Source: Microthyrium microscopicum
Taxonomy: Eukaryota
Length of the DNA stretch: 64,000 nucleotides
Assembly: GCA_010405405.1 (NCBI GenBank)
Contig: MU004231.1
Coordinates: 1,166,153-1,230,152, forward strand
Direction: 5' to 3'
Shown here: positions 1-64,000 of the stretch, piece after piece
Numbering within the stretch: position 1 is the stretch's first letter
Layout: every line of letters begins with the position of its first letter
Notes under the pieces: generated by a model
Databases searched by the model: none
What the model was told of the DNA's origin: nothing
What the model saw: the letters and a program-made list of their open reading frames with translations, nothing else
Translations under genes and position numbers: made by a program

Positions 1-332
1 TGACAACTCAGTAATTCCGTATGCTCCGTCGGCCGCCCTATTGGCGAGTCTGATGCCAAATATAGGCTGGCACGAGCCGGTATCTGAGCGACTATGGCAG
101 TGAGTGCAGCCTGAGTGCTGGCGAGTGTCCCGGCAATGTATGTGGCCTTGCCAGTGTCGATTTTAAGAGTGGTGCAAACGTGCGGGTGGTTGAAAAGTCG
201 CTGGGCTTCCGCATAATCCAGGGAGACTCGGTGGAGAAGCCGGAAGCTGGAGTGGGTTGTGTCGCCGAGCGGAATTGGTGGTATAGGTCTATTGGATTGC
301 ATGCTGGGTGCTGTGTGTGGCGATACGGCCAT
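1..332 (-). CDS. Hypothetical protein, 5' part (runs off the window start)
   Basis: ATG at 332 opens a stop-free frame to the window edge (MAVSPHTAPSMQSNRPIPPIPLGDTTHSSFRLLHRVSLDYAEAQRLFNHP...). No recognisable domain. Confidence 0.4.
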   Translation of the reverse strand, partial: MAVSPHTAPSMQSNRPIPPIPLGDTTHSSFRLLHRVSLDYAEAQRLFNHPHVCTTLKIDTGKATYIAGTLASTQAALTAIVAQIPARASLYLASDSPIGRPTEHTELLSC

Positions 333-1705
333 TATTAGGAGATGTTTGGGGATCACGGTCCTGAGAATGCCATCAGAATGTGAAGAAGCAAGAGGTCTGC
401 AGGTTGAGGGGTCGAAAGAGGCCAAAAGCGGACGTGATTGGAGATGTCAGAAGTCGGTAGGCTGAAAGACTGCCCAAATACTTCTAGATAAAGCAGGGAA
501 GCTTTGAGTTTTTGAGGCTGTGGCGTGAATTGAAGATGAGATTTAAAGTTTCCTTCACTATGGAATAGATTGTATTTAGGTCGATAGGATCTGATGTTGT
601 GATTCTGCATGTCTCAATATAAGCCCTCTATTCTGCTATGTGATCGGATGGCTTAAACTTGAGGCTCAGCCCGCAGTCACGCCAAGTTCTTTACCTGCAA
701 GTCGATCCAAAATGGACATTAATCTTATGAGAAGATCGCCACAATCTTCAAATGGTCTTGGAAGTATCACATATCTCAAATCGAAAGCTGCCGAAGACAA
801 ATTAGTGTAAAAGCCACAGTCAACCGGGCCATCTTCCCCTTCTGAAGTATTTCACAACAAATACGAAGCTCCCAAAGCCTTTGTGTGGGAACAAAACGGA
901 CCTTCACCAATTAAAACTGCTGAGGTTTCTGTGTGATTATGCAGTAATATTGGCTTTTGGCTTGCGATTTGCTTTTTTGCAGCCATCAGGCTGAAGTCAT
1001 GCAGAACATTTCCAGTCAATAGTGCAACTTATACGTTGCCTTCTGAGCCGCGAATGTCTTGAATTAGATATCTTTACGGAATACAGAGCTAGAGCTGAGT
1101 TGTAGACTGCCATACATGATCTCAAAACATGAGTATGCGCAGGCCACAGCCCAAATACGGATACATGTTGCATGGCTTGTCGTTCCGCATCCGGCTTCAG
1201 AGAGGCCAGATTCAGAGGCTTTACAAGGATGATCCCGATCATCTAAATTTAGTGCAAGCTTACAAGCCAATCAGCTCTAGATCCTGCAATACCAGAAACG
1301 TGCGATTATATCTACTAGTAAACAGAACTCTCCAAATTGGCCTTTGAGTAAGGACTGAACAGAAAGCAAAATTTGGACCATAACTCAACTATAATCTTTC
1401 CAAGACTTTGTCAGTAGTAGTATCCGTATCTTACGGTAAACCCTACCTTATACAGCTATCCCTGCATCATGGCTTGCTAGGCAACGGTCATTGTATTAAG
1501 ACCAGGACGGGCATTTGGTCCAAGTTTGAGCGGCACAGTAGAATACAGATTAATTGCGCTCTCATGGGCGAGATCCTTCCATCTTCATAATTGACCATTG
1601 TTCGCGGCCATATTTTTTGTTTCTTCCTGCTTTCTATGCTTAATGCTTACTAGGTCTTTTTCTTGGGTTATCCGATGCTCTAACTTCAGGTTCACTCTAT
1701 TGATC

Positions 1706-3184
1706 ATGACATCCAGCAACCATATCTGGCTGATCATCTTGACCTATGCTACCTATCCTCCGGTCGTAAATGGAGTCCGACTTTCTATCTCTCGGGAGAT
1801 CATTAATTCGGTGAGCCCCTAGAAGCTCCTGGAAATTTGTCACAAAGCCAAACTTTGACAAGTCTTTGATCTTTACTCAGGCTTTCGATTCAAGAACCAC
1901 GAGCCAGAAGCAGCTTGGACTTTCCGATAAATACATAGGCGATGATATTCACAAGATCCCAGTCGAGGTACAACCATTCATTCCCTGAGGCATTCACATT
2001 TACTGTGACTGACGAACTGCTTCTAGGATGGAGGGATATTTGCTTATACTACCAACATGACAATTGGCAATCCGCCTCAAGTCCTGCGTGCTCTCATTGA
2101 CATAAACTGGAAGAGTATGGAGATTGGAGTCAAAATCTTCAATGAGCTAATTCCTTCGATTTAGGTTTGTTTGTTCCATCAGTGGAGTGTCAACATTCGC
2201 CTGACAGTTCCTCCCTATGTCGAGACTACGTCAGAAATTTCTTCAATGGAACAGCCTCCTCAACGCACCGTAGCTTCGGAGCGGCTAAGTTAGTTGGATA
2301 CGATGGCGCCTTGTTCAAAGGATTGAAGGCGAGCGACACGGTCAGAATTGGGCCGCACAATTTGGCCAACCAATACTTCCTAGAAGCCACAAGTGTCACG
2401 CCAAATGATTTTGTTAGCTTTTACTTCAACTACGATTCAGTTCTTGGTTTGGCCCCAGAACAAATTGCTCGAGATCGGGGTTCATCAACTTTTTCAAAGT
2501 CTCCAGAGCACAGGTCGCCATTCCAATCCCTCATTTCCGAAGGACGCCTTGAACGTCCGAGGTTTAGCATTCTCTTACCGAAACCACCACGTCTTCCTAC
2601 CCAAACAAGGACAGGTGGCTACCTGCTATTAGGGGAAGATGATCCAATTTACTTTAAAAGCAAGTTTCTCAGCATTCCAATCGATTCCGACTCCGTGGAT
2701 AAGGGATTGTGGAAATCGGCGGTTACTTCATACTCTTTCAATAGCAGCATACCAATCTTGTTTCCTGCGGGATCCATAATAAGTTTCGATACAACACTTC
2801 CCTTCATACATGTCTCAGAACAACTCGCACGAACGATCAAAAATGGCCTTCCGGCGGAGATCATACCGTGCGATCAGAGATCAGCTTTGCCTGTGCTGAA
2901 ATTCACAATTTCAAGTATCACACTGGAGTTGGACGGCTATGATTACATGATCGAGTGGTATAAAAATGGTGAAATCAAAGAACAATATTGTCGCTTAGCA
3001 GTTATAGGTCGATCTCAGGGGCCTAAAGATATCATGCTTGAGAGCATATTTTTTCAGAAGTATTACAGCGTTTTCGACCTCGAAAGTCTGGCTATAAACA
3101 GTAAGTTTCCGCCGATGAACCAAGCTCTTCACCCTAAACATCTAATTAGTTACTCCTCGATTGGAAGACGCGAATATTACATGA
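1706..3184 (+). CDS. Secreted pepsin-like (A1) aspartic peptidase homolog with degenerate catalytic motifs; 5 exons
   Basis: Signal-like N-terminus MTSSNHIWLIILTYA. Spliced exons give YTTNMTIGNPPQVLRALIDINWKSLFVPS, YDSVLGLA, FSILL, GGYLLLG, ISFDTTLPFI, IPCDQRSALPVLKFTI and FQKYYSVFDLE, all pepsin-fold landmarks. Introns approx. 1811-1880, 1968-2026, 2115-2164, 3101-3149. Confidence 0.85.
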
Positions 3185-3530
3185 GAATGATCTGCTGTGT
3201 TCCAGGACGGCGATGGCCAGTAGGCATAGACCGGCGCCTATGGCTATACCTGCGATAGCACCACCGCTGAGGCCGGATCTCTTGGGCGAGCTACTGGTTA
3301 ATTGGTTCAAAGTGTTGGAGGTGCTACCAGACGCGCTGCTTGATGCGGTGGTTGAATATATTCCGACCCAGATCCGGGTAGCCGATGCGGACGTGAAAGC
3401 TAAAGCTGAGCGTCAGTGAAAACTGCTGACAAATGGTAGTGAACTTACAACTTATCGGAGTCGCGGAGCAGGCAGATGGCGGAACGTAAATGGTAGTTGT
3501 GCCGACGCTTTGTAGGCTGTCAGCATGCAT
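3146..3530 (-). pseudogene. Fragment of a Ser/Thr-rich single-pass membrane protein (Mid2-like TM motif), probably truncated
   Basis: Spliced reading ...PPSACSATPIS|SFTSASATRIWVGIYSTTASSSASGSTSNTLNQLTSSSPKRSGLSGGAIAGIAIGAGLCLLAIAVLEH. The GLSGGAIAGIAIG motif is typical of such proteins. The frame then runs into the 3' end of the protease gene; the 5' end is unresolved. Confidence 0.45.
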
Positions 3531-5967
3531 TTCTTGGAGTGGCCATCTCCCATATAACAGGTAGATCTAACCTCGAGCATGCTTGGGTTCCAATCTCTGA
3601 AGCATCTATAAAAGAAGATAATGTAAAGCAAGAAGCGGTTTGTCAAAATGGATGTGCATACAGAATTCATCAGTGACTGAACATAACGCTCGAACGCAAC
3701 AAGTCAATGCTTTGGTGTAGGACTGCGATTTACATTGACAGAGGTAATCTGTGGATGAGCATCCAGAGCTTAAGAGCAAGTTGTCTATACATGATTGCTA
3801 AAACAAATCAGCCACTGTTACAATACGGAGTATGCTGGTGATAGAAAGCGCTGTGATCATCGAACAAGACATCTGCAAGAAACATACCTGGCATGTAGGA
3901 GTCGTAATAATTTGTTCACGTATTGGAACTGCGAGAGACAGTATGAGTGAGATTACTCTGACGTTTCTCCTGTACATCTCCGAAAAAAGCTTTCCAATAC
4001 TCGACTTCCTTGGCTTCGTAGTGTTAAATAAGGAAGGAAGCTATACATAATTTCCAAAGGAAGATCTGCTAGCTGTCCTTAAGGTTTTTACAATTCATCA
4101 TTCAAGCTGGGTAAAAGAACATCATTCTGCCATATTGCTCTTTTGGTGGGCCAGAATGTGCTATATCTAGCTAGAGCAGTGTATCTCAACGGAACTCTAC
4201 GCCTTACAACAGCAGGATAAGAGGTAGATGACTACGCCACTGCATTAGCGGTGTTTGTATCGAGAAGTCTCTATGCAGGAGAGGAAGAACTGCTATGATT
4301 GCGGCATTGTCTCGTATTTTCCTAAACTCATTAGGCGCACTCCGAAGTCTGCTGGTTGCTTTTTGACCCGTAGCCGAAATGGCATGATAGGGGATCTGGA
4401 CTTCGATCATTCTAACGACTGAGGGTGTTCTGCTCCGGCACAACTGTTCATTGATTGGCAGACTGAGCGATTTATATACCGATTCGAATTTCTACCACTT
4501 CTGTTTGCAGCTCTTGTAGATGAACTGGATTTCCTCTTTGCCTTGGATGTCGCGTTAGCGATACCTACGTCCTTCGTAAGGAAAAGAAAATAGCGTGATC
4601 GACTGTTTGGCTCAAGGTAGAGGAAGCGGTACCTCATTTTCAGACCATCCGCCCTTGACAACTCATAAGCGCTATTCACACCATACGCCTCGTGAGACTA
4701 AACAAGTTCAAGCGTACACATGAAGTAGCAATAAAGTCAGGATTTTCCGGAAGTCACAAAGGGCAACCACGGAAAGAGCTCCACGGGCCATGGAGCTGGT
4801 TCCTTCCGCACATTCCTCAGGGCATGGCCGGACATGGGTCCCACGACATCTGTCGAAAACGTGAGCTGGATATCTAACTTCATACCATCCGCAACTTCAT
4901 CTCTTGGACACTTCATGCCTTCTCCAGAGTTTATTTCATCAACTCAATGCTCCTTATGTTGCCTCGTGGACACAGCCGAGGTGAGGATGGTGCTTAGGTT
5001 ATCCAAGTCACACAATCAACCTTGCGTTGCGGGACTTGCGTTGCTTCGCTTAGTATCGCGGTACAGAGCGTGCGCAAGAACGGCATGTCTATTTCGATGA
5101 ACTACTAGTCTGTGCGTGTGCAATGTGCCATAGTCGGATATCAATCCAGCGCTGGTATTGCGCGACTAGAGAACCCTTCAAATTGTGTGAGCGCACAGAG
5201 AGAATTGTTTGTTGTTGCGTACAGTTTTCCAAGGCGTCATCGGATGTCTATACTGAATGTTGTACTACCAGTCCTAGGATAATTAGTAAAGAGCATGGAA
5301 AATCAGACACGTTTGTGCAAAACTGGACATTTCCAGAGCGCGGTAAAGTATTAACAAATCAGTAAAAACATTATTATATACATATTGAACATCAATGGCA
5401 AGTGGAACATATTCCCAAGGATCGGGAACTTGACAACTGATCACACGGAGCAACATCTCTGGACGGAACGGACAACAGGAAGAGGCGAAAGACTGTTTTT
5501 GAAGAGTTTTGAAAGAGACGGATATCAGTAGAGGAACTATGCAATACATTGAGTATCATGGGTATATTGACAGGCAACAAACAGCTGAAGCTGCCGACTC
5601 TTGTCTATGAAGCTTGTATGCATAATGAAACAGAAACCAGTGCCTAGTTCGGCATCCTCCACCACGTTCTCCAACCCGCCTACATGATCATCAGTAAGGT
5701 ACGAGACCTTACGCCGTTCGTCATTCCAGCAGCCTGAGTAGGTATGAGTGGCCTGTTGGACAAAGAGTGAAAAGTTGAAAGCTAAAAGCCCGCTGGGCCT
5801 GTTTCCAGAAAGATAGCCGAGTCGTCAAAGCAGCAGTGTAATTTCGCTGGAGCTGCCTGAGTCCGAAAGAAGGTGCCAAAGGTGGCATACGAACAATGCG
5901 AGTTTTAAATGCGAGCAAGAATGAACAAGAAACCAACTGGACGAGCAAGTAGTGTAACTTCTCTTGC

Positions 5968-6687
5968 CTACGAGATGGACCAGGTGACTCCGTGAACACG
6001 GCCATCTCCCGTGGGGAAGACAGTTGGGAACCAGCCTTGGCTAAGATCGATGGATCCGGCAGCGCAACCCTCACAGGTGTCGTAGACTGTGCCTTGGAAT
6101 GAGTTACCACCGTAGGTGATAGTAATGGTCTTGCCGCAGAGAGGGTTGGCATTGGGGTTGGCACCATTGGCCATGTCTGGGATGGACAGAGCGACGACGG
6201 GGTCGTTGTTGCCGGCTTGAGTACCGCATGAGCCTTTGGCTGGGCTAACATCGTAGTATGTAGCATCACCAGTTCCGCTCTTGATAGCGGCACCGCCGGC
6301 GGCGGGCGCGGCGGCAGCTGGAGCTGGAGCAGCTTTGGGAGTAACTGGAGCTACGACTGCTGGAGCGGATGAAACAGCTGGTGGTGGAATGGATGGTGCT
6401 GCAACAGATGTAGGGGGTGGCGCGATTGAAGTTGGGATCACGACTGAGGAGGTGACTGCTGGAGCCGACGAAGATGGTACAGACGAGCTGGAGACAGAGA
6501 CGGAGACTGAAGAAGTCTTGGATGCCTTCTCGGCAAAGTTGGCAGCAGTTGGGCCATCGACGAAGAAAGTGGTGGTGGTCCAGACGGTTTCAACGACGAT
6601 CTCGGTAAAAACATCGCGCTTTTGGTTGGCCATAGGGATCGCGGCAGCCAGGCCGGAGAGCAAGAGTACGGATGCGAAAGACTTCAT
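5968..6687 (-). CDS. Secreted Asp f 7-like / RlpA-like double-psi beta-barrel (loosenin/expansin-like) protein
   Basis: Signal peptide, KR processing site, Ser/Pro/Ala-rich linker, and C-terminal GDATYY...GSCG...VVAL...NPNANPLCGKTITI...VYDTCEGC...SIDLS...F. Confidence 0.92.
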   Translation of the reverse strand: MKSFASVLLLSGLAAAIPMANQKRDVFTEIVVETVWTTTTFFVDGPTAANFAEKASKTSSVSVSVSSSSVPSSSAPAVTSSVVIPTSIAPPPTSVAAPSIPPPAVSSAPAVVAPVTPKAAPAPAAAAPAAGGAAIKSGTGDATYYDVSPAKGSCGTQAGNNDPVVALSIPDMANGANPNANPLCGKTITITYGGNSFQGTVYDTCEGCAAGSIDLSQGWFPTVFPTGDGRVHGVTWSIS

Positions 6688-9600
6688 GGTGAAGAGTTCA
6701 AGTGGTATTTTTGGGAACTTTTGAGAATGTTCTTGGTGCCTGGAAAAGGAATTGGACGAAACGAATTGGCTAGCAACTCAGTTTCAATAACAGCTATTTG
6801 GAGTTGGAGTTTAAAGAGTGTGGAAGATTGAGTCTATAAAGACTGAAAAGAGAGTGACGGGGAAAGGAAGGACAGGACGCAAGGTGGATTTCTTGCTTGA
6901 ACGAGCGACAGCAGCAGTTAAAAGAGAGTGGTGAAAAGGAGGAAGAAAGGAGTGAGAATGTAGACAGCGCTAAAATCGAAGTAACTCTTCTGTTGTCGGG
7001 GGGCTATTGTTGGTTGTGGAAGTTGAGGAAGGCGTTGTGTTGGTGGCCCCTGCCGTTTTTAGCAGCGAGGCAGCCACCACTGACAATCCAAGCCTTGGGG
7101 GAAGGTGCGAACCACTTGTAAGTTGTGTACAGGCTGGGCAGGAACCACCCACCGACACCAATTTCGCAATTTCGCAATTCCGCATCAATTGCTTGCTCCA
7201 TCGTGCTCTCTAAGCCCTGACTTGTCTAGACTTTCTTGGTGGTCCTGTTGGCATTTGGCAATTGACATTTGCTGCGCCTCTGTATCTACCCGTCAGGGGT
7301 ACTTGTTACTGGTACAAGTTGCAACCCGATTTGCGTTGGCAGCTACTCTGGCTACATGCATTACTTAACAATTCATCTTCTGCACCCTCAACAACACCAT
7401 CGCCGGCGACTTTGTAGCCATCCTGCATTAGAATCCAACAGTATGAGGCTCTCGGAGCCGTGTTGATGTGACGTGCCGCTCTAAAGCCAACTCATCTTGT
7501 CTTCCCCTAGGGGCCGCACAGGCAGCCAATGCTGTGGAGGCTCGTCAACGCCAGCGCCAGGGCGGCGCGACGCCTCAGATTCAAAATGAACATCTTCCAG
7601 CTGCTCACCCAATCGTCTGTGGCGAGTCTGGCCTGCTCTTCTTTTTCAGGCTTGTCTGCTTTCCTCTTCGGGACTCTGCTATGCTCTCTTCCGCTGCCAC
7701 GCAATTTGCTTAAGCACAACCTTGGCGATTCTTTTTGCCTATATTGCCCCATGAGGAGATCATCATCTGCTTTTAGGTTTGTATGGCCGTCAACTCTCTT
7801 CATTGTCTCAGGGACTTCATCACGATATGAGCCTTCTAACTTCGTCCTGCGTGGGCTGATGAATGAATGGCCTGGTTTTATTTGATATTCAATTTCCTCT
7901 CAAATCTGATCATCTTCAATATTCTCCGAGCACCCTCCAACAAATCAAGTCGCGAACGGAACCGACAAATTGCCTAAGAGAACTAAACTCATCTCAGTAC
8001 CAAGAATCAGCTTGTACACCTTCGGGACTTCCTTTCTAACCAGAAACCGAATGCTAAAATTGGTCACGGAATACTCTTGTTACTGTGGTGCAAAAGAAGG
8101 GTCTGAAATACAAGCTGAGTGTCGTTATCGGCTGCTTCGCCTTACCCATCCCCCTTGTGCACAATTCCAAAGCTCAGCCTAGAAACTTCGATTCTCAATC
8201 CGAAGTACGTAACGGAAATTTAACATCTTAGCATCCAAACCCCACCGGCCGCCGTTGCTTCAGTCTGTGGATTTCAGCAAACTTCGGGGAATTACGATTG
8301 GGGGCTACGAAGAGCACGATTCAAAATGCTTTCCCCTTTAGACTTTTCCAGGAACAGCTCTCCAGTGTGCATGTCAGGGACAGGCATCAAATGCAGGCAC
8401 CAACTGCAGCTAGCGGGTTTCATTGGCTCCACGTTTATAAGCAGCCGTGGGCACGTTTTGATGATCCCTTGAACTTGATTCGTTTGCGGTCCTGATTTTC
8501 TTCGTTCCTGAACGGCCCTGGCCGTGCGGCTGTTTCGAAACATCCAGCATTAACCAACATCAAGTCAGCTCAAATATAACCGCTGGAGATCAGTGGCAGA
8601 GATAACTTATGCGATTGTTGAGCTTTCAGCTAAAAACAGCGCAGTTGGTGTGCTTCTTGCAGTGCGTCCTGTACAATTTTTCACAAATGTTAAGTGTTGT
8701 AACACAACGCTCGTTGGCATTGTGGCCTGGCGCATAACCCCGAAATGGACAGCGCATCAAGTCATAAGCAAATCCGACATCGATCGCCAATCGTACTTTA
8801 CAGGTAAATGCTTGGACAAATTAACATTTTCGAAGTTCCAACGACTCATACCCCAAAAGAACAAGTTTGTCTTTGTTCTGTGCTCACCGCAACTACGGAT
8901 ACTAACATACAAAACAAGAATTCAATTTGCTCTCATGCCTGGCCGTCTCAGGTCCTGCTTGATGCAGCACGCCGCCTTGAAGCGCTTCAAAGTTGTTTCT
9001 GCGAAGGCAAGGAGGCACATATCGATGCGAACGTTCTTGAGTGTCCAATCCCCTTGGAAGCTTGAGATTAGCAAAAGTCTATTGTCCATCTCGTGCCGCG
9101 CGTCCAAGTTTTCTGGATATTGATATCTTCGCTCATTATTGACCGCTGATTACACACTTATTTCCTACAAAGACGAGCGAGGAGACGTGCTGTTCCATGT
9201 CCTGGAATCTAGATTGTTTCTCATTGGATTATCATGTGCATTAGTTTGTCGATCTTTCAAACTGTGGACTTATATCCACATCTCGAAAACCTTGCTTCTC
9301 CAATTTTCCAACCTCGTTTGCCTCTTCGACTCTTTCCGGCTCTCTCCGATAATTTTGAAAATTTGCGCAATTCATGATGTCAACTACAAGGTACCTTCTT
9401 CGTTGTAGTTGAGTTACGCACAAACGATATGGATGCTACGTTCCAAGCGCGATTACAATTTACTACTCAACGGGTGATTCAATAAGGCGAAAAGCATTTG
9501 TGCTTTCACTTCCTAAAGAAACCAATCAATAAGGCACCCAACTTCTTGGAAATGATACCATAGAACTGGGAAGTCGTCGATCCCTTGCATGATGCAGACC

Positions 9601-11178
9601 TTGGACAAACGCCGTGGTTGGCAGTTCAATCTCTCGCCTTATTCTCTCGATCTGGACACAACATGAAGTGCCAACTCTCTTAACCGCCCAAAATAACTTG
9701 GAAGTAAACACACCGCCAAATTCACTGACCAGAGACTATCGAAAGCATTATTTCCGCTCAGCGCATTTTCAACACGATTAAAGGCCCTTGTATCACAGTA
9801 CCTGGTCTCGCGCATGAGCATACAGAACTCTGCTCATCAACTTGACTTCACCTCCTGCTGTGTCTTCAACGTCTTTACAGACTCCACCAACTTAGGTAGC
9901 TCGCAACTAATGCGCGGCCGTTACACCCGGCAACAGAACCCGTACATCCTCTGCATTCTTAGCTGCCAAAAGAAAAAGAACTACATCTCACCAAACGTGC
10001 TGTCGCATTCATCCCAAAGAGGCAAGTTTAAGGCAGTCTACAAAGTACATGTCCAAGATATCTTAGGTACCGCCAAACCTCTTTTCACAAACCTGGCTTT
10101 TTCCAACCTAATGCCGAGCAACTGTCTGGAACAACACTTCTTGAGCTTACCATTCGCTACTACACTGTCTCTCCTGCATGCACACTGCATCCTCGTGGCA
10201 GCGAAAGGTCCAGTTACTTGCGTTCTGGATGCAAAACGTTTGCCTTGCCTACGTCAAGATCTCTAGTAATTCATCGCTGGCTCGGAGGGACCCGCCGAGA
10301 AAAGTCTCTGATAGACGGCGTGTTTCAGAGACTTCAGAGGGAGACGGGTATATTGGGAAGTAGCTGATGGGTATGCTTAACTTGGAGAGAGTTGAGGATT
10401 GCGATTGCGAGTTGTTTGAGTGGTTGATTGGGGATTGAAGACTGTTTGGGATTGGGGATGCTCTTTTGGGGCTGTGTTGTGAGATATCAGTCTTGGATTT
10501 GGCATAAGTTGCTGATATCGGACTTTCCACTTTGGCTTCTAGATTGGTAAGTCACGCTGTGTTCTAATGCCTTGCTTATGCTCTTCTGTGACTTCTTTCC
10601 AAGATATGGCATTTGATCTCTTCGATTTCCGATCAGCTGTTGATTCGCTGATATACAACATTAGATGGTTGACGGATCTCGTGTTCCTATATTCTCAAGA
10701 CCTGGCAGTTATGATGATGAAGAACATGAGTAGATTTGAATCAATTTCTTGAACACATTAACACAACTACGGGGCTGCCTTCGCATATACAAGACGGGCT
10801 CTGAGACCATTTGTATCCAATATTTGGAAAGTCACACGTCTTAGAACAAGATACTGACAATATCAAAACTTCAGACTAGTGGAAATGAAGATACAAGTCC
10901 ATTGGGCAAAGGATCCGGACTTTCGTCTACGATCTCAATAACGATGTCGAGCCGAAGAGCAAGTATCGTGAACACAATATGAGATTGGCTCTCTGTGCAT
11001 TGGGCCAAGGCTTCAAGTTGAACCACGGTCAAGATTTTTGGTAGAGTACCAATCTCTCCAGGTGCCCAACATTAAAAAGAAGGAACATCTTTGGTAGAAC
11101 TCTCAGAGTCCTCCCCATCTTTATTTCAAACATTAAGAAGTGACAAGAATCATCACCACAAAATCAATACAGCTCGCG

Positions 11179-11662
11179 ATGGCATCTGAAGCTCCCGCTG
11201 TCACTTACTGGAACCACCAAGTTCACCTACGCGGCCCTGCCATATATCTAGCAGCATACAGGCTCAGACTTCAGTTACCAGGCGAAATGAAGGATCCTGA
11301 TTTCCGAAGCAAGCTAGAGTAAGTCAAGCAAAACCTATGAGTTGTTCACAGCTAATATGTACAGATATCCTCTTCGACGACTAATTCGCTGTGGACTGGA
11401 CACACCAGACAACTTTGAGATTCTATTTGGATCAGATTGGAAATGTGTGTTACGCACTCATGGAAGACTCCGGATTGGACTGCTCATCAAAGAGGCTTCG
11501 TCTGCTGGATCGGTCGGTGGGTTTGAAACCCATGTTAGGGACGAGAACTTCTTAGAGTGCCGATCGAGAACTATGAGGCCTGCAACGCAACATGAACTTG
11601 GTATTATGGACTACCTTGAACAGAATCCTTTCAATCCGCCGATGTGCCGCCTGCATCAGTGA
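11179..11662 (+). CDS. Small hypothetical protein (~145 aa), 2 exons
   Basis: Two adjacent ORFs join in frame through a 46-nt intron 11319-11364 (GTAAGT...GCTAAT...CAG). No known domain recognised. Confidence 0.6.
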
Positions 11663-12237
11663 CTGGGAGGGTTGGAAGCCGACGTTCAGATAGCCTAGGG
11701 GGGAAGCAGGGAACCGCATTGTATTTTTATGTTTTCAAAAGGCACTAGATAGAACGTCTTCAATTCAAGAATCGCCAGAAAGTTCAACTGCGAATTATAC
11801 TTCCTCTTGAGGTACAGCAATTCAAGAGGATATTCAGCGACTGGTACTTGGATTCCAATATCCAAGACGTAAACACAAGGGCCTGATTAGATCATCTCTT
11901 TGGTTGATTTGATTTGAAGTTTAGTCATTGCCGATTTTGGACGTATGACATACTAAGATGGGCTAGATACCCAGCACGGAAGTCACTGGGTGACATTTCA
12001 CCTTAGTTACAGCAAGTGAAGATTCAAAAAGAAATGAAGTATCGGTGCCTACAAACATATTTCTGTCCTTGCGTTCTTCCATATCTCTTCAATCGTAATA
12101 TCACAGCTTTGATCCTCTGAAATTACAGCATTCGCGTCCTACAGACTTTTCAACAACCAAGTTCCTATACATCAAGCAGCCTCAGCAAGCCCAAATCTTC
12201 AACCACTTCTCAACTCAAATTCCTTCTCTCTGGCACA

Positions 12238-12714
12238 ATGGAGCTCCTCCGCTTCCTATTCGCCCTCCTCGCCACAATGAGCATGAGCATGACCATGGCA
12301 CTACCTACCTCCGACCTCGTAGCCCGCAATGTTACCGCAACTGCCGGCTACTATCCAACCTGCAACAACGAGAAAATCAGCACAGTGGACGCCGAAAAGG
12401 CGTTTGAAGCCATCCCAGATGACCAAGACTGCGTTGTAAGTGCTCACAAGCTACCTGCTTCACGGTTTTTGAGACGACTAACCAGCTAGCAGGTTGGTCC
12501 CGATGGTGGTCACTTCGCCCATAAGGGCGATGTCTACATCACTGGACGCGCCTGGAACGATGGCTCAACGGGAAACATCGACCGCGTCTCCTGCGAGTTG
12601 GTCAAGCAGGCGGCTTTGACAACCATCATGGGTTGCGGTGAGAAGGGCGGATCGCGTGGATCGACTGGTGGCCATGCTGATATTGTTGTACATGTTGGCA
12701 GTCACTTTGTTTGA
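12238..12714 (+). CDS. Small secreted protein with 4 Cys (139 aa), candidate effector, possibly KP4-like fold
   Basis: Signal peptide and LVAR propeptide. Intron 12436-12492 (GTAAGT...CTAAC...CAG). Exon 2 reads VGPDGGHFAHKGDVYITGRAWNDGSTGNIDRVSCELVKQAALTTIMGCGEKGGSRGSTGGHADIVVHVGSHFV*. Confidence 0.85.
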
Positions 12715-13567
12715 GAGGAGAGGAGAGCCTAGGTAGATCCAAGGTAGCATGAGACGGCTGGATCTTTACCAAAGGTTTCTGACATTGATGCTAAGTGGCG
12801 GTATTAATCAATATAAGATTCCATACCCAAGTATTTCTTCCATCTTTGTTTCTAACTATTTTTCATATAAGGCGAAATGAGGACGTAGAGTAGCGTGAAA
12901 ATATTGGCAGATGTGACACTGACCAAGAGGTCGGATAGAGCATTCAGCTTTCGATAATCTCTTTATTTAATTTGAAGTTGATGTGTTGTGGAATTGTTAC
13001 TCTTGAATCTGAATGGCGGCTGTAAATAGCCTGGTATAACTGCTCAGGCGGATATGCGCGGAATCTGTCTTGGGTGTCGCCTATCCAGCAGGCCAAATTG
13101 TCATGACTGGTGACCCAGAAAAGGGGGTTTAGAACAGCCGAGGTGGAAGCTTATAGAGAAAGACGCACCCAGCGACCTGCATAGTAATATGTTGCACCAC
13201 CTTCTGAAATAAGCAAAAAATTGATTCGGCTGGGAAACGATAACGTGGCGACCTCTAGGCAACACATTAATATCACATGTAGCAAAGCATCGAGCTCAAC
13301 CAAGCCATAGTAATCAGCGTGACCAAGAACAGCGACTCTTGATCACCTAACATTGAAAATTCACCGACGCAATTACCATTAACACCCAAAGACAAAGTCC
13401 GCGAAGCATATAACTCGAATACGCCGGACTGACCTCTTGACCTCCTCTGCTCCCAAAAAAACTCAAACACAACCTTCCTCCACAGTCAAGTTCTTCGGCA
13501 AACGCGAAACAAATCCGACCCTTCCACGCAACGAATAAATCGAATCAAAATCCCCAAGTCACAAGCA

Positions 13568-14417
13568 ATGGCGTCCCAACCAGCTCTCCAACGCTTAAAA
13601 GGCCACTTCGCAGAATCCGGCAACACACCCGAAGCCTGGTCAGCACTTTGGGAGCAGGACTTCAAGCCGTGGGAACGTAGTACTTCCTCACCAGCTTTGA
13701 TTGATGCTCTCAAATCCCACGCAACACTCCAAGGCGGCTTACGCACCAATGGAACGCGCAAGAAGGCTCTGGTCCCTGGCTGCGGAACTGGTCATGATGT
13801 GATTGTGCTCGCGGACGCTGGCTATGATGCTGTTGGTCTCGATGGCGCAGATCTTGCGATTGAGGCTGGTGTTAAGCTTGCAGAGGAACATAAGCAGGAG
13901 TTGGGAAAGAATGGTGGTAGCGCAAAGTTTGTGAAGGCGGATTTCTTTGCTTCGGAGTGGGAGAAGGATGCTGATGCTCTGAGCGGGTTCGATCTGATCT
14001 ATGACTATACGGTGAGTCAATTGACACGGAGTAGTTGGTTCATGCTGATATTGGTAGTTCCTGTGTGCTTTGAATCCATCTACGCGTCCTGCTTGGGCTA
14101 AACGCATGTCTGATTTGCTTGCTCCAGGCGGTCACTTGGTGTGTCTAGAGTTTCCACTGTACAAGGACCCATTGACAGAGGGTCCACCGTACGGTCTGCG
14201 TGCGGAGACGTATACTCAGCATCTAGCTTCGCCGGGTGAGCAGGTTGAGTACGATGACAAGGGATTTGTGGTTCCCAAGGAGGGTCATAATGATCATGGA
14301 TTGGTTCGGGTTGAGCGTTGGCAGCCGGAGCGTACACATGCTGTTGGTGAGGGTAGTGATCATGTCAGCGTCTGGACTCATGCAAATCCTGGATTGATGC
14401 AGCGAACTCGCTGGTGA
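13568..14417 (+). CDS. SAM-dependent thiol/halide methyltransferase (TPMT-like), 2 exons
   Basis: ALVPGCGTGHDV motif I, GLD motif, ADFF, FDLIYDYT|FLCAL, R.AWAKRM..LL.PGG.L.CLEFP, GPPYG. Intron 14012-14057. Confidence 0.92.
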
Positions 14418-14561
14418 GAGATGGGAAATTTATGGGAGTATTGTGTCCTTTAAATGGCTGAACGCCGATGCTATGTGCTTTGGGGAGGGTTACTTGTCAA
14501 GTTATGTCCCGGGCAATGTGTAGATCAGTCGAACAAAGTAGACTGTCAATGTAGACTTTGT

Positions 14562-15476
14562 TCATGCTTTTTCTTTCACTTCTCTTAGACTGTTGTAATG
14601 TTCGCCGAGTCCAAAGCCATGACGGTAGTATGCCAACCAAATCTTGCGATCGTCTGGTGCATCTCCAATGGGAATGACATTGCCGTCGCCGTGAACGACT
14701 TGGATCTGGACTTTGTATGCATTCGCTAGAGCCATCAACTCAATTTGACCACCCCATTCGCCAGTGTCCCGGATCTTCTGGACATAGGTATCCAGATCTT
14801 CTTCCAGGAATGGAATGAAATCATCAGGGTGCTCAACGATATAGTCCGCAGCAACGTATCGCACAGTCCGAAAGTCATCTGGCAAATCTATAACTGACCC
14901 GACTTTTACTTGTTCTCCGCGCTGCCGTATTTGATCTGCCATCGCTGCATATAAACAATGGCCATCGGCTCGGACTTCTTTTTCTTGCAGACCTCGAGTT
15001 TTGACGATACTGCTCATGCGCTCCTTTTCCTGCGTCTTGAGGTCGGGGAGATTGTCAGCCTCTTCTTGCGCCAATTCAGCTTGTCGCTCTAAATCCGCTG
15101 CTCTTTTTGCCAAACGCGCTTTTGCTCTATTGGGCTTTTTGGGTCCTGGTGAAGATGTCGAGCCAGGTGTTACAGACAGATTTTGTACGCTTGACACAAG
15201 GCTGTCCGCATCGCCAACGGCATTGCCTGCAGATGCGTCCTCCTCGTTTACATCCGTTGTTTCATCGTGTTCCTCAACCTCGTGGACTTGGTCGTTTGCG
15301 TCATCATTCAAAGCGGCGACTTCTTGTGCATGGCGCTCTTGAAGCTCTTTCTCAAGTCTCTCACTTTCTTCATTCACACCTTTTCGTGTCTTTTTGGAAG
15401 CAGCTTTCTTCTTTTGGGTAACGCGAGCCTGCAGTTCTTTTTTCTCTTTACGTTGTTTCGCGAGCAGATCTTCCAT
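14562..15476 (-). CDS. OTU2: OTU domain deubiquitinase (OTUD6/Otu2-like)
   Basis: Basic coiled-coil N-terminus, DGHCLY catalytic Cys, WGGQIELMALA, and YYRHGFGLGEHYNSL His box. Confidence 0.93.
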   Translation of the reverse strand: MEDLLAKQRKEKKELQARVTQKKKAASKKTRKGVNEESERLEKELQERHAQEVAALNDDANDQVHEVEEHDETTDVNEEDASAGNAVGDADSLVSSVQNLSVTPGSTSSPGPKKPNRAKARLAKRAADLERQAELAQEEADNLPDLKTQEKERMSSIVKTRGLQEKEVRADGHCLYAAMADQIRQRGEQVKVGSVIDLPDDFRTVRYVAADYIVEHPDDFIPFLEEDLDTYVQKIRDTGEWGGQIELMALANAYKVQIQVVHGDGNVIPIGDAPDDRKIWLAYYRHGFGLGEHYNSLREVKEKA

Positions 15477-16046
15477 TTTGTAGAGTGGTACTTTTGAGAC
15501 TTTTTGATGGTTTTTCTGTTGCTAGGAAACCACCGTCAAATCAAGGCCGAGGGGTATTTTTGTCACGGACTGCCTCTTATTGGCTGTGACGCCGGCCCTA
15601 ATGCATAAATGGTTAAATGCAGCTGAGCTGTCGGCTCTTTGCAGGGATTAGGCTCTAGAGTAGGCTTAGTGTCACCGTAGCTGCAGTAGCGGATCTAGGT
15701 CGCGGGGGTTTCTTTGGACAACAACACTTCAACAGCCAAGCACTCAAGCAGGATTGTGGGTCGACACACCAGACTCCATCTCCACCATCTGACAATCTTC
15801 TGATTTTCTGATAATCAAGAATTCAATTACAACTTCAACTCTGCTATCGCTCTCACACAATTCAAATTCTTCGCTTTCCTTGTACATATTCATCTGAGAG
15901 CGTTGTCATCTGCAGCTCGACAAACGCCATTGTTTACCTTCAACATGCTGCCCAGATAGGGACAAAGAACCACATCTATCAATCGCTGATCTATACCAAT
16001 CAATCGCTGGTCTACACAGTCAAGATTCCGACCTCTTACGTCCATC

Positions 16047-18485
16047 ATGTCGAATAGTCCTTCGATATCTGCCCCGGGCAGCAGTACATACAACTCCAAA
16101 ACCCTACATGTTGGCGATGGCACCTGGGATTCCGCCCGAGATGATTTTCTGTTGCCCAACTTACAAGGCCTGAACTTTGCCACAATGCAATACAATGGTA
16201 TGATCAGACAATACATATTGTTTGTAGAGGAATGCTGTAGCTAACATTATGTCATAGGGATGGGCAATCGCTTCCAAGATCTCCCCGAATACCACAAGCT
16301 CGTCAAAGGCCACGGAGTCCTCGCAGCCATAACATTCCTCGGCATAGTACCGGCTGCTATATTCATTGCTCGCTTTTACTGGCGCGAACCTCGTTGGGCC
16401 CTACGGATGCATATCTGGCTGCAAATTCTCACCGTGTTCCTCTCCACTGTCGTTCTAGTACTCGGATGGTTCGCAGTAGGACCAAGTCGAAGTCTCACCA
16501 ACCCTCATCATGGAATAGGCGTCGCGATATACGTGCTCATTATGTTCCAGGCGATATGGGGATGGCTAGTCAGAAAACTCGACAAGGGACGAGTGGTGTG
16601 GAAGGTTTCGGTCAAATTAATGCTACATCAATGGGTTGGCCGCGCAACTGCGCTCCTTGCTGTTGCTCAGGTCCCCCTTGGACTCACTCTCTACGGATCT
16701 CCTAAAGTACTCTTCATCCTATACGCTCTTTGGATGTTCCTCTTAGTCACTTTATATTTCTTCTTCTCACATCGATATCAAGCTGGTGGTGGAGGTGACG
16801 ATGGGTCCATGAGTTATTACACGGATGGCACACGGACAGATATCACGACGGATCGCAGAAACCGGCGTTCAAGCGGCGGACATGGTTTTCTTAAAGCTGC
16901 CGCGGCAGGTGGTCTCGCTGCGACTGCATTGGGGCTGTTCAGAAAACAGAAACACGACAAGGAAGAGACAGTAACATCAGTTTCAGACAATCGCCCACAT
17001 GGACATGGTCGTCAATCCCGTAGTAGCTCTTACACTGGATCTTCATACGACGAAAAAGTTGAACATGGCGCTAAAGAGCACACATGGCGTAATCGCATAC
17101 TCGCTGGTGCTGGTGCTGCAGCGGCTTTTGGGCTTGCAAAGAATATGTTTAGTCGCAAGAAGAAAACAGAGGAGGCTTCTCAGGTATCAGACTACACTTC
17201 ACATTCTGGATATACGGGTAGTAGAACGGATGTCAGCCGAATGGAAGAAGGAAGAGTACCAGTCACTCCAAGCAGAACTCGCATACGCCATTCAGAAGAA
17301 GACTTGTCGACTATAGGCCCCGGAGTTCCTGCCGCTGCGGCACTAGGAGGAAGCCCGTCAAGGCATGGTAGAAATAGACTACGGAAGAGTGGCGGTTCTA
17401 TACTCTCTGAAGAGACGGCAGAAAGCTATTACAGCCCTGGGAAAGAAAAAATCAAGCGACGAAACGAAGAAGTCGGGGGAACTATCGCCGCCCTAGGCCT
17501 GGCAGGTTATCTTAAGCACAAATTCGGCCAGCGCAAAGACCGACGAGAAGAGGAACGTATCGAGCGCATCAAAGAAGAAGACCGCGTTCAGGAAGAGCGT
17601 ATCCAGCGCCGCAACTCTAACCGTCGCTTTACGGGCGACGGCCGTCCCTCAGGCGGCCGTCACAACTCCTTCACAGAAAGCGAAGTCACTCCTGTCACAG
17701 GCAGCACACCCGCTCTATCACGACACCACATGTCCCGTCCCGGCGCCGGCGCAGGTGCCGTAACAGCTGCCGCAGCAGCAGCCGAAGTCCTCCACGGCCA
17801 CAACTCTCACTCACAATCTCGTCTCCACCAAGGCAGCCGCATTACCGTCGTCGACGAAGAATCAAACCTCTCCCACCTCCCACCTCCCCCCATCATCGGC
17901 GCACTTAACGACTCCTCTGGCAGTGAAGCCTACACATCCCCCGGCGGCTCCCGCCGCACCCGTCACCACCAAGCTTCCGCATCCTATCCACCGCCTCCAC
18001 CACTCGGCGGCGGCCGCGGTGCTGGCGTAAGTAGTCCTCCGCTCAGCATTAAGATGAAGATGCGCAACGACAATGGCCGCCAGCACGTTACGCTGCGCCG
18101 CTTATCACCCGCTGAAGCTGCCGCCGAGCGCGAAGCTGCACGGCGTGCACGACCTGGGCGCGCAGAGAGTGTGAGTTCGCTAGGCGGTGGCTCTGGCGAT
18201 GAACGCTGGCGGCGCACCGAGGCAAGAGAACGTATTCAGGATGAGGAGATGCGCGCGTCAAGACAGAGTTTAGGCACGCATCCTAGTGCGATGGGCGGTG
18301 GTTCATATGCAGATATGCCACTACCTCCGCCGCCGCCGATTCCGGGCGCGGGGAGCGCAATGTATTCGGGCGATAGTACTGCCGCGGGTAGTGCGAGGGC
18401 GGATAGTAATCGGAGACGCAGACGGGCTGAGCGGGCGAGGGAGGCTGCTGCGGGGCGGAGTGGGAATAAGGTTGAGTTTACGTGA
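16047..18485 (+). CDS. Cytochrome b561-domain membrane protein with a long disordered C-terminal tail, 2 exons
   Basis: Exon 1 (16047-16197) splices in frame via intron 16198-16257. TM helices carry heme-ligand His in GHGVLA, MHIWLQ, PHHGIG and LHQWVG. Arg/Ser/Pro-rich tail. Confidence 0.88.
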
Positions 18486-21400
18486 AAAGGAGGATCTGGA
18501 TGATGAAGCAGAGGGAGGAAGTTAGCATTGTTATGGTTGGGTTTTCGTACAAAATTCGTTTTCTTGTATAGTATTGATGCATGTATGGCCGGTTGGTATA
18601 GATCGGGTGCAATGAAGATGATGAATTTTCTCTTTGATCTATTATTGTTTGTGCTGTGTTTGGTGTAGCAGACGTGATGGTGAATCAGTCGGTAAAGTTA
18701 AGTAAACCTATATCTGCGCTGTGTAAGAGTGAATAAAGGTTTGGTTTTGCTATGCCCTCGCTTCAAAACTGTTTATGGCTTGGCTTTTACTTATTACTTT
18801 GACAGCAGGCGATAGCGAACCAGTGGTCAGAGCGAATGACAGCTATATGTGTGTCTCGTAAGGTCTACTACAGTTATTCTCAGTATGTGAAATTGGGGGT
18901 TTGGAGGCAGACGCTGGCGAAATGGCGGATAAGGCGAACGGTACCTATATCTGTTGTACATAAGATCTAGTATATAGTCGTTGATGTGCGCTCGTTTCGA
19001 AGTTGTCTATCGCTGTTTGTGTGATTCAGCGATGAGCTGTAAGCTCACAAGCTATTGTGTGCCAGTGTAAGGGGGCTGTTTGAGTTGGACTCCAACGCCT
19101 CGCTTTTCTCAGAAAAGTTGACCATTGATACATCGAGTTCCGCACTCGATGAGAAACGAGAAACAGAGTCGTCAGCTCTAGAATGCTCTCATGAGAGCAC
19201 ATGGCGGCCAGTGAAGACGGCTGGCTGCATGGCAAATGTAGCTGATACCGCATTGATCATCGACTGTGGTACAACGGCCACTATACCGGGCTCAGGAGCA
19301 TAAAGATTGCACCTGAATTCGACCAGTGAACCACTGGAACGGGAAAGAACGAGCTTTTTGCATGGTCCCAGCCCAAAATCATACAGTGATGTGCAGTTTT
19401 TGCACACTCAAAGCCAGCGGCGGCTTCAACTAAGCCATCAGAGAGGTATACGGGCATGAAGTACGCAATGAGGTTTTTCCTCCGGATCAGGAGTGCCGAA
19501 TAAAGATGTTTCTTGCAGATTGTTCGTAAGTCTAGGCTAGACTTGCTGCCAAAAAAGTTCCAATTAAGGCGCCCTGCCAGTCTATTCGGCCCTTTTATTA
19601 TGCTCTGGTGGTCACCTGTGGGCATGACCCCCTGAAGGCTTTACCGAGATCAAGTCCAATCCATGAAGTCTCGAGGCGAAGAAGATGTTCTGGCGATACG
19701 CGAGGCGAGGCATCAGGGAAACACCGATATCTCATCGATCGTAATCTTAGCCTCCGATAGCAACCATAGCAGCCGGAATATTCGATCTTCAGCCCCTCTC
19801 ATCTCCGAAAGAAGGTTGTAGCAAACTCCACTGTCATATACTAGCTGCAATTATTCAAAGCCAACGTCTGAGATGAATGTAAAAGATGTGGCCATCACGG
19901 AAACCGGCTAGGAGCTTCCGCTGGCCATGCGAATCCACACTACTTGGTCAACTTTAGTGGACATCAGAAGGGATCCATCCCATTGCCGGCCCGAGCCCTT
20001 GTCACGAAGACCAAGCTACAGGTTGACGCAATCAAGAGGCACCGTCCGCGGTCAAATAACGACGATCGGAGTTCTAGTATTGGGTATGTCTTCGGCTCAC
20101 CGCTCAGAGCCTGGACAGGTACATATTGCCTGCGTCCACCCCTACCAGTCCTGACACAGCAATCTCAAAGGGCTTGATCATACAGTTGTAACGGATTAGG
20201 GAAGGTATTCGATTCAAGCACGGCCATGATCGTACAGTATATTGTTGTAGTGTGGAAATAACAGGCCAAGCTGGTGATCATCTCGCTATTGCCTTGCGGA
20301 AGGATTTGGCGCTCGCTAGCCTTTCCGCAAATGTCCACGTTGAGAGGCTGAAATGCAATTTTAGCTTGGATACCGCGTGGCTTCTGCATAGCGAGGACCT
20401 TTAGTTGAGACCTGTGGCAGCTTCTATTACTTAGCCACATGGTGGACTTTACAGAAATAATAGTGTTCCCGCTGTGCCGGGAGTAATAGCGTCCTTCAGC
20501 CAAGGTAAAACAAATAGGCAAGGGGAACTGGCTTACTACCAAGACTCAAAAAGATCCCACGTTCCATGTGGCGTATGTCCAACGTTCCTCAAGACCTTGG
20601 AGTAGAATCAGGGGCCCACAAGGCCTTAGGTCGCACGGGGTTGGCAGTAGAGATCGCAACGACCCCCCAATTCTCCTCTGGCCCTTGACATTAGCCACAT
20701 GCGTAGGCATTTCACGAAGGCTTCCTTAGACCGCGTGCTTGACGTTTACTAGTTCAAGCTCTCAATAGTTTCACAAAACTGGTCATAGAGCTGGAATTTC
20801 CGATAAAACCAAACAGTCCAAACAGGATCAAAAACCTGGGGCTTTGCTCATACAGATTTGGACTTGTCAAGATAAAGCTGAACGCTGCGATTCTATCATA
20901 GTAATCTCGAGTTCAATACTTACTCAGCTGAGGTACAATTACAGAATTGGGAAACTGCTTGAAGGAGGTGATGTGCTGAAATAGATACTAGCTGAGGCAA
21001 TGATGGCGGATCGAAATGGATTTGTTTCCAGGAAATCGTTCAGGCACCGTCAGGTGCCGGCGACCTACTTTTGGATCATGAACGACTGTAGTTCGCTCGT
21101 GAACCATCCTTTGACCTGAGCACACAGCCCAAGGGAGCCAAAATGACCAAGCAAGTTTCAGAGGCGTCTATAGTGTAAGAATCAGAAACTAGCTGTGAGA
21201 TGATCATGTAGGTAGCTTGGTAATAAGACTATTCTAGTGTAGATACGGTCTCCACTAGTTAGCAACAGTCTACAGGACACCTTATTACCGGCACGACTGG
21301 TAGCTTCATCATGATCATTGAAGTCGTTCGGTAATTCGGGCTCACTGCCCTACATGTTCATCTGTTGGTGCTTAAGGAAAAGTTTCAAACAGTGTGCTGA

Positions 21401-23994
21401 GAATAGATAGCAAACCATAGAAAATGCAAACACGTGTGAAATAGTTTCTTTCTAATAGCGTGACAGCCCACTATTGCAATCACTGAAGGATATTTGGGAC
21501 CTATACCTCATAGTGTCCGTTTTAAGTGGATAGCATAGGTACAAATCCTTTCCTTGTGTGCACTATTTACCAGATGTAGTTGCTTCAATGTCCAGCATAA
21601 AGTTGCGTTCCCCCTGAAATTAAATGCAAAAGCTTTAGTTAATGATTTCTTCAACACGACAGGTAGATCAGATTGATCATCTCCGTCCCCGTCATCTTTG
21701 TGTATTAATTCTGAGGCTCAAATCACTTCCCAGGCTCAGATCACTGGAAACAATTAGGTTTGGTTATCATTTTTTCTTGTGGTCAATATGATAACCCGCA
21801 CGAGGAACGAGGGCATGGTAAATGGTCTATTAGGCTGTAAATTTCGCGACGAATGAAGCATTCGTTGCGAAATCTATGTCGTGCTGTGTACAGGTTTCAA
21901 GACTAACTTCAAGACTACCAATGCGGCTGGCATGGCCCACTTACCCATGATAGGTGGAACAGTGAAACTTGAAACTCCGTCATGACTGTTGATTTAGCAA
22001 ACATTCCCAAAACTAAGTACACAGCCTCGTATCTCTGCGTGAAATGAAACCATCCAAGCGATATGGTTAATGGTATTTCGGAGAACCATTAGATCTGGGA
22101 ATCTAAGTCGACATCATGTCGTTAATCAGCCTTGCTAGCATTAAATTAAGATTCAATTGTCCGAAATTGGCCGACGCTAAAATGATATGTTCTAGTACCG
22201 ATCTGTTGTGCGCTGTAAACAAAGTTTGGATGCGGTTTGCAGAAACCTGACCACTTCTGCAGTCAGTACGGTCACTTTGACGGAAGACCCGATAGTGAGG
22301 GATTGTGAGGTTGAGGCTTTGATCTTCTGTCACGATTACCTTGACCATGTTTGTAAGCCCGGGTCATGGACCTGGCAAGCATTGAATGCTGGAGTTGATT
22401 CTTAGATCGGAGGCTAGAAAGTAACCCTGTTCCACGTTGCTGGTGGTCTGTTTGAACTTCGGCGTAGGAGTATACGCTCAGGCTCAACATTCAAGCAGCG
22501 GAGTATGTAGTAAACCTTACGGTGTTGATGCAAGACCAGTCCTTTCCCACTATGATTGGACAGAAACTTCCAAGGTCGTTGAGGGCTGACAATACCATGC
22601 TGCAAGTCATCTGTACTTTATTTAGCTTATCCACTGAAAATTGGCATTGAAGAAAATGGTGCAGTAGTCTTGGTCGCTTTCTCAATAGTTCGGTGCCTCG
22701 ACATGCTCGTGCTTCTCTTCTATGGTCAAGTTCATGATATTTGGGCTTATTGATTCTAGCTACGGTGGCTTTACATTATTGGCAAAGCATCCCGCTGATA
22801 TATATTTATTGACGATGCTAACAGTTCCGTTCGAGAGCATGGCAATAACAACAGTTGGGGGTCATCGAGATTTCACTGCTCTACATTTTGCTACCAAACT
22901 TTGTAATGACACAGAACGAATCAAACAATAGGATCATTTGTTTCCTTGCATAGGTTCAAAACATTCCAAGAAACAACAATATGAGCAGGAGGTGGTTAGT
23001 TGTCATGTTAGTCATGATAGGAAAACAATCCCCACCGATTATCAAAGCAATCCCCACAGCAGGTACGCCACTGAAACCCAAGTTTAGCTGTGTACAATAT
23101 GACGAGCCCTGAGATGTTAGATCTTTAGCTTCAAAGGCCTAGCTTGAGAAATCAAACCTCCTAAATTCTTAATCGACATGTGGCGGATGCTAGATAATGC
23201 GCCGACACATTCTGGGCTTGAAATAAACGCCGAGTGGCTAGCCTGGACTTGCATGATATGCGTAAAACCACCGCAACTGTATGTCAATAGGTAGTATTAG
23301 ACTAGTATGGAACGTTATTCTTTTTCACTCCTGGTCGTTGGCCAAGATCGTGTTATTTTGAAGGAGGAGACCCTAGAAGCGTTGACTCCAGCCAAACAGA
23401 CTGGAAGCGTAGTATCGAATTTCCTAAAGTTCTATGACAGGGTTGACTTTGATGCTCCCGTCTCCCGCTGCCCTGGACAAGAGCTATGTGCACATATGGT
23501 TCTTCCCCGCAAGACTGAACAGGATCGGGCCCTGAGATGATTCGTATAAACCAACCTGCGGAGGTTGTCAAACAATGAAGACTAGCGACAACTGCAATTA
23601 GGATCGGTTTGAGCTGGCAGATACCTGGACAACACGTTTTTGGAGGTAGACAATTCAACTTAACCACCCATCGCTCCAACCATGTCCATAGACGTATCAA
23701 ACCTTTCAAGCAGATTTTCGTATCTTTTTGTCTCACGGTCCATCAAGGTCAATCCATCCAATCGTTGCGAACCTCCTCAGGGTGGTATCCCTAAACTCGC
23801 ATACGATATCATCGCAAAGTTGCCATTTCGCAGGATACAAAGTGACTGAGACTCTTTTCTCTCTACATACTTCAGGGATCTCTGTTAGCGAGTGGGCGCC
23901 AATCAGGCCAACACAGCCTTTCTTGCTTTCCTTTCGACTAGCCATCGATCTTCTTTGGCCCCAGCAAATCCTCTGCCAATACCAAGAAGTTATC

Positions 23995-25910
23995 ATGTCA
24001 TCTCCATCTCCATCAGCGTCGTCATCGCTAACCAAGCGAGCATGCGATTCAGTAAGTTTTTACCCAAGAAGCAAACGCAGCTGTGTTGAAGCTCACCCCG
24101 GCTATCAGTGTCATAGGCGAAAAGTAAAGTGTCTGCCGATAGGCGAAGATGCAAAGCCTTGCCGAAACTGCATGGCAGCGGGCCTTGAGTGCACATTTTA
24201 CAACAAGGCCCAGAAAAAAGGACCGAAAGGAAGCAGAGCCAAAGTGTTATCTGAGATTCGCGAAACTCAAAAGTATTTCTCCCCCAGGCCGTCATACGAT
24301 GGAGTTCCCACGGGCAGTCGGTCCGAATCGCCATCAATATTTGATCGCACACCTGGCCTCCTCACCCCAAATCTTCTGGACGCTTGCGTAGAGTATTACT
24401 TCAAACATCTCTATCAAAGCCAGCCGATACTCCATATACCAGGCGTATTACAATGCATAGCATCTATAAACCACTCGATAGAGGCTTACTGCCAGATGAC
24501 AGCACTCTGTGGTTATGTTCTCCTGCAGCCTCAAGCGCTCTTGCCTCCAACGATGCGGTCAGGGGCCGAACCAAACGAATATTCCCATGAACGTTTGGCT
24601 CGTCTCTTGATAGACGAAGGTATGTTATTAGCCCAGGAAGGAAGACAGATACTAAGAGCCAAAGCAATGAGAGTTAGGAGAAGTTACGAATGGTCGGAGC
24701 GACCGCAAATCACGACAATATGTACCAGCTTCTTTATCTCTCGATGCTTTCACTGTTTAGACCGTCAAGATACAGCTTGGATATATCTACGCCAAGCAAC
24801 GACACTTGCGCATGTGCTAGGTCTTCACAATGAGGAGACTTACTCTCACGGATTGGACGCGGAAAATTGTGCCAAGAGGAAGCTCTTTTGGACGCTCTTC
24901 GTAAATGAGAGGTATAACGTCCTACGAGATACACGAGTCACATAGACTAATCAGGACATAGGGCGTACGCTGTGAAAATGCACCGTCCTCTGACGTTATA
25001 TCCTACGATACAAATGCCAACGCCCGAGACCGAAACCGAGAACCAGGCGGCAGTTTTTGGGTTCATCCAACTTATCAAGCTCTATCGAATAGTGGATGAT
25101 AGGTTCTTTGCCATCTGGAATCGAAACATCGAGAACGACTCTCCTCACTGGCTCGAAAATGTGCTCAGAACACTCGATGCTCTTGCAACATTGAATCACG
25201 AGCTCCCGGAGCTGTCCGCAATCGACCTAAAGATTTCACGGCACTGGCTTCGTTCGATTGTTTGGCAGCTTTCCCTGGGTCAGATGAGTTTATCATCCGT
25301 ACCTGTGGATAATAACATGATGTACAAAGGCCTGATTGATGCTTGCGGCGAGCTAGTGGAACAAGCTAGCACATTTCCTCTTGTTGCAATGGAGATCCAT
25401 GGCCTTGACTTGGTGTGTGAGACAAAACATTTGATTTCCATTTCACTAACGCGTATGCTTCAGGCCGAAAAACTCTTCGATGTCACCTGCAGATTAGGAC
25501 ACTATCTTTCATTTCTGCCATACAATCTTGTTATGATTGGTCAAGACTATCATCAACGGCTATACAGCATCATAGCATCGCTTTCATGTGCCCAACCGCG
25601 ATTGGTGCCTCTGTTACAAGCAAAGATAGTTCAGCAATCTTCCAGTGTACAAAACTACAACTTCCGTCCTGACCAAAGCATCATTAGGGATAGTTCAATG
25701 CAACACCATATGATGGGTCTTGAGGAGTTGAGCCCAGCGAGCATGGCGTTGCATAGCAATCTGATGGCCCCTTTCATGGATACTCGAGACCAGGGTTATG
25801 CCTCGGGAGTCAGTATGTCTTCAGAGGCATATAGTTCGCGAAGAAACACATCGAGTACAGTTTCAAGCGCGGAGCACGACAGCTACATCCCCTACCGCTT
25901 TGCAAACTGA
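23995..25910 (+). CDS. Zn(II)2Cys6 transcription factor (Suc1/Mal-activator-like), 5 exons
   Basis: RACDS|CHRRKVKC...PCRNC...LECTF...KKGPKG after removing intron 24052-24108. Fungal TF middle homology region (LAHVLGLH, RKLFWTLFVNER|AYA). Further introns approx. 24620-24664, 24912-24961, 25413-25463. Confidence 0.92.
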
Positions 25911-26339
25911 AAACCAAAAGAAAAGGTAATTCATTGAGCTGGCCACGTTGGCTTTTCCCACCTTTGTATTATGGCAGGGATTGTTTGTTTACAGGTTTAT
26001 ATCGGATTTATTTGAATACGGATACCCATATACAATAGATCATTTGTTCTTTGGAATTTCATGAGACCAGATAAGTGACGCTAATGCGGCATTGCCATAG
26101 CATGGCGATGATATCGATGGTTCATTGACACTGACAGTGCAAGGAACCTTCTGCAATCTCTGATAATCATATCGACCGAAACATACTTCTCTGTGCAACG
26201 ATACTCCTATGTCCATATCCGAAAATCTTTAGGCCGTGCATGACCCGCAACTGATCCAGACAGGTATAATACCCGTTATCCACAATGAAGAAGTATTGTC
26301 CAGTGCGCGTTACAAGTCATGCTTTGACAATACTAACAG

Positions 26340-26869
26340 GTAACAGGTAGCTACGACCTCAAGGTTATTTCTGGAGATGGTACCGAGATTTGGCTCGCCC
26401 TAGTGTATGTGCACTATAGCACAACAGCAGTCGCGACACTAGTACGTGGTGGCTAGAATATCCAACCCGAATTGTTACAACACTTGATTAAAGAAGAAGC
26501 AACATAGCAGAGCAAATTTCACAAAAATTCGCATGCTCGACACCCTTTTAGAGACATGGCGTCGGACTTCCAATCAGCTCTTTGCGTGGCCGGAAGTGAG
26601 ACAGATCAGCTTAAGGCCGTATTACGGCTGATCTACGTCGCTTAAGATTGTGCAAAGATAAAAGCGAAGACTGGTTCTGCCCCACAATGCTATCTAATGA
26701 GAAATGGATGGCTCTGATCAATTTGATGGATAAACCGGTCACAGAATCACAGAATCAGACTAACCAGGTAATGATGTGTCCAGAACGATGTGGAGAAAGC
26801 AACGGAGGAGGTAGTAGCTGCGGAATCAACATTCCGAAGATGCTCAATGCGTTGTTTCACCTGCCCTAG
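26340..26869 (+). pseudogene. Possible BTB/POZ-domain gene relic
   Basis: Interrupted frames contain YDLKVISGDGTEI and LKAVLRLIY, which resemble BTB start and helix motifs. Stops are present and the evidence is weak. Confidence 0.25.
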
Positions 26870-27588
26870 CAATTCAAGGCCTCATGGAATTGCAGGGCCT
26901 GATAACCGAGATGCAAAAGGAAAGCACAGACTTATTCTTTCCACGTGTGTTTGTTGACGCAATAGTTTCAAGTTTCTGCAGAGACACGGTGGGAACATGC
27001 GCAACAATGAGTGGCTCTATCTCTTGGATTTATGCCATTGAGAGATAGTTTTAGACTTGATACAGCCGCTTTGATCAGAATATGTCAAAAAACAGCATCG
27101 AATACAACATGTGAACCGACCTCTCCGACCACCATCTTTATGTACATTGTTCGCAACTTGATCGATCAAATGCCCCTATTTCAATCCGTAAATAGGTCAC
27201 TCAGATGTCTTAGCCACTCTTTTTCCAGGCGGGTTTCACATGACGACTGGTTACAGAGGAGGATCAATGTCTCCGAATTGTTTTAGAGCAGGCGGAAGTT
27301 CTGGGCTCCATATCAACGGATCTCGATTGTCTCCTATTTCGCATTAAACATCTGAGGTTGTCGTTGACAAGGCTGAGATTAGATATACAAGGCTGAAGAT
27401 CAAGATTATCTTATCGATTGATCAAAAAGCGAGCTAGGCTCTAATGATCTTAGCGCTGAGCTGCAGACCATCAACAAATCAACCATTGATCGCGTCCTTT
27501 CAATGAAGACATATCGTCATTCCGATGGGTGACCGTCCCATCAATTCCTCAAAGAAGAGAAACATTATCTCGTAACCATACTTGCGAA

Positions 27589-28423
27589 ATGGAGATGTCA
27601 GCTACCGAGGCATTGCGACAGCAATCCACATCACCACCACCAGAGCCTCCGCCAGCCTCATCGAACATACGCGGTCGACGCGCCGAAGCCTTTGAAAAGT
27701 TACTAGACAACGCATTGGAGGCTACCTTTGCTAAAGTCTCATACGACAACTTTTCAGCATGCTTCCCGACTTGGGCTGCCTATAAAGCGCGTACGCTGGC
27801 TGATTTCCATGGCAAATTTGTTGGCAGGCTAAGGACAACATGCAATGTACGTTTTATTTCCATAAAGAGACGCGCCCAAATGATAGACCAGAGTCAAGTT
27901 AGCGAAGTGATATACTGACATTTCTTCCAGGAGAATTTCGAGTCCATAATTGAAGATCGAAAGGTCGTGCCTACGCTGAACTCACTCGACAATCTCATTG
28001 CGGACGCAATTGCGCGAAAAGAAGCCGCTGAAGCAGAAGCCAGCGCATCAGGCAATCTCATAAAAACTCCTTCTCCGTACGCACATGTCACGATCTTAAA
28101 TTATACCAGCTAACGAACGCCTTCTTAGACCACATTCATGGCCTGCAGACGCGCTTTTCGCAGCGCATTTGGCCCCATTCCTCACCCAACAAACTTCGAC
28201 CCTTGGTGGCCAGCTGTCCTCAGTAGAAGAGCAGAATATATCACTAGCAGAAACAGTCGCTCAGCAGAATCGCGAAATTGACATGCTTGTTGGCAATCTC
28301 GAGACAGTGATCCGAGACCTAGAGGCCGCTGCAGCTCTGGCTCAGGGTACAGAGTTACAAGGACTTTCTCAGGAAACACGGGACATGTCCAATGAACTCC
28401 ATGCCAATCATGCACCCACTTGA
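27589..28423 (+). CDS. NNF1: Kinetochore MIND complex subunit Nnf1, 3 exons
   Basis: GRRAEAFEKLLDNAL...VSYDNFSACFPT...|ENFESIIEDRKVVPTLNSLDNLIADA..R...|PH..P...LFAAHLAPFL, then a coiled coil. Introns approx. 27847-27930 and 28077-28128. Confidence 0.9.
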
Positions 28424-29712
28424 GGAGACGGTTTTCTGGCACTACCGGAATCTATCAATGACACGAGTGGAATCACATCAATTTGTCAGTGCCCGATATT
28501 GAAGAACCCAAACGCCTCTTCCGTCGCTCGATGATCTAGGATGCAAAAAAACCAACTACTAGCAATCCATACCAGGGACAAACCATCAAAAGCGACGCCC
28601 GCGTGCATCAAACTCTGAGAGACAATCAATAGAACAGGAACCAATATCCTAAATCGACAACAACAGATGTAGGTATACCCCTCATCCACCCCCCAAATTG
28701 CGCACATAGGTACACACACAGCGAAGACCCAAGTACTATTTATTTATCACCAGCAAAGCCCAGAATCATAACCCAAAAAAGTGAATGCACGCAACCCAAA
28801 CCAGCTCCAGCTACACTGCCGCCAACCCCCAAAAAGTCCCTTTCAAACCCCACCACGTAGCACATCGACACCCAAACCACGAGAGGAAGGCAGGTGTGAA
28901 CGGCCACGCACATCCCAGCTAACGAGCAGGGGGAGGTAAACAGACGGTCGGGTCTTGATAGGCCATAGATCCCAAAAAATGCCATGGGATTTTCAAGGAT
29001 CTAGGCTGTTCAGACACGTTGGTGCAATATCGGCAGGGCTTCTAGGATAGAGGATTTTTGGACTTGGGATCCTGGCTTGGTTCGAGAGCATGTGGGCAGT
29101 GCAAGGAATTGGTGGTAGTAGTGGGATGATTTATTACTTGTTGCAAGATCGGCTATCAGCGGGGTTGATGAAAGAAATGTTTCAAAAGATCTTCATCGTT
29201 TATGCGCGAAAAGTGAGGTCACGGAGGGGAAAAGAATATGCACAATCAGCTAGGAATAGTAGTAGGATAAGATTATATTTTGATTCTTGCAGAGTCTTTG
29301 TCCTGCTTAGATCAGCTCTTGTGACTTGTGAGCTTTGAATGAATCCAATTAGCGCCGTTTCCGTCTGCCATGTTCCATCTGGCGACCAAATACATTAGGA
29401 AAAAGTTGGACAAAATGAATGCTGAATGGGGTATCTCAAAGATTTAACGACCAAAGGAAAAGCGTAGTGGTGGATCGTCGGGGTGAAACAAATAAATGAT
29501 GCTGTCTGCGAGCTATAGATCGCTCGCGATATGAGATGCTAGGGGTAAAAACACCAGTATAGATGAATTCAAACGAGTTTGCAAAGTCGTGAAATCATGC
29601 AGATCTTGCGATATTCAAACTGATCGAGTAGTGCGTGTCAGAGACCCATCTTTGAACAAGCGTCTGCTTTGCCAGCGACTTTTGGGGGCGAGTCGTTGCA
29701 CGCCATTTATAT

Positions 29713-31359
29713 TTATAAAACCAAGCCAGTGAATGCGTGCACTGCGCTGTCCTCGACATGACTTATTGTTCTCCTTCGTCGTAGTTCTGGAGCTTCTGCT
29801 GGCTTTCCCAAGTGCAGCAATGCCTTGACCAAGGGAAACTCGTCTTGTCGGTCATCTGTATTCAACTGATGATTGAGAGAGACACGAGTGGAGACTGGCT
29901 CGATTGCATCTCCAGATGATCCAACCGTGAGCCCCGCAGTGCTGTGAATGCTGTTGCCATCATTATCGTCTCCTCGTGTGGGAGAACGGAAAGCGGGACT
30001 ATGTTCGTCGTCCGAGCTCATTGGGGCAATATTACTTTGCGGTCGCAATGAGCTGAGTGGTTGCACACGGTCGCGAGCTGACTGGCCGGAAACATCGCGT
30101 CGCTTCGGGCCGCGGGGATATCGCGGTGGGCTAAGTTCGAATGGTCGAAGAACGCCCTTCTTTGTGTCGATTCGCCAGCGGACGCCTTTATGGAAAACGA
30201 TATCTGAGGATCGAGGAGAGAATTTATACATGATTGGCATGCAACGACGACGGTATCTGAGAAGAGATTCGTGTGATATGTGGGTAGCCTGATCGCGGCT
30301 CTTTGGATCATATTCGTTATTGCGAGGATCTCCTCTCATTTCTGTGACATCGGCTGGGTCAAATTCGTCCATGTCGGCGTCGCCCGTAGAGACCACTCTC
30401 TCCAATGCATTGGGCACAGCTAGTCTATTTTGTGTGACAGGTTGCTCTTGACTTGTTGGATCGGCCAGGTTCGGATAGAATTCGCGTAATATACGCTCTT
30501 GCTGTTCGACAAGTCTACTGCTCACAGTTTCAAGATTGATTGCCGGCGTGGTAATCTCGTTCCTGTACCAATTCTCTAGCTGCCTTTGTCGCCTGGATCT
30601 TCGTGGTAAGCTTCGATACCTGGGATCAGTGCGATCCTCGATGGGTGGAGAGATATCAATTCCTTCGCATATACTCTCACACCAATCGAGCATGATCTGT
30701 TCGGAGTCGAACGAGAACAGTATTTGATAACCTTCCACGCGCATCCGCAATAGCCACTCTTTCTGTTGTTCGAATAGTTCTGGTCGGGTTTTTTGCAGCT
30801 TTTGCCGTACATTGCTAGGCAGCATGTTGAGTATAAGATTTTTGGGTGTGTTTTCATCTGGCTTCACATCGACCGCGAGTCCAACTTCGGCATGTTGAAG
30901 ACTAAATTGAGCCACCTTCTTGCCAGGCCTTGGTGCGGATTTCTTGGAGCCTAGGCTGGATTTGACCCAATGCAAAGATATTTGTGTCCCCCGAAGGCAT
31001 GCATACACCTTCTGCCACATCCGGTCGCTCTGTCCGTCCATGAAAGGATCTCGAAATTCTATCATAAGACCAACCACTCCAGACCGTTGGACTGAGCAAG
31101 AATATGCTGGGAGGGCAACATCCTTATCTGGAGTCAGCGATTGTTGTAGGGGAAGTGTCTTGGCGATATGGTATGTTGGCGGAGGATCATCGAGAGCGTG
31201 TGTATGAAAGGAATTGTGGTATCCGTAGGGTAATGGACCCTTATTGGCAATAAGTGCAGGCCTTGGAGATGATGTATTTGCGTGCGTTTCTGATGCTTGT
31301 ATAATGTCTGCTCCCGGTTGAGCCATTCCGGTCGTGGTCATTGTTATTGTTGTTGACAT
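29713..31359 (-). CDS. PH-domain protein (fungal YHR131C-like family)
   Basis: Long single ORF with LPAYSCSV, WQKVYACLRGTQISLH, FSLQHAEVGLA, LRMRVEGYQILF and W...I..GIDIS.PIEDR. First ATG at 31359. Confidence 0.85.
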   Translation of the reverse strand: MSTTITMTTTGMAQPGADIIQASETHANTSSPRPALIANKGPLPYGYHNSFHTHALDDPPPTYHIAKTLPLQQSLTPDKDVALPAYSCSVQRSGVVGLMIEFRDPFMDGQSDRMWQKVYACLRGTQISLHWVKSSLGSKKSAPRPGKKVAQFSLQHAEVGLAVDVKPDENTPKNLILNMLPSNVRQKLQKTRPELFEQQKEWLLRMRVEGYQILFSFDSEQIMLDWCESICEGIDISPPIEDRTDPRYRSLPRRSRRQRQLENWYRNEITTPAINLETVSSRLVEQQERILREFYPNLADPTSQEQPVTQNRLAVPNALERVVSTGDADMDEFDPADVTEMRGDPRNNEYDPKSRDQATHISHESLLRYRRRCMPIMYKFSPRSSDIVFHKGVRWRIDTKKGVLRPFELSPPRYPRGPKRRDVSGQSARDRVQPLSSLRPQSNIAPMSSDDEHSPAFRSPTRGDDNDGNSIHSTAGLTVGSSGDAIEPVSTRVSLNHQLNTDDRQDEFPLVKALLHLGKPAEAPELRRRRTISHVEDSAVHAFTGLVL

Positions 31360-34300
31360 GGCGGATTGTGGAGGATGAAGTGTCTGCGTCGAGAACAAAG
31401 CGGCTGAGGAGGATTCAATAGGATCGACAATTGGCGAAAAGACGAGACGATAACTAAGTGTTGTTGAAATCGACCAAGGTGGACAGATTGTTTAGCATGG
31501 CAGAGGCAAACAGGTGTCCATTCTTCTGCAGGGTCAGAGTAGGATGGTGACTTGTACAACAGCTGAGGTGAGACTACAACAAGACAAGGGTGTTCCAAGG
31601 GAGAAGTGTCTGAGATTATGAGGGTGTTATCCAGGTGTTGTAGTGTTGGAAGCGGTAAGGATAGGACAAAGATAAGAAGAAAGGAATAAAAATAATAGGG
31701 ATGAGATGCTCAGTTGAGCAGTATTGATGGAGAGCAGAGAAGGAGAGAAAGTGAAGCGGGAGAAGAAGTTGCAGGTCAGGCCTGAGTGGAGTCAATGGTA
31801 GTCTTTGGTGGTGACGATGGCGTTGGTTCCGCAACGACGCAAGCGCGAGCAGTAACACTGCTTACTGGTAGCGATCTCTTTTGGCGGATTTGGCGGTCGA
31901 CGGAACCTTTCTTTCGCGAAGGATCGTGGCTAGTCTTTGTCTGAGCCTCCTACTTTCTGGGACTCTAGGTAACTCAGGAGTGAAAAGTCTCCGCTCAAGG
32001 TATGAGTGGATGAAGAGAATCGAGATGCGGAAGAGTAATGTGGGTTGGGCCAGACAATGGTCTTGACAGGCTGACTGCTTCAAGAATGGTGGAGATTTAA
32101 TGGATTGGATGTAAAGGAAGTGCCAAGCTTATGTGAGAGACTGACAACTGCCCAAAACCCAGACAAAGAGTCGTCGACAGAAGCCTTGATTATTCCTTGT
32201 TGTTTAACCGGGCTATGTTTAAAGCTGCCTTAGTTCTGGAGAGTCACGCAAGCTTGCCTGCAAAGTCCCAAAAAGGATACTCAGAATTTGGTCTTTGTTT
32301 GATCATTTGCTGCCTGCTGCCACTGGCCTAGAGACTGGCAAGTCCCGCGCCTCTGGCTCCGTCTGTGAAGGAATGCATCCTGCGCCCACCCAAACCAACG
32401 CCTAACCCATCACCAAACTCATTTTGTCTTCTTTACTATCCACCACTCTCTAGCCTATGCACAACTACTGCACGGTATAGTACGGTTGACGACTCTTCGG
32501 AAACACATCTGAAGGTCCAGAGCTTGGACAATCCAGATAGGAGGTCTCAAAAGAACTTGCTCCTGTCAATTTCCGCATCAAAGCATGAAGTGACCAAGTC
32601 ATGTTTCTTCCATCTGTCTTTGGGAGATCTACGCTGGGATATATGTAGCTGGTCAAGCAAAAGTGATCAATAGAGGTTGATGCTGCCCACATATCAGCCA
32701 GGATCTTTCATATTATCCTTGCCAATCGAAACACTTTGACGACTCAAGGTCATTGAAACCATGCAGCGATCTGCTCCATCATTATCCTCCATTTCTTTTC
32801 CACCTACTTCTTGTGCATACGCTGCATTACTCTCAACTACTAATCCTGGTCTGGCAGCGCGAGAAACTGGTTAAACCTTCTGTATTCCTCCCCACCTGAA
32901 GGTAGCGCATGTCTTTCTCCGCTCTTAACCTGTTCATGTGCTCTCTAGCATCCTGCAGCTAACTCCACCACTATTCTGTGTCCACCCAGATCCAGCCTTT
33001 TCCATTGCCCAGCTTTTGCTAGGTAATCATTACCGAAAACTTCCATTCAAACGCTCCAAGCTAGCGTGCCTATTTGGGTCAGATCTTGATTTTTCTAGGG
33101 ACAACCAATCACTAACTCGAAGGACGCCCACTAAATTTAGTGGCGCCGCGACCCAAATAGGCACGCTAGCTTGGAGCGTTTGAATCGAAGTTTTCGGTAC
33201 ACATGTGCAGCCAAGTAGACACACAGCACAGCTCGTAGTACCCGTTCCTATTTTTCTCATCCTAGGTATGCCCATAGGCATCGTAAACTGATATCTGAAA
33301 ACCCGACTACTAAAACACCCGGGTCAAGGATGGTGGTTTTCAAAGGCTCGAGCTTTGCTTTTGTTTCCTGCCATGCGGCTACTCCCAAAGACATCCCGCG
33401 TCTTAGCGTCCAGTCTAACGCGAGATATATTGCCCAATCTGCCATGATATAGATCTGACTGCCTACTATTGGCAGCCATTTGTCTGCTCAGCGGCACACA
33501 ATCGACAACCTCTGGTTGGTTTTTTGCATAGCTGTTCTTTTTTTTATCTACCCCACTGGCCTTGCGCTGCTGAATGATTCAGTGTATTGGTATCAGTGAT
33601 TCACGGCCCTTGAGCTTTTTCGTTGCACAAGCCAGGGACGCGCACGACACTCGCAAGCTGTATGCCTGTGGTAAAGAAAACATTGTACCGGTATACGAAT
33701 TATCTTGTCTCGTGCTCTCTGGGAACCGGATAAACTGCGAATGGGTCGTATGACGTCTCTTGTGGCGCGCTGGTAACGCCTCATGTCCAATTTTGGACTT
33801 GCATCTCCACTCCGGAGAACTCCTCCTTCGTAACGGTCCTGGAGGCGTGATATTTGCGAACTGGCGGGTCCGGATTTGGGAATGCCTTTGCGATGGGGCT
33901 GTTCGCTGGCTGTTCATCGGATCTCGGGAAATCGAAAGGGGAAATCAAGAATCAAGACAATCTCGAAGTGTGCAAAATGAATTTGTCGCGGCTTGCAGCG
34001 ATGCTTGTAGTTGGTGTTTTCAAAGGTTATTTTGGATTACATTTTCCGATACCCCAGGTAATATCGCCTATGTAGTTGCGGTTTCTTTTTGATATCAATT
34101 TAGGGCCTTGAAACATCTGAGAATGCTTTGCTTGAATGATCTGATTGGTAGATAGTTCTCGTATATGCCCCATATCACAGTGGCTGATGATTTACCAATT
34201 TCTTTTTTATGCCTAACGTTCACGATGTTCGCCACTGCACTAGCTATTTCCAATTTGGTCGATCGTTACGCCTCTTCTTCACGTCAGTTCTGATAGCCGC

Positions 34301-34863
34301 TGTTGCCGTTCGATAACGTGGGGACAAATGTCGATCTTATCTTGGGTGTAAGCAGATTTAAGCTTTTCAGTCTTACTTCGTCTATGAGGTTGCAGAGAAC
34401 GTGAGTCGACTTGAAAAGCTGTTCTTGATCATATCAAAAGTAAACTCTTTTCATCGTCAAAGTCTCAAACATTTTATTCATTTCCCCCTATGATCTTTGG
34501 CATCTTCTGCTTCTAGAGCTATTTGGAAAGTATTGGCCTAGTAAATACTCTAGCCTTTACACGCATAGCAATGACTCGGGCATCAAGTCACGAGTTTGGA
34601 ACATACTTCGTCTCGACTTCAAGTGCAGGTTTTCTATAACTTAATGTGCGGCTAATTGAAACTGTTATTAAGTGTCTTTGACATAGTTCGTGCTTGTAAG
34701 TATCTTCATTCAGAAGATACCTAGCAAAGACGCAGTCAAACTTATGGCATCTCGAGCGCTGGCACAATCTCGAGAATACCACATTATTCACCATACCTTA
34801 CCAACCCTTCCAGCCCAATCCATACCACCACTAACCCACTAACCCAACAATACCATCATCCCA

Positions 34864-35970
34864 TCAAGAACTCTCTCCCATCTTCCCTTGCCCTTTCCCC
34901 TTCCCACCACCACCTCTCTTCGCCGCCCTAGCAATCTTCCGTCCCTGCGCATACGTCGAAAGCGCCTCACCCGGTGACTTGCGACTCCAGCCCACCGGAT
35001 GATTATTCCGCGGATACGGCCGCTCCACAATCCCTCCCAAACCACTTCCTAGACGCTGCGCCCCTTGCAGCTGCGCAGAATCCTACTCCGCAACAACAGC
35101 ATGAGTCTCAACATATGCGCGATTCAACCGCTGGCCATTGGGCGCGATTTTGTAGTGGGAGAGGCGGATGTGCTCCATCATGCTGAGGAAGCCTTTTACC
35201 CAGTTGAAGGTTTTGCCGGCTTTGCGGCCGTTGCCATCTATGAAGCGTGGTCAGTGACGGATGGGAGGGTGGGAAGGAATGAAGGAAGGGCGTGTGTGAA
35301 AGGGGGATGGGGGGGTGGGGGTGGTGAGCTTACGGCATACTGGGCAGCGGAGCTCGACGATTTTGCCGGTTTCGAGCTCGACTAGGGATTTGTAGTAGCG
35401 GAGCTTGGTGTTGTGGCATTTTTGCCAGATGATGGGTTCTTCTGGGGCGGGTTCTGGGGTGGGTTCTGGGGCGGCGGCGACTGCTGGGTGCTCTATAGGG
35501 ATGCTTGGGGAGGTTTGGGGGAGGAATGGATTCAGAGCGTGGTAAGTCTTGGGGGTATACGTACCAGCGGTCGCGTATGATGTTGGCGCGTATGGAGTAT
35601 TGCTAAGGTAAGAAAGATCACTGTAATCTGGGACCAAGCCGGTGGTGTAAGAAGCAGTGGGATCATAAAAGCCCCCAAAATTAGTGAGAGGGGACGATAT
35701 CTGGTTTGGCCCCATAGCATAATCTGTCGCGTTGAATGGTCCAGGAAACATATTGACTTGAGCATTAGGAAAATGAAAAGCGTCGTTGAATGGCACCGCA
35801 ATATCTGGCACCGCTGGCTGGAAATTAAAAGGCATCGCGTTTTCAACAGTTTGTTGACTCTGCGTCTCTTCCATTCTGGGGTCAAAAACATGACCATATG
35901 GAATGCCCAGTCTCGCTACTGTCAATCGCACACGCTCCAGTCGACTCCATTCTTCTTCCGTAGGGTCCAT
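34864..35970 (-). CDS. Family A paralog A1: zinc-finger-like protein with in-frame TAG (35085-35083) and 72-codon extension
   Basis: WQKCHNTKLRYYKSLVELETGKIVELRCPVC|HGNGRKAGKTFNWVKGFLSMMEHIRLSH...NRAYVETHAVVAE*DSAQ...IVERPYPRNNHPVGWSRKS. Intron 35333-35238. Confidence 0.8.
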
Positions 35971-36850
35971 GAAAGAAGCGGTTATCAATCGTACGACTCG
36001 GAGCGGTTTACAGAATTTGACCAGTCAAAGAGAGGAAACGAGATATCTCGCTTCGCCGTCAACTTGACATGCGCAGCGAAGCGGTATCAGACACATGCTG
36101 TCGATATGAAGCAGACTTATGAATGGATATCTGCAGTGTTGAGATATGGAGCGATGCAGGCATTACTTTAACACAGAAGAACTTTTGGTTCATGAGAACG
36201 TGTTGGCTTTGCTCCATGTTACTTGGAGGTTGTGCTCTACTAACGCTTTACCAAGCACGCTCAATATAACCGCTGACTCTTGAACCACAGGAGGGACCGG
36301 TTTACACGGGGTGCAAAGATCACGTAGGCGGATGTCGTAATGCTGTGTGAGGTTCAAGCATACTTGATCTGCCAAACAGCGAGAAGCACATTCATTAGCT
36401 AGAGTAAGATGCACCGGAGAGGAGAAGGCCAATGTCAATATTATCATGATCTTGTATTGTGTAAAGGCTAAGATGAGGCTTCCTTATACAGCACAACGAC
36501 AAGGAGCCTCTCGACAAACCTGGCAGTGGAAAGTCGAACCCGATTACACAACATCGAATCATTCTTTCAATTTTAGTCGGACCCAAGCAATTCGGCAGTA
36601 TGAAACATGCATTATACGCGTTTGGCATCCCGAGTCGGGAAGGCAAACTCCAAAATCACACTGCCGAATTCTTCCATCATTAGTTCTTTCAAACGCAAGC
36701 AATTTAGCAGATACCTTCCCATAGAGGTAAGAGTATCTCAACAACCATGAGATTCTGACATGTCCATAGCATACATTTCCATCGCAGCAACAATACCAAC
36801 AGGGGTGTTGCCAGTGCTACAGATCGAATCGAGCGGTACAAGTTGCCAGT

Positions 36851-38518
36851 TCAAGCAGCACGACGGCGCTTCTGTGGCTTTGAGTTCGCTGCTTCAGCAG
36901 GACGATGGCGCTTCTTTGCATCAGATGCGGCCGCTTCGGCAGCAGCTCTGGCCGCTTCTTCGGCAGCAAGCTTCTTCTTCTTGCGCATCGAGGCGGACCG
37001 ATTAGATGACTTGCGATCCCAGTCGTCTGGATGCTTGTTCTTGGGGAAAGAACGCTCAGTGATGGTACGTGGATGGGATGGATCCTAGTCATCCTTTTCC
37101 GCATGCTCCATCAGCCAACCGTAGTCCACTTTCTTTCCAATTTGGTGTCCCGCATGCACAACTCCTTCATGTGATAGCTGAACATGAAGTAGAAGCCCTT
37201 TGAAGCCTTGGACGCAGGCGAAAGACGCGTTGCCGATTTGGCGACCATTGCCTTCTATATTCGGGGTCAGTTCATGGTGTTGGATGAATCAAGGAAGGGC
37301 AGACATCAACTTACTGCAGATGGGACACTGAATCTCAATGATTCGGCCATCCTTTAGCTGCACTCTACAGCCTTGGAACTTGAGCTTAGTGGTACTGCAT
37401 TCCTTCCAGGTGGACATGGCCAAAGAATGACCTGTCATGACACCAACCACTTTGGCTTGCTCGAGTGATGGGACAAATGGGCTAGTCAGTGAAGTGTGCT
37501 CATTGTTGTTGGAGGCATCTAAATCGCCCGGAGAGGTGATTTGGTCTTCGTCAAAAGAGGAAGCGATGTCAGCTTCGTCATGGGCCACATCGTTATCTTC
37601 ACCAGAATAAGCATCGCCATGGCTAGAAGCTGTAGCTTTCTTTCCCTTCCAAGCACGTGCCATTCGCTGCACCTGTTGCTTCAAAACTCGTTAGTCGAAT
37701 AGATCCGAAACAAGTTAAAGAAAGTTACCTCGAGCACGTCGAAACGCTGACGGAAGTCGTTGTCGGGAGAGGCGGTTTCAAGGCTGTTATCAGAAGGTTC
37801 TTGAGATGTGCTAGGAGCAGGAGCGTGATCCTGATCAGCAGAAGTGAGTTTAACTTCGTTTAATTGTTTCTCCAATGCTTGTTAGCTGGGTAACTTCAAA
37901 AATATTTGAGAGAGACATACCTGCTGTATCTCGACGAGCTGAAGCAGTTCAGCGCGGGAAAGTCCTGCTGGGTTACGTTCCTGAAGCGGAATAGAAGATA
38001 TAAGTCGCGCAGTAGCATTGGTGTCCATCACATCAACAACGGGCAGTGGTGCTTCAGCTCCTAGTGCGGCATTGCCGGCTTGCGCAGGCATGGCTGTTGG
38101 AGAGTATCCGCTGGAAGTGGGCGCAAATAGTTCTTGGCTCGGATAGTGCTGGATGCGGGACTGGAAGTCCTGGATACCAGAAATGATGTCTTGGACTACT
38201 GCTTGGTCGGTCATAGGACTAAGGATTGGAGATTGTAAATGTTGCGACTCGAATTGGGGTGGTGGAAAAATGCTCTCAAATTCAGGTGTCGAGCCCGAGA
38301 TTTGCGTACCAGGATCCTGGTGAAGATTGTCGTTATCGGTGAGATCGGTACTGTAACCGTTCCAGTAAGGCGGATTGTAGTCCACGTCCTGGGACTCGTG
38401 CTGAAGGAGGTAATTAGCAAGCTGGCTTTTAGCAGAGGTACGTAGCAGAGGTAGATCTTGTGGAAATGTTCTCGTTAAAGCTAGCTGACAGCATTGAGAC
38501 TTTACTTACAAAGGACAT
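36851..38518 (-). CDS. Family A paralog A2, multi-exon, in-frame TAG (37087-37085) and 77-codon extension
   Basis: WKECSTTKLKFQGCRVQLKDGRIIEIQCPIC|KGNGRQIG...GFKGLLLHVQLSH...VDYGWLMEHAEKDD*DPSHPRTITERSFPKNKHPDDWDRKS...RKKKK. The 5' exon structure (start MSF at 38518) is tentative. Confidence 0.75.
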
Positions 38519-39478
38519 GGCGCCGACGAACAATCTGCGAGGCGTCTCTAACGAAGTGGTCGAGATGGTGTTTTGAGGTTTGGTGAAGATCTCGAACACC
38601 ACCGGCAGAGGAGAAGACTTTATAGTACGCGGTGGCAGCGCGTGGATTAGCGCGGAAGCAGTGGAGGAAGGTACGGCCACGAGGATCAACCTCTAAAGGC
38701 AAGAACACTGTAGTGCACCTACTCCAAAAGATTGACTAGCGGGCTGCTCTTTCCTCACGGGGCCACGGGCACACAGATCTATCGGGCTAAAGCAACACCC
38801 TTGCAATCCATGGTCAAACTGGGAGGCTCTATGCGAGATCAATGGCAAGATCAATCGAGGTTTTGGCAAGAAGCACCAATTCCGATCATGGCGATAACAT
38901 TGTTCTTCTGTCCCGTGAGCCATCATTCTATCCCTACAGAAAGAACTCAAAGTTGAGAGGAAAGTCCGGGTTTTATTGTGCGATGATATCACTTTTGGAT
39001 GGTAGGCTCTACTATCACTATGTTCCATATCAAAATAAAGACGTAACAAAGTCAAGCCCAATGGCGATAACTTGAACCTCCCGCCTCGTGAAAAAAAAAA
39101 TGCATTCTCGCGAGTGGTGGCTTTGGACTGACTTGACGCAAAAGAGATTGAAGGATCGAGGTTGGGAATGAGTGAAATCATCTTCGTCGGTAGAGCTATC
39201 AATATCCATTGGATCCGAATCAGGGTTGTTCTCAGTGAGTCTCTCACCCATAAGAGTATCACCATCGGGATCGACTGGCGGCACATTTGAATCTGGCTTC
39301 TTTTTTTTGACGGGCGTTGGCTTGGTGCGTCGCGGATCAAGAAGCCAATGGCAAAAGAACTTCATGAACTTTGATACTGTCTCTTCTTCGCCTGGTGCTG
39401 GATTCAACGGATCGACGTGAAGTTCGTTATCTTGCAACACAGCCCAGTCTGGCGCTCCATCGTTGCCCCGATGTTTCT

Positions 39479-39987
39479 TCACATCAGTGTTTGGGCTGTC
39501 GCCACAGGTGGACCTGCTGCAATGGGGCCATAGACTAAAGTTGGGAGAACAAAAGGAGGCCGTGTCGGTTGTTGCGCGATCGCAGCACGTTGTGCCTGTG
39601 TGAGAGTTCCTGCACTTGTGACGCCAGTATTGGGAGTGCCTGCGAGGTATGAACGATGGGCAATGGTCAGTGGAATCGCCGGACTCTATCGGGCATATTC
39701 CGAGTGTCGCATAACCCATGCCGGGTTTAGAGGACCTGCATAAGGACCTGCATTTGGTAGATGGCTGTGGTTTTTCCTGATATGGCTGGAGTCCTTTTAC
39801 TCCTTTAGTCGATTTGAAATGGCCTTCCATTCGGCCGTTACCACCTAGAGAGATTATGGTTAGATTCTATTGGAGGGAGGAAAGAGTGATATAGGACAGT
39901 ACTTACCACATATCGGGCATCGGAGTTCTGCTATGAGGCTTCGGTTGACTAGGGCCAAGATACCACAATTGTGTCAGATTCCCATAT
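39479..39987 (-). pseudogene. Family A paralog A3, 5'-truncated and frameshifted; retains the homologous TAG (39688-39686)
   Basis: IWESDT/fs/GILALVNRSLIAELRCPIC|GGNGRMEGHFKSTKGVKGLQ/fs/HIRKNH...NPAWVMRHSEYAR*SPAIPLTIAHRSYLAGTPN. Closest to A4. No upstream ORF. Confidence 0.75.
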
Positions 39988-41088
39988 TCAGACTAGACGT
40001 CGGTTTCATTCAAGTAAAGATATATATAAGTTTCGACTGATAGTTTCATCGGTCACTGTGATATATATGAGATAACACGACAACACACATGAGCTCACTG
40101 ATTAATGTTTCAGATACTGTCGTGGTGAAATGCTTGTATTAAGTACTAGTTCGTCATGCCTCCAGAAAGACCAAACTTCAATATATAACGGTTGCTATAA
40201 TCTATCTGCGATTCTATTTGACATATAGTCCAAAGGACGGCTCTTGTGCGGGAACAGATATGAAATAGAAGTAAGCAAATACGTTAAAGCCTCTAAGGTG
40301 ACATCTTGGCTCATACAAGAGACAATCCGCTTGCAGTAGTACTCTACCAACAAGCTGCGCTTGTGATCGCAGACAAATTGGATCAGGCAAGCCATAGAAT
40401 TTGATTTCGTCGAACCTCAGTACAATTGCGGCCAGAGCTCTGAAGCATTAACCTATTCCTCCAGATACCTACTGTAATAGACAAGATTATTGTATTAGCA
40501 GAAGATTCTTTGATCTTAATTTCTCAGATATCTAGCAAACTGAAGGTTGATTAGACAGGTTTTCAGAGCATCAGGTGAGCAGCTCAGCTATGTGTGTTAC
40601 TCTCGTGATGCCTGATCCGCATCCAACAGAGCTCATTTCGTAGTCACGAGAGTAAATAGTCCCTGTTGGAAAGGACTGTCGCGATCAACTGTGCTTTGAC
40701 TTGCATTTGCGCTGGTTTTTGCCGCAGAACAGCAATGACATATGTTTTCATTTAGATGAGAGGACAGAGATGACACATATGAGAAACATGGCGACTCGGT
40801 TTATTGTACATATTTCATATTCTGACTATTTTACAATAGTAATGGGGACTATCTAATGATGCAGAGCTTTTGGTTTGTGAAGATACAGCACATGCTCGTC
40901 TTCAAAGAAGCAATAACAAAAACAAGGATTGACCAATGGACTCATGAGCAAGCTTCAAACACTTTTCTTCCCTCAACAACGCCTCTTGGATGACATCGCC
41001 AACGCCTCTGACCCTATGTATTAACTTCTCGTCAATTCAATGTCAATCTGGACGACAGCTCTTATGGTCTCGCTCCTGAGAGTCCTGA

Positions 41089-42497
41089 CTATCCACTAGT
41101 AGCGGGACCTCCATGTGTGAGGAGTCGTCCATACGGTCCATTCGCTGCTTGCGCCATTGAGGGTCCAGCTGTCACCAAAGTTCCCGCAGCTGGGCCTGCT
41201 GCAGTGCTAGCTGGCAGCGGCGCTGGAGCGAGTGGAGGTTGTGCAGGCTGTGATATGGCAGGTGGCCCTGCTAGAGTTGAAGCTGGCGCGATAGGTGGTG
41301 CCGGAACAATAGCAGGCAGCTGTCGCTGTGCCGGGCCTTGTTGGCGAGGCGGCACCAAGCCAGCAGCTCGTGCAGCAGCAAGCCGAGCAGCAGTGAATGA
41401 TCTTCCAGTTGTCGGTCCATGGTTGGGGGTGCCCACCGCGTATGCAATTTGGGGTATGTTCAATGGATTCACCGGATTCTATCTATGGTGGATCGCATTT
41501 CTCAACACCCACTGTGGATTGAAGATCCCTCCAAAGGTGGGAACACCGTGCTTCTTGCGAATGTGCTCCTGGAGACCTATCACCCCTTTGGTCCACTTGA
41601 ATCGTGGCCCAACTGGGCCTTGGCCGTTGCAATCTAGAGATCATGTTAGAGTCTGCTTGAAGAATCGACAGCTGTTAATGGAGAGGAGCACTTACGGCAT
41701 ATTGGGCATCGAAGCTCTGCTATCTCACCTTGGTCAACCGGGACTAGGATTCCGTGGTAGTAGTATCCAGATGCGGTGTCTGACTGCCACTGCATCGCAG
41801 TTCCGTTGACCGTTGCGGTCAGCATGGGGCCGTATGGTACTATCACCGATGGGTGAAAAGGCCGTCGTCTATTGGGGCGTCGAGAGCCAGGAGCTGTTTG
41901 GGTAGGAGCAACTTGATGGGGAGCAGCAGCGTGACGACCAGAACGTCGAACACCACCTGCCGTAGCATTTGGCGCTTGAGGATTTGGCACTTGAGGATTT
42001 GGCACTTGAGCGACTGGTATATGAGCGACTGGTATATGAACGACTGGTACTTGAGTATTTGGTACTTGAACGATTGGCAGCTGAATGTTTGGCACTTGAG
42101 CAGGTGTCAGTTGAGGCTGTGCTTGATTTAGACCAGTAGCAGTAGGATCCATGACTGGTGGATGTTGCACGATTGTATCCGATAATATGTATAAACGTTG
42201 GTTTCGATTAGGAAGGGGGTGCGGACCAATGATAGGAAGGCCACTTGGGTGCGTATAAGTGTTGTCTGGAGAGAGCGGCCGTGGCTGTTCCATCGGAAGG
42301 AGTCCGTAGTTCACACGGTAATTAACAGGACTGTCTTCTTGCTCTTTGGCCTGACCATCGTGTTGCTCAGTAGCCCAGTCATCGTCCGATTTAGTGGCCT
42401 GACTATCGTTTTGAGGATCGTCGTTTCCCGAAGAGTCGTGTGGAGGGAATAGCACAGAGTCGCGTTCCATAGCGGAAGTCCAGAATGGCCCGGTCAT
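41089..42497 (-). CDS. Family A paralog A4, in-frame TAG (41481-41479) and 129-codon Pro/Ala-rich extension
   Basis: WQSDTASGYYYHGILVPVDQGEIAELRCPIC|HCNGQG...FKWTKGVIGLQEHIRKKH...NPQWVLRNAIHHR*NPVNPLNIPQIAYAVGTPN. Intron 41695-41634. Confidence 0.8.
41968..42101 (-). repeat. Coding minisatellite, 15-bp unit, about 9 copies, in A4
   Basis: Plus-strand units such as tttggcacttgagga and actggtatatgagcg encode QVPNI-QLPIV-QVPNT-QVPVV-HIPVA-HIPVA-QVPNP-QVPNP-QAPNA. Confidence 0.85.
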
Positions 42498-43250
42498 GGT
42501 TTCGGTTACCAGCCAAGGCAATGGGAGAGCTGGCGTGGATTTGGTAAGAAGTGATAGTTTTGAGAAGCGGCCGCGCAAAGAACGACGAACTGTGACACTG
42601 ATGAAGTATCGTACTTTGAGAACTCTTTTGATTTATAGAAGAAGTTATAGAACTGGGCGTGAAGGAAAAGTCAAGAACTTGGTTGGGAATCGGGATGGTG
42701 TGGTAGTAAGAGGTGTAGAGAATGGAGTATAAAATCAGGCTTGGGGCAACCAACGGATTGGATTGGACGGAGCTAGCGAGGTCGAATCGAGGTATTGACG
42801 AGGTGAGCTCACCTCGAGAATGTCGGGACATGTACTAAGCCAGAATCAGGTAGCGATTGCTCCATGAAAATGACAATATCAGATATACGCCAACATTAAA
42901 GATCCCAAAGCAAGAATTTGACAGTATAGAGTTGGAGATACAAGCTGTATTGATATTAACGGCTATAAACAAGGTTTCCGAGACACCGAACAGAAGCATG
43001 TCCGCTTTTATAGTCATAACAGCCATGACAATTCCAGAAGTCTGCTGTACTGTAATAATAACTGTTTGGACAAACAAAGGTCGAACCGCGAGGACAACAT
43101 CACAAAGTCCTCGTTTCAAATCATGAATAATCCTGCAGTATGACCATCCTGGAATTGTCTATTTCCGTAACAAGAAGTAGCATTTTCAAAGTCGTCCTGC
43201 CCATAATTGTCAAACCTCACACCTTCACCAATCACCGATGTGCTCAACCG

Positions 43251-44523
43251 CTATTCGATAATGATACCAGAAACCGTTCCTGCCGTGGAATCCAAGTGTG
43301 CTCGAGCAGCTTCTGCTCGTGCTCGCTCTGTCTTCTTGTGTTCCTTGCGCCGAGTGGTTTGTGACTGTGAACGGAGAGTACTTTTCCGATCCAATCCTTT
43401 GGTGTTGAGATTCTTGAGAAAAGGACGGATTGTAATGTCGCGCGGAGCTGCTGGATCCTAGCCAGCACAAGTTGCAACACGTATCAGCCACTCGTAATTA
43501 AATCGCACCTTCTGATTCGGGTAGTGGGATAGGCGCATGTGCTCATAGATTCCCTTTAGGCCTTTAGACCATTTGTCCCGACCTTTGTGGCGGCCGTTAC
43601 CGGCTAGATCACAAGTCAGTTGAAGTTACCGTGGTTAGAAATAGCTTTGGAAACTCACAGCAGATTGGGCATTTGATTTCGATGATGCTGAGATCTTTCA
43701 GCTCTACCAAGTTGTTCGAATAGCGCAATTGGGTGGTAGAGCACCGCTCCCATGTCGATGGGTCGGTACTCTCGGGCGGTACAGTATTCCCAGTCTCTGC
43801 CTGTTTCGGTAATGGATTTGGAAGATCTTTGATTTCTCTCACCTCCGGGCGCTGTGTAGCGTCCTGAGAAGACATAGCCTGTGAATTTGCCAAGCTTGAC
43901 AAAGGTCCAAGAGGATGGGCCGCATTATTAGTTTCGGCAGGGTGACCTCCAGATTGAGACGCAATTGAAACAAAGGGAGAAGTTGTCGGGTGAACAGCAG
44001 GAGCGATGCTGATAGGAGGCATTGTCCCTAAACGTCGACCTGAATTACGACGCGAGGAAGCTGATGTCAAGAGAGCATTATTGGGAGGAACTGGGGGTGG
44101 TGGCATCGAACCATGTTCGGCTTGAGCAGTTACTTGATGGGTAAAACCAGTATCGTCGTTCGAATATTGTAGTGTGGATTGCACATTTGGAGCATAGGCG
44201 TTGTTGATGATATAGTGAGGTAGAGAGCTCATCTGAGGATGCGTAGAAGTGTGAGGGTTTCCAGTCGAGAGAGTGCCGGATGCTGCGCCGTCATCTCGAG
44301 CAACCGCACCGGAGGGCAGAGCTGAAGCTTGCCTATCTCGATGGTTGGTGTTCTCTTGGGCGTTGCGATCTGTGAGGAACGAGGTCACCATGGCATCGAT
44401 GGCATTCTGGTCTAGAGAGACACCGCCATTTGGAGCTGGGCGTAGAAGGTAATGGTAGTTGTGAAGTGTCCCTATTACCAGTCGCACGCATTCCTCATGA
44501 GATAAAGCGCGATGGCCTGACAT
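43251..44523 (-). CDS. Family A paralog A5, in-frame TAG (43460-43458) and 68-codon extension
   Basis: WERCSTTQLRYSNNLVELKDLSIIEIKCPIC|SGNGRHKGRDKWSKGLKGIYEHMRLSH...NYEWLIRVATCAG*DPAAPRDITIRPFLKNLNTKGLDRKSTLRS. Intron 43658-43604. Confidence 0.82.
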
Positions 44524-46458
44524 GATGATTTTGGGAAACAATGTGATCGACGAATATGTTGTTTGTAGTATAGAAACAGTGAAGGAGAGTCTTTGGTAAC
44601 GGGGAGAAGGGTGCAGTAAAAAGTAGAGTTGAAGAAAGCGAGGTGAAAGAGATGTTGAGGGAATTTTATAAGAAAGACTCGGAGGATGAACTCGGGGTTA
44701 GACTAGCCAGGGTATTGTTGTAATGCCATTGGACTGCACTTGGAGGTGGTATGGCCTGAACCTATGGAGCGTCTAAGGAGGTGGTATAACTTGGGCCTAT
44801 AAAGAGGTGCTAGAGCGTGAAAGTACCAGCAGTGTCTTCGCAAGACTAGACTCCCAATGTGTCTTGAAATCCTCAATCTCGACTCGCGTTGACTTAAGAA
44901 CTATAGATACAATGCTTGACGGCTCTAAATAGAAACCTGGACTCTATTGCCATGCTCAGACTTGTTGTTTGACTGCTAACAACCTTGGTAATCGATTCGC
45001 CAAGGAATGTAGAGCCATTCTGACTATCGTTTTGGTATAGAAAAGCCTTGAAAGTTCTATCAAGTCTTTAATCTGTCACTCAAATCCAATTCACGTTGTT
45101 GATAGTTGGTAACGTTTCATCGTAGTTCGCCACAGGAGTTTTCAAATACCAACAAGATTGAACACTGATCGTCATTATACTGCTATCTGGCATTTGTAAG
45201 AGATGTTGAGGGCATCGCAGCTAGAAGGATAAGCGCACATTACATATCGCAGTATTGATGAAATCGTCTGGTAGAATGGTGGCACCATTTACTGCTCATT
45301 CGAAAAGTTGGACTGCTGTCGTATAGATTAATGGAAGTTGCCAACGTGCAACTCGCAGCCTTTAGAGGCCCTGCAAAACAGTGGCTTTGTGGAATATTCG
45401 AGCGAGAGGTATCGTTTTGAACTGACAGTGACCCGATCGGACCTGGAAAAGACTTTTATGACGGGTGTGCCAAAAATGCGGTTCAGTCAAATCAGAAGCG
45501 TGAGCTGCTGTACTCGGTGCAGCAAGCACATGAGGCGGTAGTCCTTGAGAATCAAGTATCGAGTCCTGATCAGCAAAAGCCGTGGCCTTAAAGTGCGCTT
45601 CATCGATGCGTGTTGGCGCCGTTCCTGACGGCACCGAGCTGCTTCCTTTCCGATTCCAGACATTTTTCAACCGTATTTGGATACTCACGCCAATGATTGG
45701 CTGTATAAAATGTAGACTTGTGCTGTTACAGAGCTGAGGGTCCATTTGGCGCCAGTAATATAAGAATAGTCTCCTTTTATCGTGAAAGGGGACACTGTAA
45801 TGCCATCATACCTACCTAAGTAGGTACTTAAGTAGGTGATCTGAGGAAGATATACGCATTTAGTAAGATTGATGGTGGCAGGCCGCCTCTTCGTCAATGA
45901 AGATATCCAAAACAGCATATATGTTATCGAGTTACAATGCGACGAGTTTCTCCTGCGATGAGGGGGGTTTAAAGATTGTTGAGGGTATGCAACACAAATA
46001 TCAATTCGGTTTCGCGGCCCCTGAGCCAGGACTCGCCATGTTGGCGTTGATACTCGAATTAGAGGACTAGGAGTCGCAAGATCGAAGACACTTTAAGAAA
46101 TGTGCCAGAGAGAACAGACATTTCTCGTCCGTCAAAGATGCCCGAAAGCGGAAGTAGAGAACAATTCTTCTGTAATAATACAATAGGACCATCGCTCGAT
46201 ATCAAAATCAATAACAAGAATTCGGATTGTTATGGCATAGTAGTCATACTAGTCCCGATATCTAAAAGCCTCAATGGACGTCCTCACACTAGCCATAATA
46301 AAATCAATCCGAAGCATCGCGCTGCTTGGCAGTCATGCATATTTCCATCGTCACAAATACCAGCCGCAAGGCATGGCTAAACCCCTGATTGCACGGATAT
46401 TTTCGGTCCATGGCGACTGGACCCAGTCAATAGAAATCACCGTCACAGTGCTCAAGGT

Positions 46459-47697
46459 TTAGGAGGCAGGTGCCGCCTGAGCTCGCACTGCCTTCTTCCG
46501 ATTCCGCTGAGCCTTAGAACGCAGCGTGGAAGTACGGTCTACTCCACGTGTGTTGGTGTTCTTTGGATATGGTCGCTTAATGATGTCCTGAGCAGTCGCT
46601 GGGTTCTAAACAGCAACAGCAGCACCGCATCTAAGAAGCCACGCATAGTCGATTCGGACTTTTCGGCCATGGATCTGGTAATGTGACATTCGGACATGCT
46701 CTGCGAGGCCCTTGACACCTTGAGCCCAGTTCCATTGCCCGGTTTGTCGTCCGTTGCCGCCTAAAAGGTGTATTAGATCATGGCCAGGAAAATTTGGGCA
46801 TATGTACTTACCGCACAAGGGACAACTCAAGGCTTTGACGGAGCCATCTTTTAGCTGTACATAGTTGTTGAAGTGCCGCAATTGGGTTGCTGAACACACC
46901 TCCCAAGTTGATGGGTCAGGTACCATGACCTGCACTGTTAAGCCAATTGCTGCTTGTTCGGGTAGCTGTGCCGGAGTTTGTCGTATCACTGGAATGGAAG
47001 GAGCAGCGGCGCGATGGTGGACCCGCTGGTTTTGTGCAGTGCTTATTTGAGAGTTTGCGACGTTACCATTCACTACCAGGGTCGGAGCATTCGTGTTGGC
47101 TGGCAAGGCTGGGCTTGGTCCTGCAGGATGTGGGAGTGTGGCGCGTGGGTTGCGATCAATTGCCATAGAAGGCATCATCTGTCCAGAAGAGTGGTTGGAT
47201 GCTCCACCGTGAGCGAATATCTGAAAGGGCGGCAGTATCGTGGGCTGAAGGAACTGATCGAAGCTGTCGTCGCCTTCAGACGTAGCGAGATGTCCGATTA
47301 CAGAGGTAGTGTCCCAGTGCGATTGCGAGAATGGATGCTGCATATTGGGTGAAGCTGTCAATGTAGTCGACGGGATCTGATCCACTTGCGGGTGGCCGAA
47401 CGTAATGGTGTTATCGAGAACTGAATTGGGAGAAGGGTCAATCGTAGATGCGGTACTTCCTGGCGTGGCAGGTTTGAACTCCGCGGAGGGACCAGAAGAT
47501 CCTTGGCTGGATTTCTCATGTCGTTGGTGAATGAAATAGTCCACCATGTCGGCTATGGCATCCATGTTGTAGCTAAGGACACTCATTGACGGCTCAGTAT
47601 CATTGGGCATGACTGTAACCAATTGATTTGCGGAAACAAGCGTTAGGTGGACCAACTCCATGCATTCTTCACGAGACATGGGACGTGAATCCGCCAT
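46459..47697 (-). CDS. Family A paralog A6, in-frame TAG (46608-46606) and 48-codon extension
   Basis: WEVCSATQLRHFNNYVQLKDGSVKALSCPLC|GGNGRQTGQWNWAQGVKGLAEHVRMSH...DYAWLLRCGAAVAV*NPATAQDIIKRPYPKNTNTRGVDRTSTLRS. Intron 46811-46761. Confidence 0.82.
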
Positions 47698-47890
47698 CAG
47701 GAAGGGGGTGAGAGCTTTTGATGGAAATAGAATGGCTCGATAGGGTAGACGCGCAGTGATATGGAAGGTTGTTTGCAATAATGGATCGCTAGGTGAACAA
47801 AGAAGGGTTCTATGGGTTTAAAGGTGGAGAGAAGGTTGTTGTGAAGTGGAAAGGAAGAGGTTGTCGTAAGATGTACGCGAAAAAGTTGCT

Positions 47891-47974
47891 GTGAGATGTA
47901 GGAGAGACTCGGGCCAGGTTAGAATGGGGCCTTTTTGTTATGGCCTATAGGACGCATAAGGAGGTGTTATATAG
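47891..47974 (-). promoter_or_regulatory. Shared upstream module (copy before A6)
   Basis: Plus-strand gtgagatgtaggagagactcg...atggcctatag...taaggaggtg aligns with 50449-50537 and 52549-52631 and lies ~190 bp upstream of the ATG. Confidence 0.65.
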
Positions 47975-49027
47975 AATGAACGTTCAGGTGGTCTTTATTG
48001 TGGCGTTAACCCGTGAACCCGATGCTATTCCACAAAGCCGCAAATGTAATTGGCTATTGAGTGAAGAGTTCCTGTCTAAAAACAGATACATCTATCCGAC
48101 TTTCCCACTTTCAGGATCTACATCCCGGGTAGTTTATATGTTTATAAAAATCGTGGTTATTGCACATGTCGAAGGCAATGTAGGAAACCGCAGCGAGAGC
48201 AGCTACTAGAAGCGATCTATAGCCGCGAGCGGACCGAGTCAGTCAAATGACAGATCAAAAACTGCTTCTCTTGCCAGGAAGCTGTTTTTTGTCTAGAAAT
48301 CTACCTGAAACAAATCCTGTGTATGACAAGCCAAAGTAACCAACAGGAGATGCACTGTGCACTCTTTATACGGTGGAAAAACACCATGTGAAATAAATCA
48401 AATCGCAAGAACAGTGTTTGCATATTCTCATACTGCTGTCGTTGCTATCTAACAATATTCGGAAAACGACGTTGCAACTGTGCCGCCTCAGAGGTTGTCA
48501 AATACTCCGTAGTCCGTCTGCATATCCAGATGACTGCCAAATTCTGCCTCTTATTTTGTTTTCATATACCAAATAACCGGGCAAGCAGATTCTGACTACC
48601 CCCGGAACTTCATGGAGAGTCAAAAATAGAATTTTGATGGCGTAGAATTGCGTAAACGCGCAGTGATATATCTCAATTGGTGGAGCTCATCACTCCCATT
48701 CTACATATTTGCGCAAACTTGCGAGGCTTCGAATTTCTATCAGGCTAGGATTGCAGCTCATTATCGGATAACGTGAAATCAAACTGTATTGCTTCTGTCT
48801 CAAACCCATCATTGTAACCAGAACCACGCTCAACGTCCACAGCAAATACCTTCCTCTGGTATGGGTACCTGGCATATATTCAAGTAGGTCACTATGTATG
48901 GTAAAGGAATCCATCAATCTGACTGCGACATTTGGGCAATAATCTCCTTTATTTCTAACCATCAGTATGCACCATTGACTAATAGAATCCTTTCCAAACT
49001 CAGAAAGATCGCAAGTTTTAGTGGAGA

Positions 49028-49116
49028 TCACGACCATTTCATGAGGTGAAGTTGGAATAAAGATGGCGCTTGTGTCCGGCAGGGCAAAGCGGGTATGCGG
49101 GCCGGTCCCATCATTC
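49028..49116. repeat. Conserved ~88-bp non-coding element downstream of B1
   Basis: Close copy at 53457-53543; 3 mismatches in the first 45 nt. Confidence 0.85.
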
Positions 49117-49430
49117 TGGCGCAGGACCAATTGCAAGAAACTTGGGGAAGACCATTTAATAACATCTACTTCTCATCGAAACATGGTTGGAAATAATTGC
49201 TGCGTTCTGCGACACCAGGATTTGAGGCATATTAGGCTTCGATGCGGAGACAGCTGGGACTCGATTCAATCGTATTGTCGCAAGGCACGGCAATTTTTAT
49301 GTAACTTTTAGTAAGTCACTTGCTGGATGTTGGTAATTATACAGAACAAGCAGAGAAAAGCAATAATTTTCGTAAATCCGGCGCTATGCACGCGATTAAT
49401 TCTATTCATCATCATCCTCCTCCTGTTGTC

Positions 49431-50288
49431 CTATTTCTCCTGCTCCTCCTGTTCCTCCTTCCCTTGCTCTTCCGCAGCTACTGCTTGTGATGCGTTAGGC
49501 GCTGCAGCCGCTGGCGCATTGGAGCTGAGAGAAATGGCTAGACGTCTTCCAGCAGACACAGGAGTGGCGGTTGCAGCCGCAGGAACGCGAGCTGAACTGG
49601 CCGAGGCGGTCATAGGAGTTGCATGGATACCAGTCGAACTGCCAGGATTGGCGCTTGTATTTGCGGCTGTAATGATGTCCTCTATGGAGTCTGTTAGCAG
49701 TGCTGAAGTTTACGGATGTTCGAACTTACCCGCAAATCTGATGAGTACGCTGGGCTCATTGAACGGCTGAATCGCGTTTGCGACCTCACCCATTCGAATC
49801 AGCACTAATGCCAGATCCGGATAACGCTCAGCGACTATTGAGGGAGGAGTCGTACTCTCGACTAGAAGATGAAAGAGTACAGGCGACACTACATCCGCGC
49901 CTGCCGGGAGAGGACCATTCCAGTTGCCTCGCATGGAGTTTAGGTGTGCTTGCAGAGGCGGCAGACTATTGGCAACCATAGGGCGCACTTGTCGGCCATC
50001 GAAAATCGAAAGTGCCCGAGCCAGCATATCTAAGGTGGCGCTGAATTGGGCGTAGCCCTCCATCGGTGCAGATGTGCGGTTTTGATACCACAAACGAGCA
50101 ACAGGGCGCCAGTACGGCTGGCTCAGACCAGTCTATTCGCACATCAGTAGGAATGCTATAGTCACGCATTAGATGGGAAGGATTACCGGGCTGAAGAAGA
50201 GAACAGCGACGACTTCGCCTCTGTCCACCTGCTCGTTGAATTGAGCACACTGGGATTCAGACATCCAGCTCAGTGACATCTCGGCCAT
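49431..50288 (-). CDS. Family B paralog B1, unknown function, 3 exons
   Basis: MAEMSLSWMSESQCAQFNEQVDRGEVVAVLFFSP|...RPVARLWY...HLNSMRGNW...PAGADV...FHLLVEST.PPS.VA...LIRFA|...SAGRRLAISLS. Homologous to B2 with the same intron positions. Confidence 0.8.
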
Positions 50289-50448
50289 AGTTGCGTGCTG
50301 GGAATATCAGGCGCAGAAGTATTGAAAGCGGTTTACAGATGACGGTGTTGGTAAGAGATTCCTTGGAGGAGTAAGTGATGAGCGCGCAAAGGCGTGGTGA
50401 ATGAGAACGAAGAATTGAGCAAAGCAATTCCAGAAACCGGGAGTTGTT

Positions 50449-50537
50449 GTGAGTTGTAGAAGAAACTCGGGGCCACGCTAGCATGGGATCCTACTGCCAT
50501 GGCCTATAAGATGAATAAGGAGGTGGTATAGCATGGG
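50449..50537 (-). promoter_or_regulatory. Shared upstream module (copy before B1)
   Basis: gtgagttgtagaagaaactcg...tagcatggg...atggcctataag...taaggaggtggtatag, ~160 bp upstream of the B1 ATG. Confidence 0.65.
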
Positions 50538-51134
50538 CAAATGAAAAGCGTAACGAGGTAGCATAGCGTGGCAGTTCTAGCTGATCTTCATTTCTGTCAA
50601 TCGCATATTTTCTTCAGAAAGATTGCTTACACAATATACTGATGTAGAGGAATAGAGGCGGAAAGCATTATTGACAACATATCGCATTATGAGCAGCAAT
50701 GGTAGTAACACATCTATTAATCTACATACAGTTGGGTCCAACTTCCTGGCCATGTATTTCAGGACTCTTCGAGCAACTTTGAGAACAATTGATTGGAGCT
50801 AGGGTGAGCAGTATATATTGATATAGAAGAACTAAGCACTAAAAAAGCGGGTGCTTTTAAGGCTAAGGCTGAAACTAAATTGACAATTACAAAAGATATC
50901 GAGGACCCCGAACAATAACATCGCCACTTCCAACATTAAGACTTTGCGTATAGTAATAATAATCATAGAGAACAAGAGTGATGTTGGGGTAATGGGGCCA
51001 ATGGTGATGGTGATCTTTGGAAGCAACAGTAAGAATACCCTAATCCAACAACAAGAAGTTCCCGTCCCATGGGCCACATGTTCGGTAATCTGAGATCAGA
51101 CTTTCCAGAGATAGCTCTGTCGTTACCTACCCTC

Positions 51135-52345
51135 CTAATCGATGGTGGCACCGTCGAGTGCGTTCGTCACGTCGGAGGGGCGAAGTGCTTGTGACCGCAT
51201 TGCCGCCTTGAGTGACTTGCGCTCTTGGATTTGCGATTGAGACCGCAGGGTTGAGCGACGGTTCAGTCCGCGACTGTTTCGATTCTTGGGGTATGGACGT
51301 AGCGTAAGGTCTCGCGGTTCTGTTGGATCCTATACTCTCACAACCGCAACACGCATAAGCCATGCAGCATCGATTCTAACCTTCTGGTTCGGGAATTCTG
51401 AGAGTCGAATATGCTCCATCAATCCCTTGAGCCCCTGTACCCAATTGACCTTCTTGCTAGTATGGCGACCGTTTCCACCTAATACAACTATCAGATTTCT
51501 GAAGCAGTGTAGATATTTAAAAGAGACTTACCACAAATGGGACATTGAATCTCTCGGATAGTGCCATCCGGCATTTGTATGAGACTGTTGGAGAAACGCA
51601 GTTTGAACGATGAACAAGTATCCCATGTCGCAGTATCGACGTTCTCTGGTGAAACATGTTCACCAACTACTGCTTGTTCAGGCAGTTGAGTTGGGAGTGC
51701 ATTGATCAAGCGCAGTTGAGAGCGCGTAGTTTGTGATCCGGAAGAAGTTGCCTCTCGGTTGTGGGGACGGTGTCGTCGGGCCATCGAGCGAGGGGTGATG
51801 TTCTGGAATGATAGTGGGCCAACAGCTGTACTCGATGCAGCAAGCGTATTGTAGGGTAGCCCTTGGAATTGGGGGATGGACATCTGGTCAGCAGGAGCGG
51901 TGTCCATGAATGAAGCGGTAGTGATGTCTGTCATAGCGTTCAATGATTGCATTGAGCTGCTTGCGGTTGCAATTCTAGAAACTGCTTCGGAAGGCATTCG
52001 AGAACTGTTGCTGACATTGGGCTGCGAAGATTGGAAAGTTTGGTCGTTATAGAGCTGAAGCCCCATTTGAGGCTGTTCCACAGGGATATAGTCTTTTGCG
52101 ATTCCCGTGTAGGATGCGGCAATGCTATCTTGACTAGCCGGGTCTAGAGAAGGCGCGCGTACTTCGGAGGTTTCGCGATGCAATACAGTCTCTTCGTCAA
52201 TGAAGGCATCCACCATATTGTATATGTTGGCGAAGTGTGGCTCGAGTCCACTTTCTCCTTCGAAGAGAAGTTGCTGAGGATGGAAGAGAGTTCGTAGCAC
52301 CAGTTGCACGTAAGTGTCGCGGACCATTGATCGAGGAGTCGCCAT
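51135..52345 (-). CDS. Family A paralog A7, in-frame TAG (51332-51330) and 64-codon extension
   Basis: WDTCSSFKLRFSNSLIQMPDGTIREIQCPIC|GGNGRHTSKKVNWVQGLKGLMEHIRLSE...DAAWLMRVAVVRV*DPTEPRDLTLRPYPKNRNSRGLNRRSTLRS. Intron 51531-51479. Confidence 0.82.
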
Positions 52346-52548
52346 ATCGGCGTCTGTATTGGCGACGGAAGGCGAGTTGGGAGGACTGTGGAACCAAAGA
52401 GATGACGAAAAGGCGAAGAAGACGACTTAACCTTCTGGGTTGACAAGGAGAGGAGGATACAAGGCAAAGAGGATGGCCAAAGGGGATGAGCAAAGAAGAT
52501 AGGCACAGAGGATGGACTTGGTGGGTGTGAGGTTGAGGGAAGATTGTT

Positions 52549-52631
52549 GTGAGATGTAGGCGAGACTCGACGTGGCGATAGCATGGGTTCTGGTTGCTAT
52601 GGCCTTCGGAATGATTGAGGTGCAGTATAGG
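52549..52631 (-). promoter_or_regulatory. Shared upstream module (copy before A7)
   Basis: gtgagatgtaggcgagactcg...tagcatggg...atggcctt...gaggtg, ~200 bp upstream of the ATG. Confidence 0.6.
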
Positions 52632-53456
52632 TCGAATGCTTAGGTGACTTTAAATGCTGTACTAACCGCTTATATTCCATCTTGCCGCAGATTCTCTTGG
52701 CCATCGATGGTAAGAGCTATATAGAAACGACTTTCTCTCTTTGATGAGCTCACTATTCTATTGAAATTGTAGAGCGCGATCCCTTTAGAGTTGAAAACTC
52801 CAGTCTTAATGAGCAACGCCGCGTGAGCATTTCAGGAGCGTATTGTGGTGTGAATCTAAAGAAACATCGCAATAATGACAAGGAAAATGCATTCCGCGTA
52901 CAGGCTGTGAAAGCTCATCGAAGCTTAAGCCGGTAAATGTCCTAGAGTCCAGAAAACCTTTTCGTTCTAAGCTTATTCTTGAGATTCATGTCCAACCACA
53001 TGTTGGAGTATGTGGCGAGGCTACCGATTTGGGACACATGCAGAACTAGGCAAAAATGAAATTAGAACACAATTTTAATTCCATGTATTTTATAGGGGTC
53101 CGCCAGATAAAGTACACAGAGGGAAGTGGTGATTATGGGTTGTTATGCCCCTGAAATTCACAATATATTCTGTCTCTCCAAAAATCACAGATTACAGCGC
53201 ATCATATGATACTAAATAATTCAGCTACCTGCTTTTGTGTGCAAATCATTTATGATCTAGCCAATTCCAATACACACACCTGGCGTAATTTAAAGGCAGA
53301 GTGAAACATCAAATGGTTACTTGGATTGGCAATAAAAGCACCGTTGACAAACAAAGTAATTCAAATGATAGGATTTCTTCTCGTCGAAAGGAGTCGTGTT
53401 TCGGAAGTCTTTTTTATCCCTTTCAAAATCTTGATGAGTAGAAATATTGTCAGATT

Positions 53457-53543
53457 TCACGACGATTTCATGAGGTGAAGTTGCAATAAAGACGGCGCTT
53501 GACGGTGCCGGCAGGGCGGGATGCGGGCCGGTCCCTATCATTC
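53457..53543. repeat. Conserved ~88-bp non-coding element downstream of B2
   Basis: Copy of 49028-49116. Confidence 0.85.
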
Positions 53544-54006
53544 ATGGGAAGTAGCAACCAGCGGAAAATAGAAATCGCGCTTTAATAATATTCGACGCTT
53601 CATTTGAATGTTTCTAGCAGAAGAGTGGCGCAATCTGGCGATGGGAGTCATAACCAGGTTTTTCAGCAACGAAAGTACTCTGTTCTCAAGAGTCAAGAAG
53701 GATATGGCGAACATCGGATCGCCTTCTTTATAGTCACAGACTCACAGGGCACTTCCTTAAGCATGCTACTTGTTTTCCGCAGAATCATTCATTGACTTTT
53801 GGTAATAATATAAAAACAAAGCAGGGCCCCTCATAATTACGACTGCCACACAAATTCGCCTCCCTTTACTCCTGCAGTCCAGCCCCAGCCATTCGAATGA
53901 GCTCCTGTCGAGAGAGACCTGCCATCTGAAGTGAGAGCAATAGCATGAGGATGGAAGTGAGACAAAGGAAGACACTTACCATAATGCGCATCGTAGTGTC
54001 TATTTT

Positions 54007-54865
54007 TTACTCTTCGTCTGATGAAGCTGACGGATCCGCATGTGACGCGTCAGACCGAGGAGCCGCTGCCGCATCCTGGCTTAGTCGCATGGCTAAGAGT
54101 CGGCCAGCAGACAAGCCAGCTGTATTGCTCGGGGCGGTATTGTTACCTGCCTGGGTGTTACTTGAATTAGCAGCGGACGCGACAGTTGCATGGCTTGAAC
54201 CGGCAGTAGTAGCTGTCTGGGTGATAGCTGAATTCGCAGCGGTGTGTAAATCCCCTTGAAGAATTGTCAGCAAGCATTTCAGAGAATACCAAGGCGAAGC
54301 TTGCGCTTACCAGCGAATTTAATGAGTATACTATCCTCATGATCAGGGTCCACGGAGAGAATCTCGTCTGCCAAGAAGAGACACACGGCCTTCAGATCCA
54401 TGAATCCGGCAGCAACGTTCGATGGTGGGATGGTGCTGTGGATCAAAAGATGAAAGAAGACGCGGAGAGTCACGTCCACGCCTGCTGGTGCCAGAGGCCA
54501 AGAACCTCGAATGGAGGTAAGGTGTTTGTCAATTGAAGTAAGATCATTCGCCAGCATGTAGTACACTTGGTCGCTAGCAAATGTGGAAAGAATGCCAGCT
54601 AGGCGAGTGAAAATTACCCAGTGCTGTTGATAAGCCGGGAAGACAGCACCCGGAGCCTTTGGAAACCATAAGCGAGCTACAGGGCTGCGCTTCGAGTGGG
54701 TGATATCGCTCTATATGCGAATTAGGACGTTATACTCATCTCCAAAGCACTGGGAGAACTTACATCGCAGTAGAATAATACCACAACGAATTCACCTAGG
54801 TCAACTTCCTGGTTGACTTCGTTGCATTCGGATTCGGGAATCCAACTCAGTGACATTTCGGCCAT
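54007..54865 (-). CDS. Family B paralog B2, unknown function, 3 exons
   Basis: MAEMSLSWIPESECNEVNQEVDLGEFVVVLFYCD|...SPVARLWF...HLTSIRGSW...PAGVDV...FHLLIHST.PPS.VA...LIKFA|...SAGRLLAMRLS. GTAAG donors at positions matching B1. Confidence 0.8.
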
Positions 54866-55630
54866 GATTGTACCTTGTAGCAGTCGAACGTGTATAGAAG
54901 ACGGTGCAAGCAGGAGTCAAGACCTGATTCTTGCGGTGGCGAAAGGTGGTTGGTGATATAGAAAGTTGAAGGTGTAGGAAGAGGCAGAGGGATATTAAAC
55001 ACAGTGTGCTACTGCGGCATCATGTCATCTGAACCGTGCTCTTACCGACAGGAAAGAGCGACCGGATAGAGCTATAAGAAAGAGCGAATAAGCTCTCGTG
55101 GGAGGTGGAAGGGTGTTGAATTATAGGAAAGAGCGCTTAGGGTATCGTGAAGTCAGGAACAATGAAGCCACCATGTTTAAAAGCGTAGGTTTTCAAGGCA
55201 AGAACCACTAATGCATGTCGCTCAAGGGAAAACGCTACAGAGCGCAGCGACCTTTACTGGGCCTAATAAGGTCTCCACGTGGAGGGAAAGATAGACCAAG
55301 ATGCGTGGTAATTTATCAACGTTGCCATAGAGGTCAGTCGTATAATTTTTGTGGAAAGTACAAAGGGCATGGATTGGGGGTTAGTTTCCAAGCGATTCCA
55401 AGCAGTTCCAAGCTGAGAGAATCGAGTTGATGGTTGACAGAAAGAACCGTATACATTCCAACACTCCTAGCTCTTGACGAAGTGAAAATAACCAGGCGTC
55501 TTGTCGTCGCTTATATACCGAGTATTTTGGACAGCCACTATATAGCAATGGGCTCAAACAAACTTTGTCAAATGCAATGTATTCATTTTATCATTGGGCT
55601 AAGTCATGAGAAAGAGGCAGCTGATGCTAT

Positions 55631-57313
55631 CTACACAATTCTGTAGTTGTCTGCCACGGAGCGAACCTCTTTGGAGAAAACGACGTCTGCGTTCGTGCTG
55701 ATAGCTGAGACATTTGATACCTGATATTTGTTAGCATTCGCTTGGAAAGGACATGTGAGATACTTACATCAACATCAACATATGGTTTGCTCTTTGAGAA
55801 TTGAACCGCCATTGGGAAAAATTCGGACTCGTCAGAAGCTTGAGCCTCAAACTCGAAAGAGCCGCTGGCATTTTCATCATCCACAGAACCAATGGTCCAA
55901 TCTATGCTATCACCAGAAACCTCATACACAGCATCAAAGCTTGATACTGCGGGTTCACTAGTTTGGTAGGGGATGGAGACAAGAACATCCTTCAAAGGAT
56001 CACTACCACCCCATTCGTACTCGACCGTAATGTTCCACGTGTTTCCACCCGCATCGTTCACCCAAACATTGAATGTGATGGGCGTATCCTCGACGTTTTC
56101 GGCTTTCGGTGATAACTTCCATCGCATGACGCCAATTGACTGGTTTGCTGGGAAACCCTGACCAGCTTGTGCGATCTGAATGACTTTTGAATTCTTGAAG
56201 AGAGCTTTGTCAACTTTCGGGTGCGCCATCAACTGGGCCCCATGACTATCACCCACTGCAAGATTGAGTTTGACTTGAGTAAGTTTTGGATCCGTGATGC
56301 GAAGATGTAGATCACCCTTGACTTCGAAAGATTCCAGGGAGCCTTCTCTGCTAACCTTGGCTGATATGGTCTCTGCTATGGTGATATGTACCGGCTCACG
56401 GTCAAAGGTTGATGAAGAGGCGAGAGGTGTTGCGGCAGCCGTTGGTGTAGTTGCTTGAATTGGAGGCGGTGAGAGTTCGGCTTCAGGTCCAAGTTCTCCA
56501 CGGATTTGTTCGAATGCGTTTGTTGTTTTGGACTTTTTGCCCAGTTGCATACCTTTTCCGCGCACTGGTACCGACCTTGACTTTTGTTCCGATTTATAGC
56601 TGTCGTAGGTATCCGGTACAGATTGTTGCGCCGCAGGAGTGTACGTTGGATAGTTTGGTGCCCGGGGAGCCATTCCACGACCAGATCTTGCCATTTCCTT
56701 CCGTTGCATTTCCAATTGTTTTGCCTTGCGTTTTCGTTCCTCGCTGGCTTCGAGTTCCTTGTTCTAAGAGGAAATGTTAGTGGCCATCAACAATACAGCA
56801 AACAAGGTCCATACTCTTGCGATGATTTCTTGGATTCGTTCCTCGTGGCTCTCCATATCCAAAAAGGTCTTGATTTGACTCAGGGTCAAGTTTTCCCGGT
56901 AGCCCAATGTAACCAATTCATCAAATGCGCTTAGCAACTCAAACGAGTGTCTAAGAATCTCTCTTTCGTCCAAGGACTTGCAAATTGTGGAGACGACTTG
57001 CGCGAAGAGGTGTAACGAATCGATGTCTTGGAGGATATTGGATTGACGGTTGGTAATTAGGACCATATAGAGCTCATCTAATGGCTGGTATACGAAGCGG
57101 ACATTGTCTTGTTCGACAGTTGTATGCTGGCTTCCAGAGGCGGCCAACTTGGGAAAAGACGCGAGCAGGCCTTCGATTCGTGACTTTTGCATCTCCCGGA
57201 ATTGTCTTGACAGAACAGCTTTTCCGCCTCGGGTGCATATCGAAGCTGCGAGTACAACCTAGCTCAGAGGTGAGTTTCTTGACACGAATGTTAGATCGAG
57301 AATGGCGTACCAT
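55631..57313 (-). CDS. RET2: Coatomer subunit delta (delta-COP), 4 exons
   Basis: M|VVLAASICTRGGKAVLSRQFREM...RIEGLLASFPKL...QHTTVEQDNVRFVYQPLDELY...SNILQDI...MESHEERIQEII, then a C-terminal mu-homology domain. Introns approx. 57310-57259, 56814-56764, 55767-55721. Confidence 0.97.
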
Positions 57314-57834
57314 CTTTACGACTTGAGAGTTTTGGAGGAAGGCGTGATAGAGAGCAGGAACAAGGTAAGGCGACAGTAGTAAATAGGGCGCCAACCGTGT
57401 GATGTGGTCAGAATGATCAATTGAACAGCTGTTGTCTTTGGTATCCAGGAGAGCATGAAGTGTGGCCTTGAAGGTTCAATGGGCGGAGTAGCCCCTCCAC
57501 TATTACAGGGGGTGGGATTCCGTTTGGCAGATGCTGAATAAGCGTCTAGCGTGATTTCTGCCTGCAACTTTCCAAAGGGAATTGCCCCTGCCCGATCTGG
57601 CCTTTGTTCCTCTCTTTGGACAAACTCGGAACTCATCCAGTCACCACCAACCAACCTAAGAACGCTCATTATTTCATTCACCCTCTCTTTGTCACCATCT
57701 TCACTTCACTCCTCCTACTGGGCAGCGTTAGCAGCCCAAATCGTGCACCCTCGGAGAACGCCGTAGGATCAGATCTCTTCCTATTCGGGCTAGAAAGCCA
57801 AAATCCTGCAAATGGCGCTAGAGCTTAGCTAAAG

Positions 57835-60800
57835 TGACTAACGTAGGATTTTGGCACAATAATTAGCGTATCTTTTACCTATTAAAGCCTAGCGTAGTGT
57901 ATATTTTAACGTTATATCAATTTTAGTATAGTTCTATAGAATAGTATTGTTGTAAAGATTGTAAAGTAATTTGAACGTGCTATACGCGTTAAAGGCAAAA
58001 GAAATAATTAATAATACTAGAATTAATCTAGATATAGTATATAATTGTACTAGATATGTAGAAGAAGCTAAATTTAAATAATCTTATCTTTATTATTAGT
58101 AATTCTAATTAAAATATAAAATTAATAACTATTACTAAGTAATTTAATAGTAATGTTGTTTTAAATCCTATTAAACTAAATTAATCTTAAGCTTTATAAT
58201 CCTATTAAACCTTCTTTACTATATTTAGAGTATTCTAAGGATACTTTACTACTATTACTAGTATTATTACTATTAAAACTATAGTATATTTAACCTACTT
58301 TAAGATTAGTATTACTATATACCTTAATTCCTAGTACTTACTAGCTAAATCTATACTACTTTAACCTAGAGACTTAGGTTAAACTAGATACTTAGGTTAA
58401 AGTAGAGACTTAGCTTTAGGATACTAATTATTTATGCTTAAATAGCTCTACTAAAGAGCTAGATAGCTTTATATAGGATTTAATATCTTAGAGCCTAATA
58501 TAGGCTCTTTATCTCTTGTCTATATAGGTACCTACTACCTAAAATACTACTATAGAGCCCTTAATATATTAGGCTACGCTAGTAGTTACTAGGACTTATA
58601 CTCCTACCCTAACTCCTACTGCTAGTTTAAGCGCTTTAGTAGGTAATTATATAGGTAGGAAGTAAGGTCTAGTATAGAGATAATAATATTTAATAATTAT
58701 ATTAATATGTGTATTAAGGTAAAAGGAGAGCTTTAGTAGTAATAGTAGCGACGCTATTACTAAATAGAAGATATAGTAGTAGGCTAAAGTTACTAAGTAA
58801 TATAAATCTATTTAGGGCCTCTAAGATAGTCCTTTAGGATAAGTAATTTAGCTAGTAATTAATTGTACTTTTCTTTAATAGTGTTAAGAACTAAAAGATA
58901 AGTTAGGATATAATATACTAATAGATAAATTCTAACTTACTCTAAATGCCTTTATAGAAATATATAACTATTACTAAACTAGAGTATTAATAAAGAAAGC
59001 TTCTATAAATATTATTAAGTAATGTTATAAAGAAGCTATAAAATTACGTAATAAATTATGTAAGATATATTTAGAGCGTTAAGTGCTTCTATCTAGTGTT
59101 TAATAGGAAGATATTATAATAATTACTATTAAACTAGAAGATATTAAAGATATTCTTAAAACTTAGCTTTTAATTACTTTTAGTGTAGATTACGCCTCTA
59201 TAAAGGAGTTAGTTCTACTTATTTAAACTTAACCTACTATAATGCTAGTTCTAGCGCCTATATATAGAACTTAAACTTCTATATTTAGGGTTAATAGAAT
59301 TATAGGTATTTATAATAGCTTAGTTTAATAGTTAGAATGTCTTAATTTAAATAGGTCTAGAACTTAAGATAATGTAGTTATTAGTAATAGAATTAGTAGT
59401 AGTAGTAGTAGTAGTAAAGGAAGTAAAGTTGTAGAATTAAGGAAAGAGGTAAGAGTAGCTTACTTAGAGATAACAAAGATAAAGAAGTTATTAAGGGAGT
59501 CTTTAGGTTAATTATAGTTATAAAGGTTAAGCTAGTGTTTTCTATATAAATTAGTAGTAAAGGTAGAATCTAGTTTTTATAGAAATGTTATAATAAATAC
59601 TAAAAGCTTTAAAAGTATATAGAAGGGTTAAATAATTAGCTAACTCTACCCTATTAACTTCTCTTTCTTTAGTAAGAATATTTAACTTTACTCTATAATA
59701 TCTACTTCTTTAATAACTACTACAACTATTTTATACTATTTGAATTGTCTTTTTATAGATAATCTAATGGTATCCTGCTATTAAATATACTACTAGGATT
59801 AAGATATCTATTAATAGTTAGTAGATTTACCCTAAAGTGCGTAGAAATAATATTTCTATAATAATAGGTATAGTAGTTAGTAAGTAAGAATGACACTGCT
59901 ATATACGCTCTAACTAGTATTAATTCTATCTGTAGGCTTAACCTAAAATTAGATGTCCCTTCCTTAAATAAGGCTTTTATATTGCTAAACACCTGTTTTA
60001 TATATACGTAGTATTTTAATGTTTCCTTATTCTATGCCTTCTGTACTAATGTAAGAATTCCTATATAGAGAGATATTATTAGGTCGTTATTTAGATATGC
60101 TATATTGCTATATAGTAGTAGTTTTTAGCCTTTATTAAATATCTAAAGAGGTAAGTTATATTTATATCTAGACAGAATTAATACTAATTGTTTAAAGTTG
60201 TTCTTTAAGACCTAATATTAATAATATTCCTAGATTATTTAAACCCTCTAAATATAATAAATCTATTACTATTATTAATCCGTTAGGGCAATAAACTATT
60301 TAGTATTTAATATAATGTGCTTTATTATATCTAGAATATAATAACCTTTAGATATAACCTATTAGCTTATAGATATTAATATGCGTACCATTAATATAAC
60401 CCTAGTATATATTACTACTACTAGCTTTATTAATTATTTTGCTATAGGTATAGATCTATTATAGATTTAATAATAGGTAGAATCTTAGTAGGGTATTAGC
60501 GTATCTTTAATTAAGATAAGTTATAGTCCTATTAAAGCACTTCTTTAGATATATAGCACTTCTACTAAAGTGCTAATAGATATCGTTATAAGTGTGGATT
60601 TTTAATAACTTGTATAATACTATATAAAGTAGAAAGGGCCCTTTCTATAGTAGCTTTAGGCGATTAGGTAAGGGAAGATTCTTAAGATTAAATAGCTCTA
60701 CTAGCTCTAGGATTTTATACTTCTTAAATCTATTATATACTAATTAGTACTATAGATATTATCCTCTATTAATTCAAAGTAATTACTAATATTCTACTAT

Positions 60801-61075
60801 TATTAGGCAATTAGATCTATCCTTTAGATTCTAATTATAGTAAATATATTCTAGTAGAGGCCTATAATATTGTTCTTAAAGCTCTTTTTCTATAGTAATA
60901 TATAATATTAATAGTACTACTACTATAGTAGTTATTATAGTTAATTCTTCTTAAAGAGGATCTATTTTAGATATTATTTAATAAAATTATAGTTAAAATA
61001 CGCTAGATTATGATCCAAAAATAAGTATAAGGGAAATTTATATAACGCCGTTTATCCTTGCGTAATAATACCTAT
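57835..61075. mobile_element. AT-rich, RIP-mutated repeat relic (element class not identifiable)
   Basis: Abrupt drop in GC, strong TpA excess, near absence of CpA/TpG, and no credible ORFs (stop-rich frames). Sharp boundaries between two conserved genes. Confidence 0.8.
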
Positions 61076-61482
61076 TTACACCACTAGCGCGGATCACGAC
61101 TCTATTAGGTTAGTACTGAATTCCTCCTCTACAATAATCGTGCAGGAATCCTGCACAAATCAGAACTGCTAACGCTGCCCACTGACTCTATCCTCATCCA
61201 TGTTGCCCGCCACTTTCATCGACAAACCCCATTCTCTGCGCTTTCATCAACCCTCTAAATCCCGATACTGCGTTCCCTCTACCCAAGCCATATAACTCCC
61301 CTTCCTCTCTTTAAGCCAACGCGTACGCACGCGTTTTCTTCATCTCCTCCTTCTGTAAAGACTATAACTCCTTTTCAACGCCCCTCTATCCTCGATACGA
61401 ACGTTTCAAACGCCGAACCCCGACTTACAATAACACGACCCCACCCAAACCTTTCAAGCTTACAAGCTCCACTCCAGAGACC

Positions 61483-64000
61483 ATGTCTCCGCCCTTTGAT
61501 ACCCTGCAACCCGACCCTGATGATATTGACCTGGAAATGATTTCGAACAACGACCCAACTGATACTGGACAACACGAATCGACTGACATTGACATTGATC
61601 TGGAAGACCTCGATAACATAGTAGTTGACGGAGCCACCCAAGATGAAGATGAAGATTTCACCTTGACTGATGTTCAACATCAAGAAGACGCAGTTGTTGA
61701 CGACACCTACTACCAAGATGAGACCATCGACGAAATCATGTATGAAGATGATGGTGACCTTGGTGTAGCTGTACAACCAGAACATACTTTCGATGAGCAG
61801 ATGGACGATTTCACTGCTAATGGAGATGATGCAAACGCCGACACGAATGAGACCTACGATAATTTCGACATAGATTTCTTCGATGAAGAGCCAGGCACTA
61901 CGGAACAGGCAAGCAATACCGTCCAAGACCACGTCCAAGACTCCCTCTCTGTTACAGACCCAAATGTGCTCGCTCACACTAATGAAGCCATTCCGGAACA
62001 CGATCGGATAGCTAGCCATGTAGATTTGGAGCCCCTTGTTACGGATGTAACTGACACCTTGATCAAGCCAAATAGCACAAACACCCAGGTTACCGATGCC
62101 TCCCAGATCCACACTGAATCCCAGATTTTCGCCGCAGCGACTAATACAGACGTGAATGATCACGATAATCAACCTACCAACGAGAATGTGATAAATTCAC
62201 CAAGTTCCAAAGAAGCAGAGACAGCAGAAGACGACGTGTCAGGTGAATTTACCAACGAGAATCCAGAGGAAGACTTTTCACACCAAGACAATGAAGGTCA
62301 ACAGGCCAATGAGCATGAAGGCGAGAACTTCGACGATCAATATCAAGATGGCCAGTTTGTGTACAATGCCATCATCCAGTGGCAGGACAACACGATGTGT
62401 TTATTTCCACCCCTTGTGGACCCAAACCTCCCAGACCAGTACCTGTTGGATGATTCGAACCTAGCCAAGAGACCACTCTCAGACCTATTTCGTGAATGTA
62501 GAGAAGCTCTTGGCGATCATGTCAAGTCTGATTACATATTGTGTATTGATGTCGACAGCCTGGATCTGAACATTAGTGAGGTACGTTTGTATTCCAATAG
62601 CCCCCATTGACTTTGAATCACACTAACAAATTCAGGATCTTTCTGATTGTACCACGGCAACCATTTCGCAGATCATTGATGTGTACCATCATTTGAACAA
62701 CAATGACGAAGTCTATGAACTGGAACCTTTGACTCTCACTCTATTCCAAAAACCTAAACTAATAACTGCCCTGAATAATCTCGCCAGAATTGCGGAAGAA
62801 GGTCGAGGCTATGAGACCTTCCGTGACTATCTGCACTCACCCGATGGAAGCGTGCTACAGAATGATTTACCTGTTACCGAAGGAGTTGCTGAAGGTGTAT
62901 CTACGATAGAAGAATCAGTGACCGAATATGCCGCACCAGAACTGACGGAGTACACCGAGGCGGAGGATGTGGATCACCAGACGGAGGACTATAATCCTGA
63001 TGAGCCCATTGGCAGCAAGGGTGTAGTGGATATAGCTGCCCAAGAACCCGAGTCAGTTGAAGAAGTTCAACCTCCTGCCAGAAAAGACGAGATTGATTAT
63101 GACGACGATGATGATGAAGCTGTTCCAGCAAATCAAGAAGAAGAAGAAGAAGTCACAGCATATCAAGAGGGAGAAGAAGATATAACAGCGCCTCAGGAGG
63201 AGGAAGATGTATCAGCTACTCAGCAACCAGAAGTATATGTGCCAGCGCCTCGGCTGCACCCCGAAGCTAAACAGACTGGCATTCAAAGCGCTGTCCAACC
63301 TCAAGACAGCACGAAAGACATTGATGACGATCTGATTGATTACTCGGATGACGAAGAAGATGTCCCAACTTCACGATCTTCCACTGTTCAGGGAGATAAA
63401 TCAGCACATGAAGATGGTACGGCTTCAAACCCCTCATTCGCACTTGATCAGTTTCTAATGGATGGACCATCAGATACCGTGCCAGCGGATCAAGCAGCTG
63501 CAGATACGCAACCGCAATCCAACGGGAAAACAAACATGCGCTATGCAGATCCAGTTGTGGTTGAGGAAGATGAAGATTTCCTTCTGGATCTTGATGACCC
63601 TGATCTACCATTGGACGCTACCAAGGTGAACAGTGAGCAGGTCGCCGAAACTTATGATGAGACTTATGGATTCGATGCCGCACCTACAGTGGACACTGCT
63701 ACTACGGGTGACATTGCCCAATTTGCAACGGAAGAACCCCTGGCAGACGAGGATAATCTCTTTGGTGACGATTTTGACTTTGGACCCGAGGATGATGTCG
63801 CTCAAAACACGAGCCACGGAGACGATGGTCTGAATGTTAAATTAGGCCAATCAACAATACTTGGAGATTCCAAATCCAACTCTCCTTCAGCAAAGCGGAC
63901 TTTCGAGCAGCATTCAGAGGATGTTCCAGAGATTAGCGAGCAAGGTCAGTGCTCACTACCCAATACATCATCTTCACAAGCTAATCACAATGCAGATGTC
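61483..64000 (+). CDS. Acidic DUF2420 (Rmr1-like) domain protein, incomplete at the 3' end
   Basis: Asp/Glu-rich arms flank a conserved core ...WQDNTMCLFPP...YLLDDSNLAKRPLSDLFRECREALG...LDLNISE|D...ISQIIDVYHHLNNND...PLTLTL..KP...L..L...AEEGRG. Introns 62581-62635 and 63945-63995. Confidence 0.85.

Follow-up and report, generated by a model that had tools for sequence, protein, structure and literature searches.

Seven tandem paralogs (A1 to A7) on the minus strand of the genome of Microthyrium microscopicum, a leaf-dwelling Dothideomycete, carry an in-frame TAG codon inside a conserved protein block. The sequence interrupted by this codon evolves as protein on both sides and in a single frame, and the TAG is predicted to lie in the loop of a hairpin. 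On the basis of the sequence we lean towards reading the TAG as a conditional stop that would be corrected from UAG to UGG by A-to-I mRNA editing.

A tandem family with an internal TAG

Six intact genes, a relic and a fragment, all on the minus strand of the window (the whole stretch of 64,000 nucleotides that was analysed, in whose positions all coordinates are given), together make up a tandem family that is specific to this lineage. A1 (34864..35970) has its first ATG at 35970, an intron at 35238-35333, the internal TAG at 35083-35085, a 72-codon extension at 34867-35082 and a final TGA at 34864-34866. A2 (36851..38214) has its intron at 37255-37314, the TAG at 37085-37087, a 77-codon extension (36854-37084) and a final TGA; its N-terminal limit is approximate and upstream exons are uncertain. 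The corresponding features are, for A4 (41089..42497), an intron at 41634-41695, the TAG at 41479-41481, 129 extension codons and a final TAG; for A5 (43251..44523), 43604-43658, 43458-43460, 68 codons and TAG; for A6 (46459..47697), 46761-46811, 46606-46608, 48 codons and TAA; and for A7 (51135..52345), 51479-51531, 51330-51332, 64 codons and TAG. A3 (39479..39964; exon 2 from 39845, TAG at 39686-39688, 68 codons open behind it, final TGA) is a relic: stops some 20 codons ahead of CPIC break its exon 1, and the frame of exon 2 changes near 39779-39791; its TAG is in frame with only 36 preceding codons. Since A3 is decayed, the intact copies number six. A degenerate eighth copy (45152..45925), found by tblastn with residues 40-271 of P0002 (30% identity, E 6.7e-14), consists of N-terminal-like sequence only, with stops and frame changes, and lacks the finger and the TAG part. 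Four of the copies are identical to named database proteins, which assigns the window to M. microscopicum.

In all copies a phase-1 intron, whose donor is of the GTAAGT type, separates CPxC from a following GNGR...H-x4-H, and the finger-like motif reads CxxC...F-x5-L-x2-H-x4-H. The proteins appear from their sequence to be small and largely disordered, with one atypical C2H2-like finger each. The label "zinc-finger-like", applied in the earlier note, is borne out by this motif alone and finds no curated Pfam support: none of the seven copies reached the curated cut-offs, and at E values of up to 1 they gave only DUF1389, zf-WRNIP1_ubi and DUF444, all below threshold.

The place of the TAG is as the earlier note described it. 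Its first base is the highest coordinate of each TAG given above, it is the tenth codon after a conserved Trp (Tyr in A1; the eleventh codon in A6), and it is followed by GAT (A1, A2, A5, A7), AGT (A3), AAT (A4) or AAC (A6). The open frames behind it have the claimed lengths, and the peptides that were quoted after the stop are correct. The internal stop is never TAA or TGA, whereas these genes differ in their terminal stops (TGA three times, TAG three times, TAA once). Of the 102 columns of the seven-sequence protein alignment only two are invariant, one of them that of the TAG, and T, A and G make up three of the four invariant columns of a 31-nt DNA alignment. In the intact reading frames the codon lies late, within the last fifth or the last third, and in A6 about 12% from the end.

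The claimed U at -1 and purines at +1 and +3 are present in all seven copies, with G at +1 throughout, and match the preferences given in section 6 of PMC9600606, where -1, +1 and +3 are ranked as the most important positions for editing. The same source lists letters depleted at Fusarium editing sites, which occur here at +4 (T or C, 7/7), -2 (A or G, 4/7) and +2 (A, 3/7). These letters at -2, +2 and +4 count against the editing reading in several copies.

The TAG column aligns to a Trp of P0005, the only outside relative found (hhalign probability 75%, E 2.4e-5), and P0006, 65% identical to P0005, retains the Trp together with the following block. This suggests that the closest outside relatives, which form a single distant family, have Trp at this site. 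The edited TAGs described for Fusarium in PMC10776026 derive mainly from TGG.

Protein conservation behind the TAG and a predicted hairpin around it

The claim that protein conservation continues past the stop is upheld by several comparisons between copies, whose synonymous sites are saturated (pS 0.63-0.9). Among A5, A6 and A7, pN/pS takes the same range of 0.40-0.45 on either side of the TAG, and pN is 0.26-0.35 behind it as against 0.37-0.40 in front of it. Differences behind the TAG at the three codon positions amount to 29/24/63 in A5-A7, to 73/57/127 when A2 is added and to 32/35/56 between A1 and four other copies, an excess at third positions that the comparison of A3 with A4 (14/17/17) does not show. 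The sense frame reaches a BLOSUM62 sum of 501 and contains no stop behind the TAG; the best other frame reaches 256 and contains two stops. Open frames behind stops are not unusual in the window, which holds 91 pairs of stop-separated ORFs, and in A2-A5 and A7 further frames besides this one run long behind the TAG. The weight therefore rests on conservation and not on ORF length. The conserved segment of the extension is D-P-x-x-P-R-D-I-x-x-R-P-Y-P-K-N, followed by a basic tail which, at a guess from its composition, might serve nuclear import or DNA binding. Because the extension is conserved among old paralogs and begins inside a conserved block, it behaves as an ancestral part of the protein rather than as a former untranslated region.

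In minimum free energy folds of 30 nt to either side, the A of the TAG is predicted to lie in a hairpin loop in all seven copies. For other TAGs this applies to 45 of 167 on the minus strand of the cluster, 219 of 814 on the minus strand of the window and 283 of 935 on its plus strand, i.e. roughly 27-30%. Windows of 43 nt on the TAG have a mean MFE of -12.5 kcal/mol (z -1.79), compared with -6.2 (z -0.08) for 310 control windows from the same genes, and in 20000 draws of seven control windows the focal mean was never reached. The predicted hairpins span 35072..35094 in A1 (A at 35084, 7-bp stem, MFE -16.4 kcal/mol for 43 nt, z -2.9), 37074..37096 in A2 (A at 37086, 5-bp stem, 9-nt loop), 39675..39697 in A3 and 41468..41490 in A4 (A at 39687 and 41480, stems of 3+4 bp in both), 43447..43469 in A5 (A at 43459, 6-bp stem), 46595..46617 in A6 (A at 46607, 7-bp stem, 9-nt loop) and 51319..51341 in A7 (A at 51331, with an 8-bp outer stem extending to roughly 51312-51349), all on the minus strand. 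In the 7-nt loop of A5, CUAGGAU, the A is the third loop base and follows a U, as in the anticodon arm of tRNAs.

The stem sequences vary among the copies. In a stem of six pairs, whose register was picked after the result for ten pairs had been seen, 73.8% of cells pair as compared with 29-45% when the register is slid; four pairs are changed on both sides, and one of 500 shuffles reached the observed pairing. In the ten-pair register 64% of cells pair, a value reached by 32 of 500 shuffles. RNAalifold recovered the same helix independently, at a consensus energy of only -0.78 kcal/mol and with an unfavourable covariation term. A predicted hairpin fixed in its register is thus only moderately supported, which counts against the editing reading. 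As a hairpin with the stop in its loop cannot exist while that stop is being decoded, its role should precede translation. In the account of PMC9600606, more than 62% of edited sites lie in predicted hairpin loops.

Proposed editing and competing explanations

According to the editing reading, an ancestral Trp codon (TGG) behind the finger would have become a genomic TAG in every copy and would since have been held in a hairpin loop closed by a stem of 5-8 bp, its A preceded by U and purines occupying +1 and +3. From an unedited mRNA the protein would end at the TAG. An adenosine deaminase would convert the middle A to inosine, the resulting UIG would be decoded as Trp, and the ribosome would continue for 48-129 codons, adding the conserved segment and the basic tail. 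The family might in this way be switched post-transcriptionally between a short and a long form by stage or stress. That editing occurs, by which enzyme and when, and what the long form does are points that we infer. The recoding interpretation of the earlier note is supported in part, by the conservation, the context, the predicted hairpin loop (which that note had not seen) and the Trp of the relatives; an A-to-G signal and the ZAO/OLD analogy lend it no support.

The one RNA assembly (contigs of run X1) covers A1 and A2 alone. It confirms the A1 intron by a joint 35237>35334, and over 34700-35237, including the TAG, the A1 contig has genomic letters and no joint. The dominant A1 RNA in that sample therefore retains the letters of the genome, with the qualification that contigs drop rare variants; likewise, the finding of no A-to-G change at the A1 TAG applies to this single assembly, in which rare variants are lost.

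It is unlikely that the extended form arises by programmed readthrough, with some ribosomes reading the UAG by a near-cognate tRNA while the RNA stays unchanged. Leakiness of UAG is known from many eukaryotes, and the in-frame selection on the extended protein would suit readthrough, as it would any mechanism that passes the stop. Readthrough is stimulated by CARYYA and CUAG, and termination is favoured by a purine at +4. None of the known stimulating 3' contexts occurs here, as the earlier note had stated, and all seven copies have a purine at position +4 of the stop. Furthermore, the predicted structure holds the stop in its loop and would therefore be melted at decoding, instead of standing 5-10 nt downstream; Trp, the residue of the outside relatives, would not be inserted, and the absence of TGA and TAA would be left unexplained.

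We regard as quite unlikely an alternative in-frame intron of 45-54 nt that runs from a conserved Lys|Val codon boundary to the TAG and is sometimes removed, joining the finger to the D-P-x-x-P-R segment. Retention would end the protein at the TAG, whose conservation would then reflect two roles, that of a YAG acceptor and that of a stop. In A2, A5, A6 and A7 a GT does stand at the codon boundary, at distances of 45, 51, 54 and 51 nt from the end of the TAG, CTGAT lies 26 nt from the 3' end in A2 and A5, such an intron appears in the public models of A5 and A7, and PMC11156358 describes FgBUD14 as subject to editing as well as to alternative splicing of the intron containing its premature stop. 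However, all seven copies conserve the codons of the supposed intron at the protein level (VRIDxAWLxR and variants), and the candidate donors are GTGGAC, GTGCGA, GTCCGA and GTTAGA, whereas all ten well-supported introns of the window (the seven first introns, two antisense introns and the in-frame intron of a coatomer-like gene) have GT[AG]NG and a CTRAY branch. The coatomer-like gene's intron itself ends in TAG (GTATGG...CTAAC...TTAG). A1 offers as donors only GTAAAA at 117 nt or sites at 30 nt or less, A3 a single one at 30 nt, and A4 none with a canonical donor or branch. In addition, the A1 RNA is spliced at the first intron and unbroken over the TAG, the A1 extension is nevertheless conserved as protein, and the hairpin would be left without a role. 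Use of the TAG as a 3' acceptor, which the earlier note had raised against its own interpretation, is thus assumed by the A5 and A7 models; the motifs make it unlikely in A1, A3 and A4 and possible in A2 and A5.

That the proteins simply end at the TAG, with the downstream similarity a relic or an untranslated-region element, would agree with the A6 public model, the genomic letters of the A1 RNA and the commonness of open frames behind stops, but is very unlikely, as a relic would no longer align at saturated synonymous sites, an RNA-level element would not give a codon-periodic pattern, and third-position excess, pN/pS of about 0.4 and a stop-free frame 0 with similarity far above the five other frames all stand against it.

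Known recoding systems and public gene models

By features and descriptions, the family resembles CHE1 of Fusarium graminearum and zao-1 and zao-2 of Neurospora crassa, which are described in PMC11169179 and PMC12754623 as zinc-finger type genes with a conserved in-frame UAG, a predicted hairpin loop, U at -1, a short default form and a conditional long form. In CHE1 as in the zao genes the premature UAG is corrected by A-to-I editing, in Neurospora with OLD deaminases. The ZAO/OLD analogy drawn in the earlier note fails on two counts: none of the seven copies gave a zf-C2H2 Pfam match, and none of the 61 translations scanned (long ORFs of the window and the copies) contained an OTT_1508 deaminase. 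The TAG also follows a single finger-like motif, whereas the UAG of CHE1 and the zao genes precedes three fingers. The stop is moreover common to six to seven tandem paralogs rather than to one or two genes, and Dothideomycetes are not among the classes listed for OLD-ZAO in the relevant text of PMC12754623.

Sexual-stage restorative editing in Sordariomycetes, reported for 71 Fusarium genes such as PUK1 and AMD1 and attributed to Tad2-Tad3-Ame1 (PMC10776026, PMC11156358, PMC4817773), shares, in these accounts, the restriction to UAG, a likely TGG ancestry, a pseudogene-like appearance to annotation, and a hairpin loop with U at -1 that resembles U33-A34 of the tRNA anticodon loop. Those genes are single and scattered over the genome, whereas the stop described here is older than the tandem expansion and was kept in every copy through saturating divergence; restorative editing is also documented, while recoding in this family is read from sequence. 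According to PMC11156358, transcriptome-wide A-to-I mRNA editing in fungi is known from Sordariomycetes and one Pezizomycete, while neither Aspergillus nidulans nor Botrytis cinerea was found to have it. It is made possible by an interaction between Ame1 and Tad3 that is reported to have originated in Sordariomycetes (PMC11087585), so that a Dothideomycete would need another route. If the editing reading is true, it would place stop editing in a fungal class without reports of such editing.

Stop-loss editing of canonical UAG stops, as described for DBF2 of F. graminearum (PMC13123824; PMC11156358), likewise concerns a late UAG whose editing would add a C-terminal extension; in contrast to it, the extension in this family shows protein-level conservation among old paralogs and begins inside a conserved block. 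With programmed readthrough (viral UAG-CARYYA, UGA-CUA of fungal and animal peroxisomal isoforms) the family would share a short and a C-terminally extended form from one gene, and differs in context, the exclusive use of UAG, the hairpin loop and the Trp of the relatives.

For the conserved edited stop of CHE1, PMC11169179 describes annotation errors of three kinds: a stop called at the site, small invented introns and a downstream Met taken as start. The last is not seen here, and the first two are common to both. The truncation predicted by the earlier note is found in A6 only, where P0001 ends at the TAG, and A4, A5 and A7 have instead been given invented introns: P0003 (A5) and P0002 (A7) each lose 17 codons ending in TAG as a 51-nt intron, and P0004 (A4) skips 37 codons including the TAG as an intron of 111 nt.

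A tandem gene family with an internal TAG

The window is nuclear DNA of a filamentous ascomycete, Microthyrium microscopicum being a Dothideomycete of the order Microthyriales. The seven tandem minus-strand paralogs analyzed here (A1 to A7) include four, A4, A5, A6 and A7, whose exons are identical to public 'hypothetical protein BT63DRAFT_... [Microthyrium microscopicum]' entries. A six-frame motif scan located their CPxC motifs at 35346, 37327, 39919, 41708, 43671, 46824 and 51544, all on the minus strand. One base after every CPxC comes a GTAAGT-type donor, opening a phase-1 intron of 51 to 96 nt with a CTRAY branch; in A1 this intron (35238-35333) is backed by a joint in an RNA contig. Exon 2 of the copies then reads GNGR...W..G.KGL.EH.R.SH...W up to the TAG. 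A3 is a relic, with stops about 20 codons ahead of its CPIC in exon 1 and a frame change near 39779-39791 in exon 2. Between A5 and A6, a degenerate eighth member (45152-45925, minus strand) shares 30% identity with the N-terminal 230 residues of A7, is broken up by stops and shifts of frame, and has neither the finger nor the TAG region. Because A3 has decayed and this N-terminal piece is broken, the family comprises six intact genes together with a relic and a fragment. The seven copies matched no Pfam family at the cut-off, and the recognisable protein features are one atypical finger and, in the extension behind the TAG, a basic tail; judging by composition alone, we would guess that the tail serves nuclear import or DNA binding. 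Past the A3 frame change, the other frame is open for 278 codons to 39030 (39479-39964 and 39030-39866, minus strand); the lower part of the 39030-39866 frame resembles charged coding sequence, and this open frame may be part of a different gene or of upstream A2 exons.

The earlier note had described an in-frame TAG within the conserved domain of each copy, and this description is correct in position and context for all seven: the first bases lie at 35085, 37087, 39688, 41481, 43460, 46608 and 51332 (minus strand) for A1 to A7. The TAG column is one of only two invariant columns among the 102 of the seven-copy protein alignment, and in an ungapped 31-nt DNA alignment three of the four invariant columns are the T, A and G of the TAG. 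The observation is real and far beyond chance. In A1 to A7 the frame stays open past the TAG for 72, 77, 68, 129, 68, 48 and 64 codons and ends at TGA, TGA, TGA, TAG, TAG, TAA and TAG, respectively. We give little weight to these lengths, as the window contains 91 ORF pairs separated by a single stop, and in several copies other frames past the TAG are likewise long. With A3 being a relic, an in-frame UAG with coding sequence on both sides holds for the six intact copies.

Roughly 17 codons ahead of the TAG are conserved at the protein level in all copies, which indicates that translation reaches the TAG. Behind it, the copies have reached saturation at synonymous sites (pS 0.63-0.9), whereas pN among A5, A6 and A7 over 38 codons is 0.26-0.35 (pN/pS 0.40-0.45), a ratio matched by that of exon 2 ahead of the TAG (0.37-0.40). 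Post-TAG differences at codon positions 1, 2 and 3 number 29/24/63 for A5 to A7, 73/57/127 when A2 is added, and 32/35/56 for A1 against four other copies. The comparison of A3 with A4 (14/17/17) shows no codon periodicity, as expected if A3 is decaying. The sense frame 0 behind the TAG reaches a BLOSUM62 sum of 501 with zero stops, and the best of the five other frames, an antisense 'shadow' frame, reaches 256 with two stops; this difference and the antisense-frame stops rule out that the periodicity stems from antisense coding. The saturated pS with low pN, the third-position excess and the frame-0 score thus show that the post-TAG codons are selected as protein in the same frame, and it is close to certain that the intact copies have some means of passing the TAG.

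Predicted structure and relatives at the site

Minimum free energy structures were predicted for 30 nt on either side of the site, the window size described in PMC9600606. In all seven copies the predicted fold places the A of the TAG in a hairpin loop, compared with 45 of 167 other TAGs on the cluster minus strand; for the whole window the counts are 219 of 814 (minus strand) and 283 of 935 (plus strand). The chance of seven out of seven is about 1e-4, a figure valid if the copies are independent. The 43-nt windows on the TAG have a mean minimum free energy of -12.5 kcal/mol (z -1.79) versus -6.2 (z -0.08) for 310 control windows taken from these genes; in 20000 sets of seven controls, the focal mean was never attained. 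The letters of the predicted stems vary, for example UGCUGG/CCAGCA in A5, GUUGCUG/CAGCGAC in A6 and GCGGAGU/AUUCUGC in A1. In the ungapped alignment, 64% of the cells of a 10-pair helix symmetric on the TAG are paired versus 30-47% when the helix is slid, with shuffles equalling its pairing in 32 and its covariation score in 15 of 500 cases. For the inner 6-pair helix, with the A third in a 7-nt loop, pairing is 74% versus 29-45% slid, four pairs are altered on both sides, and shuffles equal the pairing in 1 and the covariation in 2 of 500 cases, statistics that are somewhat favoured since this register was picked after the 10-pair result. RNAalifold recovers the same helix unaided, with a weak consensus energy (-0.78 kcal/mol). 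The hairpin predicted for A5, a 6-bp stem with the loop CUAGGAU, would be shaped like the anticodon arm of a tRNA, with counterparts of U33-A34 and of a purine at position 37. Tad2/Tad3 naturally act on this arm, a point made in connection with fungal editing sites (PMC11169179, PMC11156358). A covariance model of the hairpin run over the window returned the seven TAG sites and one weak match at 49387-49417 (19.3 bits); the latter is a GAT repeat, out of frame and predicted not to fold, which we regard as a chance match. Rfam gave no match in 34000-53000.

A HMMER search with the seven-copy profile against 1.84 billion representatives yielded five matches, four of them the models of this cluster; the sole match outside it (P0005, E 6.9e-4) holds three repeats of the finger-like unit. 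Profile alignment with hhalign placed the TAG column on a Trp of P0005 ('...WQWLVQECTRW-TEHPVVDI...'; probability 75%, E 2.4e-5), and a protein 65% identical to it, P0006, retains the aligned Trp and the next block, the two representing one distantly related family. In Fusarium, edited premature TAGs are described as deriving mainly from TGG (PMC10776026). A word-indexed homolog search with A6 found its own public model alone, the same search with P0005 found P0006 and a fragment (P0007) and nothing else, and a metagenome scan with A5 to A7 gave 136 pattern matches and no relatives. Structural searches were of little help: the leads to AHC1-like and Rua1-type fingers obtained from the ESM Atlas with the public A5 model (score at most 0.85, TM at most 0.40) are too weak for use, and an AlphaFold2 model of P0005 based on three sequences is unusable (mean pLDDT 31.5).

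Gene models, transcripts and routes past the stop

The public annotation of at least four family genes is wrong or doubtful at the TAG site. The A6 model (P0001) stops at the TAG, those of A7 (P0002) and A5 (P0003) treat the final 17 codons, the TAG among them, as a 51-nt intron, and that of A4 (P0004) omits 37 codons; for exon 2 of A1, A2 and A3, the full HMMER scan found no model containing it. Truncation, small invented introns and a downstream Met as start are the annotation errors described for the conserved edited stop of Fusarium graminearum CHE1 (PMC11169179). The A6 model also omits 15 codons (VCSATQLRHFNNYVQ) at 46855-46899 (minus strand) whose protein sequence the other copies conserve; here too the model has probably introduced a spurious in-frame intron.

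Splicing is one alternative: a frame-keeping intron ending at the TAG could restore the long protein. Such an intron needs a GT codon as its start, and these exist 45, 51, 54 and 51 nt upstream of the TAG in A2, A5, A6 and A7 (GTGGAC, GTGCGA, GTCCGA and GTTAGA), with a CTRAY branch in A2 and A5 only. The well-supported introns of the window (seven first introns, two antisense and one coatomer-like) all combine GT[AG]NG with CTRAY. A canonical donor, CTRAY and a length of roughly 45 nt or more are not found together in every copy; A5 alone comes near (GTGCGA with CTGAT, 51 nt). In A1 the candidates are GTAAAA at 117 nt or others within 30 nt, in A3 there is one at 30 nt, and A4 has no candidate with canonical signals, leaving A1, A3 and A4 without a usable donor. 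Splicing from the first-intron donor to the TAG can be rejected because a phase-1 donor and a phase-0 acceptor, once joined, would throw the conserved sequence out of frame. As an additional route, splicing is possible in A5 and perhaps in A2, where it would resemble FgBUD14 of Fusarium, for which editing and splicing of a stop-bearing intron are described as coexisting (PMC11156358). By contrast with the family TAGs, the coatomer/adaptor-like gene at 55630-57258 (minus strand) has, in the segment 56764-56824, a 57-nt in-frame intron (GTATGG...CTAAC...TTAG) that ends with a TAG at 56764-56766 and mimics an in-frame stop in raw ORF lists.

Transcript evidence comes from the assembled contigs of one same-species RNA run over 34700-52600, with next to no cover of A3 to A7; for 43200-52400, a lookup of RNA data sets listed none. 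A contig with the first intron of A1 spliced out follows the genomic letters from 35237 through the A1 TAG to 34700, and splicing cannot account for A1, where the RNA is unbroken across the TAG and the extension is conserved nonetheless. The assembly holds no non-genomic letters at this TAG, contigs being a form of data from which rare variants drop out. The A1 transcript fits conditional or low-level editing and equally fits no editing. Over 35334-38983 the RNA contig merges sense and antisense RNA: it has two plus-strand joints (35606-35766, GTAAGA...TTAG; 38435-38495, GTACGT...CTGAC...TTGAG) and leaves the minus-strand intron of A2 unspliced, and a spliced antisense transcript over A2 and exon 1 of A1 thus seems to be present.

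Stop-codon readthrough would likewise yield the long protein from an unaltered message, but the codons after the stop (GAT, AGT, AAT or AAC) provide no known readthrough context, and instead of a structure a few bases downstream there is a hairpin enclosing the stop itself. A nearby suppressor tRNA can be dismissed, as a tRNA scan of the window was empty.

Proposed RNA editing and the known fungal systems

We consider A-to-I editing of the TAG to Trp, proposed from sequence and modelled structure, somewhat probable, and prefer it because it would account for all features together: the exclusive use of TAG, the Trp of the relatives, U at -1 and purines at +1 and +3 (relative to the A of the TAG), a loop carried on differing stems, three copies without a usable intron, and the lack of a readthrough context. 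In Fusarium, C/U at -2, U at -1, A/G at +1, G at +2 and A/G at +3 and +4 are given as preferred, with -1, +1 and +3 ranked most important (PMC9600606). At these three positions all seven copies carry preferred letters; unfavoured letters are a pyrimidine at +4 in 7 of 7, a purine at -2 in 4 of 7 and A at +2 in 3 of 7 copies.

The closest described cases are CHE1 and the Neurospora ZAO proteins, zinc-finger proteins reported to be kept off by a conserved editable UAG and harmful as constitutive TGG alleles (PMC11169179, PMC12754623). The earlier note had also drawn a parallel to ZAO and its OTT_1508-like deaminase OLD, and membership in this OLD-ZAO module is unsupported. The copies gave no zf-C2H2 Pfam match at E up to 1. 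Their TAG lies downstream of a single CxxC...HxxxxH motif, whereas the OLD-ZAO stop lies upstream of the fingers. Near the target, no deaminase family or OTT_1508 domain was found in 61 translations, comprising 13 copy pieces and 48 of the 74 ORFs of at least 110 aa; the other 26 are mostly overlapping frames, some opposite or within copies and others outside the cluster, and short exons escape such an ORF-based scan. The Tad2-Tad3-Ame1 route reportedly needs an interaction that arose in Sordariomycetes, although the trio is also reported to edit mRNA when expressed in yeast or E. coli (PMC11087585), and transcriptome-wide editing is described in PMC11156358 as not found in A. nidulans or B. 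cinerea, other classes being called undetermined there. In our literature search no paper reported A-to-I mRNA editing for a Dothideomycete, and among the matches listed for Microthyrium microscopicum no title concerns editing. The known editing machinery is not expected to work in this lineage.

More tentatively, we suggest a joint reading in which a Dothideomycete possesses a site-specific A-to-I recoding of anticodon-arm-like hairpins and this tandem family came to lie behind an editable stop before it expanded. The recognised element would be a U-A-G within a loop of 7-9 nt on a stem of 5-8 bp; the entire tandem family of finger-like regulators would have been kept behind the editable stop ever since, and one enzyme activity would switch all members together from the short to the long form. 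If true, recoding would occur outside the fungal classes reported for transcriptome-wide sexual-stage editing or for the OLD-ZAO module, and fungal mRNA editing would be much older or have been independently invented once more. Editing of the TAG would in any case extend fungal mRNA recoding to a class for which its presence is termed 'undetermined' in reviews (PMC11156358). An edited stop that predates the gene-family expansion and was kept in every paralog would be strong evidence that a stop is favoured over a sense codon at this position. The six precise sites are cheap to test. An invariant TAG, codon-periodic conservation past it, an enclosing hairpin loop and discordant paralog models together form a DNA-only signature for such genes.

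The other long ORFs of the window correspond to ordinary genes of fungi, namely an aspartyl protease, a TPMT-type methyltransferase, an OTU protease, a Zn2Cys6 factor and the coatomer-like adaptor subunit. The segment 58001-62000 is strongly AT-rich (GC 0.245-0.345 versus about 0.47 elsewhere) and may be a relic of repeat-induced point mutation or another repeat. Two long ORFs in different frames at 61315-63997 (plus strand) each hold half of Pfam DUF2420 and are a single gene interrupted near 62607-62627, either by a short intron or by a shift of frame.
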